This document shows, piece by piece, positions 1 through 32,000 of a stretch of DNA of 32,000 nt. Source of the DNA: Candidatus Pelagibacter sp. HTCC7211 (lineage in GTDB: Bacteria; Pseudomonadota; Alphaproteobacteria; Pelagibacterales; Pelagibacteraceae); NCBI RefSeq assembly GCF_000155895.1, contig NZ_DS995298.1, forward strand, positions 1,170,001 through 1,202,000, in the 5' to 3' direction. Positions within the stretch are counted from its first letter, which is position 1, and the number at the start of each line of letters is the position of its first letter. Under the pieces are notes generated by a model. The model saw nothing but the letters and a program-made list of their open reading frames with translations, searched no databases and was not told where the DNA came from. A program made the position numbers and the translations under genes.

Positions 1-618
1 CGTCCTATCTCCATTTAAAACTTTTTTAACCTCTTCAAAATTTTCATTCCCTGGTTCTCTTATGTTTGCACAATATTCAAAAATCCCACCATTTTCAGGT
101 TTCTGGATCATTAAACTTAAAGTAAATTCGCAGCTATCAAAATGCCATGGAAGAATTCCTTCAGGTTTCATTACATTATATGCATGGCAAGCCAATGGGT
201 CGGCCCATCTGTATATTGGAGAAACACCTAGGCAAGCAGAAACAAATTTCAAAAGCTCTTCAGTTTCATAAAGGTATTTCATTTCTGAATTTTTTTGAAA
301 ACAGTCAGAATTTAGATATCCATTATATCTTTCCATAAAATTTCTCTTAGGATGTTCTTTAGGTAAAGATGGATCATCTTTAGCATATAAGTATGCATTG
401 ATTTTTTCCTTAGACATATAAACTTCATCAAGCTGCTTTTCTAATTCTAAATTCATTGTCTCTAAAGATTTAGGTAAAATAAAATTTGGTATGGTAGAAC
501 AGCTATCTTGGTCTAGTTCTTTTTTACACTTCTCAATTAATCTTTTAATAATTGGAGAATTTAAATCATGAATAGGATATTTTTCTAAATCAACAATAGT
601 TTTAAGTCTATCGTTCAT
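1..618 (-). CDS. Fe(II)/2-oxoglutarate oxygenase-like protein, partial (206 N-terminal codons; C-terminus lies beyond the window edge)
   Basis: Absent from the ORF track because it runs off the window. My translation of the minus strand from the ATG at 618-616 is open to position 1: MNDRLKTIVDLEKYPIHDLNSPIIKRLIEKCKK...GILPWHFDSCEFTLSLMIQKPENGGIFEY. WHFD is a plausible HxD iron-binding motif. It starts 4 nt after the stop of the upstream gene on the same strand. Confidence 0.55.
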   Translation of the reverse strand, partial: MNDRLKTIVDLEKYPIHDLNSPIIKRLIEKCKKELDQDSCSTIPNFILPKSLETMNLELEKQLDEVYMSKEKINAYLYAKDDPSLPKEHPKRNFMERYNGYLNSDCFQKNSEMKYLYETEELLKFVSACLGVSPIYRWADPLACHAYNVMKPEGILPWHFDSCEFTLSLMIQKPENGGIFEYCANIREPGNENFEEVKKVLNGDRT

Positions 619-622
619 TGCT

Positions 623-997
623 TTATTTTAGTTTGCCTTCTTCTCTCATTTTTGCTCTAATTTTTGTAGCTGAGATTTCTTGAATTTCTTTTGATAGTTC
701 AATTTCTTCAATTTTATAACCAACTCCTCTACCGTAACAAATATTAGTAATATTCGGAACCATCATAATTTTAAATTGTCCTTCAAATTCTGGATTTAAC
801 CTATCTTCAATATTTTTTTTTACAGTTTCAAAATCAAATGGATTATCATCCACTCCTTGAACGTCTCTAATTTGAATACACACTTGACCAGTTTTTTTTA
901 TAATTTCTTTAAACAATGTGTAATGGCCATCATGAAATGGTTGCCACCTTCCTAACATTTGAGCTGTTGGTTTTTTATTATCCCATTGGTATGACAT
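623..997 (-). CDS. Small HxGH-type nucleotidyltransferase (cytidylyl/adenylyltransferase superfamily, archaeal NadM-like signature)
   Basis: GRWQPFHDGH matches the (G)RxQPFHxGH signature of NadM-type adenylyltransferases. ISATKIR matches the C-terminal ISSTxxR motif of the superfamily. At 124 aa it is unusually short. Confidence 0.7.
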   Translation of the reverse strand: MSYQWDNKKPTAQMLGRWQPFHDGHYTLFKEIIKKTGQVCIQIRDVQGVDDNPFDFETVKKNIEDRLNPEFEGQFKIMMVPNITNICYGRGVGYKIEEIELSKEIQEISATKIRAKMREEGKLK

Positions 998-1008
998 GAT
1001 TTTACCCC

Positions 1009-1422
1009 TTATTTTAAATTAATATCTTCAAATATTTTTGGTGCCCAATTTTTAGCATCTTGTGTAGTAACATGAAAGTCAAACTTATCTGGTTTGATAA
1101 ACATTTTGTTAGTATCATCAAATCTTCCTTCTTTAATAGTATCTACCCATATAACATAATCAGCAGGAAACAAACTTCTCGCTTCTGGTGTTGGACATAT
1201 AAAATCTGCTACAACATCAAATCCTTGTTCTTTTAATTTTAGAGCAAAATCTGACATTCTTTTAGCTTGCCGCTTTCTTCCTTCTTCAGAAAAATCCCAA
1301 TCATTTGCCTCTTTTCTAACTTCATCAGCATTCAATCTCTTAGCATTTAACATTGGTGCTAATTCTCCTGCCAAAGTTGTTTTTCCTGAACCAGGCAAAC
1401 CCATTATTAAAATTATTTTCAT
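1009..1422 (-). CDS. P-loop kinase, adenylylsulfate (APS) kinase-like but divergent
   Basis: Walker A GLPGSGKTT. LNADEVR...FSEEGRKRQAKR...DFICP parallels the LDGDxxR...FSxxDRxENxRR...FISP layout of CysC, with several substitutions. Its start shares 1 nt (TAATG) with the upstream M24 gene stop. Confidence 0.6.
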   Translation of the reverse strand: MKIILIMGLPGSGKTTLAGELAPMLNAKRLNADEVRKEANDWDFSEEGRKRQAKRMSDFALKLKEQGFDVVADFICPTPEARSLFPADYVIWVDTIKEGRFDDTNKMFIKPDKFDFHVTTQDAKNWAPKIFEDINLK

Positions 1423-2657
1423 TAAATATCTTCTAACGGATGATGGGACATTAGTTCAAGTCCATTTTGACCCACTAAATATTGTTGCTCAAGTTTTACG
1501 CCCTCTTTACCACCAACTTTTCCAATATAGCTTTCAACAGTAATAGTCATGTTTTTTTGAAATATACCGCCTTTGTCTCCACCATCTGTTGGATATCTTA
1601 TTGATGGCCACTCATCGCACAAACCTATTCCGTGAACCATCACAGAATATCTATTGCCATAATATTCTTTAGGAAGTTTCCAAGATTTTTCTATAAACTC
1701 TTTAAAAGTCGTACCATCTTTTATTAAACTTGAATTATGGTTAATTTGATTAACTGCCATTGAATAAAGATTTTTTTGATTATCATTAAAAATATTTCCG
1801 CATACAAATGTTCTCGATATATCAGCACAATATCCATAAGGTCCTACCATATCAGTATCAAATGAAACAATTTCTCCCTGTTGTATTATCTTATTACTAC
1901 TTTCTTGCATCCAAGGATTTGTTCTCTCCCCTGATGATAAAATTCTACACTCAATCCATTCACCGCCATTTTCTATATTTGTTTTGTGAAGTATCGACCA
2001 TAGTTCATCCTCAGTAATACCTGCTTTGAGTTCTTTTCTCATTTTAGTTACACCGATTTCTGCAACTTCAATAGCTGCCTTCATACATTTTAACTCTTCT
2101 GGTGATTTAATAACTCTTGCCTGTTCTAATATTGATTTTGCATCTATTACTTCTATTCCACTTTTATTTAATTCTGTAACTGCTGGTCCATTTAAAACAT
2201 CGATTGCAATTTTTTTTGATTTAAAATATTTTTGTGATAATTCATTAACTTCTGAAATCCATTTTTTTAATTGTGAATTGGCTTGATCTCCATGAGCAAA
2301 ATAATCCCAGGTTATTGCTGGTCTAATTTCTTCAATTAAATTTAAGTGCTCAGACAATTTTTCACAGTTAAAATACTCATAAAGAATTGTTGGTCCTTCC
2401 ACTGGTACAAAACAATACCTAGAAAGATTATGCATATTAAAAACACTCATATTTACAGTGTCTAATGCATACCGAACATTGACTGGGTCAAATAAAATAC
2501 ATGCTTCTAAATTATTTTTAATCAATTCTTTTTTAACTCTCTCAAGTCGATAACTTCTTAATTTTTCAAAGTTAATCTCATCCTCTCTTATTCTTTTTTT
2601 TGTAAGGAAGTTTGTATATAATTTGTATTCTGGATTTATTTTTCTACTAAATTTCAT
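1422..2657 (-). CDS. M24-family (pita-bread fold) metallohydrolase; Xaa-Pro dipeptidase / ectoine hydrolase / DddP / creatinase-like
   Basis: Motifs FDTDMVGPYGYCADISRTF, HGIGLCDEWP, TVESYIG and VKLEQQ line up by eye with the D, D, H, E, E metal ligands of M24 enzymes. I trimmed the start to the ATG at 2657 (MKFSRKINPEY...), because the track start at 2705 would overlap the upstream SET gene by 29 nt. Confidence 0.75.
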   Translation of the reverse strand: MKFSRKINPEYKLYTNFLTKKRIREDEINFEKLRSYRLERVKKELIKNNLEACILFDPVNVRYALDTVNMSVFNMHNLSRYCFVPVEGPTILYEYFNCEKLSEHLNLIEEIRPAITWDYFAHGDQANSQLKKWISEVNELSQKYFKSKKIAIDVLNGPAVTELNKSGIEVIDAKSILEQARVIKSPEELKCMKAAIEVAEIGVTKMRKELKAGITEDELWSILHKTNIENGGEWIECRILSSGERTNPWMQESSNKIIQQGEIVSFDTDMVGPYGYCADISRTFVCGNIFNDNQKNLYSMAVNQINHNSSLIKDGTTFKEFIEKSWKLPKEYYGNRYSVMVHGIGLCDEWPSIRYPTDGGDKGGIFQKNMTITVESYIGKVGGKEGVKLEQQYLVGQNGLELMSHHPLEDI

Positions 2658-2676
2658 AAGATTGATAAATAATATT

Positions 2677-3048
2677 TCAAAATTGATAAAAAGTATATTG
2701 TGCAACTAATTCCTGACCTGGATCAATATCCTTTAGTGAAACAAGGAATAAATACTTGAAATTTTTTTCATTTTTTTTGCTAATTGTTGATAGAGAATTT
2801 AAATCTAGAGTTTTGCCAAATTCGTATCCTGGAAATATATCCATTCCCATTTTAATTATATTGGGATTTTCTGAGTGATTATAAAAACCACCTAAGGGCG
2901 TTCTAATGTAACTGTTAGGAAATGTTTCATGTTTAACGTGTGTAACACCTATAAAAGAGTCTTTGTTAATCTTTATCTCTGAAAATAAACCTAAACCTTC
3001 AATTGCTGAATTTCTAATTGTTAATTGATTTGGTAAAGGTCTATACAT
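2677..3048 (-). CDS. Minimal SET-domain protein (putative SAM-dependent protein-lysine methyltransferase)
   Basis: IEGLGLF near the N-terminus, YNHSENPN (the NHSxxPN SET motif) and GQELVAQY (the ELxxxY post-SET-like motif). 123 aa, about the size of minimal viral SET proteins. Confidence 0.65.
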   Translation of the reverse strand: MYRPLPNQLTIRNSAIEGLGLFSEIKINKDSFIGVTHVKHETFPNSYIRTPLGGFYNHSENPNIIKMGMDIFPGYEFGKTLDLNSLSTISKKNEKNFKYLFLVSLKDIDPGQELVAQYTFYQF

Positions 3049-3056
3049 TAAATTAT

Positions 3057-5462
3057 TTAGTTTCTCATTTTTTGACCACTTGGATCGTAAAGTGGTTCTT
3101 TAATTACTGAACAATTAAATAGATTTCCATTTATCTCTACTTGAATTTTATTTTCAGACTTAATTTTATTTTGATCGATAAATGTAAATGCCACACTCTT
3201 GTTCACAAAATGTGCAAAACCTCCAGAAGTTACATAGCCAATGCTTTGATCTCCATTCATTACAGCTTCATTGTTCGTTACATCAATGTCATTTGTTTCA
3301 ACAATTAAAGGTGTAAGTTTGCTTGAGGAGCTTTCTTTTTGTGCGCTTTCTTTACCAATAAATTCTTTTTTCCAATTTATAAACATATCTAATCCAGTTT
3401 CTTTTGCAGTAAAATCTGGTCTATAATCTAACGTCCAAGCTCCCCAATTTTTCTCTAATCTCATAGACATTAATGCCCTTCCACCAAAAGGTTTAATATC
3501 AAATTCTTTTCCTGCTTCCATTAACTCTTCATAAAGTTTTAATTGATAGTGTGGTGCTACATAAATTTCATAGCCAAGCTCACCTGTAAATGAAATTCTA
3601 TTTATTATAGCTGGTACGCTACCAACGAACATTCTTCTAGAGTCTCTAAATTTAAACTTTTCATTTGAAACATCATCTCTAACGATTTTTTCTAATACTT
3701 TTCTTGAATTAGGTCCTGCAATTGACAACCCATGATACTCATCAGATCTATTTTTATAATTTAAATTAAATTTTCCTAAATGACTTTCAAACCAACGTCT
3801 ATGTATTTCTTGTGCAGCTCCTGACCCAAAAACCATAAATTCATTTTCATCTAAACAAGCTACAGTTAAATCTCCACACAATTTTCCTCTATATGATAAC
3901 ATTGGAGATAATGAAATTCTTCCAGGCTTTGGTAATCTTCCAGCCATAATATGATCTAAAAATTTTCTGGCATCAGGACCTTTAAATTCATGTTTCGAAA
4001 AGTTAGCAACTTCAATTAGCCCAACATTTTCTCTAACATTAATTACTTCTTTTGAAACATAATCATGTGATCTTGATCTTTTAATAGTGGGTTCTTCATG
4101 AGCATCTTCTTTATTGTTTGCAAACCACAAAACATTTTCTAATCCAAAGCTATCACCCATCACTGCTCCTTGATTTACAAAACGGTCGTAAAGTGCGGTT
4201 GTTTTTTGTTTTCTTCCTTTTGGAAGTGTTTCGTTTGGAAAAGTCATAATAAATCTTCGTTCATAATTTTCTGAAGATTTTACTGTTCCATATTGAGGTG
4301 ATGCATAATCTCCAAATCTTGCAACATCCATCGCCCAAACATCAATTGAAGGTTCACCATCAATTATCCACTCAGCAATACATTTTCCTACTCCTCCACC
4401 TTGGCAAAATCCTGCCATAACGCCAACTGCTACCCAATAATTTTTCATTCCTGGAACTGGACCAATTAAAGGACTTCCATCAGGACCAAAAGTAAAAGGA
4501 CCATTAACTATATTTTTAATTCCAGCACGTTCTAACGCTGGCATTCTTTCAAAACCTATCGCTAGTCTATCTTCAATATTATCTAATTTTGGCTGAAGTA
4601 ACTCATGTCCAAAGTTCATTGGGGTTCCTTCAACTTTCCATGGAGTTGATTTCGGCTCATAAGTTCCAAGCAACATTCCTTTTCCTTCTTGTCTAAAATA
4701 AATATTTCCCTCAAAATCTGTTCCTATCGGTAATCTTAGATCCCCCATTGCTTCTATTTCTGGAATGGACTCAGTGATTAAATAGTGATGTTCCATCGGT
4801 TGTACTGGGAGATTTAATCCTGCTAATTGACCAACTTCTCTTGCCCAAAGTCCTCCTGCATTAACAACAATATCAGCCTTAATATTCCCTTTATCTGTGA
4901 TTACGTCCCAAGATCCATCTTCTTTTTGTTTTGTGTCTTTAACAACTGTGTGGGTATAATACTTTCCCCCATGAACTTTTGCAGCTTTAGCAAAAGCATA
5001 AGTAACTCCCGATGGATCAACTTCACCATCAATAGGATCCCACAACGCCAATAAATATCTAGATGGATCAATTAAAGGGTTTTTCTTTTTTACTTCCTCT
5101 AGAGAAATGAACTCTTGATCAAGTCCCATGTATCTTGCTTTTGATCTTTCTCTCTTTAAATAATCAGCCCACACTTCGTTTGATGCTAAATAAAACCCAC
5201 CACTGGGTTTAAAGCCTACAGAATGACCAGACTCTTTTTCTATTTCTTTATACAGGCCTATTGTATAAGCCATCATGCGAGAGATATTTGGATCAGAAGA
5301 AATTACATGTACATTTCCAGCAGCATGCCAAGATGATCCTGAAGTCAGTTCATTTCTTTCAAGAAGAATACAATCTTTTAACCCGAACTTAGAAAGATGA
5401 TAGAGGATTGAACATCCAACTACTCCACCTCCTATAACAACTACCTTGGCATTTTTTTCCAT
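3057..5462 (-). CDS. dmgdh: Dimethylglycine dehydrogenase-type FAD oxidoreductase with a C-terminal GcvT/THF-binding domain
   Basis: N-terminal VVVIGGGVVGCS dinucleotide fold. SSWHAAG matches the covalent-FAD histidine motif of DMGDH/SARDH. C-terminal FTGELGYEIY is a GcvT signature. 801 aa, 1 nt downstream of the BHMT gene. Confidence 0.85.
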   Translation of the reverse strand: MEKNAKVVVIGGGVVGCSILYHLSKFGLKDCILLERNELTSGSSWHAAGNVHVISSDPNISRMMAYTIGLYKEIEKESGHSVGFKPSGGFYLASNEVWADYLKRERSKARYMGLDQEFISLEEVKKKNPLIDPSRYLLALWDPIDGEVDPSGVTYAFAKAAKVHGGKYYTHTVVKDTKQKEDGSWDVITDKGNIKADIVVNAGGLWAREVGQLAGLNLPVQPMEHHYLITESIPEIEAMGDLRLPIGTDFEGNIYFRQEGKGMLLGTYEPKSTPWKVEGTPMNFGHELLQPKLDNIEDRLAIGFERMPALERAGIKNIVNGPFTFGPDGSPLIGPVPGMKNYWVAVGVMAGFCQGGGVGKCIAEWIIDGEPSIDVWAMDVARFGDYASPQYGTVKSSENYERRFIMTFPNETLPKGRKQKTTALYDRFVNQGAVMGDSFGLENVLWFANNKEDAHEEPTIKRSRSHDYVSKEVINVRENVGLIEVANFSKHEFKGPDARKFLDHIMAGRLPKPGRISLSPMLSYRGKLCGDLTVACLDENEFMVFGSGAAQEIHRRWFESHLGKFNLNYKNRSDEYHGLSIAGPNSRKVLEKIVRDDVSNEKFKFRDSRRMFVGSVPAIINRISFTGELGYEIYVAPHYQLKLYEELMEAGKEFDIKPFGGRALMSMRLEKNWGAWTLDYRPDFTAKETGLDMFINWKKEFIGKESAQKESSSSKLTPLIVETNDIDVTNNEAVMNGDQSIGYVTSGGFAHFVNKSVAFTFIDQNKIKSENKIQVEINGNLFNCSVIKEPLYDPSGQKMRN

Positions 5463-5463
5463 A

Positions 5464-6504
5464 TTAATATTTGATCTCTTTATTTACTTTTTTCAAAGAC
5501 TTATCTGTTCCGTGATGAAAATGTTTGCTCATATCAGGCATATATTTCATTGAAATTGGTTTCTTTCCAATTGCAACTGACATCTCCCTGACGTGATGGG
5601 CTTCTGCTCCACAACATATACCAATAAAATTTATTTTACTTTCAACACAATCTTTAGCAAACTCTGCCATCTCGTATCGATTGCAAAATAAATTGTCTAA
5701 AGCAACAGGGAAAGCATTGCCTCCTGGAATAAGATCGCAGCCATGATCAGAAATATTTAAAAAGCCAGGTTCCTCTTCAGTTGTTCTGTAAGGAACAGGA
5801 AGTCCTGCCACATGACATGAAACTTTATCTCTAACTTTTTTTAATAATTTCATTGTCATCTCTGGTCCTCTATAACAATTCAAACCAACCAAATCAGCAC
5901 CTAGATCTTCCATCATCTTGCAAGCATCTTCAGCGCTGTGACCTTCTCTAGTTTTATCTCCTCTAGGTATTGCAAAATTACAAACCGCAATAAGTCCAGC
6001 ATCTTTTATAGCTTTTAATGCAATCTTCATTTCGTCAGACCAATTAATTGTTTCAGCAATAACAAAATCTACTCCAGCTTCTTTAGCCCAAGCAACTTGT
6101 TCCTCATACATTTGTTGACATTGTTTATGAGTATTCGCATCATTAGGATCAAATACATTTGTATTTGCTACATCTCCACAAACCATCAGATCTAGATCTT
6201 TAAATTCAGCAGCTGCATCTTTTGCAATTTTAAGAGCATTCTTTTGCATTGGTTCTAACAAATGCTCTTTACCTATTATTCGAAGTTTTTCTCTATGCCC
6301 ATAATATGTAAAAGCTTGAACAACATCTGAGCCAGCCCTAATAAATTCTCTATGTAATTGAGTTACTACCTCCGGATGTTCTAAAACAACTTCTGGAACA
6401 AAAGGTCCTGCTGACAGATATCCCCTTCTTTCCATTGCAAAAAGATACCCTTCAGCACACATTATTGGGCCTTCATTTAATCTAGTAATAAGATCTTTTT
6501 TCAT
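5464..6504 (-). CDS. bhmt: Betaine-homocysteine S-methyltransferase (Hcy S-methyltransferase domain)
   Basis: Hcy-methyltransferase TIM-barrel layout. Zinc cysteines sit in GLNCYRGP and GICCGA, the positions expected for BHMT/MetH-type Zn sites. Adjacent to dmgdh. Confidence 0.8.
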   Translation of the reverse strand: MKKDLITRLNEGPIMCAEGYLFAMERRGYLSAGPFVPEVVLEHPEVVTQLHREFIRAGSDVVQAFTYYGHREKLRIIGKEHLLEPMQKNALKIAKDAAAEFKDLDLMVCGDVANTNVFDPNDANTHKQCQQMYEEQVAWAKEAGVDFVIAETINWSDEMKIALKAIKDAGLIAVCNFAIPRGDKTREGHSAEDACKMMEDLGADLVGLNCYRGPEMTMKLLKKVRDKVSCHVAGLPVPYRTTEEEPGFLNISDHGCDLIPGGNAFPVALDNLFCNRYEMAEFAKDCVESKINFIGICCGAEAHHVREMSVAIGKKPISMKYMPDMSKHFHHGTDKSLKKVNKEIKY

Positions 6505-6515
6505 AATTTATCCTC

Positions 6516-7709
6516 TCATTTAGTTAAGTTAGTTGCAACCCACTTATGAAACATCAAAGTAGGAGTATCCATTACTGGGGAAAAATTTCCTCCATTATAA
6601 GCAGGGGAACTTCGACCCTTTTGCATTCCTTCTATTGCAGCAACATCTTCACTCATAACTTCTTGCCAAAATGCAAAATTTTTTTTTCTTATTTCTTTAT
6701 ATTCATCACTTGAAGCACTTTCATCTCCAACGTAATACATTTCAAAATGTTCTCTTGTATTGTTATTTGACAATGGTTCTAACCAAAATGCATAAAAATG
6801 ATCAACATGTATTCCAAGCATAACATTTGGAAATAGAGAAACATATTCTGAATTTTGATAAAGATCATTGGGCCAATTTGGAAATATTGAAAGTTTTTTA
6901 TTACCATCAAACTGTTGACTATATTTATTACTGCCTTGTCCTGAAAAAGTTTCTGCAAGATCTTCTATATGATAATGGTCTTTTAAATTTGAAACTCTAT
7001 TTAATTCTGGATGAACCCAGGGTAAGTGATAGCTTTCACAATAATTTTCAATTGCTAATTTCCAATTACTTTTTACTTCCATATTAAAATAACCAAAATC
7101 TCTAGCATGTCTTATTAACTTTTGATCCTCTCTTGATATAAACTTTGACCATTGTTTTTCTAAAGGATCGATACTTTGCTCAAAATCTTTTTTGTTTTTA
7201 TTGACATTAATGAATATTAAATCCATCCATACATGTGTTGAAATTTCTTTAAGATTGCTTTTTGATTTAATAAAACCTTCTGTCTCATGTATATTCATTC
7301 CGCCAACGTGAGGTGTGGCTATTAATTCACCATTAAAATTATATGACCATGAATGATATGGGCATCTTATAGTGTTCTTTATTTTGCATTCTTCTTTTAC
7401 AAGTATCATGCCTCTATGACTGCAAACATTATGAAATACTCTAATCTTATTATTTTTATCCCGTAAAATTAACAGTGGAATTCCCATTAAATTAAATGGT
7501 TTTGCATCGCCCACTTCGGGTACTGAACTGGAAACACCCACAACTATCCAGTTATTGAAAAAAACTTTCTCTCTTTCTATTTTAAAATATTCATCACTTA
7601 AATAACATTCATTAGGAAGACCATTTGCTTCATTAATTGATTTTTTTGTAGCTTCGATTTTATCTAGATCGACAATTCTTGATAATACATCTAAATTTTG
7701 TGACTTCAT
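6516..7709 (-). CDS. Rieske [2Fe-2S] non-haem iron oxygenase, alpha/catalytic subunit (substrate unknown; quaternary-amine oxygenase suspected from context)
   Basis: Rieske motif CSHRG...CPYHSW. Mononuclear iron motif NYCESYHLPWVH (HxxxxH). First gene of the co-directional array. Confidence 0.85.
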   Translation of the reverse strand: MKSQNLDVLSRIVDLDKIEATKKSINEANGLPNECYLSDEYFKIEREKVFFNNWIVVGVSSSVPEVGDAKPFNLMGIPLLILRDKNNKIRVFHNVCSHRGMILVKEECKIKNTIRCPYHSWSYNFNGELIATPHVGGMNIHETEGFIKSKSNLKEISTHVWMDLIFINVNKNKKDFEQSIDPLEKQWSKFISREDQKLIRHARDFGYFNMEVKSNWKLAIENYCESYHLPWVHPELNRVSNLKDHYHIEDLAETFSGQGSNKYSQQFDGNKKLSIFPNWPNDLYQNSEYVSLFPNVMLGIHVDHFYAFWLEPLSNNNTREHFEMYYVGDESASSDEYKEIRKKNFAFWQEVMSEDVAAIEGMQKGRSSPAYNGGNFSPVMDTPTLMFHKWVATNLTK

Positions 7710-7801
7710 TAACCTCCTTTTCTATTTAATTTAGTTTTACTTAAATTTAGAAAATTGGGTTTTTCTTACGATTCTCTGATGATTATTTGTTGAAATACAG
7801 G

Positions 7802-7835
7802 TTGACAATTCAAGCTGTATGAAAATCCATATACA
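7802..7835 (+). promoter_or_regulatory. Candidate promoter for the metF-like/GcvT-family pair (perfect -35 hexamer only)
   Basis: Perfect TTGACA at 7802-7807. Only poor -10 candidates (CATATA/ATATAC) lie 19-21 nt downstream. Confidence 0.25.
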
Positions 7836-7863
7836 AATTCTGGACCAATCCAAAACATAAAAA

Positions 7864-7890
7864 ATCGTACCATAAAATGGGCAAAATCAA
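7864..7890 (-). promoter_or_regulatory. Candidate sigma70-type promoter for the Rieske-bhmt-dmgdh array (extended -10)
   Basis: The minus strand reads TTGATT-N15-TACGAT, with TGG immediately 5' of TACGAT giving an extended -10 of the form TGnTAcgAT. This would leave a leader of about 145 nt. The spacer is short, the genome is AT-rich, and it overlaps a 35-codon ORF, so the call is weak. Confidence 0.25.
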
Positions 7891-7960
7891 AATAAAATTC
7901 TATCTACAAGTGGTTCTTTAAGGTAGCTGAATTTCTTTGACAGCATTTTCAAATAAGATA

Positions 7961-8704
7961 ATGATCGAGAAAAAAATGAATTTTTCACTAGAAATTGGTC
8001 CTAAAACTGACCTTGAAACGTTACCTCCGGTTAAGGATGTTTACGTCACAATGCTACCTGGTGGAGACTATAAAGAGACTTCAGATCAATCTATTGAACT
8101 TGTAAAAAAAGGTTTTAATCCTGTGCCTCATTTTCCCGCAAGATCAATTGAAAACGATTCTGAGCTAAAAGATTACGTTTCAAGATGTAAAGACGGTGGA
8201 GTAAAACAAGCATTAATAATTGGTGGTGGTAGAGAACCAATGGGAAAATTTGATAGTTCATTTCAACTTTTAGAAACAGGTTATTTTGAAAATATGAAAA
8301 TAGGAATTGCTGGGCATCCCGAGGGAAGTCCTGACATATCCGATACCGATTTAGACAAAGCTATGATGGATAAAAAGCCTTATGCTGATTATATAGTAAC
8401 TCAGTGGTTATTAGACCCTCAGCCTATCATAGATTTTATTTCTAAACAAAGCGTACCAGTACATGTTGGAATTACTGGACCTCTAAAAATATCAAGCTTA
8501 ATAAAGTTTGCTAATATTGTTGGAGCAAAAAATTCCTTAAATTTTCTTAAATCTAATTTTAGTAAGGCGTTAGATTTATTGAAACCTAAAGACCCTAATG
8601 ATTTAATTGGGAAAGTTAAATCGCATACTGATAACTTCCACATTTATACATTCGGCGGCTTGAAGGAAACAAACAAGTGGTTGAAGGAGAATAGTTATGT
8701 CTAA
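7961..8704 (+). CDS. metF: Methylenetetrahydrofolate reductase family protein (MetF-like)
   Basis: By-eye matches to MetF blocks: FSLEIGPK, VYVTMLPGG, PHFPAR, ALIIGGG, IAGHPEGSPD, YIVTQWLLDP, VHVGITGP, FHIYTFGG. The track start at 7937 is a TTG. In-frame ATGs at 7961 and 7976 are more likely, so the start is uncertain by up to 39 nt. Confidence 0.75.
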   Translation: MIEKKMNFSLEIGPKTDLETLPPVKDVYVTMLPGGDYKETSDQSIELVKKGFNPVPHFPARSIENDSELKDYVSRCKDGGVKQALIIGGGREPMGKFDSSFQLLETGYFENMKIGIAGHPEGSPDISDTDLDKAMMDKKPYADYIVTQWLLDPQPIIDFISKQSVPVHVGITGPLKISSLIKFANIVGAKNSLNFLKSNFSKALDLLKPKDPNDLIGKVKSHTDNFHIYTFGGLKETNKWLKENSYV

Positions 8705-10055
8705 TGAATTTGACTATACTAAACTAAAACATGTTACTTCAGTTGATCAATCAGATCGTGCAGTACCATATAATTTAAGACAAAGTGGGCCAACTAAAGT
8801 TGAAATGCTTATCTCAACAAGGGTAAGAAAATCACCTTATTGGCATTTATCAATGCAGGCAGGTTGTTGGAGAGCAACTGTTTACAATCGTATTTATCAC
8901 CCAAGAGGATATGTAAAACCAGAAGATGGTGGAGCAATGGTTGAGTATGATGCAATTGTAAATCACGTTACTATGTGGAACGTTGCTGTTGAAAGACAAA
9001 TAAGAGTTAAAGGTCCGGATGCAGAAAAATTTACAGACTATGTAATAACGAGAGATGCAACAAAAATTTCTCCGATGAGAGCAAGATATGTGATTTTGTG
9101 TAATGCTTATGGAGGAGTATTAAATGATCCAATCCTACTTAGAATTGCTGAAGATGAATTTTGGTTTTCATTATCAGACTCTGATATTGGTATGTACCTT
9201 CAAGGTGTAAATGCTGATGGAAGATTTGATTGTACAATTGAGGAAATTGATGTCAGTCCTGTGCAGATACAAGGACCAAAATCAAAAGCTTTAATGAAAG
9301 ACCTTTGTGGAGATCAAGTTGATTTTGATAATATGCCTTTCTACGGCTTAGCGGAAGTAAAAGTTGGTGGAAGAAGTTGTATAATTTCTCAATCTGGTTT
9401 CTCTGGAGAAGCTGGATATGAAATTTATCTAAGAGACTCGACTTTATACGCTGAGGATATGTGGAATGCTGTTCTTGAAGCAGGTAAAAAACATAGCCTA
9501 ATGGTTATTGCTCCTGCTCACCATAGAAGAATTCAAGCTGGAATTCTTTCATGGGGTCAAGATATGGATCAACAACACAATCCTTTTCAGTGTAACTTAG
9601 GTTATCAAGTTTCTTTATCTGGAAAAGGTGAATGGTCTAAAAAAGGTGACTATGTCGGTAAAGCTGCATTAGAAAAAATGGGTGCTGAACTTAAAGATGG
9701 CAAAAAACCTTATAAGCTTCAATTAGTTGGACTTGAATTAGGTGGAAAACCTATTGAAGAGTACGCTCCTGATTTTTGGCTAGTATCACCAGAGAGTGGT
9801 GGAGATCCTGTTGGATTTATAACTTCTCCTTGGTATCACCCAGAAAAAAAACAAAACATAGCAATGGGATATGTGCCGTTTGATGGAACATTAAATGCAA
9901 ATGGTTTTCCAAAAGGTAAGGTTGGAACTAAATTTAAAGTTCACCTGCCTGAAAAATACTCTGACACACCAGGAACTCCTGTTGATGCAGTTGTAGTAGA
10001 TATTCCATTTAAAGAGTCTTTCAACGCAAATACTAGAGAAGTTGTAAAAGGCTAA
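8697..10055 (+). CDS. GcvT-family THF-dependent aminomethyltransferase/demethylase (LigM/DesA/DmdA-like)
   Basis: FSGEAGYEIY GcvT signature and a VKGPDA motif. The 452-aa length and long N-terminal extension resemble aromatic O-demethylases LigM/DesA more than my recollection of DmdA (about 370 aa). It overlaps the metF-like stop by 8 nt. Confidence 0.75.
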   Translation: MSNEFDYTKLKHVTSVDQSDRAVPYNLRQSGPTKVEMLISTRVRKSPYWHLSMQAGCWRATVYNRIYHPRGYVKPEDGGAMVEYDAIVNHVTMWNVAVERQIRVKGPDAEKFTDYVITRDATKISPMRARYVILCNAYGGVLNDPILLRIAEDEFWFSLSDSDIGMYLQGVNADGRFDCTIEEIDVSPVQIQGPKSKALMKDLCGDQVDFDNMPFYGLAEVKVGGRSCIISQSGFSGEAGYEIYLRDSTLYAEDMWNAVLEAGKKHSLMVIAPAHHRRIQAGILSWGQDMDQQHNPFQCNLGYQVSLSGKGEWSKKGDYVGKAALEKMGAELKDGKKPYKLQLVGLELGGKPIEEYAPDFWLVSPESGGDPVGFITSPWYHPEKKQNIAMGYVPFDGTLNANGFPKGKVGTKFKVHLPEKYSDTPGTPVDAVVVDIPFKESFNANTREVVKG

Positions 10056-10064
10056 ATTTATTTT

Positions 10065-10096
10065 GGGGGAGCAAATTAAAGCTCCCCCATTTCTTC
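10065..10096 (+). terminator. Rho-independent terminator-type hairpin
   Basis: GGGGGAGC (10065-10072), 8-nt loop, GCTCCCCC (10081-10088), then the T-rich ATTTCTTC. It starts 10 nt after the GcvT-family stop codon and is the only GC-rich hairpin I found in the window. Confidence 0.75.
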
Positions 10097-10097
10097 A

Positions 10098-10199
10098 ATG
10101 ACAAAGGGTTTTTTGATAGTAATTTGCATTATCATTGCGATTGCTTTAATAGTATTCCCATTATTAGTTTCATATAAAGCACAAAAGAATAAAAAATAA
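10098..10199 (+). CDS. 33-aa single-pass membrane mini-protein (below the ORF-track cutoff)
   Basis: My translation: MTKGFLIVICIIIAIALIVFPLLVSYKAQKNKK, a hydrophobic helix with a basic C-terminal tail. Its TAA overlaps the ATG of the next gene (TAATG at 10197-10201). Confidence 0.45.
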   Translation: MTKGFLIVICIIIAIALIVFPLLVSYKAQKNKK

Positions 10200-10744
10200 T
10201 GTTTGCCGAATTTTTAAGTATAGTTTTTAAATCTATAAAATTAGATAAATCTTTATATTCAGATAATAAAAATTTTGGTGAAGCTTCTATTTATTTTGCT
10301 GGGATAATAATGATTTTAGATGGGATCGCGGGTGCTGTTGCTGCTAACACAGTAATTAAAACAGCAGTTGCTATGTCTGGACTTACATCAATTTTAACTT
10401 GGTTAGTTTGGGCAATCTTTATTTATGTGATTGGTGTTAAACTTTTTCCAGACAAAAAAGCAAAGGTTCCTTTTAAAAAAGTTTTAACAGCAGTTGGGTT
10501 TGCTCATGCACCTGGTTTACTTAGATTTTTCGCAGTAACACCCAATATGATGATACCGATTATTTTTCTGACACAATTTTGGATTTTTGCAGGATTAATT
10601 ATTTCTACAAAGCAAGTATTGGGCTTAAAATCTAACATAAAATCTTTTGGTATAGTTTTTTTATCGTTTTTAATTATAGCATTCTTATCAATTTCTTTTG
10701 TAATGAGCAGAATGAATATGTTGCCTGTTAGCCAGATTAGCTAG
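10199..10744 (+). CDS. Yip1-domain-like polytopic membrane protein
   Basis: 181 aa with about five hydrophobic segments. The layout resembles bacterial Yip1/DUF1282-type membrane proteins. No catalytic motifs seen. Confidence 0.5.
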   Translation: MFAEFLSIVFKSIKLDKSLYSDNKNFGEASIYFAGIIMILDGIAGAVAANTVIKTAVAMSGLTSILTWLVWAIFIYVIGVKLFPDKKAKVPFKKVLTAVGFAHAPGLLRFFAVTPNMMIPIIFLTQFWIFAGLIISTKQVLGLKSNIKSFGIVFLSFLIIAFLSISFVMSRMNMLPVSQIS

Positions 10745-10908
10745 ATTGGAAAAATAGTCTTAGATACCCTACAAGACGAACAAAGCTTATAACTAGTTAA
10801 AATTAAATTTTGAGACACACTTTCATCTTCTTTTTTGCATTCTTCACAAACATTATCTAGTTCTTTGATAATTTCAGAATTATTGCTTTTGTCTGATTCA
10901 TCAGTCAT
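10741..10908 (-). CDS. 55-aa acidic mini-protein with a CxxC...CxxC (zinc-ribbon-like) motif
   Basis: MTDESDKSNNSEIIKELDNVCEECKKEDESVSQNLILTSYKLCSSCRVSKTIFPI. I trimmed the start to the ATG at 10908, which overlaps the upstream gene's stop by 8 nt (ATGACTGA). The longer track ORF (to 10953) would overlap that gene by 53 nt. Confidence 0.5.
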   Translation of the reverse strand: MTDESDKSNNSEIIKELDNVCEECKKEDESVSQNLILTSYKLCSSCRVSKTIFPI

Positions 10909-11509
10909 TATCTGTAAGGCCAGCTCCTGCTCCACTCTGTTTAAGACTATCACTTTCTTCTACAAATGTATTTTCAGCTAATTTGTATAAACTATTCCAA
11001 TCTGAGTCTGTAAAGTTGTCTTTGTTATCTAAAAGTTTTACCTCTAAATTATTTGAATGTTTACTGAAGTCCTTATTAAATCCATTCGAAAAAATATTTA
11101 CATTTAAGTTAAGTAAAATTTCATTTTGATCAAATTTAACATATATTTTTTTTCCACTTACTTCAGATGCTCTGCTTAAAAATGACAAAAAAATTATTGG
11201 ATACGCAATCTTTTTAAAGTGTATCGTGTCAAAATTCTCTATTGCTTTAATTTGATCTAAAAAACTAACACCAAGTGTAATTGGACAGAAAGCTTCTTGA
11301 GCAATATTTTTCTCACTGATTGAATTTAAATTTTCAAATTTTTTTATTTCTCTTTCTTTGTAATACTGATTTAAATTTTTTATTCCTGCTAATCCAAATA
11401 ACTCTAATAATCTTATAGACTTTCCAACTTCCTCAGAAACTCCCCAAGAAAAACCTACTGCCCTACTAGCTCTTTTAACTGCAGTTTCAATTTCACTTAA
11501 AGATCTCAT
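10901..11509 (-). CDS. Hypothetical 202-aa protein (from memory resembles ~200-aa DUF3726-type alphaproteobacterial proteins; unverified)
   Basis: Intact ORF 2 nt after the upstream stop. N-terminus SLSEIETAVKRASRAVGFSWGVSEEVGKSIRLLELFGLAG; Gly/Ala-rich acidic tail SGAGAGLTDND. No catalytic motif recognised. Confidence 0.6.
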   Translation of the reverse strand: MRSLSEIETAVKRASRAVGFSWGVSEEVGKSIRLLELFGLAGIKNLNQYYKEREIKKFENLNSISEKNIAQEAFCPITLGVSFLDQIKAIENFDTIHFKKIAYPIIFLSFLSRASEVSGKKIYVKFDQNEILLNLNVNIFSNGFNKDFSKHSNNLEVKLLDNKDNFTDSDWNSLYKLAENTFVEESDSLKQSGAGAGLTDND

Positions 11510-11511
11510 TA

Positions 11512-13179
11512 TTAATTGTTAGCTTTATAAACCCATTGCTCGTCATAGTTTTTTAATTCATTTGGTAGTGGCGCACCTTGGAACATACAAATTCTTAGCC
11601 ATTTATCTGATCTAGGGTCAAATTTTAACGCACCAAAAAAAGATAATTTAAGTCTAAGCATATCAATAGGGACAATACTTTTACCAATTGTATTGTCTTG
11701 AATCTCAGAATATGGAAATTTTTCAATTATAAAAGCTCTTCTAACAACATGTCTTAAATCTGAGTTCGATGATAAAAATTGAGCAATTGTTGTGTCATTT
11801 TTTAAAGAAAGTAATTGCTCATAAAGTTTTTTTATATCCCTTGCTATAGCTAGAGGTTGTTCTAATTCAGATCCATGTTCTTCAAACCTGTCAGCCATCC
11901 TAGGCTCTTCTTTGTTTTTTGATATAAACCAGAAATTTTGATTATTTTCTTTTTGATCAAAATTTATATCCAAAATATTTGGATATCTAGTTTTAATAAT
12001 TTCCATTAATTCTTGCGTTGTTCGATTGGTTGGAATATTAAAATACTTTTCTTCTTCAGAGCTCATATTGCTAACTAAAGGCTCGGTAATATCGTTATAA
12101 GGCTCCATCATTATAGAGACTACGTATTCTATACATTCCTCGCATGAATTCTGCTCTAACCACAAATATATCTGATTAAATGGAAACTCAGACTGAAAAT
12201 CAAAATCATTTTCAACATGATTGATCAATTTTTTAACATCTCTTAATAATAATCTAATTTTATTCTGTTGATATTCACTGTCTGTATTCCAGCTAGTAAT
12301 ATTTTTTAATGATTTTTTTAAACAATCTTTAAAAAGTTGACTGTCTTGATTTTTAACAATTTCAATTTCTCTAATCTTTTTTAATGCTATTTCTCTACTT
12401 AAAATCCAATTATTTAACAATGTTGGGTGATTAACTATAAAAGGAGCCATACCAAGACCAGTAGAGTTTCCAATACCTAAATTTTTACAAATTTGATTAT
12501 CTAGTTTTACTGCTGTTTTGGGATTTATATTATGAGCAACATGGTTTACCTGATCAAACGTAAATTGTCTTACTAAATAAACTAACATCATTTCTAATCT
12601 AAAAGGACCGTTAATTTCCTCTCTATTTTTAATCCGAAATCTATCTGCTAGACCAAATTTTCCAGATCCATAAACTGCTGTAGTTCTGTATAAATAACCA
12701 ACTTTTGACAATAAATCTAAATCAGGTTGTTTACCCTCACTTAAATTTTTCACAACATGATTAAAAACTCTAATAGACTTATTTGCTCTTGATAAAGTTA
12801 ACTCTTTAAATGTAAGTCTACCTATTTCTTGTTTAGGGACCTCGTTTTTTAATCTTTTAATATCATCTTTACTGGGTACACCGTCATAAAGTGTAAAAGC
12901 AGCATCCCACTTAGTAGCTATTACTCTATCGGATCTTTCTTCATCTTCAATCTTATTGGCAAAACAAACTAATGAATAAACTCTATCTTTTTTTTTAAAT
13001 GAATATATTGCCTCTCCATAACCATCTTTATCTAAGTTAAATAAATCTCTATTATAATCCCAATCTTTGAATTCACTTAAAAAACTTCTTAAAAAAGATA
13101 GTTTTGATTGGTGAAATGATCCTAATCTAGATAATTTCATTATTGTGTTTGGGTCTCTTAATTCAACTTTCATAATCAA
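11512..13179 (-). CDS. Hypothetical 555-aa protein, no family recognised
   Basis: Long intact ORF in a stop-codon-rich AT genome. Its ATG overlaps the M19 gene stop (ATGA, 13176-13179). No P-loop, Rossmann or metal motif that I can name. Conserved-looking blocks: RTTAVYGSGKFGLADRF and NLGIGNSTGLGMAPFIVNHP. Confidence 0.65.
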   Translation of the reverse strand: MIMKVELRDPNTIMKLSRLGSFHQSKLSFLRSFLSEFKDWDYNRDLFNLDKDGYGEAIYSFKKKDRVYSLVCFANKIEDEERSDRVIATKWDAAFTLYDGVPSKDDIKRLKNEVPKQEIGRLTFKELTLSRANKSIRVFNHVVKNLSEGKQPDLDLLSKVGYLYRTTAVYGSGKFGLADRFRIKNREEINGPFRLEMMLVYLVRQFTFDQVNHVAHNINPKTAVKLDNQICKNLGIGNSTGLGMAPFIVNHPTLLNNWILSREIALKKIREIEIVKNQDSQLFKDCLKKSLKNITSWNTDSEYQQNKIRLLLRDVKKLINHVENDFDFQSEFPFNQIYLWLEQNSCEECIEYVVSIMMEPYNDITEPLVSNMSSEEEKYFNIPTNRTTQELMEIIKTRYPNILDINFDQKENNQNFWFISKNKEEPRMADRFEEHGSELEQPLAIARDIKKLYEQLLSLKNDTTIAQFLSSNSDLRHVVRRAFIIEKFPYSEIQDNTIGKSIVPIDMLRLKLSFFGALKFDPRSDKWLRICMFQGAPLPNELKNYDEQWVYKANN

Positions 13180-14141
13180 ATTGATTTATAAAAATTGTAC
13201 CAATTATTTCCAAGTATTCCTTGTGTCTCACTGTCTGAAAACCCTGCTTTTTTAAGACCATTTTCAATATTTTTAAATCCTCTAGCATCCTCAAACCATT
13301 CTGGTTGTTTTGGAAAACCAGGTTTGTTTTTAGATCCTTCTCCATAATTTTTGCTTTTAGACCAAGTGCCATTTCTCATCCATTCAACAACTGTATCGGC
13401 TTGATTTAAACAAAGGTCTGATCCAATACCAATATTTTTTATTTCCATAATTTCTGCTGTTCTTGCAACCATCTCGCAAAAACTCTCAATTGTGCAATTA
13501 GTATTATTTTTTAAATGATGTGGATATAAAGACAAACCTAGCATACCTCCACTTTCACTTAATGTTTTTAACAGTTCATTAGATTTATTTCTTTTTGCAG
13601 CGTGCCAAAAAGATGGATTAGCATGAGTAATAGCTATTGGTTTTTCACTTAATTCTATTGCATCAAATGTACTTTTCTCTGCTGAATGAGACATATCAAT
13701 AACAATGCCAACTCTATTCATTTCTTTAATAACTTCACGACCAAAATTAGTTACACCACTATCTATTTTTTCATAACAGCCAGTTGCGAGTAATGACTGA
13801 TTATTATAAGTCAGTTGCATAAATCTACATCCCAACGAATGTACTTTTTCTACTAAACTAATATCATCTTCAATGGGTGAACAATTTTGAAACCCAAAAA
13901 AAATTGCTGTTTTTTTTTCAACGTTTGCTTTTTCGATATCTTTAAAATCATTGCCTAAAAAAATTAAATCTGAGTTTTCTGAAAAGAGTTTTTCCCATTT
14001 TTTAGTTTCACCTACTAACTCATCAAAATCTTCATGATAAACAATAGTTACGTGAACTGCGTCTAGATTTGCCTCTCTATTGAATTCAAAGATCTCTCTA
14101 GACCAATTACAATATTGTAGATTATCTATTTTAAAATTCAT
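13176..14141 (-). CDS. M19 (renal/membrane dipeptidase) fold amidohydrolase homolog with a non-canonical metal site
   Basis: Aligns by eye to DPEP1 blocks: VIDMSHS (His198 block), IAITHANP (His219 block), IGIGSDL (Asp288 block), MQLTYNNQS (LTLTHSCN block). However, IDNLQY replaces IDGHND and GFQNC replaces GVEGG. Confidence 0.75.
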   Translation of the reverse strand: MNFKIDNLQYCNWSREIFEFNREANLDAVHVTIVYHEDFDELVGETKKWEKLFSENSDLIFLGNDFKDIEKANVEKKTAIFFGFQNCSPIEDDISLVEKVHSLGCRFMQLTYNNQSLLATGCYEKIDSGVTNFGREVIKEMNRVGIVIDMSHSAEKSTFDAIELSEKPIAITHANPSFWHAAKRNKSNELLKTLSESGGMLGLSLYPHHLKNNTNCTIESFCEMVARTAEIMEIKNIGIGSDLCLNQADTVVEWMRNGTWSKSKNYGEGSKNKPGFPKQPEWFEDARGFKNIENGLKKAGFSDSETQGILGNNWYNFYKSI

Positions 14142-14233
14142 AAAGTACCAATTCTAATCAATATGTTTTTAAATACTATTAATTTTATTGAAATTTTGAG
14201 TTTATTTTGAAATAAAGATTTTGGTAAAATTTC

Positions 14234-14725
14234 ATGAAAAAAAATAAATCATTAAAAGTTTCAATAGTAATGGGTAGTCAGTCTGACTATAAAATTATGC
14301 ATCTTGCAGAAAAAACACTAAAAAAAATAGGTGTACCTTTTGAGATTAAAATCATATCAGCGCACAGAACTCCAAAAAGAATGTACGATTATGCTCTAGC
14401 AACTAAAAGAAATAATATTGGTGTAATTATAGCTGGAGCAGGTGGTTCTGCTCATTTACCAGGAATGATATCTGCATTAACATCTTTACCAGTTCTAGGA
14501 GTACCAATTGAAAGTAAAAAATTAAAAGGTTTAGATAGCTTATTATCTATAGTTCAAATGCCTAAAGGTATCCCAGTTGGTACACTTGCCATCGGTGAAG
14601 ATGGCGCAATAAATGCTGCGTTACTTGCAGCTTCAATTATTGGAAATAATAATCAATCAATAAAAAATAAATTAAATAATTGGAGAGCAGCTCAAACAAA
14701 ATCTGTAAAAAAAAAACCTAAATAA
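14234..14725 (+). CDS. purE: N5-carboxyaminoimidazole ribonucleotide mutase
   Basis: GSQSD, SAHRTP and AGGSAHLPGM class I PurE motifs. 163 aa, followed by purK. Confidence 0.95.
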   Translation: MKKNKSLKVSIVMGSQSDYKIMHLAEKTLKKIGVPFEIKIISAHRTPKRMYDYALATKRNNIGVIIAGAGGSAHLPGMISALTSLPVLGVPIESKKLKGLDSLLSIVQMPKGIPVGTLAIGEDGAINAALLAASIIGNNNQSIKNKLNNWRAAQTKSVKKKPK

Positions 14726-14727
14726 AA

Positions 14728-15774
14728 ATGTCCGATATTACACTTGGAATAATTGGTGGTGGTCAACTTGGAAGTATGATGGCCATAGCTGCTAAAAAAT
14801 TAAATATTACAACTATAATTTTTTGTGATGATGTTGACGCACCAGCTCAAAACTTTTGTAATAATTTTATTTGTGGAAATTATGATGACAAAGAAAAAAT
14901 CGCTGAATTTGTAAAACTTGTAGACATAGTTACTTTTGAATTTGAAAATATTCCCTATGAAACTCTAAATGAAATTAATAAATTAAAACCAGTTTTACCA
15001 AAACCTGCTGTTAATAGACTTATTCAACACAGGTTAGCTGAAAAAGATTTTATCAACAAATTAAATATAAGAACAACTAGGTACGTCTCTATTGAAAAAA
15101 AATCTGATTTAGATTCTCTTGAAGATTTTTTACCTGGAATTTTAAAAACTACTACACTTGGATATGATGGAAAAGGTCAACATCCTATTCATTCTATTGA
15201 TGAGCTAAATTCACTTAATATAGATTTTTCTAAAGGATATATTCTTGAGAAATTAGTAAAATTAAAAAAAGAAATTTCAATAATAATAACCAGATTTGAA
15301 AATCAAAAATATGAGATTTATGAACCTATTGAAAATACTCATCAAGATCAAATTTTAAGAAACTCAAAAATACCTGCTGATATTGATAATAAAATTTTTG
15401 AGCAATCAAAAGATTGGGCTATGACAATTTCTGAGGAGCTAAAATATGTAGGCACATTATGTGTAGAATTTTTTATCGACAGAAATGATAATCTTTATGT
15501 TAACGAAATTGCGCCAAGAGTTCATAACTCAGGTCATTTAACAATTAATGCTTATAATATTAGCCAATTTGAAAATCATGTAAGAGCAGTATGTGGACTG
15601 GAACAAATTCCATTAAAAAAGATTTCTAACGCTAAAATGATAAATCTTATTGGAGATGAAATTTCAAAGTACAGAAAAATATCAAAATTGAATGATAATG
15701 AATTTTTCTTTGATTATCTAAAAAAAGAGATAAAAGACAAAAGAAAAATGGGACATCTAACTACGTTAATTTAA
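14728..15774 (+). CDS. purK: N5-carboxyaminoimidazole ribonucleotide synthase (ATP-grasp)
   Basis: GIIGGGQLG N-terminus and the EIAPRVHNSGH PurK signature. 2 nt after purE. Confidence 0.92.
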   Translation: MSDITLGIIGGGQLGSMMAIAAKKLNITTIIFCDDVDAPAQNFCNNFICGNYDDKEKIAEFVKLVDIVTFEFENIPYETLNEINKLKPVLPKPAVNRLIQHRLAEKDFINKLNIRTTRYVSIEKKSDLDSLEDFLPGILKTTTLGYDGKGQHPIHSIDELNSLNIDFSKGYILEKLVKLKKEISIIITRFENQKYEIYEPIENTHQDQILRNSKIPADIDNKIFEQSKDWAMTISEELKYVGTLCVEFFIDRNDNLYVNEIAPRVHNSGHLTINAYNISQFENHVRAVCGLEQIPLKKISNAKMINLIGDEISKYRKISKLNDNEFFFDYLKKEIKDKRKMGHLTTLI

Positions 15775-16245
15775 ATGTTAAAATCTATTGAGGGAAATTT
15801 TGAACATCCTGAAGTTAATGAACTCTTAATTAAACACTTTATTGAACTAAGAGCTGCATCACCAGAGGGTAGTGCTCATGTTTTAGACATTCCTGGTTTA
15901 AAAGTTCCTTCTATCAAATTTTGGAGTTTATGGGAAAATCAAAAATTAATGGGATGTGGGGCCTTAAAATTTTTAGATAAAGGGCACGGTGAATTTAAAT
16001 CCATAAGAATACATGACGATTTTAGAAAAAAAGGTAACGGTATTAACGTAATTAATCATTTAATAACTGAAGCAGAAAAATTAAACATATCAAGATTAAG
16101 TATAGAAACTGGGGCTGGAGATTTTTTTATACCTGCTAGAAAACTATTTAAACAATGTGGATTCGAACCTTGTAAACCCTTTGCTCACTACAAAGAAGAT
16201 ATAAATTCTGTTTATTTAACTAAGTTAATTAACAACATTTCATAA
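15775..16245 (+). CDS. GNAT-family N-acetyltransferase
   Basis: 156 aa. A RKKGNG motif-A-like acetyl-CoA pyrophosphate loop sits in the expected position. The ATG directly abuts the purK stop (TAAATG). Confidence 0.7.
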   Translation: MLKSIEGNFEHPEVNELLIKHFIELRAASPEGSAHVLDIPGLKVPSIKFWSLWENQKLMGCGALKFLDKGHGEFKSIRIHDDFRKKGNGINVINHLITEAEKLNISRLSIETGAGDFFIPARKLFKQCGFEPCKPFAHYKEDINSVYLTKLINNIS

Positions 16246-16359
16246 AATTAAGTTTATTTATCTAATAATATGTTGACAAAACCCTAGAAAATCTAAACAA
16301 AGCCAGAATTACTTAATTTTAAGTAATAAATTAATACAACGAAAAGTAAGAAGATAAAT

Positions 16360-16566
16360 ATGAGTCTACAAGGAAAAGTAAAATGGTTCAATCCAACCAA
16401 AGGTTTTGGTTTTATTGAAAGAGAAGATAAAGAAAAAGATGTGTTTGTACATGTTTCAGCAGTAAGAGATGCTGGTATGAACGGTTTAGATGAGGGTCAA
16501 GCTTTGACTTTCGATGTTGAAGATGGTCCAAAAGGTCCTTCAGCAGTTAACTTAAAAACTGCATAA
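16360..16566 (+). CDS. Cold-shock domain protein (CspA family)
   Basis: [15 protein letters not shown] (RNP1) and DVFVHVS (RNP2). 68 aa. Confidence 0.95.
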
Positions 16567-16578
16567 TTTCACACTTCC

Positions 16579-16635
16579 TATTGGCTGAAATATAAAATTA
16601 TTATCTATTAAATTAGATATTTATTTCAGCCAATA
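16579..16635 (+). terminator. Long AT-rich stem-loop 3' of csp (possible terminator or mRNA-stabilising element)
   Basis: Perfect 14-bp inverted repeat: TATTGGCTGAAATA (16579-16592) and TATTTCAGCCAATA (16622-16635). It encloses a nested palindrome, ATCTA-TTAAAT-TAGAT. There is no clear U-tract. Confidence 0.45.
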
Positions 16636-16684
16636 CATAAAAATAATTTTAACACAATTCCCAATTACAATTATTAATAGTACA

Positions 16685-17047
16685 ATGTGTATTATTAATA
16701 TGAGCAAAAGATTTATAAATAATTTAAATAACTTAGATTTTAAACCATTTGATAATTACGGTGAACCAGTCAAAGGTATGAGTTGGCATAAAATTAGTTA
16801 TGATAAAAAAAATGGTGGATTTGGAACTTACATTTTAAAAATGGAACCTGGTGCAAGAAGTTTGCCACATCAGCATCAAGGATTTGAGGAATTTTATATG
16901 ATAGATGGAGAATTAGAGGATGCTGACGGTAAAATTTTTAAGAAAGGTGATTTTGTAACTTTTGAACCTGGATCTACTCATAATTCGTTTACTAAAAATG
17001 GTTGCCTACTTATAGTTTTTATGAGAGGTATAAATAAACCAATCTAA
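16685..17047 (+). CDS. Metal-binding cupin (ChrR-C-terminal / Cupin_7-like)
   Basis: PHQHQGFEEFYMIDG fits cupin motif 1, HxH(x3)E(x6)G. EPGSTHNSF supplies the motif-2 His. The start may instead be the ATG at 16700. Confidence 0.7.
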   Translation: MCIINMSKRFINNLNNLDFKPFDNYGEPVKGMSWHKISYDKKNGGFGTYILKMEPGARSLPHQHQGFEEFYMIDGELEDADGKIFKKGDFVTFEPGSTHNSFTKNGCLLIVFMRGINKPI

Positions 17048-17067
17048 TAATAAATTACAAAATAGAT

Positions 17068-17814
17068 ATGATCGGAATTTTAGGTGGAATGGGTACTCAA
17101 GCAGGTCTTGATTTTTGCAATAAACTAGCGATTTTAAATAGAGGAAAGATAGATCAAGAATACCCATTATTTCTGCTTTACAATAAATCAAACATTCCAG
17201 GAAGACCAGAGTCTATTGGCATTCAAACTAGAAGTTTATCAAATAAATCTACAAACAAAGTCAGTAAAATTAAATACAATAAAGTTTTAAAAAGTTTACT
17301 TCGTGGATGTAAACTTTTAGAAAAAAATAAATGTAAATTTATTGTTATACCTTGTAACACAGCACATTATTGGTTTGATGATTTGCAAAAAAAAGTAAAT
17401 ATCTCAATTATTAATATGCCTAAAGAGGTTTTCAAATTCACAAAACAGAATTGTAAAAAAAATTCTAAAATTGGGCTATTGGCAACTGAAGGAACTTTAA
17501 ATACTGGTGTGTACCATAATTTTTTTAATAAAAATTATGATTTAGTCCAACCTTCACAAACACTTCAAAAAAAATCAGTAAATAAAGCAATTAAACTTGT
17601 TAAGATGGGGAACGTAAAAGCTGCAGCAAAAGCTATAAAACCAGCAATAAATTCTCTTTTAAAGATGAAATGTAAAAAGATAATATTAGGATGCACTGAA
17701 CTTCCAATTGCAATTTTTGCATTTAAATCTTTTGAAAATGTAAAATCTTCTAAAATCTTTTTAGATCCAAATTTGATCCTTGCAAATTCTGCGATGCATA
17801 AACATAGTAGATAA
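17068..17814 (+). CDS. Asp/Glu/hydantoin racemase family protein (aspartate racemase-like)
   Basis: GILGGMG N-terminus. Both catalytic cysteine motifs are present: IPCNTAHYW and LGCTELP. Confidence 0.8.
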   Translation: MIGILGGMGTQAGLDFCNKLAILNRGKIDQEYPLFLLYNKSNIPGRPESIGIQTRSLSNKSTNKVSKIKYNKVLKSLLRGCKLLEKNKCKFIVIPCNTAHYWFDDLQKKVNISIINMPKEVFKFTKQNCKKNSKIGLLATEGTLNTGVYHNFFNKNYDLVQPSQTLQKKSVNKAIKLVKMGNVKAAAKAIKPAINSLLKMKCKKIILGCTELPIAIFAFKSFENVKSSKIFLDPNLILANSAMHKHSR

Positions 17815-17817
17815 TTT

Positions 17818-18258
17818 ATGCAAAAAAATACTGATAAACCATACGTTCTAAGAGTTGCAGAAATGATATATTTAAAAATTGTAGATATTAAAAAACAAAA
17901 TTCTCAAATTAATAATATTCAAGCTTTTGAAATATTTATGACTACAAAAGATTTTGATTTCATTAGCTCTGGTGAATATCATGATCAATGGTTTGCAGAA
18001 TTAAAAGAGAATAATTTTATTGACAAAATTACTAAAAAAAAAATTAACGATGAAACAATTAAACTTTTAGAATTACAAAAAGATTCTATGGTTAAATTTT
18101 TAATGAAAATACCAAAATTATATTACACAAAAAGTCACTTCCCATTAGAAATTTCACAAAGAGCTTTTGATCATCTATGGAGAGTTTGTGAAAGTTATGA
18201 AATGTGGTGTAAAGAAACCAAACAAGAAAAATTAATTACCTTAAATATCTTAGATTAA
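17818..18258 (+). CDS. Hypothetical 146-aa protein
   Basis: Intact ORF 3 nt after the racemase stop and 26 nt before the EamA gene. No motif recognised. Confidence 0.5.
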   Translation: MQKNTDKPYVLRVAEMIYLKIVDIKKQNSQINNIQAFEIFMTTKDFDFISSGEYHDQWFAELKENNFIDKITKKKINDETIKLLELQKDSMVKFLMKIPKLYYTKSHFPLEISQRAFDHLWRVCESYEMWCKETKQEKLITLNILD

Positions 18259-18284
18259 TTTGATAAGATTTATTTAATTTTAAA

Positions 18285-19133
18285 ATGGTTAGAATTTTTC
18301 CATTCATATTTATATTGTTGTGGTCATCAGCATTTATTACTACTAAGCCAATAATTGATAATAGTGATCCATTTTCAGCTCTAGCTTTTAGATTTTCAAT
18401 GGTAGCAATCGGTTTTTTCTTATTTTCAGTCTACACAAAACAAAAATTATTAGTTAACAAAAAAAATTTTATTGAGTCATTTTTTAGTGGAGTTCTTTTT
18501 CATGGCCTTTACTTAGGTGGAGTTTTTTATTCAATTTCAAAAGGAATGCCGACAGGAATTGCTGCATTGATAGTCACACTTCAACCAATCCTTACCAACG
18601 CATTAAGTGGACCAATTTTAAATGAAAAAGTAACAATGAAACAATGGGTTGGAGTTTTATTAGGATTTATAGGAGCAATTTTGGTTTTAGGTTTGGATAT
18701 AGGGTCAAAGATTCCAATAACTGGTTTAGTTGCTACTATCATAGCTTTATTAGCAATTACTTCTTCAACAATTTGGCAAAAAAAGATTAGTAATAACTTA
18801 CCTCTTTCAGTAAGCAATATGTATCAAGCTATAGGTGGTTTTTCCTTTCATCTATTAGTAGTGATATTTTTTGCAAAACCATATATCGATTTTTCACAAA
18901 CTTTTATAATTGCAATGAGCCATCAGATATTTCTGGTATCATTTGGTGCTTTTACTATTTTGATGTATCTAATTAAAAATAATTCAGCAAGCAAAACAGT
19001 TTCTATATTTTTCTTAATTCCAGCCACATCTGCCTTTATGGCTTGGTTATTTTTAAATGAAAATTTAACTAATTTAGATCTACTAGGTTTTTTAATAACG
19101 ACAATTGGAGTTTATATTGCGACCAGAGATTAA
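18285..19133 (+). CDS. EamA/DMT-superfamily transporter
   Basis: 282 aa with about 10 hydrophobic helices in the two-repeat arrangement typical of EamA/RhaT permeases. Confidence 0.8.
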   Translation: MVRIFPFIFILLWSSAFITTKPIIDNSDPFSALAFRFSMVAIGFFLFSVYTKQKLLVNKKNFIESFFSGVLFHGLYLGGVFYSISKGMPTGIAALIVTLQPILTNALSGPILNEKVTMKQWVGVLLGFIGAILVLGLDIGSKIPITGLVATIIALLAITSSTIWQKKISNNLPLSVSNMYQAIGGFSFHLLVVIFFAKPYIDFSQTFIIAMSHQIFLVSFGAFTILMYLIKNNSASKTVSIFFLIPATSAFMAWLFLNENLTNLDLLGFLITTIGVYIATRD

Positions 19134-19146
19134 AATATTTTATTAC

Positions 19147-19734
19147 TTATAAAGATTTATAGCCAAATTCCAAAGAAGCATCTGTGATAGAATGATAAAA
19201 AGACTCTCCAAAACTTCGAAATGTAAATAATCTTAACTTATTAGGTTTATCATCTAACATATCAACCGTAAATGCTATTCCGTTATAGGTAGAGTTTATT
19301 GAATTATTTTTTTCTAAAGTATTAAAATTAAAAGGACATCCTTTCTTTAAAACTTCTATGGCTTCTTCTCCTTCTAATTCAATTATAGCTCTTGAATGGG
19401 ATAAATCTGTTATAGCAAAATCAGTGTCTTTAAATGTCTCTAGAACTATTTTTAGTAAATCTTTTTTAGTAGATATTAAAAACCAATTTTTTGGGCCATT
19501 CCATAAAATTCTTGTTTCGCTGTTATTTGTTACATTTAATGGTTCATTTTTAAAATTCAAACCATCAACATTAATGCTTTCAACAGAAATTGAAGAATTT
19601 TTATACTGAACTATTTGAACAATTAATAAATCTTTTATCTCCGATATTTGTAAAAGTTCGTTATCATTTTTATTTTCATGGTCTCCAAACTGACCAACTG
19701 AATGAACATTTGCTAAAGCTGATATCGTGCTCAT
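19147..19734 (-). CDS. soxG: Heterotetrameric sarcosine oxidase gamma subunit (or the N-methylglutamate dehydrogenase equivalent)
   Basis: The size (195 aa) and blocks [28 protein letters not shown] and [10 protein letters not shown] match SoxG. It overlaps soxA by ATGA. Confidence 0.8.
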
Positions 19735-22727
19735 GATCTTACTCTCTCCCCTTTTGGATCAACATAATGCGAAGACACTATTTCAACTGGTATTATTTTA
19801 TTTTTAAGTGGAGACATGACATACAGTTTTTCCCCAATCATATTTTTTCCATTTTTAAGAATAGCTAGTGAAAATGGATTATCATATTCAACACTCCAGC
19901 ATGATGCTGAAATATAACCTAATTTAGGATTTGGCAGTGGTGCTTTAGAATCTTTAACTAAATGAGATCCTTCTGGAATACTCGTTTTTTTATCTAGAGG
20001 AACAACGCCTACAACTTTTTGTCTATCTTCTGCTGTAAATGCTTCTCTTGTTAAAGATCTTTTGCCTATAAAATCTTTCTTTTTGCTTAATAATCCTTCA
20101 AGAGAATTATCATAAGGTATTGTTCTTCCGTCAAGTTCTGAACCAGCAACGTGTCCCATTTCAATTCTTAATGTAGATAACGCTTCTGTTCCATAAGGTT
20201 GAATTTTAAATTCTTCCCCAATTTCCATAATTTTTTCCCACATAAAGTTTCCATAATCAGACTCAACGTTCACTTCATATGCGAGTTCACCAGAAAATGA
20301 AATTCTAAAAATTCTAGCTTTTACTCCAAATAAGTCTCCTTCCATGTAACCCATAAAAGGTAATCCTTCATTGGATACATCTGAATTAGGAAATAAATTC
20401 TGTAATAAATCTCTAGATTTAGGTCCAGCAATTGCAGCACCAGCCCACTGTTCTGTGCTTGAAACTACATTCACATTTAAATCTGGCCATACTAGTTGTA
20501 AATAATATTCTAAGTGAGAAAGTACATTTGCTGCTTGAGCAGTAGTAGTTGTCATATGGTAATGATTTTCTGAAATCCTTGTAGTCGTACCATCATCCAT
20601 AACAATTCCATCCTCTCTTAACATAACGCCGTATCTTGCCTTACCTACTGGCAATTTTAACCACGCATTTGTATAAACTCTATTCAGCAACTCTGCTGCA
20701 TCTGGTCCTTTGATATCTATTTTACCTAGCGTGGTTACATCACAAACTCCCACATTTGTTCTTACATTTTTAGCTTCTCTTTTAGATCCTTCAAATAAAG
20801 TTTCATTTCCTTGTTTATAATATCTAGGTCTTAACCACACACCTGCATCAACAAAAACAGCATTATTTTTTTCATGCCAATAGTGCATTGGTGACTTTCT
20901 GGTTGGCTTAGTGTGTTTTCCAACTTCTCTTCCAACAATTGCTCCAATAGAAACGGGTGTATATGGAGGTCTAAAAGTTGTGTGTCCAACTGCTGGAACA
21001 ACTTTATTCTCTATCTTAGACACTAATTGTAAACCATTAAGATTACTTGTTTTACCTTGGTCTGTTGCCATACCAAGGGTAGTGTATCTTTTGACGTGTT
21101 CAATTGATCGATACCCTTCTCTAAGAGCAATTTCTATATCTGAAACAGCAACATCATTTTGAAAATCTAAAAATCTTTTATAATTTTTTCCTTTTGGTAA
21201 AGGAACGCACCAAAATTTATCGTGAACTGTTGATTTCTTTTCAACCACATTTGGAAAAGATACTTTATTATCATTATTGGTAATTTTTTTTGACAACTCA
21301 TTTCCAGCTTCAAATGAACTTTTTAATGTTTCATCTAAAGTATAGATACCGTTAGCAGCACCTAATGTTTTTTCGTTTTGTTTAGATTCTCCTGGAATAA
21401 ATGCATCAATTTCTTCTTTAAATTGAGTTTTATTTCCTGATTGAGAGGCTAAATGAATAGTAGGAGTCCAAAAACCGGAAACACAAATGCAGTCACATTT
21501 AATATTTTCGATTGTGCCAAGCTGTTCTTTATCATCTGAAATTTTAGCAATATCAGCAGATTTAACTTTTTTATAGCCTTGTGCTGCAACTACAACATAA
21601 GAAAATTTAATATTTATTCCTAAGTTTTTTGCTTCATCTATAATTTCTGAATGGGGATCTTTTCTAGTATCTAAAATTATTGGATCTACACCATTTTTTT
21701 TAAATTCAATTGCAGTCTCATAACCACTGTCATTATTAGTAAAAACTAATGGTTTTTTTCCAACAAGTACTCCATAGACTTTAAGATATTCTTTTGCTGC
21801 TGATGAAAGCATAACACCCGGTGTATCATTGTTTCCAAATACTAATGGTCTTTCTATTGAACCTGAGGAGATTAAAACTTCTTTTGCTCTTATGTACCAA
21901 AGCCTTTGTTTAGGATGAAATTTTTTTGTTGATGGTAAGTGATCACTAATTCTCTCTGACATTACCAGCATATTATGATCATAATAACCAAATACTTGTG
22001 ATCTATTTTTTACAGTTACATTTGGCATTTCTTTTAACTCAGAAATAATTCCATCAGCCCACTCTTTACCTGTTTGATTTCCAATATTTACATCGCTAGT
22101 TAGCAAAGTTCCTCCAAATCTAGATTTATCTTCTGCTAAAATTACTCTTGCTCCATTTTTAGCAGCAGCATAAGCACTTGCTAATCCAGATGGTCCTGAT
22201 CCTGCAATTAATAAGTCACAATATTCATATTTGTGTTCGTATCTTTCCTTGTCATGTTTTGTAGATGCAACACCTAAACCTGCGGCTTTTCTGATAAACG
22301 GTTCGTAAACTTTATACCAAAAGCTTTTGGGCCACATAAATGTTTTGTAATAAAATCCTGCTGGTAGAAATATTTTTAAAAAATTATTTATTGCCCCAAC
22401 GTCAAAATTAACACTCGGCCAACAATTTACACTTTTAGCTTCAAGACCTTCAAAAAGCTCTTGTTCTGTTGCCTTAATATTTGGTTCAGTCTCACCATTT
22501 CTATATAATTGAACAATTGCATAAGGTTCATCAACTCCTGCTCCAAAAAATCCTCTTGGTCTATGATATTTAAAACTTCTACCAACTAAATGAACTCCAT
22601 TAGCTATTAACGCTGAAGCTAAAGTGTCTCCTTCATATCCATAATAAGTTACACTATTAAATTTAAATGAAAGTTTCCTGTCTCTATTAATAAGACCAAC
22701 ATCATTTAATCTAAAGCTTTGTGTCAT
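19731..22727 (-). CDS. soxA: Heterotetrameric sarcosine oxidase alpha subunit
   Basis: 998 aa. [20 protein letters not shown] fold. C-terminal GcvT-like THF-binding domain (FSGELAYEV). Confidence 0.88.
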
Positions 22728-22996
22728 AAAGAAATTTCCTCATTAGCTTTTAATGTCCTAAAAATTTCATGAGTGGCTGTATCTCTTTCAACTTTTATCC
22801 ACTGTCTGCATCCTGATATATGTTGCCATAATTCCCAATGTTTTCCTCTCAAGCTTTTTCTATTATAAACAAAGTTATCCCAGTCTTGATCTGATATTTC
22901 TTTATTTAAATCCGGTCTTTTTACACTTGCATCACCTCCATAAGAAAACTCATTTTGTGATCTCATTCCGCAATGTGGGCACTTAATATAAAGCAT
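22724..22996 (-). CDS. soxD: Heterotetrameric sarcosine oxidase delta subunit
   Basis: 90 aa. N-terminal CPHCG motif plus downstream Cys/His, typical of the SoxD zinc site. Located between the soxB and soxA homologs. Confidence 0.85.
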   Translation of the reverse strand: MLYIKCPHCGMRSQNEFSYGGDASVKRPDLNKEISDQDWDNFVYNRKSLRGKHWELWQHISGCRQWIKVERDTATHEIFRTLKANEEISL

Positions 22997-24253
22997 TTAT
23001 GAAATCCAAGTTTTTGTGCCAAGACCTTTTTCATCCAATAGATGACCTGTATTAAATCGATTAAGGCTATAACCAGAATTTAATTCATGAACTCTATCTT
23101 GCGCAATAGTATGTGCAAATGTCCAACCTGATGCTGGAGTAGCTTTAAAACCACCATAACACCAACCACAATTTAAATATAATCCTTCAATATGAGTTTT
23201 ATCAATGATTGGTGAACCATCCATTGACATATCCATAATTCCACCCCAAGTTCTAAGCATTTTTAATTTGCTTAAAAAAGGCATCATCGCAATTCCTTCT
23301 GTTAGTACATGTTGCAAGGTCGGTAAATTTCCTCTTTGAGCATAACTATTATAACCATCCAAATCACCACCCATTACCATTTCACCTTTATCTGATTGAC
23401 TTATATAAAAATGCCCTGCACCAAATGTAACAACACCATCTAAAACTGGTTTTACTGGTTCTGAAACACACGCTTGTAAAAGATGTGTTTCAATTGGTAA
23501 TGTCATATTTAATTTTTCAGCTAAAATATTAGTGCTACCAGCAACACATAAACCAATTTTTTTTGCTTTGATATCACCTCGAGATGTTCTAACTCCATTT
23601 ATTTTTCCACCCGACACATCAAAACCAATTACTTCACAATTTTGAATAATATCAACTCCCATTGAATCTGCTTGTCGAGCATATCCCCATGCAACAGCAT
23701 CGTGTCTTGCTGTTCCTGCGCTTGGTTGCATTAATCCACCAAAGATTGGGAAGCGAACGTTTTCTGAAAAGTCTGCCATTGGAATAATTTCTCTCACCTG
23801 TTCTCTATTTAGTAGAACTGCATCAATGCCATTTAATCTCATAGAATTACCTCTTCTTGCATAAACATTCATTTGAGCATCTGAATGTGCAAGATTGATA
23901 ATTCCTCTTGGTGAAAACATTACATTGTAATTTAAATCCTGACTCATCTTTCGCCATAGATCCATTCCAAACTCACTAAACAATGCATTATCGTCGTGCA
24001 TATAGTTTGATCTTATAATGGTAGTATTTCTTCCTACATTTCCACCGCCAATCCAACCTTTTTCTATAATTGCTACATTTGTGATATTATGTTCCTTAGC
24101 TAGATAATACGCTGTAGCTAAACCATGGCCTCCACCACCAATAATAACGACATCATACTCTTTTTTTGGAGTTGGATCTTTCCAAGCTAAATCCCAATTT
24201 TGATGATTAGAGAATGCATTTTTAACCAAATTAAAAATAGAATATTTTTGCAT
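22997..24253 (-). CDS. soxB: Heterotetrameric sarcosine oxidase beta subunit (FAD/FMN)
   Basis: VVIIGGGGHGLATAYYLA dinucleotide fold. 418 aa. First gene of the B-D-A-G order. Confidence 0.88.
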   Translation of the reverse strand: MQKYSIFNLVKNAFSNHQNWDLAWKDPTPKKEYDVVIIGGGGHGLATAYYLAKEHNITNVAIIEKGWIGGGNVGRNTTIIRSNYMHDDNALFSEFGMDLWRKMSQDLNYNVMFSPRGIINLAHSDAQMNVYARRGNSMRLNGIDAVLLNREQVREIIPMADFSENVRFPIFGGLMQPSAGTARHDAVAWGYARQADSMGVDIIQNCEVIGFDVSGGKINGVRTSRGDIKAKKIGLCVAGSTNILAEKLNMTLPIETHLLQACVSEPVKPVLDGVVTFGAGHFYISQSDKGEMVMGGDLDGYNSYAQRGNLPTLQHVLTEGIAMMPFLSKLKMLRTWGGIMDMSMDGSPIIDKTHIEGLYLNCGWCYGGFKATPASGWTFAHTIAQDRVHELNSGYSLNRFNTGHLLDEKGLGTKTWIS

Positions 24254-24380
24254 AACTGAATTTTATATAAAAGAATATAAATAGTTCTTATTTTTTTTAT
24301 ATATAATTTTTAGAAGTTTCCAAAGATGTTAAAAAAGGATAAGAATCCTCAAGAAAAATTTATAACGCATAGGATTTAAA

Positions 24381-26066
24381 ATGAGCGATGTGAAGTCAGA
24401 TATTCAAATAGCAAGAGAAGCTAAAATGCAACCAATTAAAGACATTTTGGCTAAGATTAATGTGCCAGACCAAAGTGAAACATTCAGTCCTATGGGTCGA
24501 CATATCGCAAAAATTAATTTGGAATACCTAGATACTTTAAAAAATAAACCAGATGGTAAATTAATTTTAGTCACTGCAATTACACCTACTCCTGCTGGAG
24601 AAGGTAAAACTACCACATCAGTTGGATTAAGCGACGGTCTTAATAAAATTGGCAAAAAGTCAATTGTTTGTTTAAGAGAACCAAGTCTTGGTCCATCTTT
24701 TGGAATGAAAGGTGGTGCAGCTGGTGGTGGTTATGCTCAAGTTGTTCCAATGGAACAAATCAATTTACATTTTACAGGTGACTTTCATGCAATTACTTCG
24801 GCGCATAATTTACTTTCAGCTCTCATAGATAATCATATCTATTGGGGTAATAAACTTAACATAGATATTAGAAGAGTTGTCTGGAAAAGAGTTATGGATA
24901 TGAATGATAGATCATTAAGATCTATTGTTGTTGATTTAGGTGGTGTTGCAAATGGTTACCCTAGACAAGATGGTTTTGACATAACTGTTGCCTCAGAAAT
25001 TATGGCTATATTTTGCTTAGCTACAGATTTACAAGATTTAGAAAAAAGAATCGGAAATATTACAATTGCATACACTAGAGATAAAAAAGCTATTTATGCA
25101 AAAGATTTAAATGCTCAAGGTCCAATGACCGTGCTTTTAAAAGAAGCGATTAGGCCGAATGTCACGCAAACTTTAGAAAACAATCCAGCTATTATTCATG
25201 GTGGACCATTTGCTAATATAGCTCATGGATGCAACTCAGTTATAGCAACGAAAGCTGGTTTAAAATTATCAGATTATGTTGTAACTGAAGCAGGTTTTGG
25301 TGCTGATCTTGGTGCAGAAAAGTTTTTGGATATAAAATGTAGAAAATCTGGAATTAAACCAGATTGTGTAGTTATTGTTGCAACTATAAGAGCACTTAAA
25401 ATGCATGGAGGAGTTGCAAAAGATGATTTAAAAAAAGAAGATGTAGAAGCATTAAAAAAAGGATTAATTAATTTAGAAAGACACATTAATAATACAAGAA
25501 AATTTGGACTCCCAGTTACCATTGCTGTAAATCATTTTATTACTGATACAGATAATGAAATGAATGCACTGCTTGATTTTTGTAAAACTCAAGGAGTAAA
25601 AGCTTCAAAATGTACACACTGGTCTAACGGTGGAGAAGGAACAAAAGAACTAGCAAATAATGTAGCCGAAATCTGTGAGGAAAATAAAAATACTTTTAAA
25701 TACTTATATGAAGACAAATTATCATTGTTTAAAAAAATAGAAAAAATCGCTCAAGAAATTTATCACGCAAGTGATGTAGTTGCTGATACTAAAGTTAGAC
25801 AACAATTAAAAGATTTTGAAGAGAAAGGTTATGGCAACCTTCCAGTATGTATTGCTAAAACTCAATACAGCTTTTCAACAGATCCAAATTTAAAAGGAGC
25901 GCCAACTGGTCATGTTTTGCCAGTTAGAGAAGTAAGATTATCATCTGGTGCTGAATTTATTGTTGTTGTCTGTGGAGAAATAATGACAATGCCAGGGTTA
26001 CCAAGAGTACCAGCGGCAGATTCAATTAAGTTAAATAAAGATGGAGAGATAGAAGGTTTATTTTAA
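24381..26066 (+). CDS. fhs: Formate-tetrahydrofolate ligase (10-formyl-THF synthetase)
   Basis: [16 protein letters not shown]-loop signature. 561 aa, with full-length similarity to FTHFS as I remember it. Confidence 0.95.
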
Positions 26067-26070
26067 AAAA

Positions 26071-26853
26071 TTAAGCTATCAAATCTAACCAATTTTTTAA
26101 CTCCCTCATTCTAGACTCTTTTTTGGTAATTTTATCCTCATTTTCAATCATTGTTATATGAGACTCTAAATCTTTTTCATCTAAAAATGACTTGTTTTCA
26201 AGAAGTCTTTTTCTTCTAAATTTTATTAAGGTAATCATTTTTTCGTAAGTGATTTCAGGGTGATATTGTATACCCCAAATTTTACTAAACTCTGTCTCAA
26301 AATTTAAAGCCATTACATTATTCACTTTATTCGATGATAGTAAAATTGCATTCTTTGGTAATGTCACCACTTCATCATAATTAAAAGCTGGAGTATTAAA
26401 AATTTTATCTTTATCTTTGTATATTGGGTGATTTAATCCATCTTGATTAATCACTATACCATGAGCTATTCCTCTATGAGCTCCGTTTTTACCTCTATTA
26501 ACAACTCCACCTGCAGCTGTCACAGCAACTTGCATTCCCCAACAAATTGCAAGAATATTTTTAATTCTTTTTTGACATTCTTTCATAAATTCAATTTGTT
26601 TTCTAATCTCTTTAGTATCACTGTAAATATTAAGGCTACTACCACCCCAAATTAGACCTTCATACTTATTTAAGTCTTTAACTTTATCAAAAATATCTTT
26701 ATCTGAAGATGGATTTACCGAGTCAATTTCAAGATTATTTGTATAATAGCTTATGCTTTCTTTAAGACTCTCGGTATGGGTTTTAATTCCATTTTCAGTA
26801 AATTCTTGATTTGCTTCTTTTAAATTGCCTTCAACAAGTAAAATTTTTTTCAT
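26071..26853 (-). CDS. Stand-alone class I glutamine amidotransferase-like protein (C26/GATase1)
   Basis: Nucleophile elbow AICWGMQ and the His-Glu pair in IQYHPE. 260 aa. Its start overlaps the upstream Fe-ADH stop by 1 nt. Confidence 0.75.
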   Translation of the reverse strand: MKKILLVEGNLKEANQEFTENGIKTHTESLKESISYYTNNLEIDSVNPSSDKDIFDKVKDLNKYEGLIWGGSSLNIYSDTKEIRKQIEFMKECQKRIKNILAICWGMQVAVTAAGGVVNRGKNGAHRGIAHGIVINQDGLNHPIYKDKDKIFNTPAFNYDEVVTLPKNAILLSSNKVNNVMALNFETEFSKIWGIQYHPEITYEKMITLIKFRRKRLLENKSFLDEKDLESHITMIENEDKITKKESRMRELKNWLDLIA

Positions 26854-28010
26854 TAAAATAATTCTCCAGTAATACTGTGTTGATATAAAGTTTTCATGTC
26901 AGCTACAGTTAATTTCTTTGGATTGCTATATGTTGAAGGGTCATCACATGCCATTTTTGACAATTTATCTAAATCAATTTTTTCTTTTTCAACTATTTCT
27001 GAAAGTGTATGAGGAATGTTAAATTCTTTTCTAAGATCCAAAATCCATTGAAGAAATTTATCAAAAGATTTTTCTAAACCTAAATAATCACACGCAGATA
27101 CAATTTTTTCAGAAATTTCTGTTCTATTAAAAGTTAAAACATATGGCATAAATATAGCATTTGATAAACCATGATGAACATTAAATTGTGCATTTACAGG
27201 ATGACTTAAAGAATGAATTGCGCCCAACCCTTTTTGAAAAGCTGTAGAACCCATACTGGCTGCTGTTAACATTTCTAATCTAGCATTAATATTTTTTCCA
27301 TTCTTAACAGCTTCTATTAAAGAATTTTTTACTAATCTCATGCCCTCTAAAGCAATTCCGTCTGCCATAGGATGAAACCCGGGTGCACAAAATGCTTCTA
27401 AGTTATGAGCTAAAGCATCCATTCCCGTTGCAGCAGTAATTCTTGGTGGGAGATCTAAAGTCAATATTGGATCAAGTATCACTATTGCGGGCATAAACTT
27501 AGGGTGAAATATTATTTTTTTAACGCCGGTTTCCTCATTAATTATTGCTGAAGCTCTTCCGGTTTCTGATCCTGTTCCAGCAGTTGTAGGTATTGCTATA
27601 ATTGAAGAAATCTTACTTTCTTCTGCTCTTTTCCAATAGTCTCCAACATCCTCAAAATCCCATATAGGCCTTTTTTGTCCACACATAAATGCAATAGCTT
27701 TGCCAACATCTAAGGCACTTCCTCCACCAAAAGCTATAACACCGTCACAAGAATTATTATTATAAATCTTTACTCCCTCAGTAATATTTTTGCCTGTTGG
27801 ATTTCCTGTAAAATCAGAAAAAATATCTAATTTACTAAAACTATTTTTAAGATTTGTAATAATTTCTACAGTCATGGGTAAAGACACGAGATCTTTATCA
27901 GTTACAAATAATGGATTTAAAATATTAAGTTCTTTACAAGCCAAAGATAAATCATCAATTCTATTTTCCCCTATCCACACTGTAGTGGGATAATTCCAGT
28001 TGACACTCAT
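26853..28010 (-). CDS. Iron-containing (group III) alcohol dehydrogenase
   Basis: GGGSALDVGKA NAD-binding motif. His-rich metal motif AIHSLSHPVNAQFNVHHG. 385 aa. Confidence 0.85.
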   Translation of the reverse strand: MSVNWNYPTTVWIGENRIDDLSLACKELNILNPLFVTDKDLVSLPMTVEIITNLKNSFSKLDIFSDFTGNPTGKNITEGVKIYNNNSCDGVIAFGGGSALDVGKAIAFMCGQKRPIWDFEDVGDYWKRAEESKISSIIAIPTTAGTGSETGRASAIINEETGVKKIIFHPKFMPAIVILDPILTLDLPPRITAATGMDALAHNLEAFCAPGFHPMADGIALEGMRLVKNSLIEAVKNGKNINARLEMLTAASMGSTAFQKGLGAIHSLSHPVNAQFNVHHGLSNAIFMPYVLTFNRTEISEKIVSACDYLGLEKSFDKFLQWILDLRKEFNIPHTLSEIVEKEKIDLDKLSKMACDDPSTYSNPKKLTVADMKTLYQHSITGELF

Positions 28011-28087
28011 AACAAAATATAATTTTATTTTTTTAAAAATTATTAGTAAGATATATTTATAAATTTATTAATGATAGGAAAAATTCT

Positions 28088-29422
28088 ATGTCAAAAGTAG
28101 CAATCATCGGCGCTGGTCCATGTGGACTTTCAATTTTAAGAGCATTTGAACATTTAGAAAAAAAAGGAGAAAAAATTCCTGAAATAGTTTGCTTTGAAAA
28201 ACAAGAAAGTTGGGGTGGTTTGTGGAATTACAACTGGAGAACTGGTTCAGATCAATATGGAGATCCTGTTCCTAACAGTATGTATAGATACTTGTGGTCT
28301 AATGGACCTAAAGAATGTTTAGAGTTTGCTGATTATTCTTTTGACCAACATTTTGGGAAGTCGATTCCATCCTTTCCTCCAAGAGAGGTCCTTCAAGATT
28401 ATATTTTAGGAAGAGTCAGTAAAGGAAATATAAAAAATAAGATTAAATTTAATACCAGAGTAATAAATACTGTTTATAGAAATGATAAGTTTGAAATTAA
28501 CTACCAAGATAAAGTTAATGATAAAACTTTAAGTGATACATTTGATTATTTGGTAGTTTCTACGGGCCATTTTTCTGTACCTTTTATTCCTGAATATGAG
28601 GGGATGAGTTCTTTTCCAGGAAGAATAATGCATTCCCATGATTTTAGAGATGCAGAAGAGTTCAGAGGAAAAAATGTTATTGTTTTAGGAAGTAGTTATT
28701 CAGCTGAAGACGTCGCTCTACAATGCAATAAATATGGAGCGAAAAGTGTAACAATTGGTTACAGACATAATCCAATGGGTTTTAAGTGGCCAAAAGGCAT
28801 GAAAGAAGTTCATTATTTAGACAAGTTGGATGGGAAAAAAGCCATATTTAAAGATGGAACAGAGCAAGATGCTGATGTAGTTATTTTATGCACTGGATAT
28901 CTGCATCATTTCCCATTTTTAGATGAAAGCTTAAAATTAAAAACACACAACAGATTGTATCCACCAAAACTTTATAAAGGTGTTGTGTGGCAAGATAATC
29001 ATAAACTTTTATACTTAGGTATGCAGGATCAATTTCACACATTTAATATGTTTGATTGTCAAGCATGGTTCGCAAGAGATGTAATTATGGATAAAATTAA
29101 AATGCCTAGTGATGATGAAATAGATAAAGATATTAATAAATGGGTTTCAATGGAAGAAAAATTAGAAAACCCAGATCAAATGATTGATTTTCAAACAGAA
29201 TATACCAAAGAACTTCATAATATATCTGATTATCCTAAAATTGATTTTGAATTAATCAGAAAACATTTTAAAGAATGGGAACATCATAAGGTAGAAGATA
29301 TTCTAACTTATAGAAATAAATCGTTTTCATCTCCTGTAACTGGATCAGTTGCGCCAGTACATCATACACCTTGGGAGAAAGCGATGGATGACTCAATGAA
29401 AACGTTTTTAAATAAAAGATGA
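28088..29422 (+). CDS. tmm: Flavin-containing monooxygenase; trimethylamine monooxygenase type
   Basis: IIGAGPCG FAD motif. FPGRIMHSHDF fits the FMO-identifying FxGxxxHxxxF motif exactly. GSSYSAED NADPH motif. The 444-aa length is typical of bacterial Tmm. Confidence 0.85.
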   Translation: MSKVAIIGAGPCGLSILRAFEHLEKKGEKIPEIVCFEKQESWGGLWNYNWRTGSDQYGDPVPNSMYRYLWSNGPKECLEFADYSFDQHFGKSIPSFPPREVLQDYILGRVSKGNIKNKIKFNTRVINTVYRNDKFEINYQDKVNDKTLSDTFDYLVVSTGHFSVPFIPEYEGMSSFPGRIMHSHDFRDAEEFRGKNVIVLGSSYSAEDVALQCNKYGAKSVTIGYRHNPMGFKWPKGMKEVHYLDKLDGKKAIFKDGTEQDADVVILCTGYLHHFPFLDESLKLKTHNRLYPPKLYKGVVWQDNHKLLYLGMQDQFHTFNMFDCQAWFARDVIMDKIKMPSDDEIDKDINKWVSMEEKLENPDQMIDFQTEYTKELHNISDYPKIDFELIRKHFKEWEHHKVEDILTYRNKSFSSPVTGSVAPVHHTPWEKAMDDSMKTFLNKR

Positions 29423-29424
29423 TT

Positions 29425-30453
29425 TTACCAGTGAATTTCTAGTTTCTGGTTACTGCAGATACATTTGATTACACTAAAAAGAAGAGGAAATTCCTTTTCA
29501 TTAAATTCTTTTAAAACTTTTGGTCCTATTTCGAGAGCTAAATCAGCACCTTCTACGGTAATATCTTTCATAAATTTATCTTTAGCTTCTTTAAATAAAT
29601 GACCTTGCCCTAAATAGTATCCCATTTTACTATTTCTGCCTCCAGCTGAACTAACATATAAATCTCCTAAACCAGCTAAACCATAAGCCGACTCTTCTTT
29701 ACCATTTAATTTTCTGGTTAAAGATTTCATCTCAGCAACTGCTTTATAGGCTAAAGATGCAGCTGTATTCAGAAAATATTTTTTCTTTAATTCGTTATCG
29801 AGCGATTTACTGCTTAAGCCTTCTGAAGCACCTATTAACATAGAGTATATATTTTTTGTTGCTGCACACACTTCCACTCCTACTAAATCATCTGAAAACT
29901 CTGTGGAATAATAATCTGTTGAAATTATTGATCCTATATTTTTTACAACGTTGATATTTTCATTTGCTAATACAACGCTGCTATTTATTCTATTTGCTAA
30001 CCCGTTGGCTAAACAGGGTCCCGCTACAGCAGAAATTTTAGCATCAGCAATTCCTTTTTCTTTTAAAATGTTATCTAGTTTTTCTGCTAAAGTTTCAAAT
30101 TTATTTTCAATTAAAGCTAAGCCTTTTGTTAATAGGAGAATATCAACTGATGGTTTATAAAATTTAGAGATTTCATTCCCTATCCATTCAATTCCTTTTG
30201 AGCTAACTCCAACAACCAAGAGATCAATATTATTTTTAATTTCATCATTAAATTCTGAAAATTTTAAAACATTTATATTTTTTGGTAACTGACTTTTTAA
30301 AATAGGATGAAAATTGTTTAAATTTTTAATTTCATCAATAACTTTATCTTCAAGAAATGAACCTACTAAAAAGACTTCATTTGAATTATCTGCACATGGA
30401 ACAGAAAAAGCAGATCCCATTGCACCAGCACCAATAATTACAACTTTTTTCAT
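29425..30453 (-). CDS. NAD(P)H-dependent glycerol-3-phosphate dehydrogenase family protein (GpsA-like)
   Basis: IIGAGAMGSA Rossmann start, ATKNIY, and GLAGLGDLYVSSAGGRNSKMGYYLGQG matching the GpsA C-terminal signature. GPCLA replaces the usual GPSxA. Confidence 0.75.
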   Translation of the reverse strand: MKKVVIIGAGAMGSAFSVPCADNSNEVFLVGSFLEDKVIDEIKNLNNFHPILKSQLPKNINVLKFSEFNDEIKNNIDLLVVGVSSKGIEWIGNEISKFYKPSVDILLLTKGLALIENKFETLAEKLDNILKEKGIADAKISAVAGPCLANGLANRINSSVVLANENINVVKNIGSIISTDYYSTEFSDDLVGVEVCAATKNIYSMLIGASEGLSSKSLDNELKKKYFLNTAASLAYKAVAEMKSLTRKLNGKEESAYGLAGLGDLYVSSAGGRNSKMGYYLGQGHLFKEAKDKFMKDITVEGADLALEIGPKVLKEFNEKEFPLLFSVIKCICSNQKLEIHW

Positions 30454-30456
30454 AAA

Positions 30457-30813
30457 TTATACGTATCTAAAGACAAATATTGCAAAAATAGTAGATAAAA
30501 ATGTAGCAATCCAAAGATTCAAATCTGTGAGACCAAGCCAAGCTAAATGGATAAATGCTGCACTTAACAACGATACAAAAAGTCTATCTCCTCTAGTAGT
30601 GTTCAGAGTAAGTATTCCTTTTCTAGGGTTGCCGCCCGGATCCTTTTTTTCCCAGAAATACATAGTTGTGATGCAAAGAGCTATAAAAATAAAAAAACTT
30701 GCTGTAGGCCAAGTCCACGCCATCCATGTTATAAAATCAAAATCAAAAAGACCTTTTTCTTTTGGTTGTCCAACCGTAGACCAGCTAGATGCATGTAGTT
30801 TTGTAAAAATCAT
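30457..30813 (-). CDS. DUF2160-type small integral membrane protein (GlpU-like accessory of glycerol-type ABC transporters)
   Basis: 118 aa with three to four hydrophobic segments. It sits immediately after two ABC permease genes, as in the alphaproteobacterial glpPQUV arrangement. Overlaps the upstream permease gene by ATGA. Confidence 0.6.
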   Translation of the reverse strand: MIFTKLHASSWSTVGQPKEKGLFDFDFITWMAWTWPTASFFIFIALCITTMYFWEKKDPGGNPRKGILTLNTTRGDRLFVSLLSAAFIHLAWLGLTDLNLWIATFLSTIFAIFVFRYV

Positions 30814-31610
30814 ACTCTCCCCATTGCAAATCCCTTGGCAATGTAATTTCTTACAAAGTAAATTACTACTGCACCAGGTAAAATAGTTAAGCTTCCAGCT
30901 GCTGCTAATAAACCAAGTTCATAACCTGATGTACTTGAGGTTCTTGTCATTATAGCTGCGATTGGTTTAGCAATTGTAGCAGTAAGAGTTTTTGCTAACA
31001 ATAATTCAACCCATGAAAACATAAAACAGAAAAACATAGTGATACCTATTCCAGCAGCTATTGTTGGAATAAAAATCTTAAAGAAAAATTTAGGAAAAGA
31101 ATAACCATCAACATATGCAGTTTCATCTAATTCTTTAGGAACAGCAGACATAAATCCTTCTAATATCCAAACAGCAAGAGGGATATTAAAAAGACAATGA
31201 GATAGAGCAATGGCTATATGAGTATCAAATAAATTTACTGATGAATAAAATTGAAAGAAAGGTAAAGCAAAAACAGCTGGTGGAGCCATTCTGTTTGTTA
31301 AAAGCCAGAAAAATAAATGTTTATCACCTAAGAATTTATATCTTGAAAAAGCATAAGCAGCAGGAAGCGCTGCAGATACAGAGATTATGGTATTAAATAC
31401 TGTATACATAATTGAATTTACATAGCCCATGTACCAAGTGCTATCTGTAAATATCGTTTTATAATTATCTAATGTGAAATCTTGTGGCCACAATGAATAA
31501 ACATTTATAATTTCAGTAGTTGATTTAAATGACATGTTTAGTAACCAATAAATAGGTAACATTAAAAAAATTATGTAGAATGTTGGTACCACCCATTTTA
31601 TTTTTTTCAT
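30810..31610 (-). CDS. Carbohydrate/polyol ABC transporter permease (MalG/UgpE-like)
   Basis: Six predicted TM segments and an EAA-loop-like ELDETAYVDGYS. 266 aa. Confidence 0.85.
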   Translation of the reverse strand: MKKIKWVVPTFYIIFLMLPIYWLLNMSFKSTTEIINVYSLWPQDFTLDNYKTIFTDSTWYMGYVNSIMYTVFNTIISVSAALPAAYAFSRYKFLGDKHLFFWLLTNRMAPPAVFALPFFQFYSSVNLFDTHIAIALSHCLFNIPLAVWILEGFMSAVPKELDETAYVDGYSFPKFFFKIFIPTIAAGIGITMFFCFMFSWVELLLAKTLTATIAKPIAAIMTRTSSTSGYELGLLAAAGSLTILPGAVVIYFVRNYIAKGFAMGRV

Positions 31611-32000
31611 GTTCTTCCCTCATTTTTCATCATTAAGCTATAAAAAACCCAACATATTAAAAGTACAATTAAAAAATAAATAAGTGACATAGCAGCTGCA
31701 GGTCCAAGATCAAATTGACCTAAGGCCATTTTTACTAAATCTAATGATAAAAAATTTGTTGCATTGCCAGGGCCACCTCCTGTTAAAACAAAAGGTTCAG
31801 TGTAAATCATAAAGCTATCCATAAACCTTAAAAGTATAGCTAAAGTTAAAACTTTTTTCATTTTTGGCAGTTCGATATATCTAAAAATATCCCATCTACT
31901 AGCACCATCTATTTCTGCAGCCTGATAGTAAGCTGGCTGAATTGAGTTTAAACCTGCATAAGACAAAAGAACAACTAAAGAGGTCCAATGCCAAACATCC
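31607..32000 (-). CDS. Carbohydrate/polyol ABC transporter permease (MalF/UgpA-like), partial: C-terminal part only
   Basis: EAA loop AAEIDGASRWDIFRYIELP. The track ORF begins at a TTG, but the frame stays open to the window edge (my translation upstream: ...DVWHWTSLVVLLSYAGLN). The gene therefore continues beyond 32000. Confidence 0.85.
   Translation of the reverse strand, partial: DVWHWTSLVVLLSYAGLNSIQPAYYQAAEIDGASRWDIFRYIELPKMKKVLTLAILLRFMDSFMIYTEPFVLTGGGPGNATNFLSLDLVKMALGQFDLGPAAAMSLIYFLIVLLICWVFYSLMMKNEGRT

Follow-up and report, generated by a model that had tools for sequence, protein, structure and literature searches.

SAR11 bacteria are among the most abundant marine bacteria and are the textbook case of organisms that do not assimilate sulfate. 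A locus in Candidatus Pelagibacter sp. HTCC7211 raises the question of what is made by a minimal nucleotidyltransferase (NT) that is encoded beside a small P-loop kinase. The window, that is, the whole 32,000-nt stretch of DNA that was analysed, represents positions 1,170,001-1,202,000 of a single-contig genome of 1.457 Mb with approximately 30% GC. A preliminary description had reported three small genes separated by gaps of 4-11 nt, and this layout was confirmed, with all three open reading frames on the minus strand. The kinase (137 aa, P0003) is encoded at 1009-1422 and overlaps the upstream M24 (DddP-like) gene, whose TAA and the kinase ATG run together as TAATG. The NT gene (124 aa, P0002; 623-997) follows after a spacer of 11 nt (ggggtaaaatc). 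After a further 4 nt, an oxygenase gene (P0001) starts at 618 and continues beyond the window edge, positions 1-618 holding the N-terminal 206 of its 283 codons. The motifs quoted in the preliminary description were all found in the sequence, the trio carrying GLPGSGKTT, FSEEGRKRQAKR, GRWQPFHDGH, ISATKIR and WHFD. Extension past the window edge, which had been suggested as a check, recovered the full oxygenase of 283 aa (L001:11767-12618, minus strand). In the extended genome its stop abuts a crotonase gene with no spacer, beyond which lie genes for an SBP56 methanethiol oxidase and then a ferredoxin and a CoA-binding protein. The three genes are real and conserved. Intergenic spacers are short everywhere in SAR11, and tight spacing therefore carries little information.

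By profile, sequence and fold, the kinase is best read as a lid-less APS kinase (APS, adenosine 5'-phosphosulfate), phosphorylation of APS itself being predicted. It scored 42 bits against the Pfam APS_kinase profile (PF01583; cut-off, 21.1 bits), over profile positions 4-90 of 152 only, and did not reach the NCBIfam APS kinase equivalog cut-off (35 vs 138.7 bits). Its top sequence matches in the PDB were APS kinases (e.g., 2yvu, 5.9e-7). A Foldseek search with the AF2 model (pLDDT, 96.8), a type of analysis that the preliminary description had recommended, likewise pointed to APS kinases: the best matches were 2ofw, the APS-kinase domain of PAPSS1, and 7yq1 (TMq, 0.86 each), together with 4rfv and 1m7g, within a TMq range of 0.80-0.86. 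Gluconate kinase also ranked high in this search. The P-loop GLPGSGKT is kept. In the alignments, R36 corresponds to the R of the APS kinase motif DGDxxR, and F44 and R49 correspond to the F and R of the motif FSxxDR. Within these motifs, NADEVR pairs with DGDxxR, the first D being replaced by N and the second D and the R being kept, and DFSEEGRKRQ pairs with FSxxDRxEN, the F and R being kept and the N replaced by Q. We take the residues of both motifs to have the roles in the APS site that are ascribed to them in APS kinases. The lid, KGLYxKARxGxIxxFTG, is missing from the kinase, which has approximately 17 residues fewer than the APS kinase of a fusion protein (P0216), the CysC of a congeneric genome (G014) and the CysC of HTCC7211 itself.

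The NT carries GRWQPFHDGH and ISATKIR, corresponding to the HIGH motif and the ISxTxxR motif of NadM and archaeal NMNATs, and its family has a near-invariant motif of its own, YGR(D/G)VGY, which sets it apart from NadM-type enzymes. Its score against Pfam CTP_transf_like (20.1 bits) was slightly below the cut-off of 21. The closest family matches were NadM-type NMNATs (PRK01153, 1.1e-6; 1f9a, 7.8e-4), and they favour a NadR-like route of NAD salvage, in which the kinase would phosphorylate nicotinamide riboside and the NT would make NAD+ from NMN, as in NadR or phage NARP3. We regard this route as improbable. The NT fell far below the NCBIfam NMNAT cut-offs (28.4 vs 127 bits for PRK01153 and 24.6 vs 181 for TIGR01527), with matches confined to residues 14-55, and the kinase is APS-kinase-like rather than a NadR kinase (TIGR01526, 16 bits vs a cut-off of 341). 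Furthermore, the NT shares GRxQPFHxGH, ISxTxxR and the Rossmann-like HIGH fold with NadM-type NMNATs (1f9a, 1ej2) but is approximately 45 residues shorter. In the alignment to 1f9a, residues 55-90 of the NT are set against residues 48-107 of the chain, which leaves a central deletion of approximately 24 residues between the NPF and (S/V)(G/P)N motifs. The deleted segment is presumably the nicotinamide-binding pocket of archaeal NMNAT, and its loss would argue against NAD salvage; the smaller pocket predicted for the NT fits a very small acceptor.

The AF2 model of the NT (pLDDT, 92.4) was most similar in VIA-align to PPAT (Z, 11.5; 113/124 residues aligned), followed by NMNAT (Z, 10.6), and no ATP sulfurylase chains were among the matches listed. 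A Foldseek search of the model against the PDB returned nothing at E<=1e-3. The PPAT Z score of 11.5 speaks to the modelled fold only. It is also the main attraction of a CoA-type logic, in which a PPAT-like NT would be coupled to a 3'-kinase resembling dephospho-CoA kinase (DPCK), since DPCK and APS kinase both phosphorylate an adenosine 3'-OH; in addition, JGI labels some close NT relatives phosphopantetheine adenylyltransferase. CoaD (PPAT) and the NT are both very small single-domain HIGH nucleotidyltransferases. Against this, the identity between them is 10-18%, the NT missed the PPAT cut-off (PRK00777, 17 vs 104 bits), the kinase matches APS kinase and not CoaE, and no CoA-related neighbours recur. 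A CoA-type function is extremely unlikely in our judgement.

The nearest relatives of the NT are NMNATs by sequence and PPAT and NMNAT by structure; neither comparison leads to ATP sulfurylases, and this counts against PAPS synthesis as the function of the pair. In the Pfam search, P0002 had no match to the Sat family (PF01747). The NT paralogue in G014 scored 17.3 bits against that family, under the cut-off of 24.3. An hhalign comparison of the NT with a real Sat reached a probability of 15%, its 33 aligned columns being confined to the surroundings of the HIGH motif. The NT may act like a sulfurylase without being a member of the Sat family. Relatives of the NT form 658 clusters (50% identity) at E<=1e-10, with more than 550 matches in viral contigs. 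When 400 Pseudomonadota genomes were drawn, no true member of the NT family was found outside SAR11. The same draw gave partial matches only (profile positions 8-97), within reading frames of 332-418 aa that, by length and NCBIfam matches, look like NadR/NadM-type proteins, a further point in favour of NAD salvage.

The preliminary description had proposed that the nucleotidyltransferase and the P-loop kinase work together, and the conservation of the pair upheld this. Of 30 loci sampled in two SAR11 families, both genes are present in 28, and they are neighbours in 27 of these. Two autotransporter genes lie between kinase and NT in one genome (G034), and another (G017) is apparently alike. 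A further sample comprised 80 loci, all Pelagibacteraceae, as were all close matches; here the kinase is upstream of the NT in 65/74 loci, with the crotonase downstream. Fusions of the two also occur: phrog_10255 and 29 aligned proteins are of this type, as are proteins of Sanovirus and Salvovirus phages and dozens of metagenomic sequences 255-270 aa long. The kinase precedes the NT in all fusions seen except one. This order is the reverse of that in NadR, which speaks against NAD salvage, and is the same as in animal PAPSS, in which the kinase is N-terminal and the adenylyltransferase C-terminal. The adjacency and the many fusions support the view that kinase and NT function as a unit whose logic is adenylylation plus phosphorylation. 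Most genes on the contig of P0252 are unannotated, one encodes a DUF5907 protein, and the contig is probably from a phage; those of P0216 and P0205 are too short to give neighbour context.

Three analogies had been offered for this logic, namely PAPS, CoA and NadR, and the evidence favours the first. We consider it slightly more probable than not that kinase and NT together make up a minimal PAPS synthase of two proteins. The NT of 124 aa would convert ATP and sulfate to APS and pyrophosphate, replacing ATP sulfurylase by means of a cut-down NMNAT/PPAT-like fold. The lid-less kinase of 137 aa would then phosphorylate APS at its 3'-OH, yielding PAPS and pulling the unfavourable first step forward, and the PAPS would pass to the sulfotransferases of the cell. 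The NT might also run backwards, from APS and PPi to ATP and sulfate, with APS provided by AprBA acting on sulfite. We infer sulfate as the acceptor, the order of the steps and their direction.

The genomic context includes cases in which a canonical enzyme stands in the place of one partner. In the fusion P0216, an NT-family protein is joined to a full-length APS kinase with the KGLYxKARxGxIxxFTG lid. In G014, a genome of the same genus as HTCC7211, the gene for a canonical CysC (106.7 bits) overlaps that for a mini NT (117 aa; 47% identity to P0002), within a cassette in the order TauE | CysC - mini NT - PK-barrel protein. In a cassette of another genome (G051), the order is APS-kinase-like - canonical Sat - PK-barrel protein - sulfotransferase - TauE. 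Homology links the two cassettes through their PK proteins (30% identity, 2e-13) and through their TauE proteins (33% identity, 5e-26), and the slot of the mini NT in one is thus that of a true ATP sulfurylase in the other. Of 78 viral loci, 26 have a sulfotransferase gene upstream of the NT at a distance of no more than a few genes. In 18 of those 26 it stands two genes ahead of the NT, a position immediately ahead of the kinase in loci with a split pair. In phage phiRSL1, the kinase is clustered with a gene annotated 'sulfotransferase-like protein'. Finally, among 27 genomes of the sister family, the mini kinase is found in 19 and CysNC in four, with no genome holding both, and the four CysNC genomes all lack the NT; these counts of mutual exclusivity come from few genomes that are related to one another.

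The gene content of the organism bears on the choice between pathways. HTCC7211 encodes three sulfotransferases as well as a canonical CysC, and a search of its genome for Sat (PF01747) and CysD found neither; CysD was searched for in HTCC7211 only. Among 61 SAR11 relatives, 54 encode sulfotransferases and one encodes Sat. HTCC7211 also encodes NadD (122 bits) and, elsewhere in the genome, CoaE (76.7 bits) and a CoaD-like CTP_transf_like protein of 167 aa (79 bits); no PnuC, the usual companion of NadR, was found in the genome. We favour PAPS over NAD and CoA because HTCC7211 already has NadD, CoaE and the CoaD-like protein, while PnuC, Sat and CysD were not found. NAD and CoA were rejected as best explanations, canonical enzymes for both being present.

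Phage gene neighbourhoods offer some further evidence for NAD salvage. In Sano- and Salvo-type phages, the fusion lies directly after a NADAR gene, which hints at NAD or ADP-ribose chemistry. NadR-based reconstitution of NAD is documented in phages (PMC13464706, PMC9503650); NARP3 consists of PnuC and a true NadR, an architecture unlike that of the kinase-NT pair (PMC13464706). The partner of the NT is an APS-kinase-type enzyme, and its contexts concern sulfur and not NAD. Salvage would leave the sulfotransferase and Sat contexts unexplained.

The NADAR neighbour of the Sano-type phages is not explained by PAPS, and it is one of several observations suggesting that the architecture and chemistry might be as proposed with a different acceptor, another small anion or an adenylylated metabolite such as selenate, phosphate, a phosphonate, a sulfonate or a signalling nucleotide. 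The product would then be a 3'-phospho-adenylyl-X and not PAPS. The departures of the kinase motifs (the first D of DGD to N, the N of ENxRR to Q, and the missing lid) would suit such a case, as would the many phage loci that have no nearby sulfotransferase and belong to replication modules containing GT8 or FkbM methyltransferase genes. The full-length APS kinase partners, the sulfotransferase neighbours and the exchange in the Sat slot, in contrast, all indicate sulfate. We consider a different acceptor unlikely.

Other observations also fit less easily with PAPS synthesis. The presence of a canonical CysC makes the mini kinase look redundant in HTCC7211. Some SAR11 genomes, e.g., G008 and G010 (92% completeness), have sulfotransferases without the pair or any APS kinase, and the pair is thus not the sole conceivable source of PAPS. 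APS could also come from sulfite through AprBA, with no need for a sulfurylase; aprBA lies 54 kb from the pair in HTCC7211. In the sister family, aprBA is near the pair in convergent orientation, a proximity to which we give little weight.

The third gene of the trio had been described as a partial protein with a WHFD iron motif and as an enzyme that might modify the product of the other two. The full oxygenase scored 43.4 bits against Pfam HalD (cut-off, 26), and in its alignment to HalD 7u6h, which covers the metal-binding core, WHFD pairs with WHWG and TLHRV with TLHHV, the metal ligands. In the HalD/BesD family, HxD is the signature of hydroxylases and HxG that of halogenases. The HxD of the oxygenase (WHFD), as opposed to the HxG of HalD (WHWG), indicates that this HalD/BesD-family Fe(II)/2OG enzyme is of the hydroxylase type (HFD). 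Its co-occurrence with the pair across genomes, a comparison that the preliminary description had called for, did not sustain it as a conserved third member. While the pair is conserved, the oxygenase is variable: it comes next after the NT in 18/75 Pelagibacteraceae loci, is present in 12/61 relatives, was not found in a search of 24 sister-family genomes, and in G004, G005 and G026 is encoded on a contig other than that of the pair.

These counts also make it most improbable that the three enzymes form a single pathway, with the 2OG oxygenase acting on the product of the pair or preparing its substrate. Such a pathway gains from the gap of only 4 nt between NT and oxygenase genes in HTCC7211, a spacing that says little given the short spacers of SAR11. 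It gains as well from the 2OG oxygenases that are placed after the pair in many phage cassettes and from the one near the fusion in phage DLP_6. Those in the cassettes, however, belong to other, unrelated families, and a BLAST search of the SAR11 oxygenase against the viral ORF set gave no match. Because phage 2OG oxygenases do follow the pair, a looser idea, that of hydroxylation followed by sulfation, is conceivable. The best explanation is that the oxygenase is an accessory HalD-like hydroxylase that was inserted beside the pair in some strains only.

In its proposed logic, sulfate adenylylation followed by 3'-phosphorylation of APS, the kinase-NT pair would match Sat/CysC pairs and bifunctional PAPS synthases, namely animal PAPSS1/2, the Aquifex Sat-APS kinase (2gks) and CysN/CysC fusions. 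It differs from these PAPS synthases in that its adenylyltransferase half is a NMNAT/PPAT-like protein of 115-125 aa, which is neither Sat (PF01747) nor the CysD/CysN GTPase system, in that its kinase is without the lid, and in size, the fused pair having approximately 260 aa as compared with approximately 620 aa for PAPSS. A literature search found no paper describing the pair. On the best reading, what is new is something like a PAPS synthase whose adenylyltransferase stands outside Sat and CysDN and whose kinase does without the lid of CysC. Whether the NT, derived from an NMNAT/PPAT-like ancestor, constitutes a third class of ATP sulfurylase and, with the lid-less kinase, the smallest PAPS synthase proposed is a question on which we see the chances as evenly balanced.

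Sulfotransferases occur in 54 of the 61 SAR11 genomes, whereas 60 of the 61 lack a Sat-type ATP sulfurylase. The pair consists of two small soluble proteins, and the proposed reading is thus directly testable. If it is correct, these proteins would represent a new enzyme class for a reaction central to sulfur metabolism, and re-annotation would be due for genes now perhaps tallied apart, as 'cysC' and as 'nadM', in virome surveys. In one such survey, cysC and nadM each appear as an auxiliary gene in its own right (PMC8066274); that these entries are the kinase-NT pair is our conjecture. Marine and freshwater phages would carry a module that feeds their own sulfotransferases. In SAR11 itself, long held to lack sulfate activation, PAPS would be made with the pair, which would account for the origin of the sulfate donor in these bacteria.

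The kinase and the mini nucleotidyltransferase form an otherwise invariant pair, which in the SAR11 genome G034 is set 4.6 kb apart by two autotransporter genes (L033:428-4961), whose products of 775 and 721 aa match the Pfam Autotransporter beta-domain. The same spacing was found in a second SAR11 genome, G017 (locus L034). One phage group, comprising L189, L174, L184, L188, L191 and L197 among the viral loci, carries between the two genes a 72-aa DUF2061 membrane protein (L189:1310-1528).

Two further SAR11 genomes carry related sulfate-activation cassettes, which have in common a permease of the TauE family and a protein with a pyruvate-kinase barrel. That of G014 (L030:4009-6638) also contains CysC and the mini nucleotidyltransferase, and that of G051 (L232:3543-8118) an APS-kinase-like protein along with Sat and a sulfotransferase.

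The HTCC7211 genome itself contains an aprBA operon at ~1.112-1.118 Mb (L126:2439-7791 with flanks). Its neighbors are a TauE exporter, a 132-aa HIT-family protein and two ORFs of 264 and 116 aa, neither of which had a Pfam match. The HIT-family protein is a candidate APS-cleaving enzyme that could replace Sat in sulfite oxidation. A canonical CysC of 169 aa lies in a cluster at the end of the genome (1,451,393-1,456,685; L124:2393-7685), together with a PPDK_N/PEP-utilizer protein, a GATase, a PIG-L deacetylase and a 395-aa ORF that had no Pfam match. Just past the genome start from this cluster, a weak sulfotransferase-like match was observed at position 789-908.

Within the window, the top NCBIfam match of the M24 protein (1422-2705) was the DMSP lyase DddP, at 340.7 bits. 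This score is far below the equivalog cut-off of 600 bits, and the protein is therefore DddP-like rather than DddP. The 123-aa SET-domain protein at 2677-3048 matched phage family phrog_28741 (9.4e-19) and may be of phage origin.

The fused kinase-nucleotidyltransferase gene of Sanovirus/Salvovirus phages begins in an overlap with a NADAR gene (COG3236; L002:5559-6735 and L003:5559-6735). The reading of the pair as a minimal PAPS synthase, which we consider somewhat probable, does not explain this connection to ADP-ribose or riboflavin-intermediate chemistry. A conserved cassette on other viral contigs (L146-L151, L158, L160, L162, L163, L170 and L181) has the order sulfotransferase, kinase, nucleotidyltransferase, two to three oxygenases of the 2OG-Fe(II) type (Pfam Oxy_3 and Oxy_5) and two more proteins of ~212 and ~618 aa, both without a Pfam match. 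This cassette may constitute a hydroxylate-then-sulfate modification pathway.

Follow-up and report, generated by a model that had tools for sequence, protein, structure and literature searches.

Which compound donates a methyl group to the GcvT-family protein encoded beside a MetF-like gene in SAR11 bacteria, and where does that methyl group go? The pair was analyzed within a 32,000-nucleotide stretch of the Candidatus Pelagibacter sp. HTCC7211 genome, hereafter the window. Sun et al. 2011 had already described it as SAR11_1264/1265 (PMC3160333), and in strain HTCC1062 both of its mRNAs drop together in stationary phase (PMC5069961). Our preferred reading, to which we assign a probability of roughly one half, is that the pair encodes a predicted corrinoid- and O2-independent glycine betaine:THF methyltransferase, here AMT, and a predicted methyl-THF oxidase.

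Under this proposal, the two-gene operon would serve to take a methyl from an onium compound. The DmdA-fold AMT would move one methyl from its substrate, most likely glycine betaine, to N5 of tetrahydrofolate (THF), giving 5-methyl-THF and, from betaine, dimethylglycine. The type 4 MetF-like flavoprotein would then oxidize 5-methyl-THF to 5,10-methylene-THF with an acceptor other than NAD+. FolD and Fhs may process the C1 unit further, yielding formate and ATP, and the other two methyls would be removed by DMGDH and the products of nearby sox genes. Such a route would be independent of cobalamin, oxygen, and homocysteine, running parallel to BHMT, which would supply methionine. We consider it an even bet that SAR11 and many other marine and soil bacteria demethylate betaine for energy mainly through a single-subunit betaine:THF N-methyltransferase with a type 4 MetF, BHMT serving methionine only.

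Structure and conservation of the gene pair

The MetF-like open reading frame lies on the forward strand with alternative starts at 7937, 7961, and 7976 and a common end at 8704. The ATG at 7976 is a likelier start than that at 7961, which would give 247 aa, because most database orthologs have 242 aa; the gene is thus placed at 7976..8704 (242 aa). The AMT gene (SAR11_1265 type) follows on the same strand at 8697..10055. The original prediction had described an 8-nt overlap between the two genes, a 452-aa GcvT-family product carrying the motif FSGEAGYEIY, and an fhs gene 14 kb away, and all three were recovered. An ATG at 8697 and a TAA at 8702-8704 place the sequence ATGTCTAA (8697-8704) in both genes, and AAGGAG at 8684-8689 precedes the AMT start codon by 7 nt, so that signals for translational coupling occupy 8684..8704 (+). 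The 452-aa product contains GCV_T and GCV_T_C domains (Pfam) as well as the motif. The formate-THF ligase gene, fhs, is found at 24381..26066 (+), 14.3 kb downstream, and in other bacteria shares one operon with the AMT/metF pair. A terminator-like hairpin at 10064..10089 (+; 9 pairs, 7 of them G-C, with a T-rich tail) closes the operon after two genes.

Conservation was counted in Pelagibacteraceae genomes sampled one per species. A MetF-like gene stood immediately upstream of the AMT gene at 78 of 78 loci having enough flank, and the overlap read ATGTCTAA at 78 of 80; the pairing is conserved and is not due to chance. A complex prediction for the two proteins scored 0.00, which weighs neither for nor against their association.

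Upstream, a divergent intergenic region (7710..7975) is common to the pair and a Rieske-bhmt-dmgdh operon, which provides pathway context with a BHMT-like gene (5464-6504, −) and a DMGDH-like gene (3057-5462, −). Against GbcA, the Rieske gene (6516-7709) reaches 123 bits, versus 670. No riboswitch or known RNA family was detected by Rfam in the whole window or in the 7650-8050 leader. A tie to the neighboring homarine (hom) operon at 10741-14141 was set aside, since outside SAR11 the AMT orthologs do not have hom genes nearby and the homarine ring is opened before demethylation, N-methylglutamate being removed by a sox-like dehydrogenase (PMC13236597).

Family placement of the two proteins

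The AMT model (AF2, pLDDT 92.7) has the three-domain GcvT-type fold of the DmdA structure 3tfh, which is its best Foldseek match (3tfh_A, E=6e-39, TM 0.94 by target, rmsd 2.2). A likeness to LigM/DesA, proposed in the original prediction, did not hold up: AMT scores 38.5 bits against 580 for LigM (and 43.2 against 800), and its fold reaches a TM of only 0.58 to 5x1m. The DmdA model NF009133 is the best NCBIfam model for AMT, but the score of 231.8 bits is well under the equivalog cut-off of 410, and the genome's own two true DmdA genes, with which AMT shares 27-30% identity (BLASTP), score 553 and 514. Nor did AMT cluster tightly with DmdA, an outcome that the original prediction had named as decisive for a known DMSP demethylase. 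In a quick maximum-likelihood tree, it fell in a 12-row clade with Marinobacter, Photobacterium, and Salinarimonas orthologs (99% SH-aLRT), and the true DmdA genes formed a separate clade with 100% support. AMT is also below the cut-offs of both GcvT models (148 bits versus 300 and 129 versus 236). As had been predicted, it is longer than DmdA and has a distinct N terminus, namely an ordered extension of ~35 aa with the motif R..P.NLRQSG; a GGxM insert is a further difference. Of the 21 clade members, 19 carry Asn at position 95, where 15 of 15 DmdA-like rows have Asp; we take this position to map onto Asp97 of the E. coli T-protein, presumably catalytic and next to N10 of THF. Phe235 of AMT corresponds to Trp in the majority of DmdA and DmdA-like rows in the comparison.

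The MetF-like protein narrowly misses the gathering threshold of the Pfam MTHFR model (PF02219; 23.7 bits, or 21.7 in the genome scan, versus 24), its family having diverged too far for this model. Its sole PDB sequence match is the SYK-6 MTHFR 7xg9 (phmmer, E=3e-31), and its best fold match is 7xg9/7xlf (Foldseek, E=9e-17; next entry, 1e-12), placing it closer to S6MTHFR than to E. coli-type MTHFR in both searches. The modeled barrel is complete, with 8 strands; across 13 aligned homologs, a Glu (position 6) and a Gln (in a TQ motif) are invariant. Type 4 MTHFRs are marked by Leu48-Pro49 (with Arg78), Phe215/Cys219, and Pro268-Phe-Gly-Gly-Leu (PMC11868366). The protein keeps L27-P28 (loop beta2-alpha3), the Phe215 equivalent, and FGGL, and it shows the changes Arg78 to Ser, Cys219 to Val, and Pro268 to Thr; the Pro268 and Cys219 positions vary in other demethylase-linked MetF homologs too. 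Gly takes the place of E. coli Asp120. S6MTHFR oxidizes CH3-THF and ignores NADH (PMC11868366), and we infer that the MetF-like protein is a methyl-THF oxidase of this type, which would bind FAD and run in the oxidative direction. The matches to 7xg9/7xlf thereby lend support to the predicted combination of a THF-dependent methyltransferase with a SYK-6-like oxidative MetF.

The original prediction had also considered that this gene might be the only MetF in the genome and serve methionine synthesis. The first part stands, as the genome scan found no other MTHFR-like gene. The second does not: genome searches of HTCC7211 found neither MetE nor a MetH-type or MetH-size pterin-binding protein (see also PMC12478193), so the MetF-like protein cannot serve methionine synthesis. 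As the sole MTHFR-like protein, it must also handle the 5-methyl-THF made by DmdA, and the SAR11 pairing alone would therefore not tie it to AMT. Outside SAR11, 24 of the 29 best MetF-like homolog loci have a gene for a methyl-THF-forming enzyme within 1.5 kb (20 MtgD-like, 2 LigM, 1 DmdA-like, and 1 AMT; the LigM genes are true ones, at 776 and 658 bits). Genetic coupling to a THF-dependent demethylase thus holds for the MetF-like gene in the overlap, in the Pelagibacteraceae synteny, and at these loci. A canonical MetF is also present elsewhere in the AMT-bearing genomes tested.

Gene neighborhoods and the identity of the methyl donor

Two homolog searches and a related-locus search returned Pelagibacteraceae only and were used for synteny; contexts beyond this family came from genome and representative searches. 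AMT orthologs outside SAR11 (42-70% identity) occur with metF and fhs in dimethylglycine/sarcosine catabolic clusters, among DMGDH or dgcAB, soxBDAG, sdaA, and GbdR or BetI. In three Marinobacter-like species, GbdR (512 bits versus 480), sdaA, and a DMGDH-like gene accompany fhs-metF-AMT, with metF missing from the AMT locus in one of the three. The Photobacterium cluster reads soxBDAG-AMT-metF-fhs-pepD-hp-dgcAB-etfAB, in which AMT-metF-fhs fills the place of gbcA, gbcB, and purU in Vibrio clusters (PMC12093977). Salinarimonas and a gammaproteobacterial MAG have a GbdR-like gene and AMT-metF-fhs-DMGDH, with or without soxBDAG. Genes for DgcAB or DMGDH-like proteins lie near AMT in G748, G734, G645, G127, L145, and L146, and a BetI-type repressor is fused to MetF in G649 and G462. 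GbcA (at cut-off) and MttB/MtgB were both absent from seven AMT-cluster genomes of five genera. The BHMT model NF005718 is insensitive for these genomes, SAR11 BHMT itself reaching only 99 bits, and they may encode BHMT-type enzymes. Together, these neighborhoods suggest glycine betaine as the leading candidate donor.

Several observations weigh against betaine. Within 10 kb, dimethylglycine genes are missing from about half of the non-SAR11 contexts (G776, G600, G750, G466, G649a, G513, G024, and L142); in G024, AMT lies between transposase and TIR genes with none of the pathway genes, and the G024, P0244, and P0242 contexts are uninformative. Other amines can be substrates of DMGDH-like paralogs. 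BHMT is already present in SAR11, which leaves no pathway hole in HTCC7211. There is also a chemical objection. To our knowledge, methyl transfer from a quaternary amine directly to N5 of THF is unprecedented; the betaine demethylations that we know of use Co(I), a zinc thiolate, or oxygen, and the only precedent we know of in the GcvT/DmdA fold, DmdA itself, has a sulfonium donor.

AMT might instead demethylate another quaternary amine or methylated osmolyte onto THF, such as choline, proline betaine, beta-alanine betaine, a carnitine-type compound, or trigonelline, with MetF still acting as a methyl-THF oxidase; we regard this as unlikely but deserving weight. The fold and the MetF coupling are equally compatible with it, the contexts lacking dimethylglycine genes favor it, and choline too is sensed by GbdR- and BetI-type regulators. 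GMC-oxidoreductase and 3HCDH genes near the L146 AMT, as well as the many uncharacterized GCV_T paralogs of SAR11, point the same way. The recurrent neighbors, namely dgcAB with pepD-hp, soxBDAG, and sdaA, nevertheless follow from glycine betaine and not from the products of other betaines.

We find it rather doubtful that AMT is a sulfonium-specific, DMSP-type demethylase, whether a DmdA isozyme or an enzyme for dimethylsulfonioacetate or DMSOP. DmdA is its closest solved structure and best NCBIfam model, a sulfonium is a chemically easy donor, and DMSP sustains SAR11. Against these points stand the sub-cut-off DmdA score, placement in a clade separate from this genome's two true DmdA genes, and annotated ortholog neighbors that contain no dmdB, dmdC, or dmdD and recurrently represent betaine catabolism under GbdR/BetI.

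It is improbable that AMT works like GcvT, trapping, as methylene-THF, the iminium or formaldehyde formed when dimethylglycine or sarcosine is oxidized, with MetF acting reductively to feed methionine. Membership in the GcvT family would fit, as would proximity to DgcAB, which has no listed GCV_T-type folate domain; but AMT also adjoins DMGDH, which bears its own folate domain, and the Asp conserved in the compared DmdA and DmdA-like rows is replaced by Asn in nearly all clade members. The GcvT scores under cut-off, a MetF of the NADH-blind, oxidizing type, and the lack of a methyl-THF-using methionine synthase in SAR11 argue likewise. Least credible is removal of the methyl of methylmercaptopropionate, the second methyl of DMSP, on which Sun et al. 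speculated in 2011 from dmdA relatedness and similar abundance (PMC3160333), as thioethers donate methyl groups poorly and the orthologs sit in glycine-betaine clusters away from DMSP pathway genes.

The first betaine demethylation in SAR11 has been credited to BHMT alone (PMC12478193), which would bind each betaine consumed to one homocysteine. If the betaine reading is correct, a folate route without B12, O2, or homocysteine would lift this stoichiometric problem and assign a role to a SAR11 core gene noted since 2011. It would also close the first-step gap in the betaine catabolism of Marinobacter, Photobacterium, and others without GbcAB and MtgB, and betaine turnover in ocean metagenomes would gain a new marker gene. 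The concept of a type 4 MTHFR plus a THF-dependent demethylase would reach beyond lignin degraders to the ocean's most abundant bacteria. AMT would be the first GcvT-fold enzyme to demethylate a quaternary amine, and its direct N-to-N transfer of a methyl group would be chemically novel.

Comparison with known systems

AMT most resembles DmdA of P. ubique (3tfh/3tfi/3tfj), with which it has the three-domain fold in common. DmdA transfers a methyl to N5 of THF to give 5-methyl-THF in a reaction presumed to be redox-neutral, and the same is presumed for AMT. The two differ in size (369 aa for DmdA versus 452 aa) and in gene neighborhood. The MetF-like protein is closest in sequence and fold to S6MTHFR of Sphingobium lignivorans SYK-6, encoded in the ligM-metF-ligH operon. 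Both genes adjoin that of a THF-dependent demethylase, and fhs (= ligH) belongs to the pathway in either case. The MetF-like protein is ~45 residues shorter, however, is partnered with a DmdA-type AMT instead of LigM, and, unlike S6MTHFR, is the sole MTHFR of its genome.

The net reaction proposed for AMT and the MetF-like protein is that of MtgBCD and MetF2 (SPO1862) in Ruegeria pomeroyi, in which glycine betaine and THF yield dimethylglycine and methyl-THF, followed by catabolic MetF oxidation (PMC12478193). The nearest non-SAR11 relatives of the MetF-like protein (36-39% identity) adjoin an MtgD-like pterin-binding gene at 20 of 29 loci. MtgBCD has three components, including a corrinoid protein, whereas AMT is a single GcvT-fold protein, and MtgC is absent from SAR11 (PMC12478193). 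The Rieske glycine betaine monooxygenase GbcAB and BHMT also carry out the step from glycine betaine to dimethylglycine that is proposed for AMT; GbcAB depends on O2 and releases formaldehyde, BHMT depends on homocysteine, and both are unrelated to AMT in fold and chemistry.

The overlapping gene pair and its setting

The window covers bases 1,170,001 to 1,202,000 of a single-contig genome (1,456,888 bp, about 30% G+C, 99.9% complete), whose closest relatives in homolog and related-locus searches were all Pelagibacteraceae. ORF calling placed both genes of the pair on the plus strand, with the MetF-like (MTHFR-like) frame ending at 8704 and the 452-aa GcvT-family frame, here called AMT, starting at 8697. 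Their overlap reads ATGTCTAA (8697-8704), and AAGGAG lies 7 nt upstream of the AMT ATG. Because most database orthologs of the MetF-like protein are 242 aa long, its start is more likely at ATG 7976 than at 7961, the possible start originally proposed. Among 80 Pelagibacteraceae loci, taken one per species, the MetF-like gene was directly upstream of AMT in all 78 with enough flanking sequence, and the overlap was kept in 78 of the 80; the noted gene overlap is thus a genuine feature that has been conserved.

AMT is followed by a G+C-rich hairpin that ends in a run of T (10064-10089), and no Rfam family was matched in the 250-nt leader or anywhere in the window. Just past this terminator (10098-10744, plus strand), a mini-ORF (33 codons, single helix) runs 1 nt into the start of a gene for a 181-aa multi-pass membrane protein without a Pfam match, which is kept in 74 of 80 SAR11 loci. 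The adjoining minus-strand operon (10741-14141) matches recently described homarine catabolic genes, encoding an M19-like HomC (13176-14141) along with a protein of 555 aa and one of the DUF3726 type; the operon is kept downstream of the pair in 46 to 61 of 80 SAR11 loci and has no link to AMT orthologs elsewhere. A Rieske-bhmt-dmgdh operon and the pair point away from each other as divergent transcription units; sox-type genes and fhs are located farther downstream. The Rieske oxygenase heading that operon (6516-7709, minus strand) was rejected as the known betaine monooxygenase, as it resembles GbcA weakly (123 bits versus 670) and no reductase gene was found near it.

The pair is already known from published work: in 2011, Sun et al. 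noted that SAR11_1264 (metF) adjoins SAR11_1265, "a probable AMT with unknown substrate," and speculated that the latter might demethylate methylmercaptopropionate (MMPA) (PMC3160333). In stationary phase, both mRNAs drop in concert by 5- to 10-fold (PMC5069961). The literature searched held no publication assigning a substrate, and what is new here is the narrowing of the candidate substrate only.

A SYK-6-like MetF and its direction

The MetF-like protein scored 23.7 bits on the Pfam MTHFR model (cut-off, 24) and is encoded by the genome's sole MTHFR-like gene. The analogy originally drawn with Sphingobium SYK-6 appears exact for this protein. Among all PDB sequences, its sole match was the SYK-6 MTHFR (7xg9/7xlf, E = 3e-31), which was also the best fold match of its AlphaFold model (pLDDT 88.8, eight strands). 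The SYK-6 enzyme oxidizes CH3-THF and hardly reacts with NADH, and the "type 4" MTHFRs, defined by three motifs, accompany THF-dependent demethylases (Yu et al. 2025, PMC11868366). Compared with SYK-6 MTHFR, the SAR11 protein keeps the Leu-Pro of loop beta2-alpha3, Phe215, and the Phe-Gly-Gly-Leu of loop beta8-alpha11, whereas Cys219, Pro268, and Arg78 are changed to Val, Thr, and Ser; Gly stands where the E. coli enzyme has Asp120. With motifs partly kept and partly changed, the protein likely belongs to type 4.

Gene partners provide independent support for this placing. When 400 genomes of the phylum were sampled, 24 of the 29 best MetF-like homologs had a gene for a methyl-THF-forming enzyme within 1.5 kb, encoding LigM in two cases (776 and 658 bits; cut-off, 580), a DmdA-like protein in one, AMT in one, and an MtgD-like pterin-binding protein in the other 20. 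The pairing of an MtgD-like gene with MetF is how MetF2 is arranged in Ruegeria (PMC12478193). The nearest non-SAR11 relatives are in a Rhodobacteraceae-like family (f8, 19 of 19 genomes; loci L021-L047). A small PF13769 'Virulence_fact' gene also adjoins the homolog in 21 of the 29 loci.

A search of the genome detected no MetE, and its sole pterin-binding domain sits in a 350-aa frame, too short for MetH, in agreement with the published lack of MetE, MetH, and MtgBCDE in SAR11 (PMC12478193). The MetF-like enzyme therefore could not feed methionine synthesis; of the alternative that it is the genome's only MetF and needed for methionine, the first half stands and the second falls. This gene content makes the oxidative direction originally proposed the only sensible prediction. 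As the sole MTHFR, however, the enzyme must also take methyl-THF from two true DmdA genes, so adjacency in SAR11 alone does not prove a dedicated MetF-AMT partnership.

AMT and the DmdA-type proteins

AMT carries GCV_T and GCV_T_C domains. The suggestion of a LigM/DesA-type aryl O-demethylase did not hold, as AMT scored 38.5 bits on the LigM model (cut-off, 580) and 43.2 on the DesA model (800), and its AlphaFold model (pLDDT 92.7) superposes on LigM with a TM of 0.58 versus 0.94 on DmdA (3tfh). DmdA, the DMSP:THF methyltransferase, was also its best NCBIfam model, at 231.8 bits versus a cut-off of 410. A quick maximum-likelihood tree, built from 49 proteins with SH-aLRT as its only support measure, did not cluster AMT with true DmdA genes, which formed their own clade, and placed it in a separate, 99%-supported clade with orthologs from Marinobacter-like genomes, Photobacterium, Parasalinivibrio, Marinobacterium, Sedimenticola, Woeseiaceae, Salinarimonas, and one alphaproteobacterial genome. 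This clade is marked by about 35 extra, ordered residues at the N terminus that carry an R..P.NLRQSG motif, a GGxM insert, Asn95 (Asp in 15/15 DmdA and DmdA-like rows compared), and Phe235 (Trp in most DmdA-type rows compared). We take the Asp at position 95 to be the one that neighbors folate N10 in enzymes of the GcvT family. On sequence and model, then, AMT would work like DmdA, yet appears to be neither DmdA, GcvT, nor LigM.

The genome encodes 14 GCV_T-domain proteins, including two true DmdA (553 and 514 bits) and a third DmdA-like paralog (G000:C1:1141407-1142486, L012) slightly below the DmdA cut-off (389 bits versus 410). Fourteen such genes in 1.46 Mb, most without a proven substrate, is an exceptional investment in folate-linked demethylation. 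Within a Marinobacter-like genome (G259), the closest relative of the third paralog (L039, 384 bits) is directly upstream of a second type-4-like MetF, and the two may form another demethylase-MetF module with its own substrate.

Glycine betaine as candidate methyl donor

AMT orthologs are patchy: 5 of 400 genomes sampled from the phylum and 12 of 400 Gammaproteobacteria carry them (the latter tally including one unpublished genome, absent from all other results). They usually adjoin a MetF belonging to this divergent type, whichever gene comes first, and often fhs as well; the AMT-bearing genomes tested also keep a canonical MetF elsewhere. In about 10 of about 19 independent lineages, genes that act later in glycine betaine catabolism are no more than 10 kb away from AMT. 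Three Marinobacter-like species have a regulator passing the NCBI GbdR equivalog cut-off (512 versus 480 bits), sdaA, a DMGDH-like gene, and fhs-metF-AMT, although one of these species lacks metF at the AMT locus. A GbdR-like regulator and AMT-metF-fhs-DMGDH are shared by Salinarimonas and a gammaproteobacterial MAG, with soxBDAG present or absent; dgcAB-etf (genomes G748 and G734) or DMGDH-like genes (genomes G645 and G127, loci L145 and L146) lie near AMT elsewhere. Next to two further orthologs, one frame holds both a MetF-like domain and, N-terminal to it, a BetI-type TetR repressor that scores 135.5 bits on the BetI model of NCBIfam (cut-off, 118) (L170:11309-12805, minus strand, 498 aa, genome G649; L171:8324-9853, plus strand, 509 aa, genome G462). 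These are small marine gammaproteobacterial genomes of one family, and such a regulator-enzyme fusion is unusual. G649 has two AMT-clade copies, of which one, 70% identical to SAR11 (L169:9945-12410, minus strand), adjoins a canonical GcvT-like gene (GCV_T, 218 bits), not MetF. In seven AMT-cluster genomes of five genera, neither GbcA at cut-off nor an MttB/MtgB-family protein was found; BHMT-type enzymes may be present.

We propose that AMT would take a single methyl group off an onium compound, with glycine betaine the most probable donor, and pass it to THF; that the MetF-like flavoprotein would oxidize methyl-THF to methylene-THF with an electron acceptor; that FolD and Fhs would complete the oxidation to formate, with a gain of ATP; and that DMGDH and sox enzymes would remove the remaining methyl groups. 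We give this full scheme even odds (about 0.5). Against it, we know of no precedent for an N-to-N transfer in which a quaternary amine gives up its methyl group with neither a corrinoid nor a zinc thiolate, half of the AMT contexts are uninformative, and SAR11 has BHMT, so that this genome has no pathway hole. The weaker prediction of a methyl-onium:THF methyltransferase with a methyl-THF oxidase is considerably safer, and we hold it with good confidence; the original reading of a THF-dependent demethylase coupled to a SYK-6-like MetF was thus essentially right, with the demethylase corrected to DmdA type. If glycine betaine is confirmed as the donor, the accepted view of how the most abundant marine bacteria break down betaine would change. 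A Photobacterium has the order soxBDAG-AMT-metF-fhs-pepD-hp-dgcAB-etfAB, where AMT-metF-fhs occupies the place in which gbcA, gbcB, and purU normally stand in the Vibrio/Pseudomonas betaine cluster (PMC12093977).

What the first reader, a model, noticed from the sequence alone, without database searches (positions are those of the whole stretch)
10741..14141. Tightly coupled four-gene operon of unknown function: the best candidate for an undescribed system
Four minus-strand genes are packed for translational coupling:
- The M19-fold gene and the 555-aa gene share ATGA (13176-13179).
- The 555-aa and 202-aa genes are separated by 2 nt.
- The 202-aa gene and the 55-aa CxxC...CxxC gene overlap by 8 nt (ATGACTGA).

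Only the first protein has a fold I can name, and its active site looks non-canonical (see the separate finding). The 555-aa protein has no nucleotide-binding, metal or cofactor motif I recognise. The 202-aa protein ends in a Gly/Ala-rich acidic tail. The last product is a highly acidic mini-protein with a zinc-ribbon-like cysteine pattern.

In a genome this compact, retaining about 3.4 kb of unannotatable, coupled coding sequence implies a selected function. The operon sits among methyl-group/C1 and amino-acid-derivative catabolic genes. An amide or peptide-like osmolyte or metabolite-processing complex is a reasonable guess, but only a guess.
Basis: partly seen in the sequence, partly recalled or inferred. 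Interest (0 to 1): 0.8.

Follow-up and report, generated by a model that had tools for sequence, protein, structure and literature searches.

The report
Conserved uncharacterised three-subunit catabolic enzyme operon
This SAR11 (Pelagibacter HTCC7211) operon is real and encodes a widely conserved but undescribed enzyme: a dipeptidase-like protein with a dismantled zinc site, a 555-residue protein with no known relatives, and a remnant of a dehydrogenase fold, probably the first step in breaking down an imported nitrogen-containing solute.

Summary
All four minus-strand genes exist at the stated coordinates. The window is Ca. Pelagibacter sp. HTCC7211.

- **Observation:** two of the three junctions read as described. 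The M19/555 junction is TTGA (or a 2-nt gap), not ATGA. Tight packing is the norm in this genome, so it proves nothing by itself.
- **Independent support:** the four genes are syntenic in 80 SAR11 genomes. M19-like + 555-aa + DUF3726 recur in Alpha-, Beta- and Gammaproteobacteria. A haloarchaeon has the latter two without M19. The 555-aa and DUF3726 proteins are often fused.
- **555-aa protein:** no Pfam, NCBIfam or PDB match. Its AlphaFold model is confident (pLDDT 95) and has no PDB fold relative.
- **M19 protein:** groups with PDB 2I5G (probably P. aeruginosa PA5396). It lacks four canonical zinc-dipeptidase residues.
- **DUF3726:** a diverged N-terminal half of the type-2 malate/lactate dehydrogenase (Ldh_2) fold. 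Its GAGAG-acidic C-terminal tail is conserved across the closer subfamily.
- **55-aa CxxC…CxxC protein:** a real gene under purifying selection, found only in SAR11.
- **Context elsewhere:** usually LysR | aldehyde dehydrogenase, ± Ldh_2, ± RidA, and a BCCT, TRAP or ABC importer.

Best reading: a heteromeric C–N-cleaving catabolic enzyme for an unidentified zwitterionic solute. Substrate and chemistry remain unknown.

The parts
13176..14141 (-). M19-like TIM-barrel subunit (321 aa), a non-canonical 'dipeptidase' of the 2I5G (probably PA5396) subfamily
   Evidence: Pfam Peptidase_M19, E 5.8e-70, with profile positions 1-37 (which hold the HxD motif) unmatched. Best PDB match is 2i5g, 'amidohydrolase', E 2e-54. 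Alignment to 1itq and 3id7 shows Glu125 replaced by Gln (GFQN) and His152 by Tyr (LTYNN), while the His198, His219 and Asp288 equivalents are kept. The N-terminus reads IDNLQY where canonical enzymes read DGHND. The same pattern appears in 9 triad-linked orthologues. It is 59.6% identical to the Phaeobacter orthologue. Its 90%-identity cluster has 5346 members.
11512..13179 (-). 555-aa subunit (553 aa from the ATG at 13173), with no assigned family and no solved fold relative
   Evidence: No Pfam, NCBIfam or PDB sequence hit for the protein, for 53 diverse members, or for their profile. 1387 50%-identity clusters match at E<=1e-3. AlphaFold2 gives pLDDT 95.1 and pTM 0.94. The best Foldseek PDB hit has E 0.33 and TM below 0.1. 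Invariant motifs include RANKS, RTTAVYGxGKFG, GxGNxTGLGMAP and EPRLG.
10901..11509 (-). DUF3726 subunit (202 aa): a diverged N-terminal Ldh_2-like domain with a conserved C-terminal tail
   Evidence: Pfam DUF3726, E 1.7e-19, residues 2-72. It is fused C-terminally to the 555-aa domain in many homologues. The fused-homologue model hits only Ldh_2-family structures near the top (probability 0.8-0.99, about 150 columns). hhalign links the long-form extensions to DUF3726 (E 1e-10) and to AllD/Ldh_2 (E 1.7e-5). Third-subunit proteins of Natrinema, Variovorax and S. meliloti hit Pfam Ldh_2 (E 4.8e-9, 0.005, 0.02; all below Pfam's 38.8-bit gathering cut-off).
10904..10933 (-). Codons for the C-terminal tail GAGAGLTDND of the DUF3726 subunit
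   Evidence: The same tail, S..GAGAG(L/I)(S/T)D(N/S)D-COOH, is found in Phaeobacter, Mesorhizobium, a metagenomic homologue and the fused proteins. Shortened forms occur in a Pseudomonas plasmid and Natrinema. The last 5 residues are disordered in the fused model.
10741..10908 (-). 55-aa acidic CxxC-x19-CxxC mini-protein (probable zinc ribbon), a SAR11-specific fourth gene
   Evidence: Present in 75 SAR11 loci (57 distinct sequences) with all four Cys invariant. 15 of 17 invariant amino-acid columns carry synonymous codon variation. No homologue or CxxC ORF lies downstream of DUF3726 in non-SAR11 loci. No Pfam hit. Annotated as hypothetical protein WP_196242560.1.
14142..14233 (.). 92-bp AT-rich divergent intergenic region shared with purE, the presumed promoter region of the operon
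   Evidence: Read directly from the sequence. There is one promoter-like match on the minus strand at 14211-14182, but matches in the scanned region (16) were fewer than in shuffles (mean 23.6). No Rfam family matches in the window. The promoter role is inferred only.

Best explanation
The operon encodes one heteromeric catabolic enzyme with three conserved subunits.
- **M19-like subunit:** a TIM-barrel protein that keeps the fold, the His198/His219/Asp288 equivalents and an RNK motif. From memory, that motif corresponds to the carboxylate-binding Arg of renal dipeptidase. The binuclear-zinc peptidase apparatus is gone.
- **555-aa subunit:** a fold not represented in the PDB.
- **DUF3726 subunit:** a catalytically stripped N-terminal half of the Ldh_2 fold, ending in a flexible GAGAG-acidic tail.

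SAR11 adds a small Cys4 (probably zinc-binding) protein.

**Shown.** The genes are a conserved unit. The 555-aa and DUF3726 parts act as one polypeptide in many organisms. The unit usually travels with a substrate-specific regulator, an importer for zwitterionic or carboxylate solutes, and an aldehyde dehydrogenase closest to 2,5-dioxovalerate (alpha-ketoglutarate semialdehyde) dehydrogenases. An Ldh_2 oxidoreductase and/or RidA is often present too.

**Inferred.** The complex carries out the committed C–N-bond-breaking step on an imported nitrogenous solute. The products are an aldehyde, oxidised by the ALDH, and an imine/enamine or amine, handled by RidA. The M19-like subunit performs or completes a hydrolytic step on a C=N or carbinolamine-type intermediate rather than on a peptide bond. 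The 555/DUF3726 pair supplies substrate binding and the other half of the chemistry.

In SAR11 the product would feed the adjacent methyl-group/C1 oxidation island. The substrate is not identified.
For: **Unit and complex.**
- Four-gene synteny in 80 SAR11 loci.
- The three genes are adjacent in Phaeobacter, Mesorhizobium, S. meliloti, a Pseudomonas plasmid, Variovorax, Aestuariivirga, Marivibrio and several metagenomic contigs.
- At least 60 natural 555+DUF3726 fusions.
- The fused model has pTM 0.90 with only the linker and termini disordered.

**Catabolic context.**
- A LysR or IclR regulator plus a BCCT, TRAP (DctP), Liv-type, PotD-type or TTT importer sits next to the genes.
- An ALDH is present in most loci. 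It scores best against GucD / 2,5-dioxovalerate dehydrogenase models (about 450-480 bits, below their cut-offs).
- RidA is in the operon in L090 and nearby in two plasmids.
- A genuine Ldh_2 gene lies directly downstream in three genomes.

**Not a peptidase.**
- Four canonical catalytic or metal residues are replaced in every triad-linked orthologue.
- The closest solved relative, 2i5g, matches the length of PA5396 (325 aa).
- M19-like genes of this type head dgc operons in Ralstonia, P. aeruginosa and Vibrio, next to the amine-oxidising DgcAB.
- They also sit next to FAD oxidoreductases and an ALDH in Rhodococcus and Gluconobacter.

**Natrinema.** It has the 555 and Ldh_2-like genes, an ALDH, a DHDPS-family gene and a BCCT, but no M19. 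This is compatible with another deaminase or hydrolase type replacing M19.
Against: - No experiment exists on any member, and no substrate is known.
- No cofactor or nucleotide motif is recognisable in the 555-aa protein, so a redox role is unsupported.
- The SAR11 operon itself has no ALDH, regulator, RidA or transporter, so the pathway inference is imported from orthologues that are 25-60% identical.
- Importer types differ between subfamilies, so substrates probably differ too.
- The only genetic datum is a PA5396 transposon insertion that phenocopies dgcB. It is in the first gene of that operon and could be polar.
- The dgc operon pairs M19 with DUF5943/V4R, not with 555/DUF3726.
- Physical association of the M19 subunit with the other two rests on adjacency only. 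No M19 fusion was seen.
- One long-form homologue (L092) and Natrinema lack a nearby M19.
Confidence: 0.5

Rival explanations
1. The M19-like protein is a working amidase or dipeptidase, perhaps mono-metal like beta-site-only amidohydrolases. It hydrolyses an amide or peptide-like osmolyte. The 555-aa and DUF3726 proteins are non-catalytic specificity, assembly or regulatory subunits.
For: - The M19 fold is retained with very high conservation: 85% within SAR11 and 59.6% to Phaeobacter, higher than the other subunits.
- The His198, His219 and Asp288 equivalents and the RNK motif are retained.
- Some amidohydrolase-superfamily enzymes work with a single beta-site metal (from memory: E. coli NagA).
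- Importer and regulator contexts fit any small-solute hydrolase.
Against: - The bridging Glu is Gln, the HxD pair is gone, and His152 is Tyr in all orthologues.
- Relatives sit in dgc operons, where the pathway has no known amide bond to hydrolyse (pathway chemistry from established knowledge).
- The recurring ALDH and RidA point to aldehyde and imine products, not to simple amide hydrolysis.
- The 555-aa protein is too large and too conserved, with dozens of invariant Arg, Gly, Trp and Pro residues, to be a mere adaptor.
Confidence: 0.2
2. The module is not a catabolic enzyme. It could be an accessory or maturation factor, or a ligand-sensing module. One example is a pseudoenzyme complex that assembles or protects amine-oxidising enzymes or handles a reactive by-product such as formaldehyde.
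For: - Both recognisable subunits look like stripped-down enzymes. M19 lacks its metal ligands and Ldh_2 lacks its SHG motif and C-terminal half.
- In dgc operons M19-like is paired with a V4R small-molecule-binding protein and is not one of the named catalytic subunits, DgcA and DgcB.
- In SAR11 the operon has no pathway partners.
Against: - In Variovorax and S. meliloti the triad with only a regulator and an importer forms the whole locus, with no other candidate catalytic enzyme to assist.
- ALDH, triad and importer operons under a LysR regulator look like self-contained catabolic units.
Confidence: 0.12
3. The four genes are functionally unrelated neighbours. Their tight spacing only reflects SAR11 genome streamlining.
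For: Most same-strand junctions in this window are equally tight.
Against: - The trio is adjacent in many unrelated, non-streamlined genomes and on plasmids.
- Two of the genes are fused in many lineages.
Confidence: 0.03

Closest known systems
[quoted passage not shown] PDB 2I5G is probably PA5396.
   Same: It is the closest solved relative of the SAR11 M19-like subunit (E 2e-54). It has the same replacement pattern: IDG-L.. at the N-terminus, GFQN, and His/His/Asp kept. It is the first gene of an operon for catabolism of a methylated amine. Its function is also unknown.
   Different: Its partner is a 177-aa DUF5943+V4R protein and the DgcAB flavoprotein/Fe-S demethylase. It is not paired with the 555-aa or DUF3726 proteins. 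The SAR11 window uses a DMGDH-type enzyme for dimethylglycine and has no dgcAB.
Canonical family-M19 zinc dipeptidases (human renal dipeptidase 1ITQ, Streptomyces Sco3058 3ID7, GliJ)
   Same: Same TIM-barrel family (Pfam E 5.8e-70). The His198, His219 and Asp288 equivalents are conserved.
   Different: The His20/Asp22 motif is absent, Glu125 is Gln and His152 is Tyr. Canonical enzymes act alone. This one is always linked to the 555/DUF3726 genes or to amine oxidoreductases.
Type-2 malate/lactate dehydrogenase family (Ldh_2, PF02615): AllD, YiaK, ComC and the imine reductase/N-methyl-amino-acid dehydrogenase DpkA
   Same: The DUF3726 subunit resembles the first ~140 residues of the Ldh_2 fold. 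A true Ldh_2 gene lies directly downstream of the triad in three genomes.
   Different: Only the N-terminal half is present (202 aa against about 340). The SHG catalytic motif is missing in the alignments. There is a family-specific C-terminal helix and GAGAG-acidic tail. No sequence-level PDB hit was found.
Hydroxyproline / hydroxyproline-betaine catabolic operons (imino-acid dehydrogenase, DHDPS-type pyrroline-4-hydroxy-2-carboxylate deaminase, alpha-ketoglutarate semialdehyde dehydrogenase, Ldh_2-type pyrroline-2-carboxylate reductase). This comparison is by context only, from knowledge of those pathways.
   Same: The accessory set recurs around the triad: a GucD-like ALDH, an Ldh_2 oxidoreductase, RidA, a DHDPS-family gene in Natrinema, BCCT importers, and betaine-catabolism genes nearby.
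   Different: None of the known catalytic enzymes of those pathways is homologous to the 555-aa protein. The ALDH scores are below every equivalog cut-off. The link is a lead, not a test.

Membership tests
Peptidase family M19 (zinc dipeptidases) | Sequence and fold membership in the M19 TIM-barrel family | tested here: met
   Pfam PF01244, E 5.8e-70, 236 bits against a cut-off of 26. PDB M19 entries match at E 1e-12 to 1e-54.
Peptidase family M19 (zinc dipeptidases) | Binuclear zinc ligands His20, Asp22, Glu125, His198, His219 (human numbering) | tested here: not met
   Glu125 is Gln (GFQN). The N-terminal DGHND is replaced by IDNLQY, and Pfam profile positions 1-37 are unmatched. Only His198 and His219 are kept. 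The canonical N-terminal motif is taken from memory.
Peptidase family M19 (zinc dipeptidases) | Catalytic-site His152 and Asp288 | tested here: inconclusive
   Asp288 is kept (GSD). His152 is aligned to Tyr (LTYNN against LTHN/LTHS).
Peptidase family M19 (zinc dipeptidases) | Dipeptide hydrolysis activity | not testable with these tools
   Needs an enzyme assay and metal analysis.
PA5396/2I5G-type M19-like subfamily (dgc-operon type) | Closest similarity to 2I5G and the shared replacement pattern | tested here: met
   2i5g is the top PDB hit (E 2e-54, full length) and shares IDG-L and GFQN with His/His/Asp kept.
PA5396/2I5G-type M19-like subfamily (dgc-operon type) | Operon with a DUF5943/V4R protein and dgcA-dgcB | tested here: not met
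   The SAR11 operon and all triad loci have 555-aa and DUF3726 genes instead. The dgc architecture was seen in Ralstonia.
DUF3726 (PF12525) | Match to the ~73-residue N-terminal domain above the gathering score | tested here: met
   E 1.7e-19, 69.9 bits against 22.1, residues 2-72.
Ldh_2 (type-2 malate/lactate dehydrogenases) | Homology to the Ldh_2 fold | tested here: inconclusive
   N-terminal ~140 residues only. Foldseek probability is 0.8-0.99 but E is 0.07-0.6, and the model is of a fused homologue. hhalign gives E 1.7e-5 via the long-form relatives, but only 0.024 directly. Pfam Ldh_2 gives E 4.8e-9 for the Natrinema orthologous-position protein, just under the cut-off. A profile search of PDB sequences found nothing.
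Ldh_2 (type-2 malate/lactate dehydrogenases) | Full-length (~330-350 aa) enzyme with the conserved SHG His motif | tested here: not met
   The protein is 202 aa. The SHG position is a gap or non-His in the hhalign alignments.
Rubredoxin / zinc-ribbon small proteins (55-aa product) | Two CxxC pairs | tested here: met
   C21-x2-C24 … C43-x2-C46, invariant in 75 loci.
Rubredoxin / zinc-ribbon small proteins (55-aa product) | Profile match to a described rubredoxin or zinc-ribbon family | tested here: not met
   No Pfam family at E<=1. Only chance-level NCBIfam hits. The spacing and the lack of CxxCG/CPxCG differ from rubredoxin (motif from memory).
Conserved 'M19-like + 555 + DUF3726' triad (defined in this work) | Adjacent genes for all three proteins | tested here: met
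   Window and 80 SAR11 loci. Orthologues are 59.6%, 44.8% and 24.7% identical to those of Phaeobacter.
Conserved 'M19-like + 555 + DUF3726' triad (defined in this work) | Operon-linked ALDH, LysR/IclR regulator and importer | tested here: not met
   None of these flanks the SAR11 operon. Its neighbours are purE/purK and a 181-aa membrane protein.
Anti-phage defence systems | Match to any PADLOC model | tested here: not met
   No hit at E<=0.01 for any of the proteins.

The most novel reading that the evidence does not exclude
The triad is a new class of enzyme. Its main subunit (the 555-aa family, about 1400 clusters at 50% identity) has a fold and active site with no solved or described relative. 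Two 'fossil' enzyme folds have been recruited as subunits: a de-metallated M19 barrel and a half Ldh_2 domain whose conserved C-terminal tail may plug into the barrel's carboxylate-binding pocket. Together they would perform a previously undescribed C–N cleavage on an abundant marine zwitterionic solute. That would make this operon a major, so far unrecognised sink for that compound in SAR11, the most abundant marine heterotroph.
Probability: 0.3. Interest if true: 0.85.

Novelty: new variant of a known kind. Interest (0 to 1): 0.66.

Why it matters
**Abundance.** SAR11 genomes are extremely streamlined, yet all 80 nearest genomes keep this 3.4-kb operon. The M19-like gene alone has more than 5000 near-identical variants in public marine data.

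**Breadth.** The same three-protein unit is spread over Proteobacteria and probably Actinobacteria, and haloarchaea carry two of the three. It typically sits next to solute importers and an aldehyde dehydrogenase. It therefore probably opens a catabolic route for a common nitrogen-containing solute that current annotation misses completely.

**What identification would bring.**
- A missing reaction for models of marine dissolved organic nitrogen and carbon turnover.
- A function for DUF3726 and for a large family that has no Pfam entry.
- Possibly an explanation for the unexplained PA5396 gene of the Pseudomonas and Vibrio dimethylglycine operon.
- A clear example of pseudo-enzyme folds reused as subunits.

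Tried and rejected
- **Family assignment of the 555-aa protein.** I tried Pfam, NCBIfam, PDB sequence search, scans of 53 diverse members, a profile search against PDB, and Foldseek of a pLDDT-95 model. All were negative.
- **Walker-A or Rossmann reading of the Gly-rich motifs.** Rejected. AVYGSGKF fails the final S/T position of the Walker A pattern (as recalled), and Foldseek found no P-loop or Rossmann fold.
- **PA5397 as a DUF3726 protein.** My initial recollection was wrong. It is DUF5943+V4R.
- **A small CxxC ORF, or a CxxC C-terminal extension of DUF3726, outside SAR11.** None found.
- **Direct sequence link from DUF3726 to Ldh_2.** Weak (hhalign E 0.024; profile against PDB gave nothing). 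It became credible only through the fused-protein model, the long-form relatives and Pfam hits of orthologous-position proteins.
- **Literature.** There were no papers for DUF3726, DUF5943, 2I5G, or membrane dipeptidase+BCCT+ALDH, and no hits for P. inhibens locus-tag prefixes covering the estimated gene numbers. Other P. inhibens plasmid-tag hits were irrelevant. Wargo 2008 (PMC2293255) is not held.
- **Genome-collection scan.** The single scan returned only Pelagibacteraceae among its best 80 loci. Distant contexts had to come from the plasmid collection and exact-protein look-ups.
- **Defence system, riboswitch, terminator.** No PADLOC, Rfam or terminator matches.
- **Substrate identification.** NCBIfam scoring of the linked ALDH, BCCT and Ldh_2 genes and the enolase-superfamily neighbours gave only sub-threshold nearest families.

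Full report
**Source and observation**

The window is from Candidatus Pelagibacter sp. HTCC7211 (SAR11). The 553-aa form of the large protein is 100% identical to its 'conserved hypothetical protein'. All four products are in RefSeq as dipeptidase, hypothetical protein, DUF3726 domain-containing protein and a 55-aa hypothetical protein.

Two junctions are as described. There is a 2-nt gap between the 555-aa and 202-aa genes, and an ATGACTGA overlap between the 202-aa and 55-aa genes. The third was misread. Bases 13179-13176 on the minus strand read TTGA, so only a TTG start would overlap the M19 stop. The annotated ATG (13173) starts 2 nt after it.

Tight spacing is not informative here. About 14 of the 20 other same-strand junctions in the window are just as tight. 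The case for a functional unit has to rest on comparative evidence, and that evidence is strong.

**Conservation**

A scan of one genome per species returned at least 579 relatives of the 555-aa protein. The best 80 are all Pelagibacteraceae. In every one of these loci that is long enough, the same four genes follow each other next to purE. Mean identities are about 85% (M19-like), 82% (555 aa), 66% (DUF3726) and 63% (55 aa).

The 55-aa ORF is a real gene. In 75 loci (57 distinct sequences) the four cysteines are invariant. In the last 38 codons, 15 of the 17 invariant amino-acid columns show synonymous codon variation. The first ~17 residues vary freely. I found it nowhere outside SAR11.

**The 555-aa protein**

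It has no match in any of the following:
- Pfam, NCBIfam (June 2026) or PDB sequences, whether searched alone, as 53 diverse homologues, or as a profile.
- PADLOC.

The family is nevertheless large. 1387 clusters at 50% identity match at E<=1e-3. An AlphaFold2 model built on 53 diverse sequences is very confident (pLDDT 95.1, pTM 0.94). Foldseek against the PDB still found nothing better than E 0.33 with TM below 0.1.

The family has many invariant Arg, Gly, Trp and Pro residues and several motifs: RANKS, RTTAVYGxGKFG, a strand-loop-helix GxGNxTGLGMAP, and EPRLG. These suggest an anion-binding active site. They match no cofactor signature that I can verify.

**Fusions and the identity of DUF3726**

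Many homologues are 760-816 aa long and carry DUF3726 at their C-terminus. This is a natural fusion of the second and third genes. A more distant branch is 840-943 aa.

An AlphaFold2 model of a fused homologue (P0125, 42% identical to the SAR11 protein) gave pLDDT 88.5 and pTM 0.90. Only the linker and termini were disordered. The two parts are therefore predicted to pack in a defined way.

Foldseek with this model returned type-2 malate/lactate dehydrogenase (Ldh_2) structures in 12 of its top 15 places: AllD, YiaK, DpkA and structural-genomics 'malate dehydrogenases'. The better-fitting of these hits align over about 150 columns, with probabilities of 0.8-0.99, although the E-values are weak (0.07-0.6). 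None of these hits appeared with the 555-only model.

Two independent checks agree with this assignment:
- The C-terminal extensions of the long-form branch are homologous to DUF3726 (hhalign probability 97%, E 1e-10). They also align to residues 3-142 of AllD/Ldh_2 (E 1.7e-5).
- The proteins occupying the DUF3726 position in Natrinema, Variovorax and S. meliloti hit Pfam Ldh_2 directly (E 4.8e-9, 0.005, 0.02; all below Pfam's gathering cut-off).

DUF3726 is therefore best read as a diverged N-terminal half of the Ldh_2 fold. The SHG motif of the active enzymes is absent.

All members of the closer subfamily end in the same tail, S..GAGAG(L/I)(S/T)D(N/S)D-COOH. This holds from SAR11 to Mesorhizobium, and shortened forms occur in a Pseudomonas plasmid and a haloarchaeon. 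No function for this tail is known.

**The M19-like protein**

It clearly belongs to the M19 family, but it is not a canonical zinc dipeptidase. In alignments to human renal dipeptidase and Sco3058:
- The bridging Glu125 is Gln.
- His152 is Tyr.
- The N-terminal DGHND motif is IDNLQY.
- The His198, His219 and Asp288 equivalents, and an RNK motif, are kept.

The same pattern is found in all nine triad-linked orthologues I aligned. It is also found in the best PDB match, 2I5G (E 2e-54), a 325-aa P. aeruginosa 'amidohydrolase' whose length matches PA5396.

PA5396-type genes head the dimethylglycine operon: PA5396-PA5397-dgcA-dgcB in P. aeruginosa, pepD-hp-dgcAB-fixAB in Vibrio, and glyA-M19-DUF5943/V4R-dgcA-dgcB in Ralstonia. 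A PA5396 transposon mutant behaves like a dgcB mutant (PMC13492115). A polar effect on downstream genes is possible.

Related M19-like genes also sit beside FAD-dependent oxidoreductases in Rhodococcus and Paracoccus, and beside an unspecified 'oxidoreductase' in Gluconobacter. An ALDH is present in the Rhodococcus locus. No step of dimethylglycine demethylation involves a peptide or amide bond. This subfamily therefore probably does something other than peptide hydrolysis, in the company of C–N-oxidising or C–N-cleaving enzymes.

**Genomic context outside SAR11**

The recurrent layout is LysR | ALDH – M19-like – (BCCT) – 555 – DUF3726 – (Ldh_2) – (RidA) – importer. It occurs in these places:
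- Phaeobacter plasmids.
- Mesorhizobium and Aestuariivirga, with a fused gene, Ldh_2 and a Liv-type ABC system.
- Marivibrio and metagenomic contigs, with BCCT and RidA.
- A probably actinobacterial contig.
- A contig with a TRAP transporter and Ldh_2.
- An Antarctic Pseudomonas plasmid, with RidA and BCCT.

Divergent subfamilies keep the trio with other regulators and importers. S. meliloti pSymB has IclR, a PotD-type ABC system and an aminotransferase. Variovorax has IclR and a TTT binding protein. A long-form locus has an ALDH, a glutathione S-transferase (GST) gene and a PotD-type ABC system.

The haloarchaeon Natrinema has the 555-aa and Ldh_2-like genes, an ALDH, a DHDPS-family gene and a BCCT, but no M19.

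The linked ALDHs score best against alpha-ketoglutarate-semialdehyde / 2,5-dioxovalerate dehydrogenase models, ahead of betaine-aldehyde dehydrogenase, but below every curated cut-off.

In SAR11 the operon stands alone between purE/purK and a membrane-protein gene. It lies inside a methyl-group/C1 island holding these genes:
- DMGDH
- BHMT-like methyltransferase
- Rieske oxygenase
- DmdA-like GcvT protein
- sarcosine oxidase
- formate-THF ligase
- an FMO-family (Tmm-like) monooxygenase
- DddP-like M24 protein

**Interpretation**

Shown:
- A conserved three-subunit unit, with two subunits often fused.
- Repeated linkage to solute importers, specific regulators, an ALDH, and often RidA and Ldh_2.
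- A de-metallated M19 barrel and a truncated Ldh_2 domain.
- A main subunit with no known relative.

Inferred:
- The unit is the committed catabolic enzyme for an imported zwitterionic nitrogen compound.
- It breaks a C–N bond to give an aldehyde plus an amine or imine.
- The M19-like subunit acts on a C=N or carbinolamine-type intermediate rather than on a peptide.

A more specific lead is a (hydroxy)proline- or imino-acid-derived substrate. The accessory set (GucD-like ALDH, Ldh_2-type reductase, DHDPS-type gene, RidA, betaine importers) mirrors known hydroxyproline and hydroxyproline-betaine routes. This rests on context and on my knowledge of those pathways. I would give it no more than about 15%.

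**Rival explanations**

- A literal amidase with two helper subunits: about 20%.
- A non-catalytic accessory or sensing module: about 12%.
- Unrelated neighbouring genes: about 3%, effectively excluded for the core trio.

**Verdict**

I searched the held literature for DUF3726, DUF5943, 2I5G, the locus tags I could guess, and the gene combination. Nothing describes this system.

I rate it as a new variant of a known kind: a solute-catabolic operon built around an amidohydrolase-superfamily subunit. The main subunit has no family or fold relative. There is therefore an appreciable chance, about 0.3, that the triad is a new enzyme class.

Interest is fairly high because of its abundance in SAR11 and its breadth across phyla. 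It is tempered by the complete lack of functional data.

Noticed in passing
window 10199-10744 (+): A 181-aa multi-pass membrane protein with no Pfam or PADLOC match. It converges on the operon, and its stop codon overlaps the stop of the 55-aa gene (10741-10744). It is syntenic at 86-98% identity in 72 of the 74 SAR11 loci that reach it, but only about 28% identical in two (L012, L022).
   Followed up: partly
window 7937-10055 (+): An overlapping gene pair: a 255-aa protein with a weak MTHFR-like match, and a 452-aa GcvT-family protein whose best NCBIfam model is DMSP demethylase DmdA (232 bits, below the 410 cut-off). This may be a methyl-transfer enzyme of unassigned substrate.
   Followed up: partly
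window 1422-2705 (-): An M24-family protein whose best model is the DMSP lyase DddP (341 bits against a cut-off of 600). It sits next to a small 123-aa ORF and the DMGDH gene, so it is DddP-like rather than a confirmed DddP or creatinase.
   Followed up: partly
window 6516-7709 (-): A Rieske oxygenase alpha subunit next to the BHMT-like and DMGDH genes. It resembles glycine betaine monooxygenase GbcA only distantly (123 bits against a cut-off of 670). Among the genes I scanned, none beside it was an obvious reductase partner.
   Followed up: no
window 17068-17814 (+): An Asp/Glu-type racemase closest to cysteate racemase CuyB (146 bits against a cut-off of 190). It is followed by a 146-aa ORF with no family and an EamA transporter.
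   Followed up: no
L086 (Natrinema versiforme pNVE500) 4902-14285: An archaeal version of the system with no M19 gene: a DHDPS-family gene, an ALDH, a ~1.5-kb stretch with no convincing ORF, the 555-aa homologue, a 317-aa Ldh_2-like protein and a BCCT. This may be replacement of the M19 subunit by another enzyme type, or gene decay.
   Followed up: partly
P0211, P0233, P0236, P0239-P0267 (long-form homologues); L087, L092: A distant branch (27-30% identity) fuses the 555 domain to a longer (280-370 aa) Ldh_2-like extension that ends in ..LVP(D/E)..E.. instead of the GAGAG tail. One such gene (L092) has no M19 or ALDH nearby, only an NMT1-type ABC importer and a LacI regulator.
   Followed up: partly
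L099 (Paracoccus sp. TOH plasmid) 6354-7945; L098 (Ralstonia) 6971-8614: The M19-like protein paired with a DUF5943+V4R ('4-vinyl reductase') protein occurs without dgcAB in Paracoccus, next to an MFS transporter. The M19-like plus small-ligand-binding pair may therefore be a module in its own right.
   Followed up: no
cluster 4: The 90%-identity cluster of the 55-aa protein lists a 532-aa YidC from Sulfurimonas as a member. This is almost certainly a clustering artefact in the protein collection.
   Followed up: no

What the first reader, a model, noticed from the sequence alone, without database searches (positions are those of the whole stretch)
13176..14141. M19 'dipeptidase' homolog appears to have lost three of five canonical zinc ligands
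In human renal dipeptidase (DPEP1) and characterised bacterial M19 enzymes, the binuclear zinc site uses His20/Asp22 (IDGHND), bridging Glu125 (GVEGG), His198 and His219.

Aligning by eye:
- Here IDNLQY gives His to Leu and Asp to Tyr.
- GFQNC gives Glu to Gln.
- The His198 block (VIDMSHS), His219 block (IAITHANP) and Asp288 block (IGIGSDL) are retained.

That pattern would remove the alpha-metal site and the bridging carboxylate. It suggests a mononuclear or mechanistically different amidohydrolase, or a non-catalytic scaffold, rather than a standard dipeptidase. An automated annotation as 'membrane dipeptidase' would probably be wrong in detail.
Basis: partly seen in the sequence, partly recalled or inferred. 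Interest (0 to 1): 0.65.

Follow-up and report, generated by a model that had tools for sequence, protein, structure and literature searches.

The report
Homarine-pathway hydrolase with degenerate zinc site
This SAR11 gene, routinely labelled "membrane dipeptidase", has lost most of the zinc-binding residues of that enzyme family and is in fact HomC, a required but biochemically uncharacterised enzyme of the recently described bacterial pathway that breaks down the abundant marine metabolite homarine.

Summary
The 321-aa ORF at 13176..14141 (minus strand) is a clear Peptidase_M19 homologue. Leu8, Tyr10 and Gln85 replace His20, Asp22 and Glu125 of human renal dipeptidase. His198, His219, Arg230 and Asp288 are kept.

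This is not a one-off. The pattern holds in 79 of 79 orthologues and in every full-length member of a large M19 sub-clade. That sub-clade includes the unpublished crystal structure 2i5g.

Gene context identifies the protein. It is the first gene of a tight homC-homB-homA unit. Synteny across 80 genomes matches the homarine catabolic operon homABCDER(T) of Ferrer-Gonzalez et al. (Nat Microbiol 2026). There, a homC mutant of Ruegeria pomeroyi cannot grow on homarine.

That paper calls HomC only a "predicted peptidase" and does not discuss its active site.

My inferred mechanism is that HomC is a one-metal or metal-free amidohydrolase. It would remove the N-formyl group from a ring-opened N-methylformamido dehydroglutamate intermediate (C7H9NO5 to C6H9NO4 plus formate).

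The main rival is a non-hydrolytic, PvdM-like binding partner.

The biological role is therefore already published. The active-site divergence and the proposed reaction are new and testable.

The parts
13176..14141 (-). homC: M19-fold amidohydrolase-superfamily protein, 321 aa, with a degenerate metal site. Leu8, Tyr10, Gln85 and Tyr112 replace His20, Asp22, Glu125 and His152 of DPEP1. His152, His173, Arg184 and Asp242 are retained.
   Evidence: - ORF.
- Pfam PF01244, E 5.8e-70.
- Best solved relative 2i5g, E 2e-54 over residues 4-318.
- Residue correspondences.
- Conservation in 79 orthologues.
- AF2 (beta/alpha)8 model, pLDDT 68.8.
- Foldseek TM 0.77 to 2i5g and about 0.70 to canonical M19 structures.
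11512..13173 (-). homB: 553-aa protein with no Pfam, NCBIfam or PDB relative. Its ATG lies 2 nt after the homC stop codon.
   Evidence: - ORF. Junction read (...TGA tt ATG...).
- No family.
- Found within 8 kb of the homC orthologue in 72 of 80 genome loci, usually immediately downstream.
- Size and position match homB (~1,700 nt) of PMC13236597.
10901..11509 (-). homA: 202-aa DUF3726 protein. It starts 2 nt after the homB stop codon.
   Evidence: - Pfam DUF3726, E 1.7e-19.
- Follows homB in at least 51 of 80 loci.
- Annotated 'DUF3726 domain-containing protein' in the same position in Phaeobacter and Aminobacter.
- Size matches homA (~700 nt) of PMC13236597.
14142..14233 (.). 92-bp AT-rich intergenic region between homC and the divergent purE. 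It is presumably the promoter region of homCBA.
   Evidence: Sequence read. ORF map. No promoter analysis was done, and Rfam found no RNA family anywhere in the window.

Best explanation
**Identity.** The ORF is the SAR11 orthologue of HomC, one of the core catabolic genes of the homarine (N-methylpicolinate) degradation operon. Here it sits in a minimal, tightly packed homC-homB-homA unit.

**Active site.** HomC has the (beta/alpha)8 fold of the M19 'renal dipeptidase' branch of the amidohydrolase superfamily. It belongs to a large sub-clade that has replaced four key residues:
- both alpha-metal ligands (His to Leu, Asp to Tyr)
- the bridging Glu (to Gln)
- the oxyanion-stabilising His152 (to Tyr)

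The sub-clade strictly keeps four others:
- the two beta-site histidines
- the catalytic Asp288
- Arg230, which binds the substrate carboxylate

HomC is therefore not a binuclear zinc dipeptidase.

**Proposed mechanism (inferred).**
1. HomA/HomB open the pyridinium ring oxidatively between C5 and C6. This gives 2-(N-methylformamido)-5-oxopent-2-enoate.
2. The aldehyde dehydrogenase HomD oxidises it to 2-(N-methylformamido)pent-2-enedioate (C7H9NO5).
3. HomC hydrolyses the N-formyl amide of this N-acyl-dehydroamino acid. It uses at most one metal (His152, His173, possibly Gln85) or none, with Asp242 as general base and Arg184 holding the alpha-carboxylate.
4. The products are formate and N-methyl-dehydroglutamate, equivalent to 2-(methylimino)glutarate (C6H9NO4).
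5. That product is reduced to N-methylglutamate. Where present, the Ldh_2-family HomE would do this.

**Shown versus inferred.**
- Shown: the substitutions, their clade-wide conservation, the fold, the synteny with the hom operon, and (from the literature) the homC growth phenotype and the metabolite formulas.
- Inferred: the metal content and the specific reaction.
For: **Substitutions and retained residues**
-.

**Fold and placement of the residues**
- They sit at the C-terminal ends of strands beta-1, 3, 4, 5, 6 and 8.
- Residues invariant in 79 orthologues are enriched at strand C-termini: 29 of 64 positions against 56 of 257 elsewhere, odds ratio 3.0, p = 2e-4. They are depleted at strand N-termini.

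**Synteny**
- LysR | ALDH - M19-like - [BCCT] - 555-aa protein - DUF3726 - [Ldh_2] recurs in Roseobacters, SAR116, Vibrio, Halomonas, Marinomonas and others.
- This matches homR | homD-homC-[homT]-homB-homA-[homE] as described for R. pomeroyi SPO3188-3192 and Cobetia (PMC13236597).

**Genetics from the literature**
- homB, homC, homD and homR mutants lose growth on homarine.

**Chemistry**
- The paper reports homarine-derived features C7H9NO5, C6H9NO4 and C6H9NO3, plus N-methylglutamate C6H11NO4, with one ring carbon lost.
- My scheme accounts for each formula. This is my own inference.
- DPEP1 is classically a dehydropeptidase. Its inhibitor cilastatin is a 2-acylamino-2-alkenoate bound by Arg230, Tyr255 and Asp288 (for those residues; the chemistry is my own knowledge). 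The proposed substrate belongs to the same chemical class but lacks the free alpha-amino group. That would make the alpha-site dispensable.

**Supporting context**
- HomE is an Ldh_2-family protein. From my own knowledge, this family includes the DpkA N-methyl-amino-acid dehydrogenases and imine reductases, which fits step 5.
- RidA genes lie next to some clusters, which fits imine or enamine intermediates.
Against: - No biochemical data exist for HomC or any clade member. Metal content is unknown, and I could not inspect the 2i5g coordinates.
- The intermediates in the hom paper are formulas only. Their structures and order are unknown, and the paper proposes no formyl or hydrolysis step.
- This window has no homD, homE, homR or homT. 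In this genome the pathway would need an aldehyde dehydrogenase and a reductase encoded elsewhere, or it runs differently.
- Orthology to the experimentally tested SPO3190 rests on synteny and description. I did not hold the R. pomeroyi sequence, so there is no direct alignment.
- Related sub-clades sit beside flavoproteins: DgcA, and an FAD oxidoreductase. One is fused to a DUF5943/V4R ligand-binding protein. This would also fit a non-hydrolytic accessory role like that of PvdM.
- The AF2 model is only moderate (pLDDT 68.8). The loop 112-126, which carries Tyr112 and Glu124, is below 50.
Confidence: 0.6

Rival explanations
1. HomC is a non-hydrolytic binding or hand-over protein. It would use the old dipeptidase pocket (Arg184, Asp242 and the two histidines) to hold homarine or a labile ring-opened intermediate. 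It would pass this to HomA/HomB or HomD, as PvdM does for the tyrosinase PvdP.
For: - PvdM is an M19 homologue with an inactivated zinc site. It is essential yet non-catalytic, and its relatives are typically linked to FAD-dependent oxidoreductases (PMC9305348).
- Relatives of HomC sit next to flavoproteins: dgcA in Ralstonia and an FAD-binding oxidoreductase in Azospirillum.
- One sub-clade member is naturally fused to a DUF5943/V4R small-molecule-binding protein.
- The HomC-HomB-HomA trio travels as a unit even where the downstream enzymes differ: S. meliloti pSymB and this window.
Against: - PvdM keeps only one of the five ligands, and that histidine is dispensable.
- HomC keeps His198, His219, Asp288 and Arg230 in 79 of 79 orthologues.
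- The broader clade keeps His152 and His173 in all 27 aligned members down to about 30% identity, with Asp242 and Arg184 nearly invariant. It also has new invariant polar residues: Gln85, Gln109, Tyr112 and Asn142, with Glu124 nearly invariant.
- A hydrolytic step that removes one carbon and frees the secondary amine is chemically required between homarine and N-methylglutamate. No other hydrolase is part of the core operon.
Confidence: 0.2
2. HomC is a hydrolase, but for a different amide. One option is ring-opening of a lactam such as N-methylpyroglutamate (C6H9NO3 + H2O = N-methylglutamate). Another is deamidation of N-methylglutamine to N-methylglutamate.
For: - C6H9NO3 and N-methylglutamine both accumulate from homarine, and the mass balance fits.
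- From my own knowledge, M19 enzymes hydrolyse cyclic amides (carbapenems) as well as dipeptides.
- After the M19 structures, the next structural neighbours are LigI-type lactonases of the amidohydrolase superfamily (ranks 21 and 32).
Against: - From my own knowledge, uncatalysed 5-oxoproline opening is thermodynamically unfavourable and normally ATP-driven.
- N-methylglutamine carries a second nitrogen that homarine does not supply. It is therefore more likely a side product than an on-path intermediate.
- Neither option explains how ring carbon C6 is removed.
Confidence: 0.15
3. The by-eye alignment is wrong, and the protein is an ordinary binuclear zinc dipeptidase with its ligands offset by a few residues.
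For: The N-terminal HxD region is not covered by any HMM alignment. The register there is inferred from the motif, not computed.
Against: - There is no histidine before residue 30.
- Gln85 and Tyr112 are placed unambiguously under Glu125 and His152 in every alignment.
- The pattern is invariant in 79 orthologues.
- The gene is needed for homarine use, not peptide use.
Confidence: 0.02

Closest known systems
HomC of the homABCDER homarine catabolic operon (R. pomeroyi SPO3190, Cobetia sp. OBi1; Ferrer-Gonzalez et al., Nat Microbiol 2026, PMC13236597)
   Same: - Same gene neighbourhood: next to the ~1.7-kb homB and the ~0.7-kb homA.
- In other lineages, also next to the ALDH homD, the LysR homR, the BCCT homT and homE.
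- Same 'peptidase' prediction.
- The paper states that SAR11 carries the operon.
   Different: - This window holds only homC-homB-homA. homD, homE, homR and homT are absent within at least 10 kb on either side.
- The paper does not describe the loss of the zinc ligands and does not assign HomC a reaction.
Human renal dipeptidase DPEP1 (1itq) and Streptomyces Sco3058 (3id7), the canonical M19 enzymes
   Same: - Same (beta/alpha)8 fold, TM about 0.70.
- Pfam PF01244.
- His198, His219, Arg230 and Asp288 are conserved.
   Different: - His20, Asp22, Glu125 and His152 are replaced by Leu, Tyr, Gln and Tyr.
- About 18 residues are missing after strand beta-1.
- There is no signal peptide or membrane anchor.
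- The physiological role is homarine catabolism, not dipeptide hydrolysis.
2i5g, 'amidohydrolase from Pseudomonas aeruginosa' (structural genomics, 2006, no paper found). It is dgc-operon type, probably PA5396 given the matching length of 325 aa.
   Same: - Same sub-clade signature: IDGLxx, GFQN, Q(L/M)(T/C)YN, DLSH, RNK, GTD.
- Best sequence hit (E 2e-54) and best structural hit (TM 0.77).
   Different: - Only about 32-33% identical.
- Close relatives sit in glyA-M19-DUF5943/V4R-dgcA-dgcB clusters for dimethylglycine catabolism, with a different partner protein.
- Function unknown. P. putida PP_0308-9 show fitness phenotypes on choline, betaine and carnitine, 'role unknown'.
PvdM (3b40), the non-hydrolytic M19 homologue of pyoverdine maturation (PMC9305348)
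   Same: It is an M19 fold with an inactivated binuclear site. It is mis-annotated as a dipeptidase and is essential in a non-peptide pathway.
   Different: PvdM is periplasmic and membrane-anchored. It keeps only His219, and that residue is dispensable. HomC is cytoplasmic and keeps His198, His219, Asp288 and Arg230 invariantly.
Mononuclear and metal-free members of the amidohydrolase superfamily: E. coli NagA (Gln-x-Asn in place of HxH, single beta-site metal) and LigI lactonase (no metal). These are cited from my own knowledge, not tested here.
   Same: They are precedents for losing the strand-1 ligand pair, or the metal altogether, while keeping hydrolytic activity. The activity depends on the strand-5 and strand-6 histidines and the strand-8 aspartate.
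   Different: They belong to different sub-families with different substrates. LigI-like structures are only distant structural neighbours (TM about 0.49).

Membership tests
Peptidase M19 / renal dipeptidase (Pfam PF01244, amidohydrolase superfamily) | Significant match to the family profile and the (beta/alpha)8 fold | tested here: met
   PF01244 at 236 bits against a cut-off of 26. Foldseek TM 0.68-0.77 to 20 M19 chains.
Peptidase M19 / renal dipeptidase (catalytically canonical) | HxD pair at the end of strand 1 (His20, Asp22), the ligands of the alpha-zinc | tested here: not met
   The sequence reads IDNLQY. There is no His in residues 1-29. Leu is present in 76 of 79 orthologues and Tyr in 76 of 79. 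HxD is absent in all 90 clade representatives.
Peptidase M19 / renal dipeptidase (catalytically canonical) | Bridging Glu125 on strand 3 | tested here: not met
   Gln85 aligns to the Glu in every alignment. Gln is present in 79 of 79 orthologues.
Peptidase M19 / renal dipeptidase (catalytically canonical) | His152 (LTH motif), which polarises the scissile carbonyl | tested here: not met
   Tyr112 aligns to it. Tyr is present in 79 of 79 orthologues.
Peptidase M19 / renal dipeptidase (catalytically canonical) | Beta-zinc ligands His198 and His219, catalytic Asp288, carboxylate-binding Arg230 | tested here: met
   His152, His173, Asp242 and Arg184 align to them. All four are invariant.
Peptidase M19 / renal dipeptidase (catalytically canonical) | Two zinc ions per subunit and dipeptide hydrolysis | not testable with these tools
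   This needs ICP-MS and enzyme assays.
HomC of the homarine catabolic operon | M19-like gene adjacent to homB (~1.7 kb, no known domain) and homA (~0.7 kb) | tested here: met
   homC, homB and homA are contiguous with 2-nt spacers. The same trio occurs in 72 of 80 loci for homB and at least 51 of 80 for homA.
HomC of the homarine catabolic operon | Co-location with homD (aldehyde dehydrogenase) within 10 kb. This was the criterion used by the paper; homR, homE and homT are optional. | tested here: not met
   tblastn finds no homD, homR, homE or homT homologue in the 32-kb window. They are present in 39, 29, 24 and 19 of the 80 related loci respectively. An aldehyde dehydrogenase is present in 2 of the 13 SAR11 loci.
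HomC of the homarine catabolic operon | Sequence orthology to the genetically tested genes (SPO3190, the Cobetia gene) | tested here: inconclusive
   The ORF is 55-59% identical over its full length to the M19-like gene of LysR|ALDH-M19-555aa-DUF3726 clusters in Phaeobacter, Aminobacter and Vibrio. The R. pomeroyi and Cobetia sequences themselves were not available to me.
HomC of the homarine catabolic operon | Required for growth on homarine | not testable with these tools
   Shown for R. pomeroyi homC::Tn5 in PMC13236597, not for SAR11.
PvdM-type non-hydrolytic M19 proteins | Periplasmic and membrane-anchored, only His219 conserved, linked to TonB receptors | tested here: not met
   The protein starts directly at strand 1 (MNFKIDNLQY), with no N-terminal hydrophobic segment. 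Four canonical residues are kept. No TonB receptor is nearby.

The most novel reading that the evidence does not exclude
The whole 'Leu/x-Gln-Tyr' sub-clade of M19 proteins would be a previously unrecognised catalytic type within the amidohydrolase superfamily. The sub-clade includes HomC, the dgc-operon protein PA5396/2i5g, the S. meliloti pSymB trio member and the Azospirillum EutBC-linked member.

On this reading the proteins are one-metal or metal-free hydrolases. They work on N-formyl or N-alkyl amide (or imine/carbinolamine) products generated by partner amine- or N-heterocycle-oxidising enzymes. The sub-clade would then supply a missing hydrolytic step in several methylated-amine pathways (homarine, dimethylglycine and others), not only in homarine catabolism.
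Probability: 0.3. Interest if true: 0.65.

Novelty: new variant of a known kind. Interest (0 to 1): 0.5.

Why it matters
Homarine is one of the most abundant small nitrogen metabolites in the surface ocean. SAR11 is the most abundant bacterial group there. The genes for homarine catabolism were named only in 2026, and none of the enzymes has been characterised.

This analysis shows that HomC cannot work as the zinc dipeptidase its annotation implies. It also yields a concrete reaction: deformylation of an N-methylformamido-dehydroglutamate. That reaction explains the unidentified intermediates C7H9NO5 and C6H9NO4. It gives enzymologists a defined substrate, residues to mutate and a metal question to answer.

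The work also flags that thousands of 'dipeptidase' annotations are probably wrong in function. These occur in marine and soil Proteobacteria and include the unexplained first gene of the Pseudomonas dimethylglycine (dgc) operon.

The significance is limited in three ways. The biological role is already published. Degenerate M19 sites have a precedent in PvdM. The mechanism is inferred, not shown.

Tried and rejected
1. **First lead: PA5396/2i5g in the Pseudomonas dgc operon.** This is a real relative but a different sub-clade. It is about 33% identical, and its partner is a DUF5943/V4R protein, not HomB/HomA. It does not define this gene's function.

2. **Sulfonium substrate (DMSP or S-methylmethionine related).** I considered this because dmdABCD lie next to the cluster in Phaeobacter. 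I also considered hydroxyproline-betaine, ectoine, carnitine and trigonelline. All were dropped once the homarine paper matched the whole cluster.

3. **Structure of HomB.**
   - A third homologue search returned only SAR11 sequences.
   - The resulting AF2 model is unusable (pLDDT 51.9, pTM 0.29), so no fold search was run.
   - Sequence and profile searches of the PDB found nothing.

4. **The search for related loci with the 27-sequence alignment** failed because there was no conserved stretch. It worked with 8 sequences.

5. **First two homologous-protein searches** were saturated by SAR11 sequences: about 90% identical for HomC and above 95% for HomB. Diversity came from the representative search.

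6. **NCBIfam** has no model for HomA, HomB or HomC. It cannot separate sarcosine oxidase from N-methylglutamate dehydrogenase.

7. **Rfam** found nothing in the window.

8. **Papers not held.** The trigonelline-pathway paper (Perchat 2018) and the Sco3058 paper (Cummings 2010) could not be read. Statements about them are from memory.

9. **An apparent HomC-HomB fusion (P0317)** has truncated halves and is probably a frameshift or assembly artefact.

10. **My own ORF caller** produced antisense artefacts in high-GC loci (clusters 17 and 28). Counts were redone with tblastn.


Full report
**1. What is at the coordinates**

The window is about 30% G+C. Its proteins find their closest relatives in Candidatus Pelagibacter, that is SAR11.

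An ATG-started 321-aa ORF occupies 13176..14141 on the minus strand. It matches Pfam Peptidase_M19 (PF01244) with E 5.8e-70. The match begins only at profile position 38, so the N-terminal metal-ligand motif of the family is not aligned. No NCBIfam model matches.

**2. Checking the observation**

I ran HMMER alignments against all solved structures, with the single sequence and with a 27-sequence clade profile. They give these placements relative to human DPEP1:

| This ORF | DPEP1 residue | Role in DPEP1 | Status |
|---|---|---|---|
| Leu8 | His20 | alpha-zinc ligand | replaced (register from motif) |
| Tyr10 | Asp22 | alpha-zinc ligand | replaced (register from motif) |
| Gln85 | Glu125 | bridging carboxylate | replaced |
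| Tyr112 | His152 | polarises scissile carbonyl | replaced (not noted by reader) |
| His152 | His198 | beta-zinc ligand | kept |
| His173 | His219 | beta-zinc ligand | kept |
| Arg184 | Arg230 | binds substrate carboxylate | kept |
| Asp242 | Asp288 | catalytic base | kept |

- The Gln85 placement holds against Sco3058, DPEP1 and GliJ.
- The His20/Asp22 equivalence cannot be computed, because the canonical enzymes carry about 18 extra residues after strand 1.
- The sequence has no histidine before residue 30, so an HxD pair cannot be hiding a few residues away.
- In an AlphaFold2 model (pLDDT 68.8, pTM 0.73), the motif lies at the C-terminal end of strand beta-1 (residues 3-6). That is where the amidohydrolase superfamily places this ligand pair.
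- In the same model, Gln85, Tyr112, His152, His173 and Asp242 lie at or just after the ends of strands 3, 4, 5, 6 and 8.
- Foldseek places the model with 2i5g (TM 0.77) and then with twenty canonical M19 chains (TM about 0.70).

Three of five zinc ligands are replaced, and so is the catalytic His152.

**3. Is it a conserved state or a one-off?**

A search of 1.84 billion cluster representatives found 418 proteins at E below 1e-30. All 90 full-length sequences among the best 150 lack HxD. Nearly all have Gln, usually Gln-Asn, at the Glu position.

In a 27-member alignment spanning 29-50% identity to the query:
- Invariant: Asp6, Gln85, Gln109, Tyr112, Asn142, Asp149, Ser151, His152 and His173, among others.
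- Nearly invariant: Leu8, Asn86, Glu124, Arg184 and Asp242.

Among 79 orthologues taken from genomes:
- Leu8 is present in 76, Tyr10 in 76, Gln85 in 79 and Tyr112 in 79.
- His152, His173, Arg184 and Asp242 are each present in 79.

The 85 positions that are at least 97% conserved are enriched three-fold at strand C-termini (p = 2e-4). They are depleted at strand N-termini. This is the pattern of a maintained active or binding site, not of decay.

The best solved relative is 2i5g, 'amidohydrolase from Pseudomonas aeruginosa' (E 2e-54). It carries the same signature: IDGLII, GFQNA, QMCYN. Searches of the paper library for the entry code 2I5G and for PA5396 found no paper describing the structure.

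**4. Context**

The homC stop codon TGA is followed after 2 nt by the ATG of a 553-aa protein (11512..13173). That protein has no Pfam, NCBIfam or PDB relative. Two nt after its stop codon begins a 202-aa DUF3726 protein, 10901..11509.

I fetched 80 genome loci that encode relatives of the M19-like protein:
- The 555-aa protein lies within 8 kb in 72 of them, usually immediately downstream.
- DUF3726 follows it in at least 51.

Outside SAR11 the cluster is regularly arranged as:

LysR regulator (divergent) | aldehyde dehydrogenase - M19-like - [BCCT transporter] - 555-aa protein - DUF3726 - [Ldh_2 oxidoreductase]

A RidA gene is sometimes nearby. The taxa are SAR11, SAR116, many Roseobacters, Vibrio, Photobacterium, Halomonas, Marinomonas, Pseudoalteromonas, Aminobacter, Variovorax and Acidimicrobiales.

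**5. Identification**

Their operon homABCDER, with homT, consists of:
- a regulator
- a glycine-betaine-type transporter
- five catabolic genes of unclear function

In R. pomeroyi, SPO3188-3192 are:
- homA (~700 nt)
- homB (~1,700 nt)
- homC ('predicted to function as a peptidase')
- homD (aldehyde dehydrogenase)
- homR

homE is a variably present auxiliary gene found either beside homA or beside homD. This matches my synteny gene for gene, including the two alternative positions of the Ldh_2 gene.

Transposon mutants in homB, homC, homD and homR lose growth on homarine. The paper states that SAR11 retains the operon.

So the ORF is a HomC orthologue, with two caveats:
- I could not align it directly with SPO3190.
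- This window carries only homC-homB-homA. tblastn finds no homD, homE, homR or homT anywhere in the 32 kb, and 11 of the 13 SAR11 loci are like this.

**6. How it probably works**

The paper shows that homarine (C7H7NO2) is converted, with its N-methyl group intact, into N-methylglutamate (C6H11NO4). N-methylglutamate dehydrogenase then converts that to glutamate. The paper also reports unidentified homarine-derived features C7H9NO5, C6H9NO4 and C6H9NO3. It proposes no hydrolysis or formyl step and does not discuss the HomC active site.

One ring carbon must be lost and the N-C6 bond must be broken. From my own recollection, the trigonelline pathway cleaves the C5-C6 bond of the isomeric pyridinium and leaves an N-methylformamide. 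By analogy, I infer the following steps:

1. HomAB: homarine + O2 + 2[H] gives 2-(N-methylformamido)-5-oxopent-2-enoate (C7H9NO4).
2. HomD oxidises this to 2-(N-methylformamido)pent-2-enedioate (C7H9NO5, an observed formula).
3. HomC hydrolyses it to formate + N-methyl-dehydroglutamate, equivalent to 2-(methylimino)glutarate (C6H9NO4, an observed formula).
4. Reduction gives N-methylglutamate.
5. C6H9NO3 is either the deformylated aldehyde or N-methylpyroglutamate.

Several points fit this scheme:
- The proposed HomC substrate is an N-acyl-alpha,beta-dehydroamino acid. That is the class for which DPEP1 ('dehydropeptidase I') is known and which cilastatin mimics. Arg230 and Asp288 bind cilastatin, and both are invariant here.
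- A formyl group has no alpha-amino group. This would make the alpha-metal/Asp22 half of the site dispensable.
- HomE belongs to the Ldh_2 family. From my own knowledge, that family includes imine-reducing N-methyl-amino-acid dehydrogenases.
- RidA genes next to some clusters fit imine or enamine chemistry.

Whether a single metal remains at His152/His173 (with Gln85) or none at all is open. The PvdM paper cites older work that E125Q is the one Glu125 substitution that does not inactivate human renal dipeptidase. A Gln there need not abolish metal binding.

My confidence by level:

| Claim | Confidence |
|---|---|
| Non-canonical site | about 0.95 |
| HomC orthology | about 0.85-0.9 |
| Hydrolase acting on a ring-opened intermediate | about 0.6 |
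| The specific deformylation | about 0.35 |

**7. Rivals**

*Non-hydrolytic partner.* The strongest rival is a role like that of PvdM. PvdM is an M19 homologue with an inactivated zinc site. It is essential for pyoverdine maturation without catalysing anything, and its relatives are linked to FAD oxidoreductases.

Relatives of HomC do sit beside flavoproteins, and one is fused to a ligand-binding protein:
- glyA-M19-DUF5943/V4R-dgcA-dgcB in Ralstonia. [quoted passage not shown]
- TRAP transporter-M19-FAD oxidoreductase-EutBC in Azospirillum.
- A natural M19+DUF5943+V4R fusion.

Against this rival:
- PvdM keeps only one, dispensable, ligand, whereas HomC keeps four catalytic residues invariantly.
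- The pathway needs a hydrolase, and HomC is the only candidate in the core operon.

*Different amide.* A second rival is hydrolysis of N-methylpyroglutamate or N-methylglutamine. The mass balance fits, but it does not explain the carbon loss.

*Misaligned ordinary dipeptidase.* This is excluded by the sequence.

**8. Relation to what is known, and novelty**

- The gene's biological role is already published (2026).
- The fold family is old.
- Degenerate M19 sites have a precedent in PvdM.
- A crystal structure of the variant has existed since 2006.

Three things are not in the literature I could search:
- The recognition that HomC and its large clade lack the alpha-site, the bridging Glu and His152 while conserving the rest.
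- The resulting implication for the 'peptidase' label.
- A reaction that explains the unassigned intermediates.

I rate it a new variant of a known kind, of moderate interest.

**9. What failed**

- The HomB structure could not be modelled. Only shallow SAR11 alignments were accepted, giving pLDDT 51.9.
- PDB profile searches for HomB were empty.
- The key enzymology papers on Sco3058 and trigonelline were not held.
- Supplementary tables of the homarine paper were not held.

Noticed in passing
window 19147..24253 (-): A four-gene 'sarcosine oxidase' set: beta 22997..24253, delta 22724..22996, alpha 19731..22727, gamma 19147..19734. The homarine paper stresses that such sets are often mis-annotated N-methylglutamate dehydrogenase (mgdABCD), the next step after the hom genes. 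NCBIfam only places them in the generic SoxB and SoxA 'family' models, so sarcosine oxidase versus NMGDH is undecided.
   Followed up: partly
window 7937..10055 (+): An overlapping gene pair is conserved next to the hom genes in SAR11 loci. It comprises a weak MTHFR-like protein (255 aa, below the Pfam cut-off) and a 452-aa GCV_T protein. The latter is closest to DMSP demethylase DmdA but well below its cut-off (232 against 410 bits). It may be a tetrahydrofolate-dependent demethylase for an unknown methylated substrate.
   Followed up: no
window 10199..10744 (+): A 181-aa ORF with no Pfam match is conserved (66-90% identity) in the same position beside homA in 11 SAR11 loci.
   Followed up: no
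window 1..8000 and 24381..29422: The window is a methylated-amine and one-carbon island. It contains:
- a DddP-like M24 protein (341 against 600 bits, so not an equivalog)
- dimethylglycine-dehydrogenase-like DAO+GCV_T
- homocysteine S-methyltransferase (BHMT-like)
- a GbcA-like Rieske oxygenase (far below cut-off)
- formate-tetrahydrofolate ligase
- a class-I glutamine amidotransferase-like protein
- an iron-containing alcohol dehydrogenase
- trimethylamine monooxygenase Tmm (735 against 675 bits, passes)

   Followed up: partly
L082 (S. meliloti pSymB) 7223..17659: A paralogous trio in a different order: a HomB-like protein (25% identity), a 242-aa hypothetical protein and an M19-like protein (41% identity, same Gln/Tyr signature). 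It sits with an IclR regulator, an ABC transporter, a class-III aminotransferase and succinate-semialdehyde dehydrogenase. This may be a related ring-opening pathway for another N-heterocycle that ends in succinate semialdehyde.
   Followed up: partly
L084 (Ralstonia) 6687..13687; protein P0273: The dgc-type M19-like protein is followed by a ~177-aa '4-vinyl reductase' (V4R) protein and then dgcA and dgcB. P0273 is a natural fusion of M19-like + DUF5943 + V4R. This suggests the two proteins act as a complex in dimethylglycine catabolism. P. putida PP_0308-9 have unexplained fitness phenotypes on choline, betaine and carnitine.
   Followed up: partly
L085 (Azospirillum brasilense p3) 5073..12494: Another member of the same M19 sub-clade lies between a TRAP transporter and an FAD-binding oxidoreductase plus ethanolamine ammonia-lyase EutBC. 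This hints at a catabolic route for an N-substituted ethanolamine carboxylate.
   Followed up: no
L072 12106..12855 (HomA orthologue); window 10901..11509: DUF3726 (HomA) shows a weak similarity to the N-terminal third of the Ldh_2 family (E 0.005). Ldh_2 is the family of the neighbouring HomE. The homarine paper instead reports FAD-binding motifs in HomA.
   Followed up: no
L081 (Phaeobacter inhibens pPGA1_262) 11864..17304: In Phaeobacter the hom cluster lies directly next to the DMSP demethylation genes: dmdA, an AMP-binding protein, dmdD and an acyl-CoA dehydrogenase. Two phytoplankton-osmolyte pathways are therefore grouped on one plasmid.
   Followed up: no
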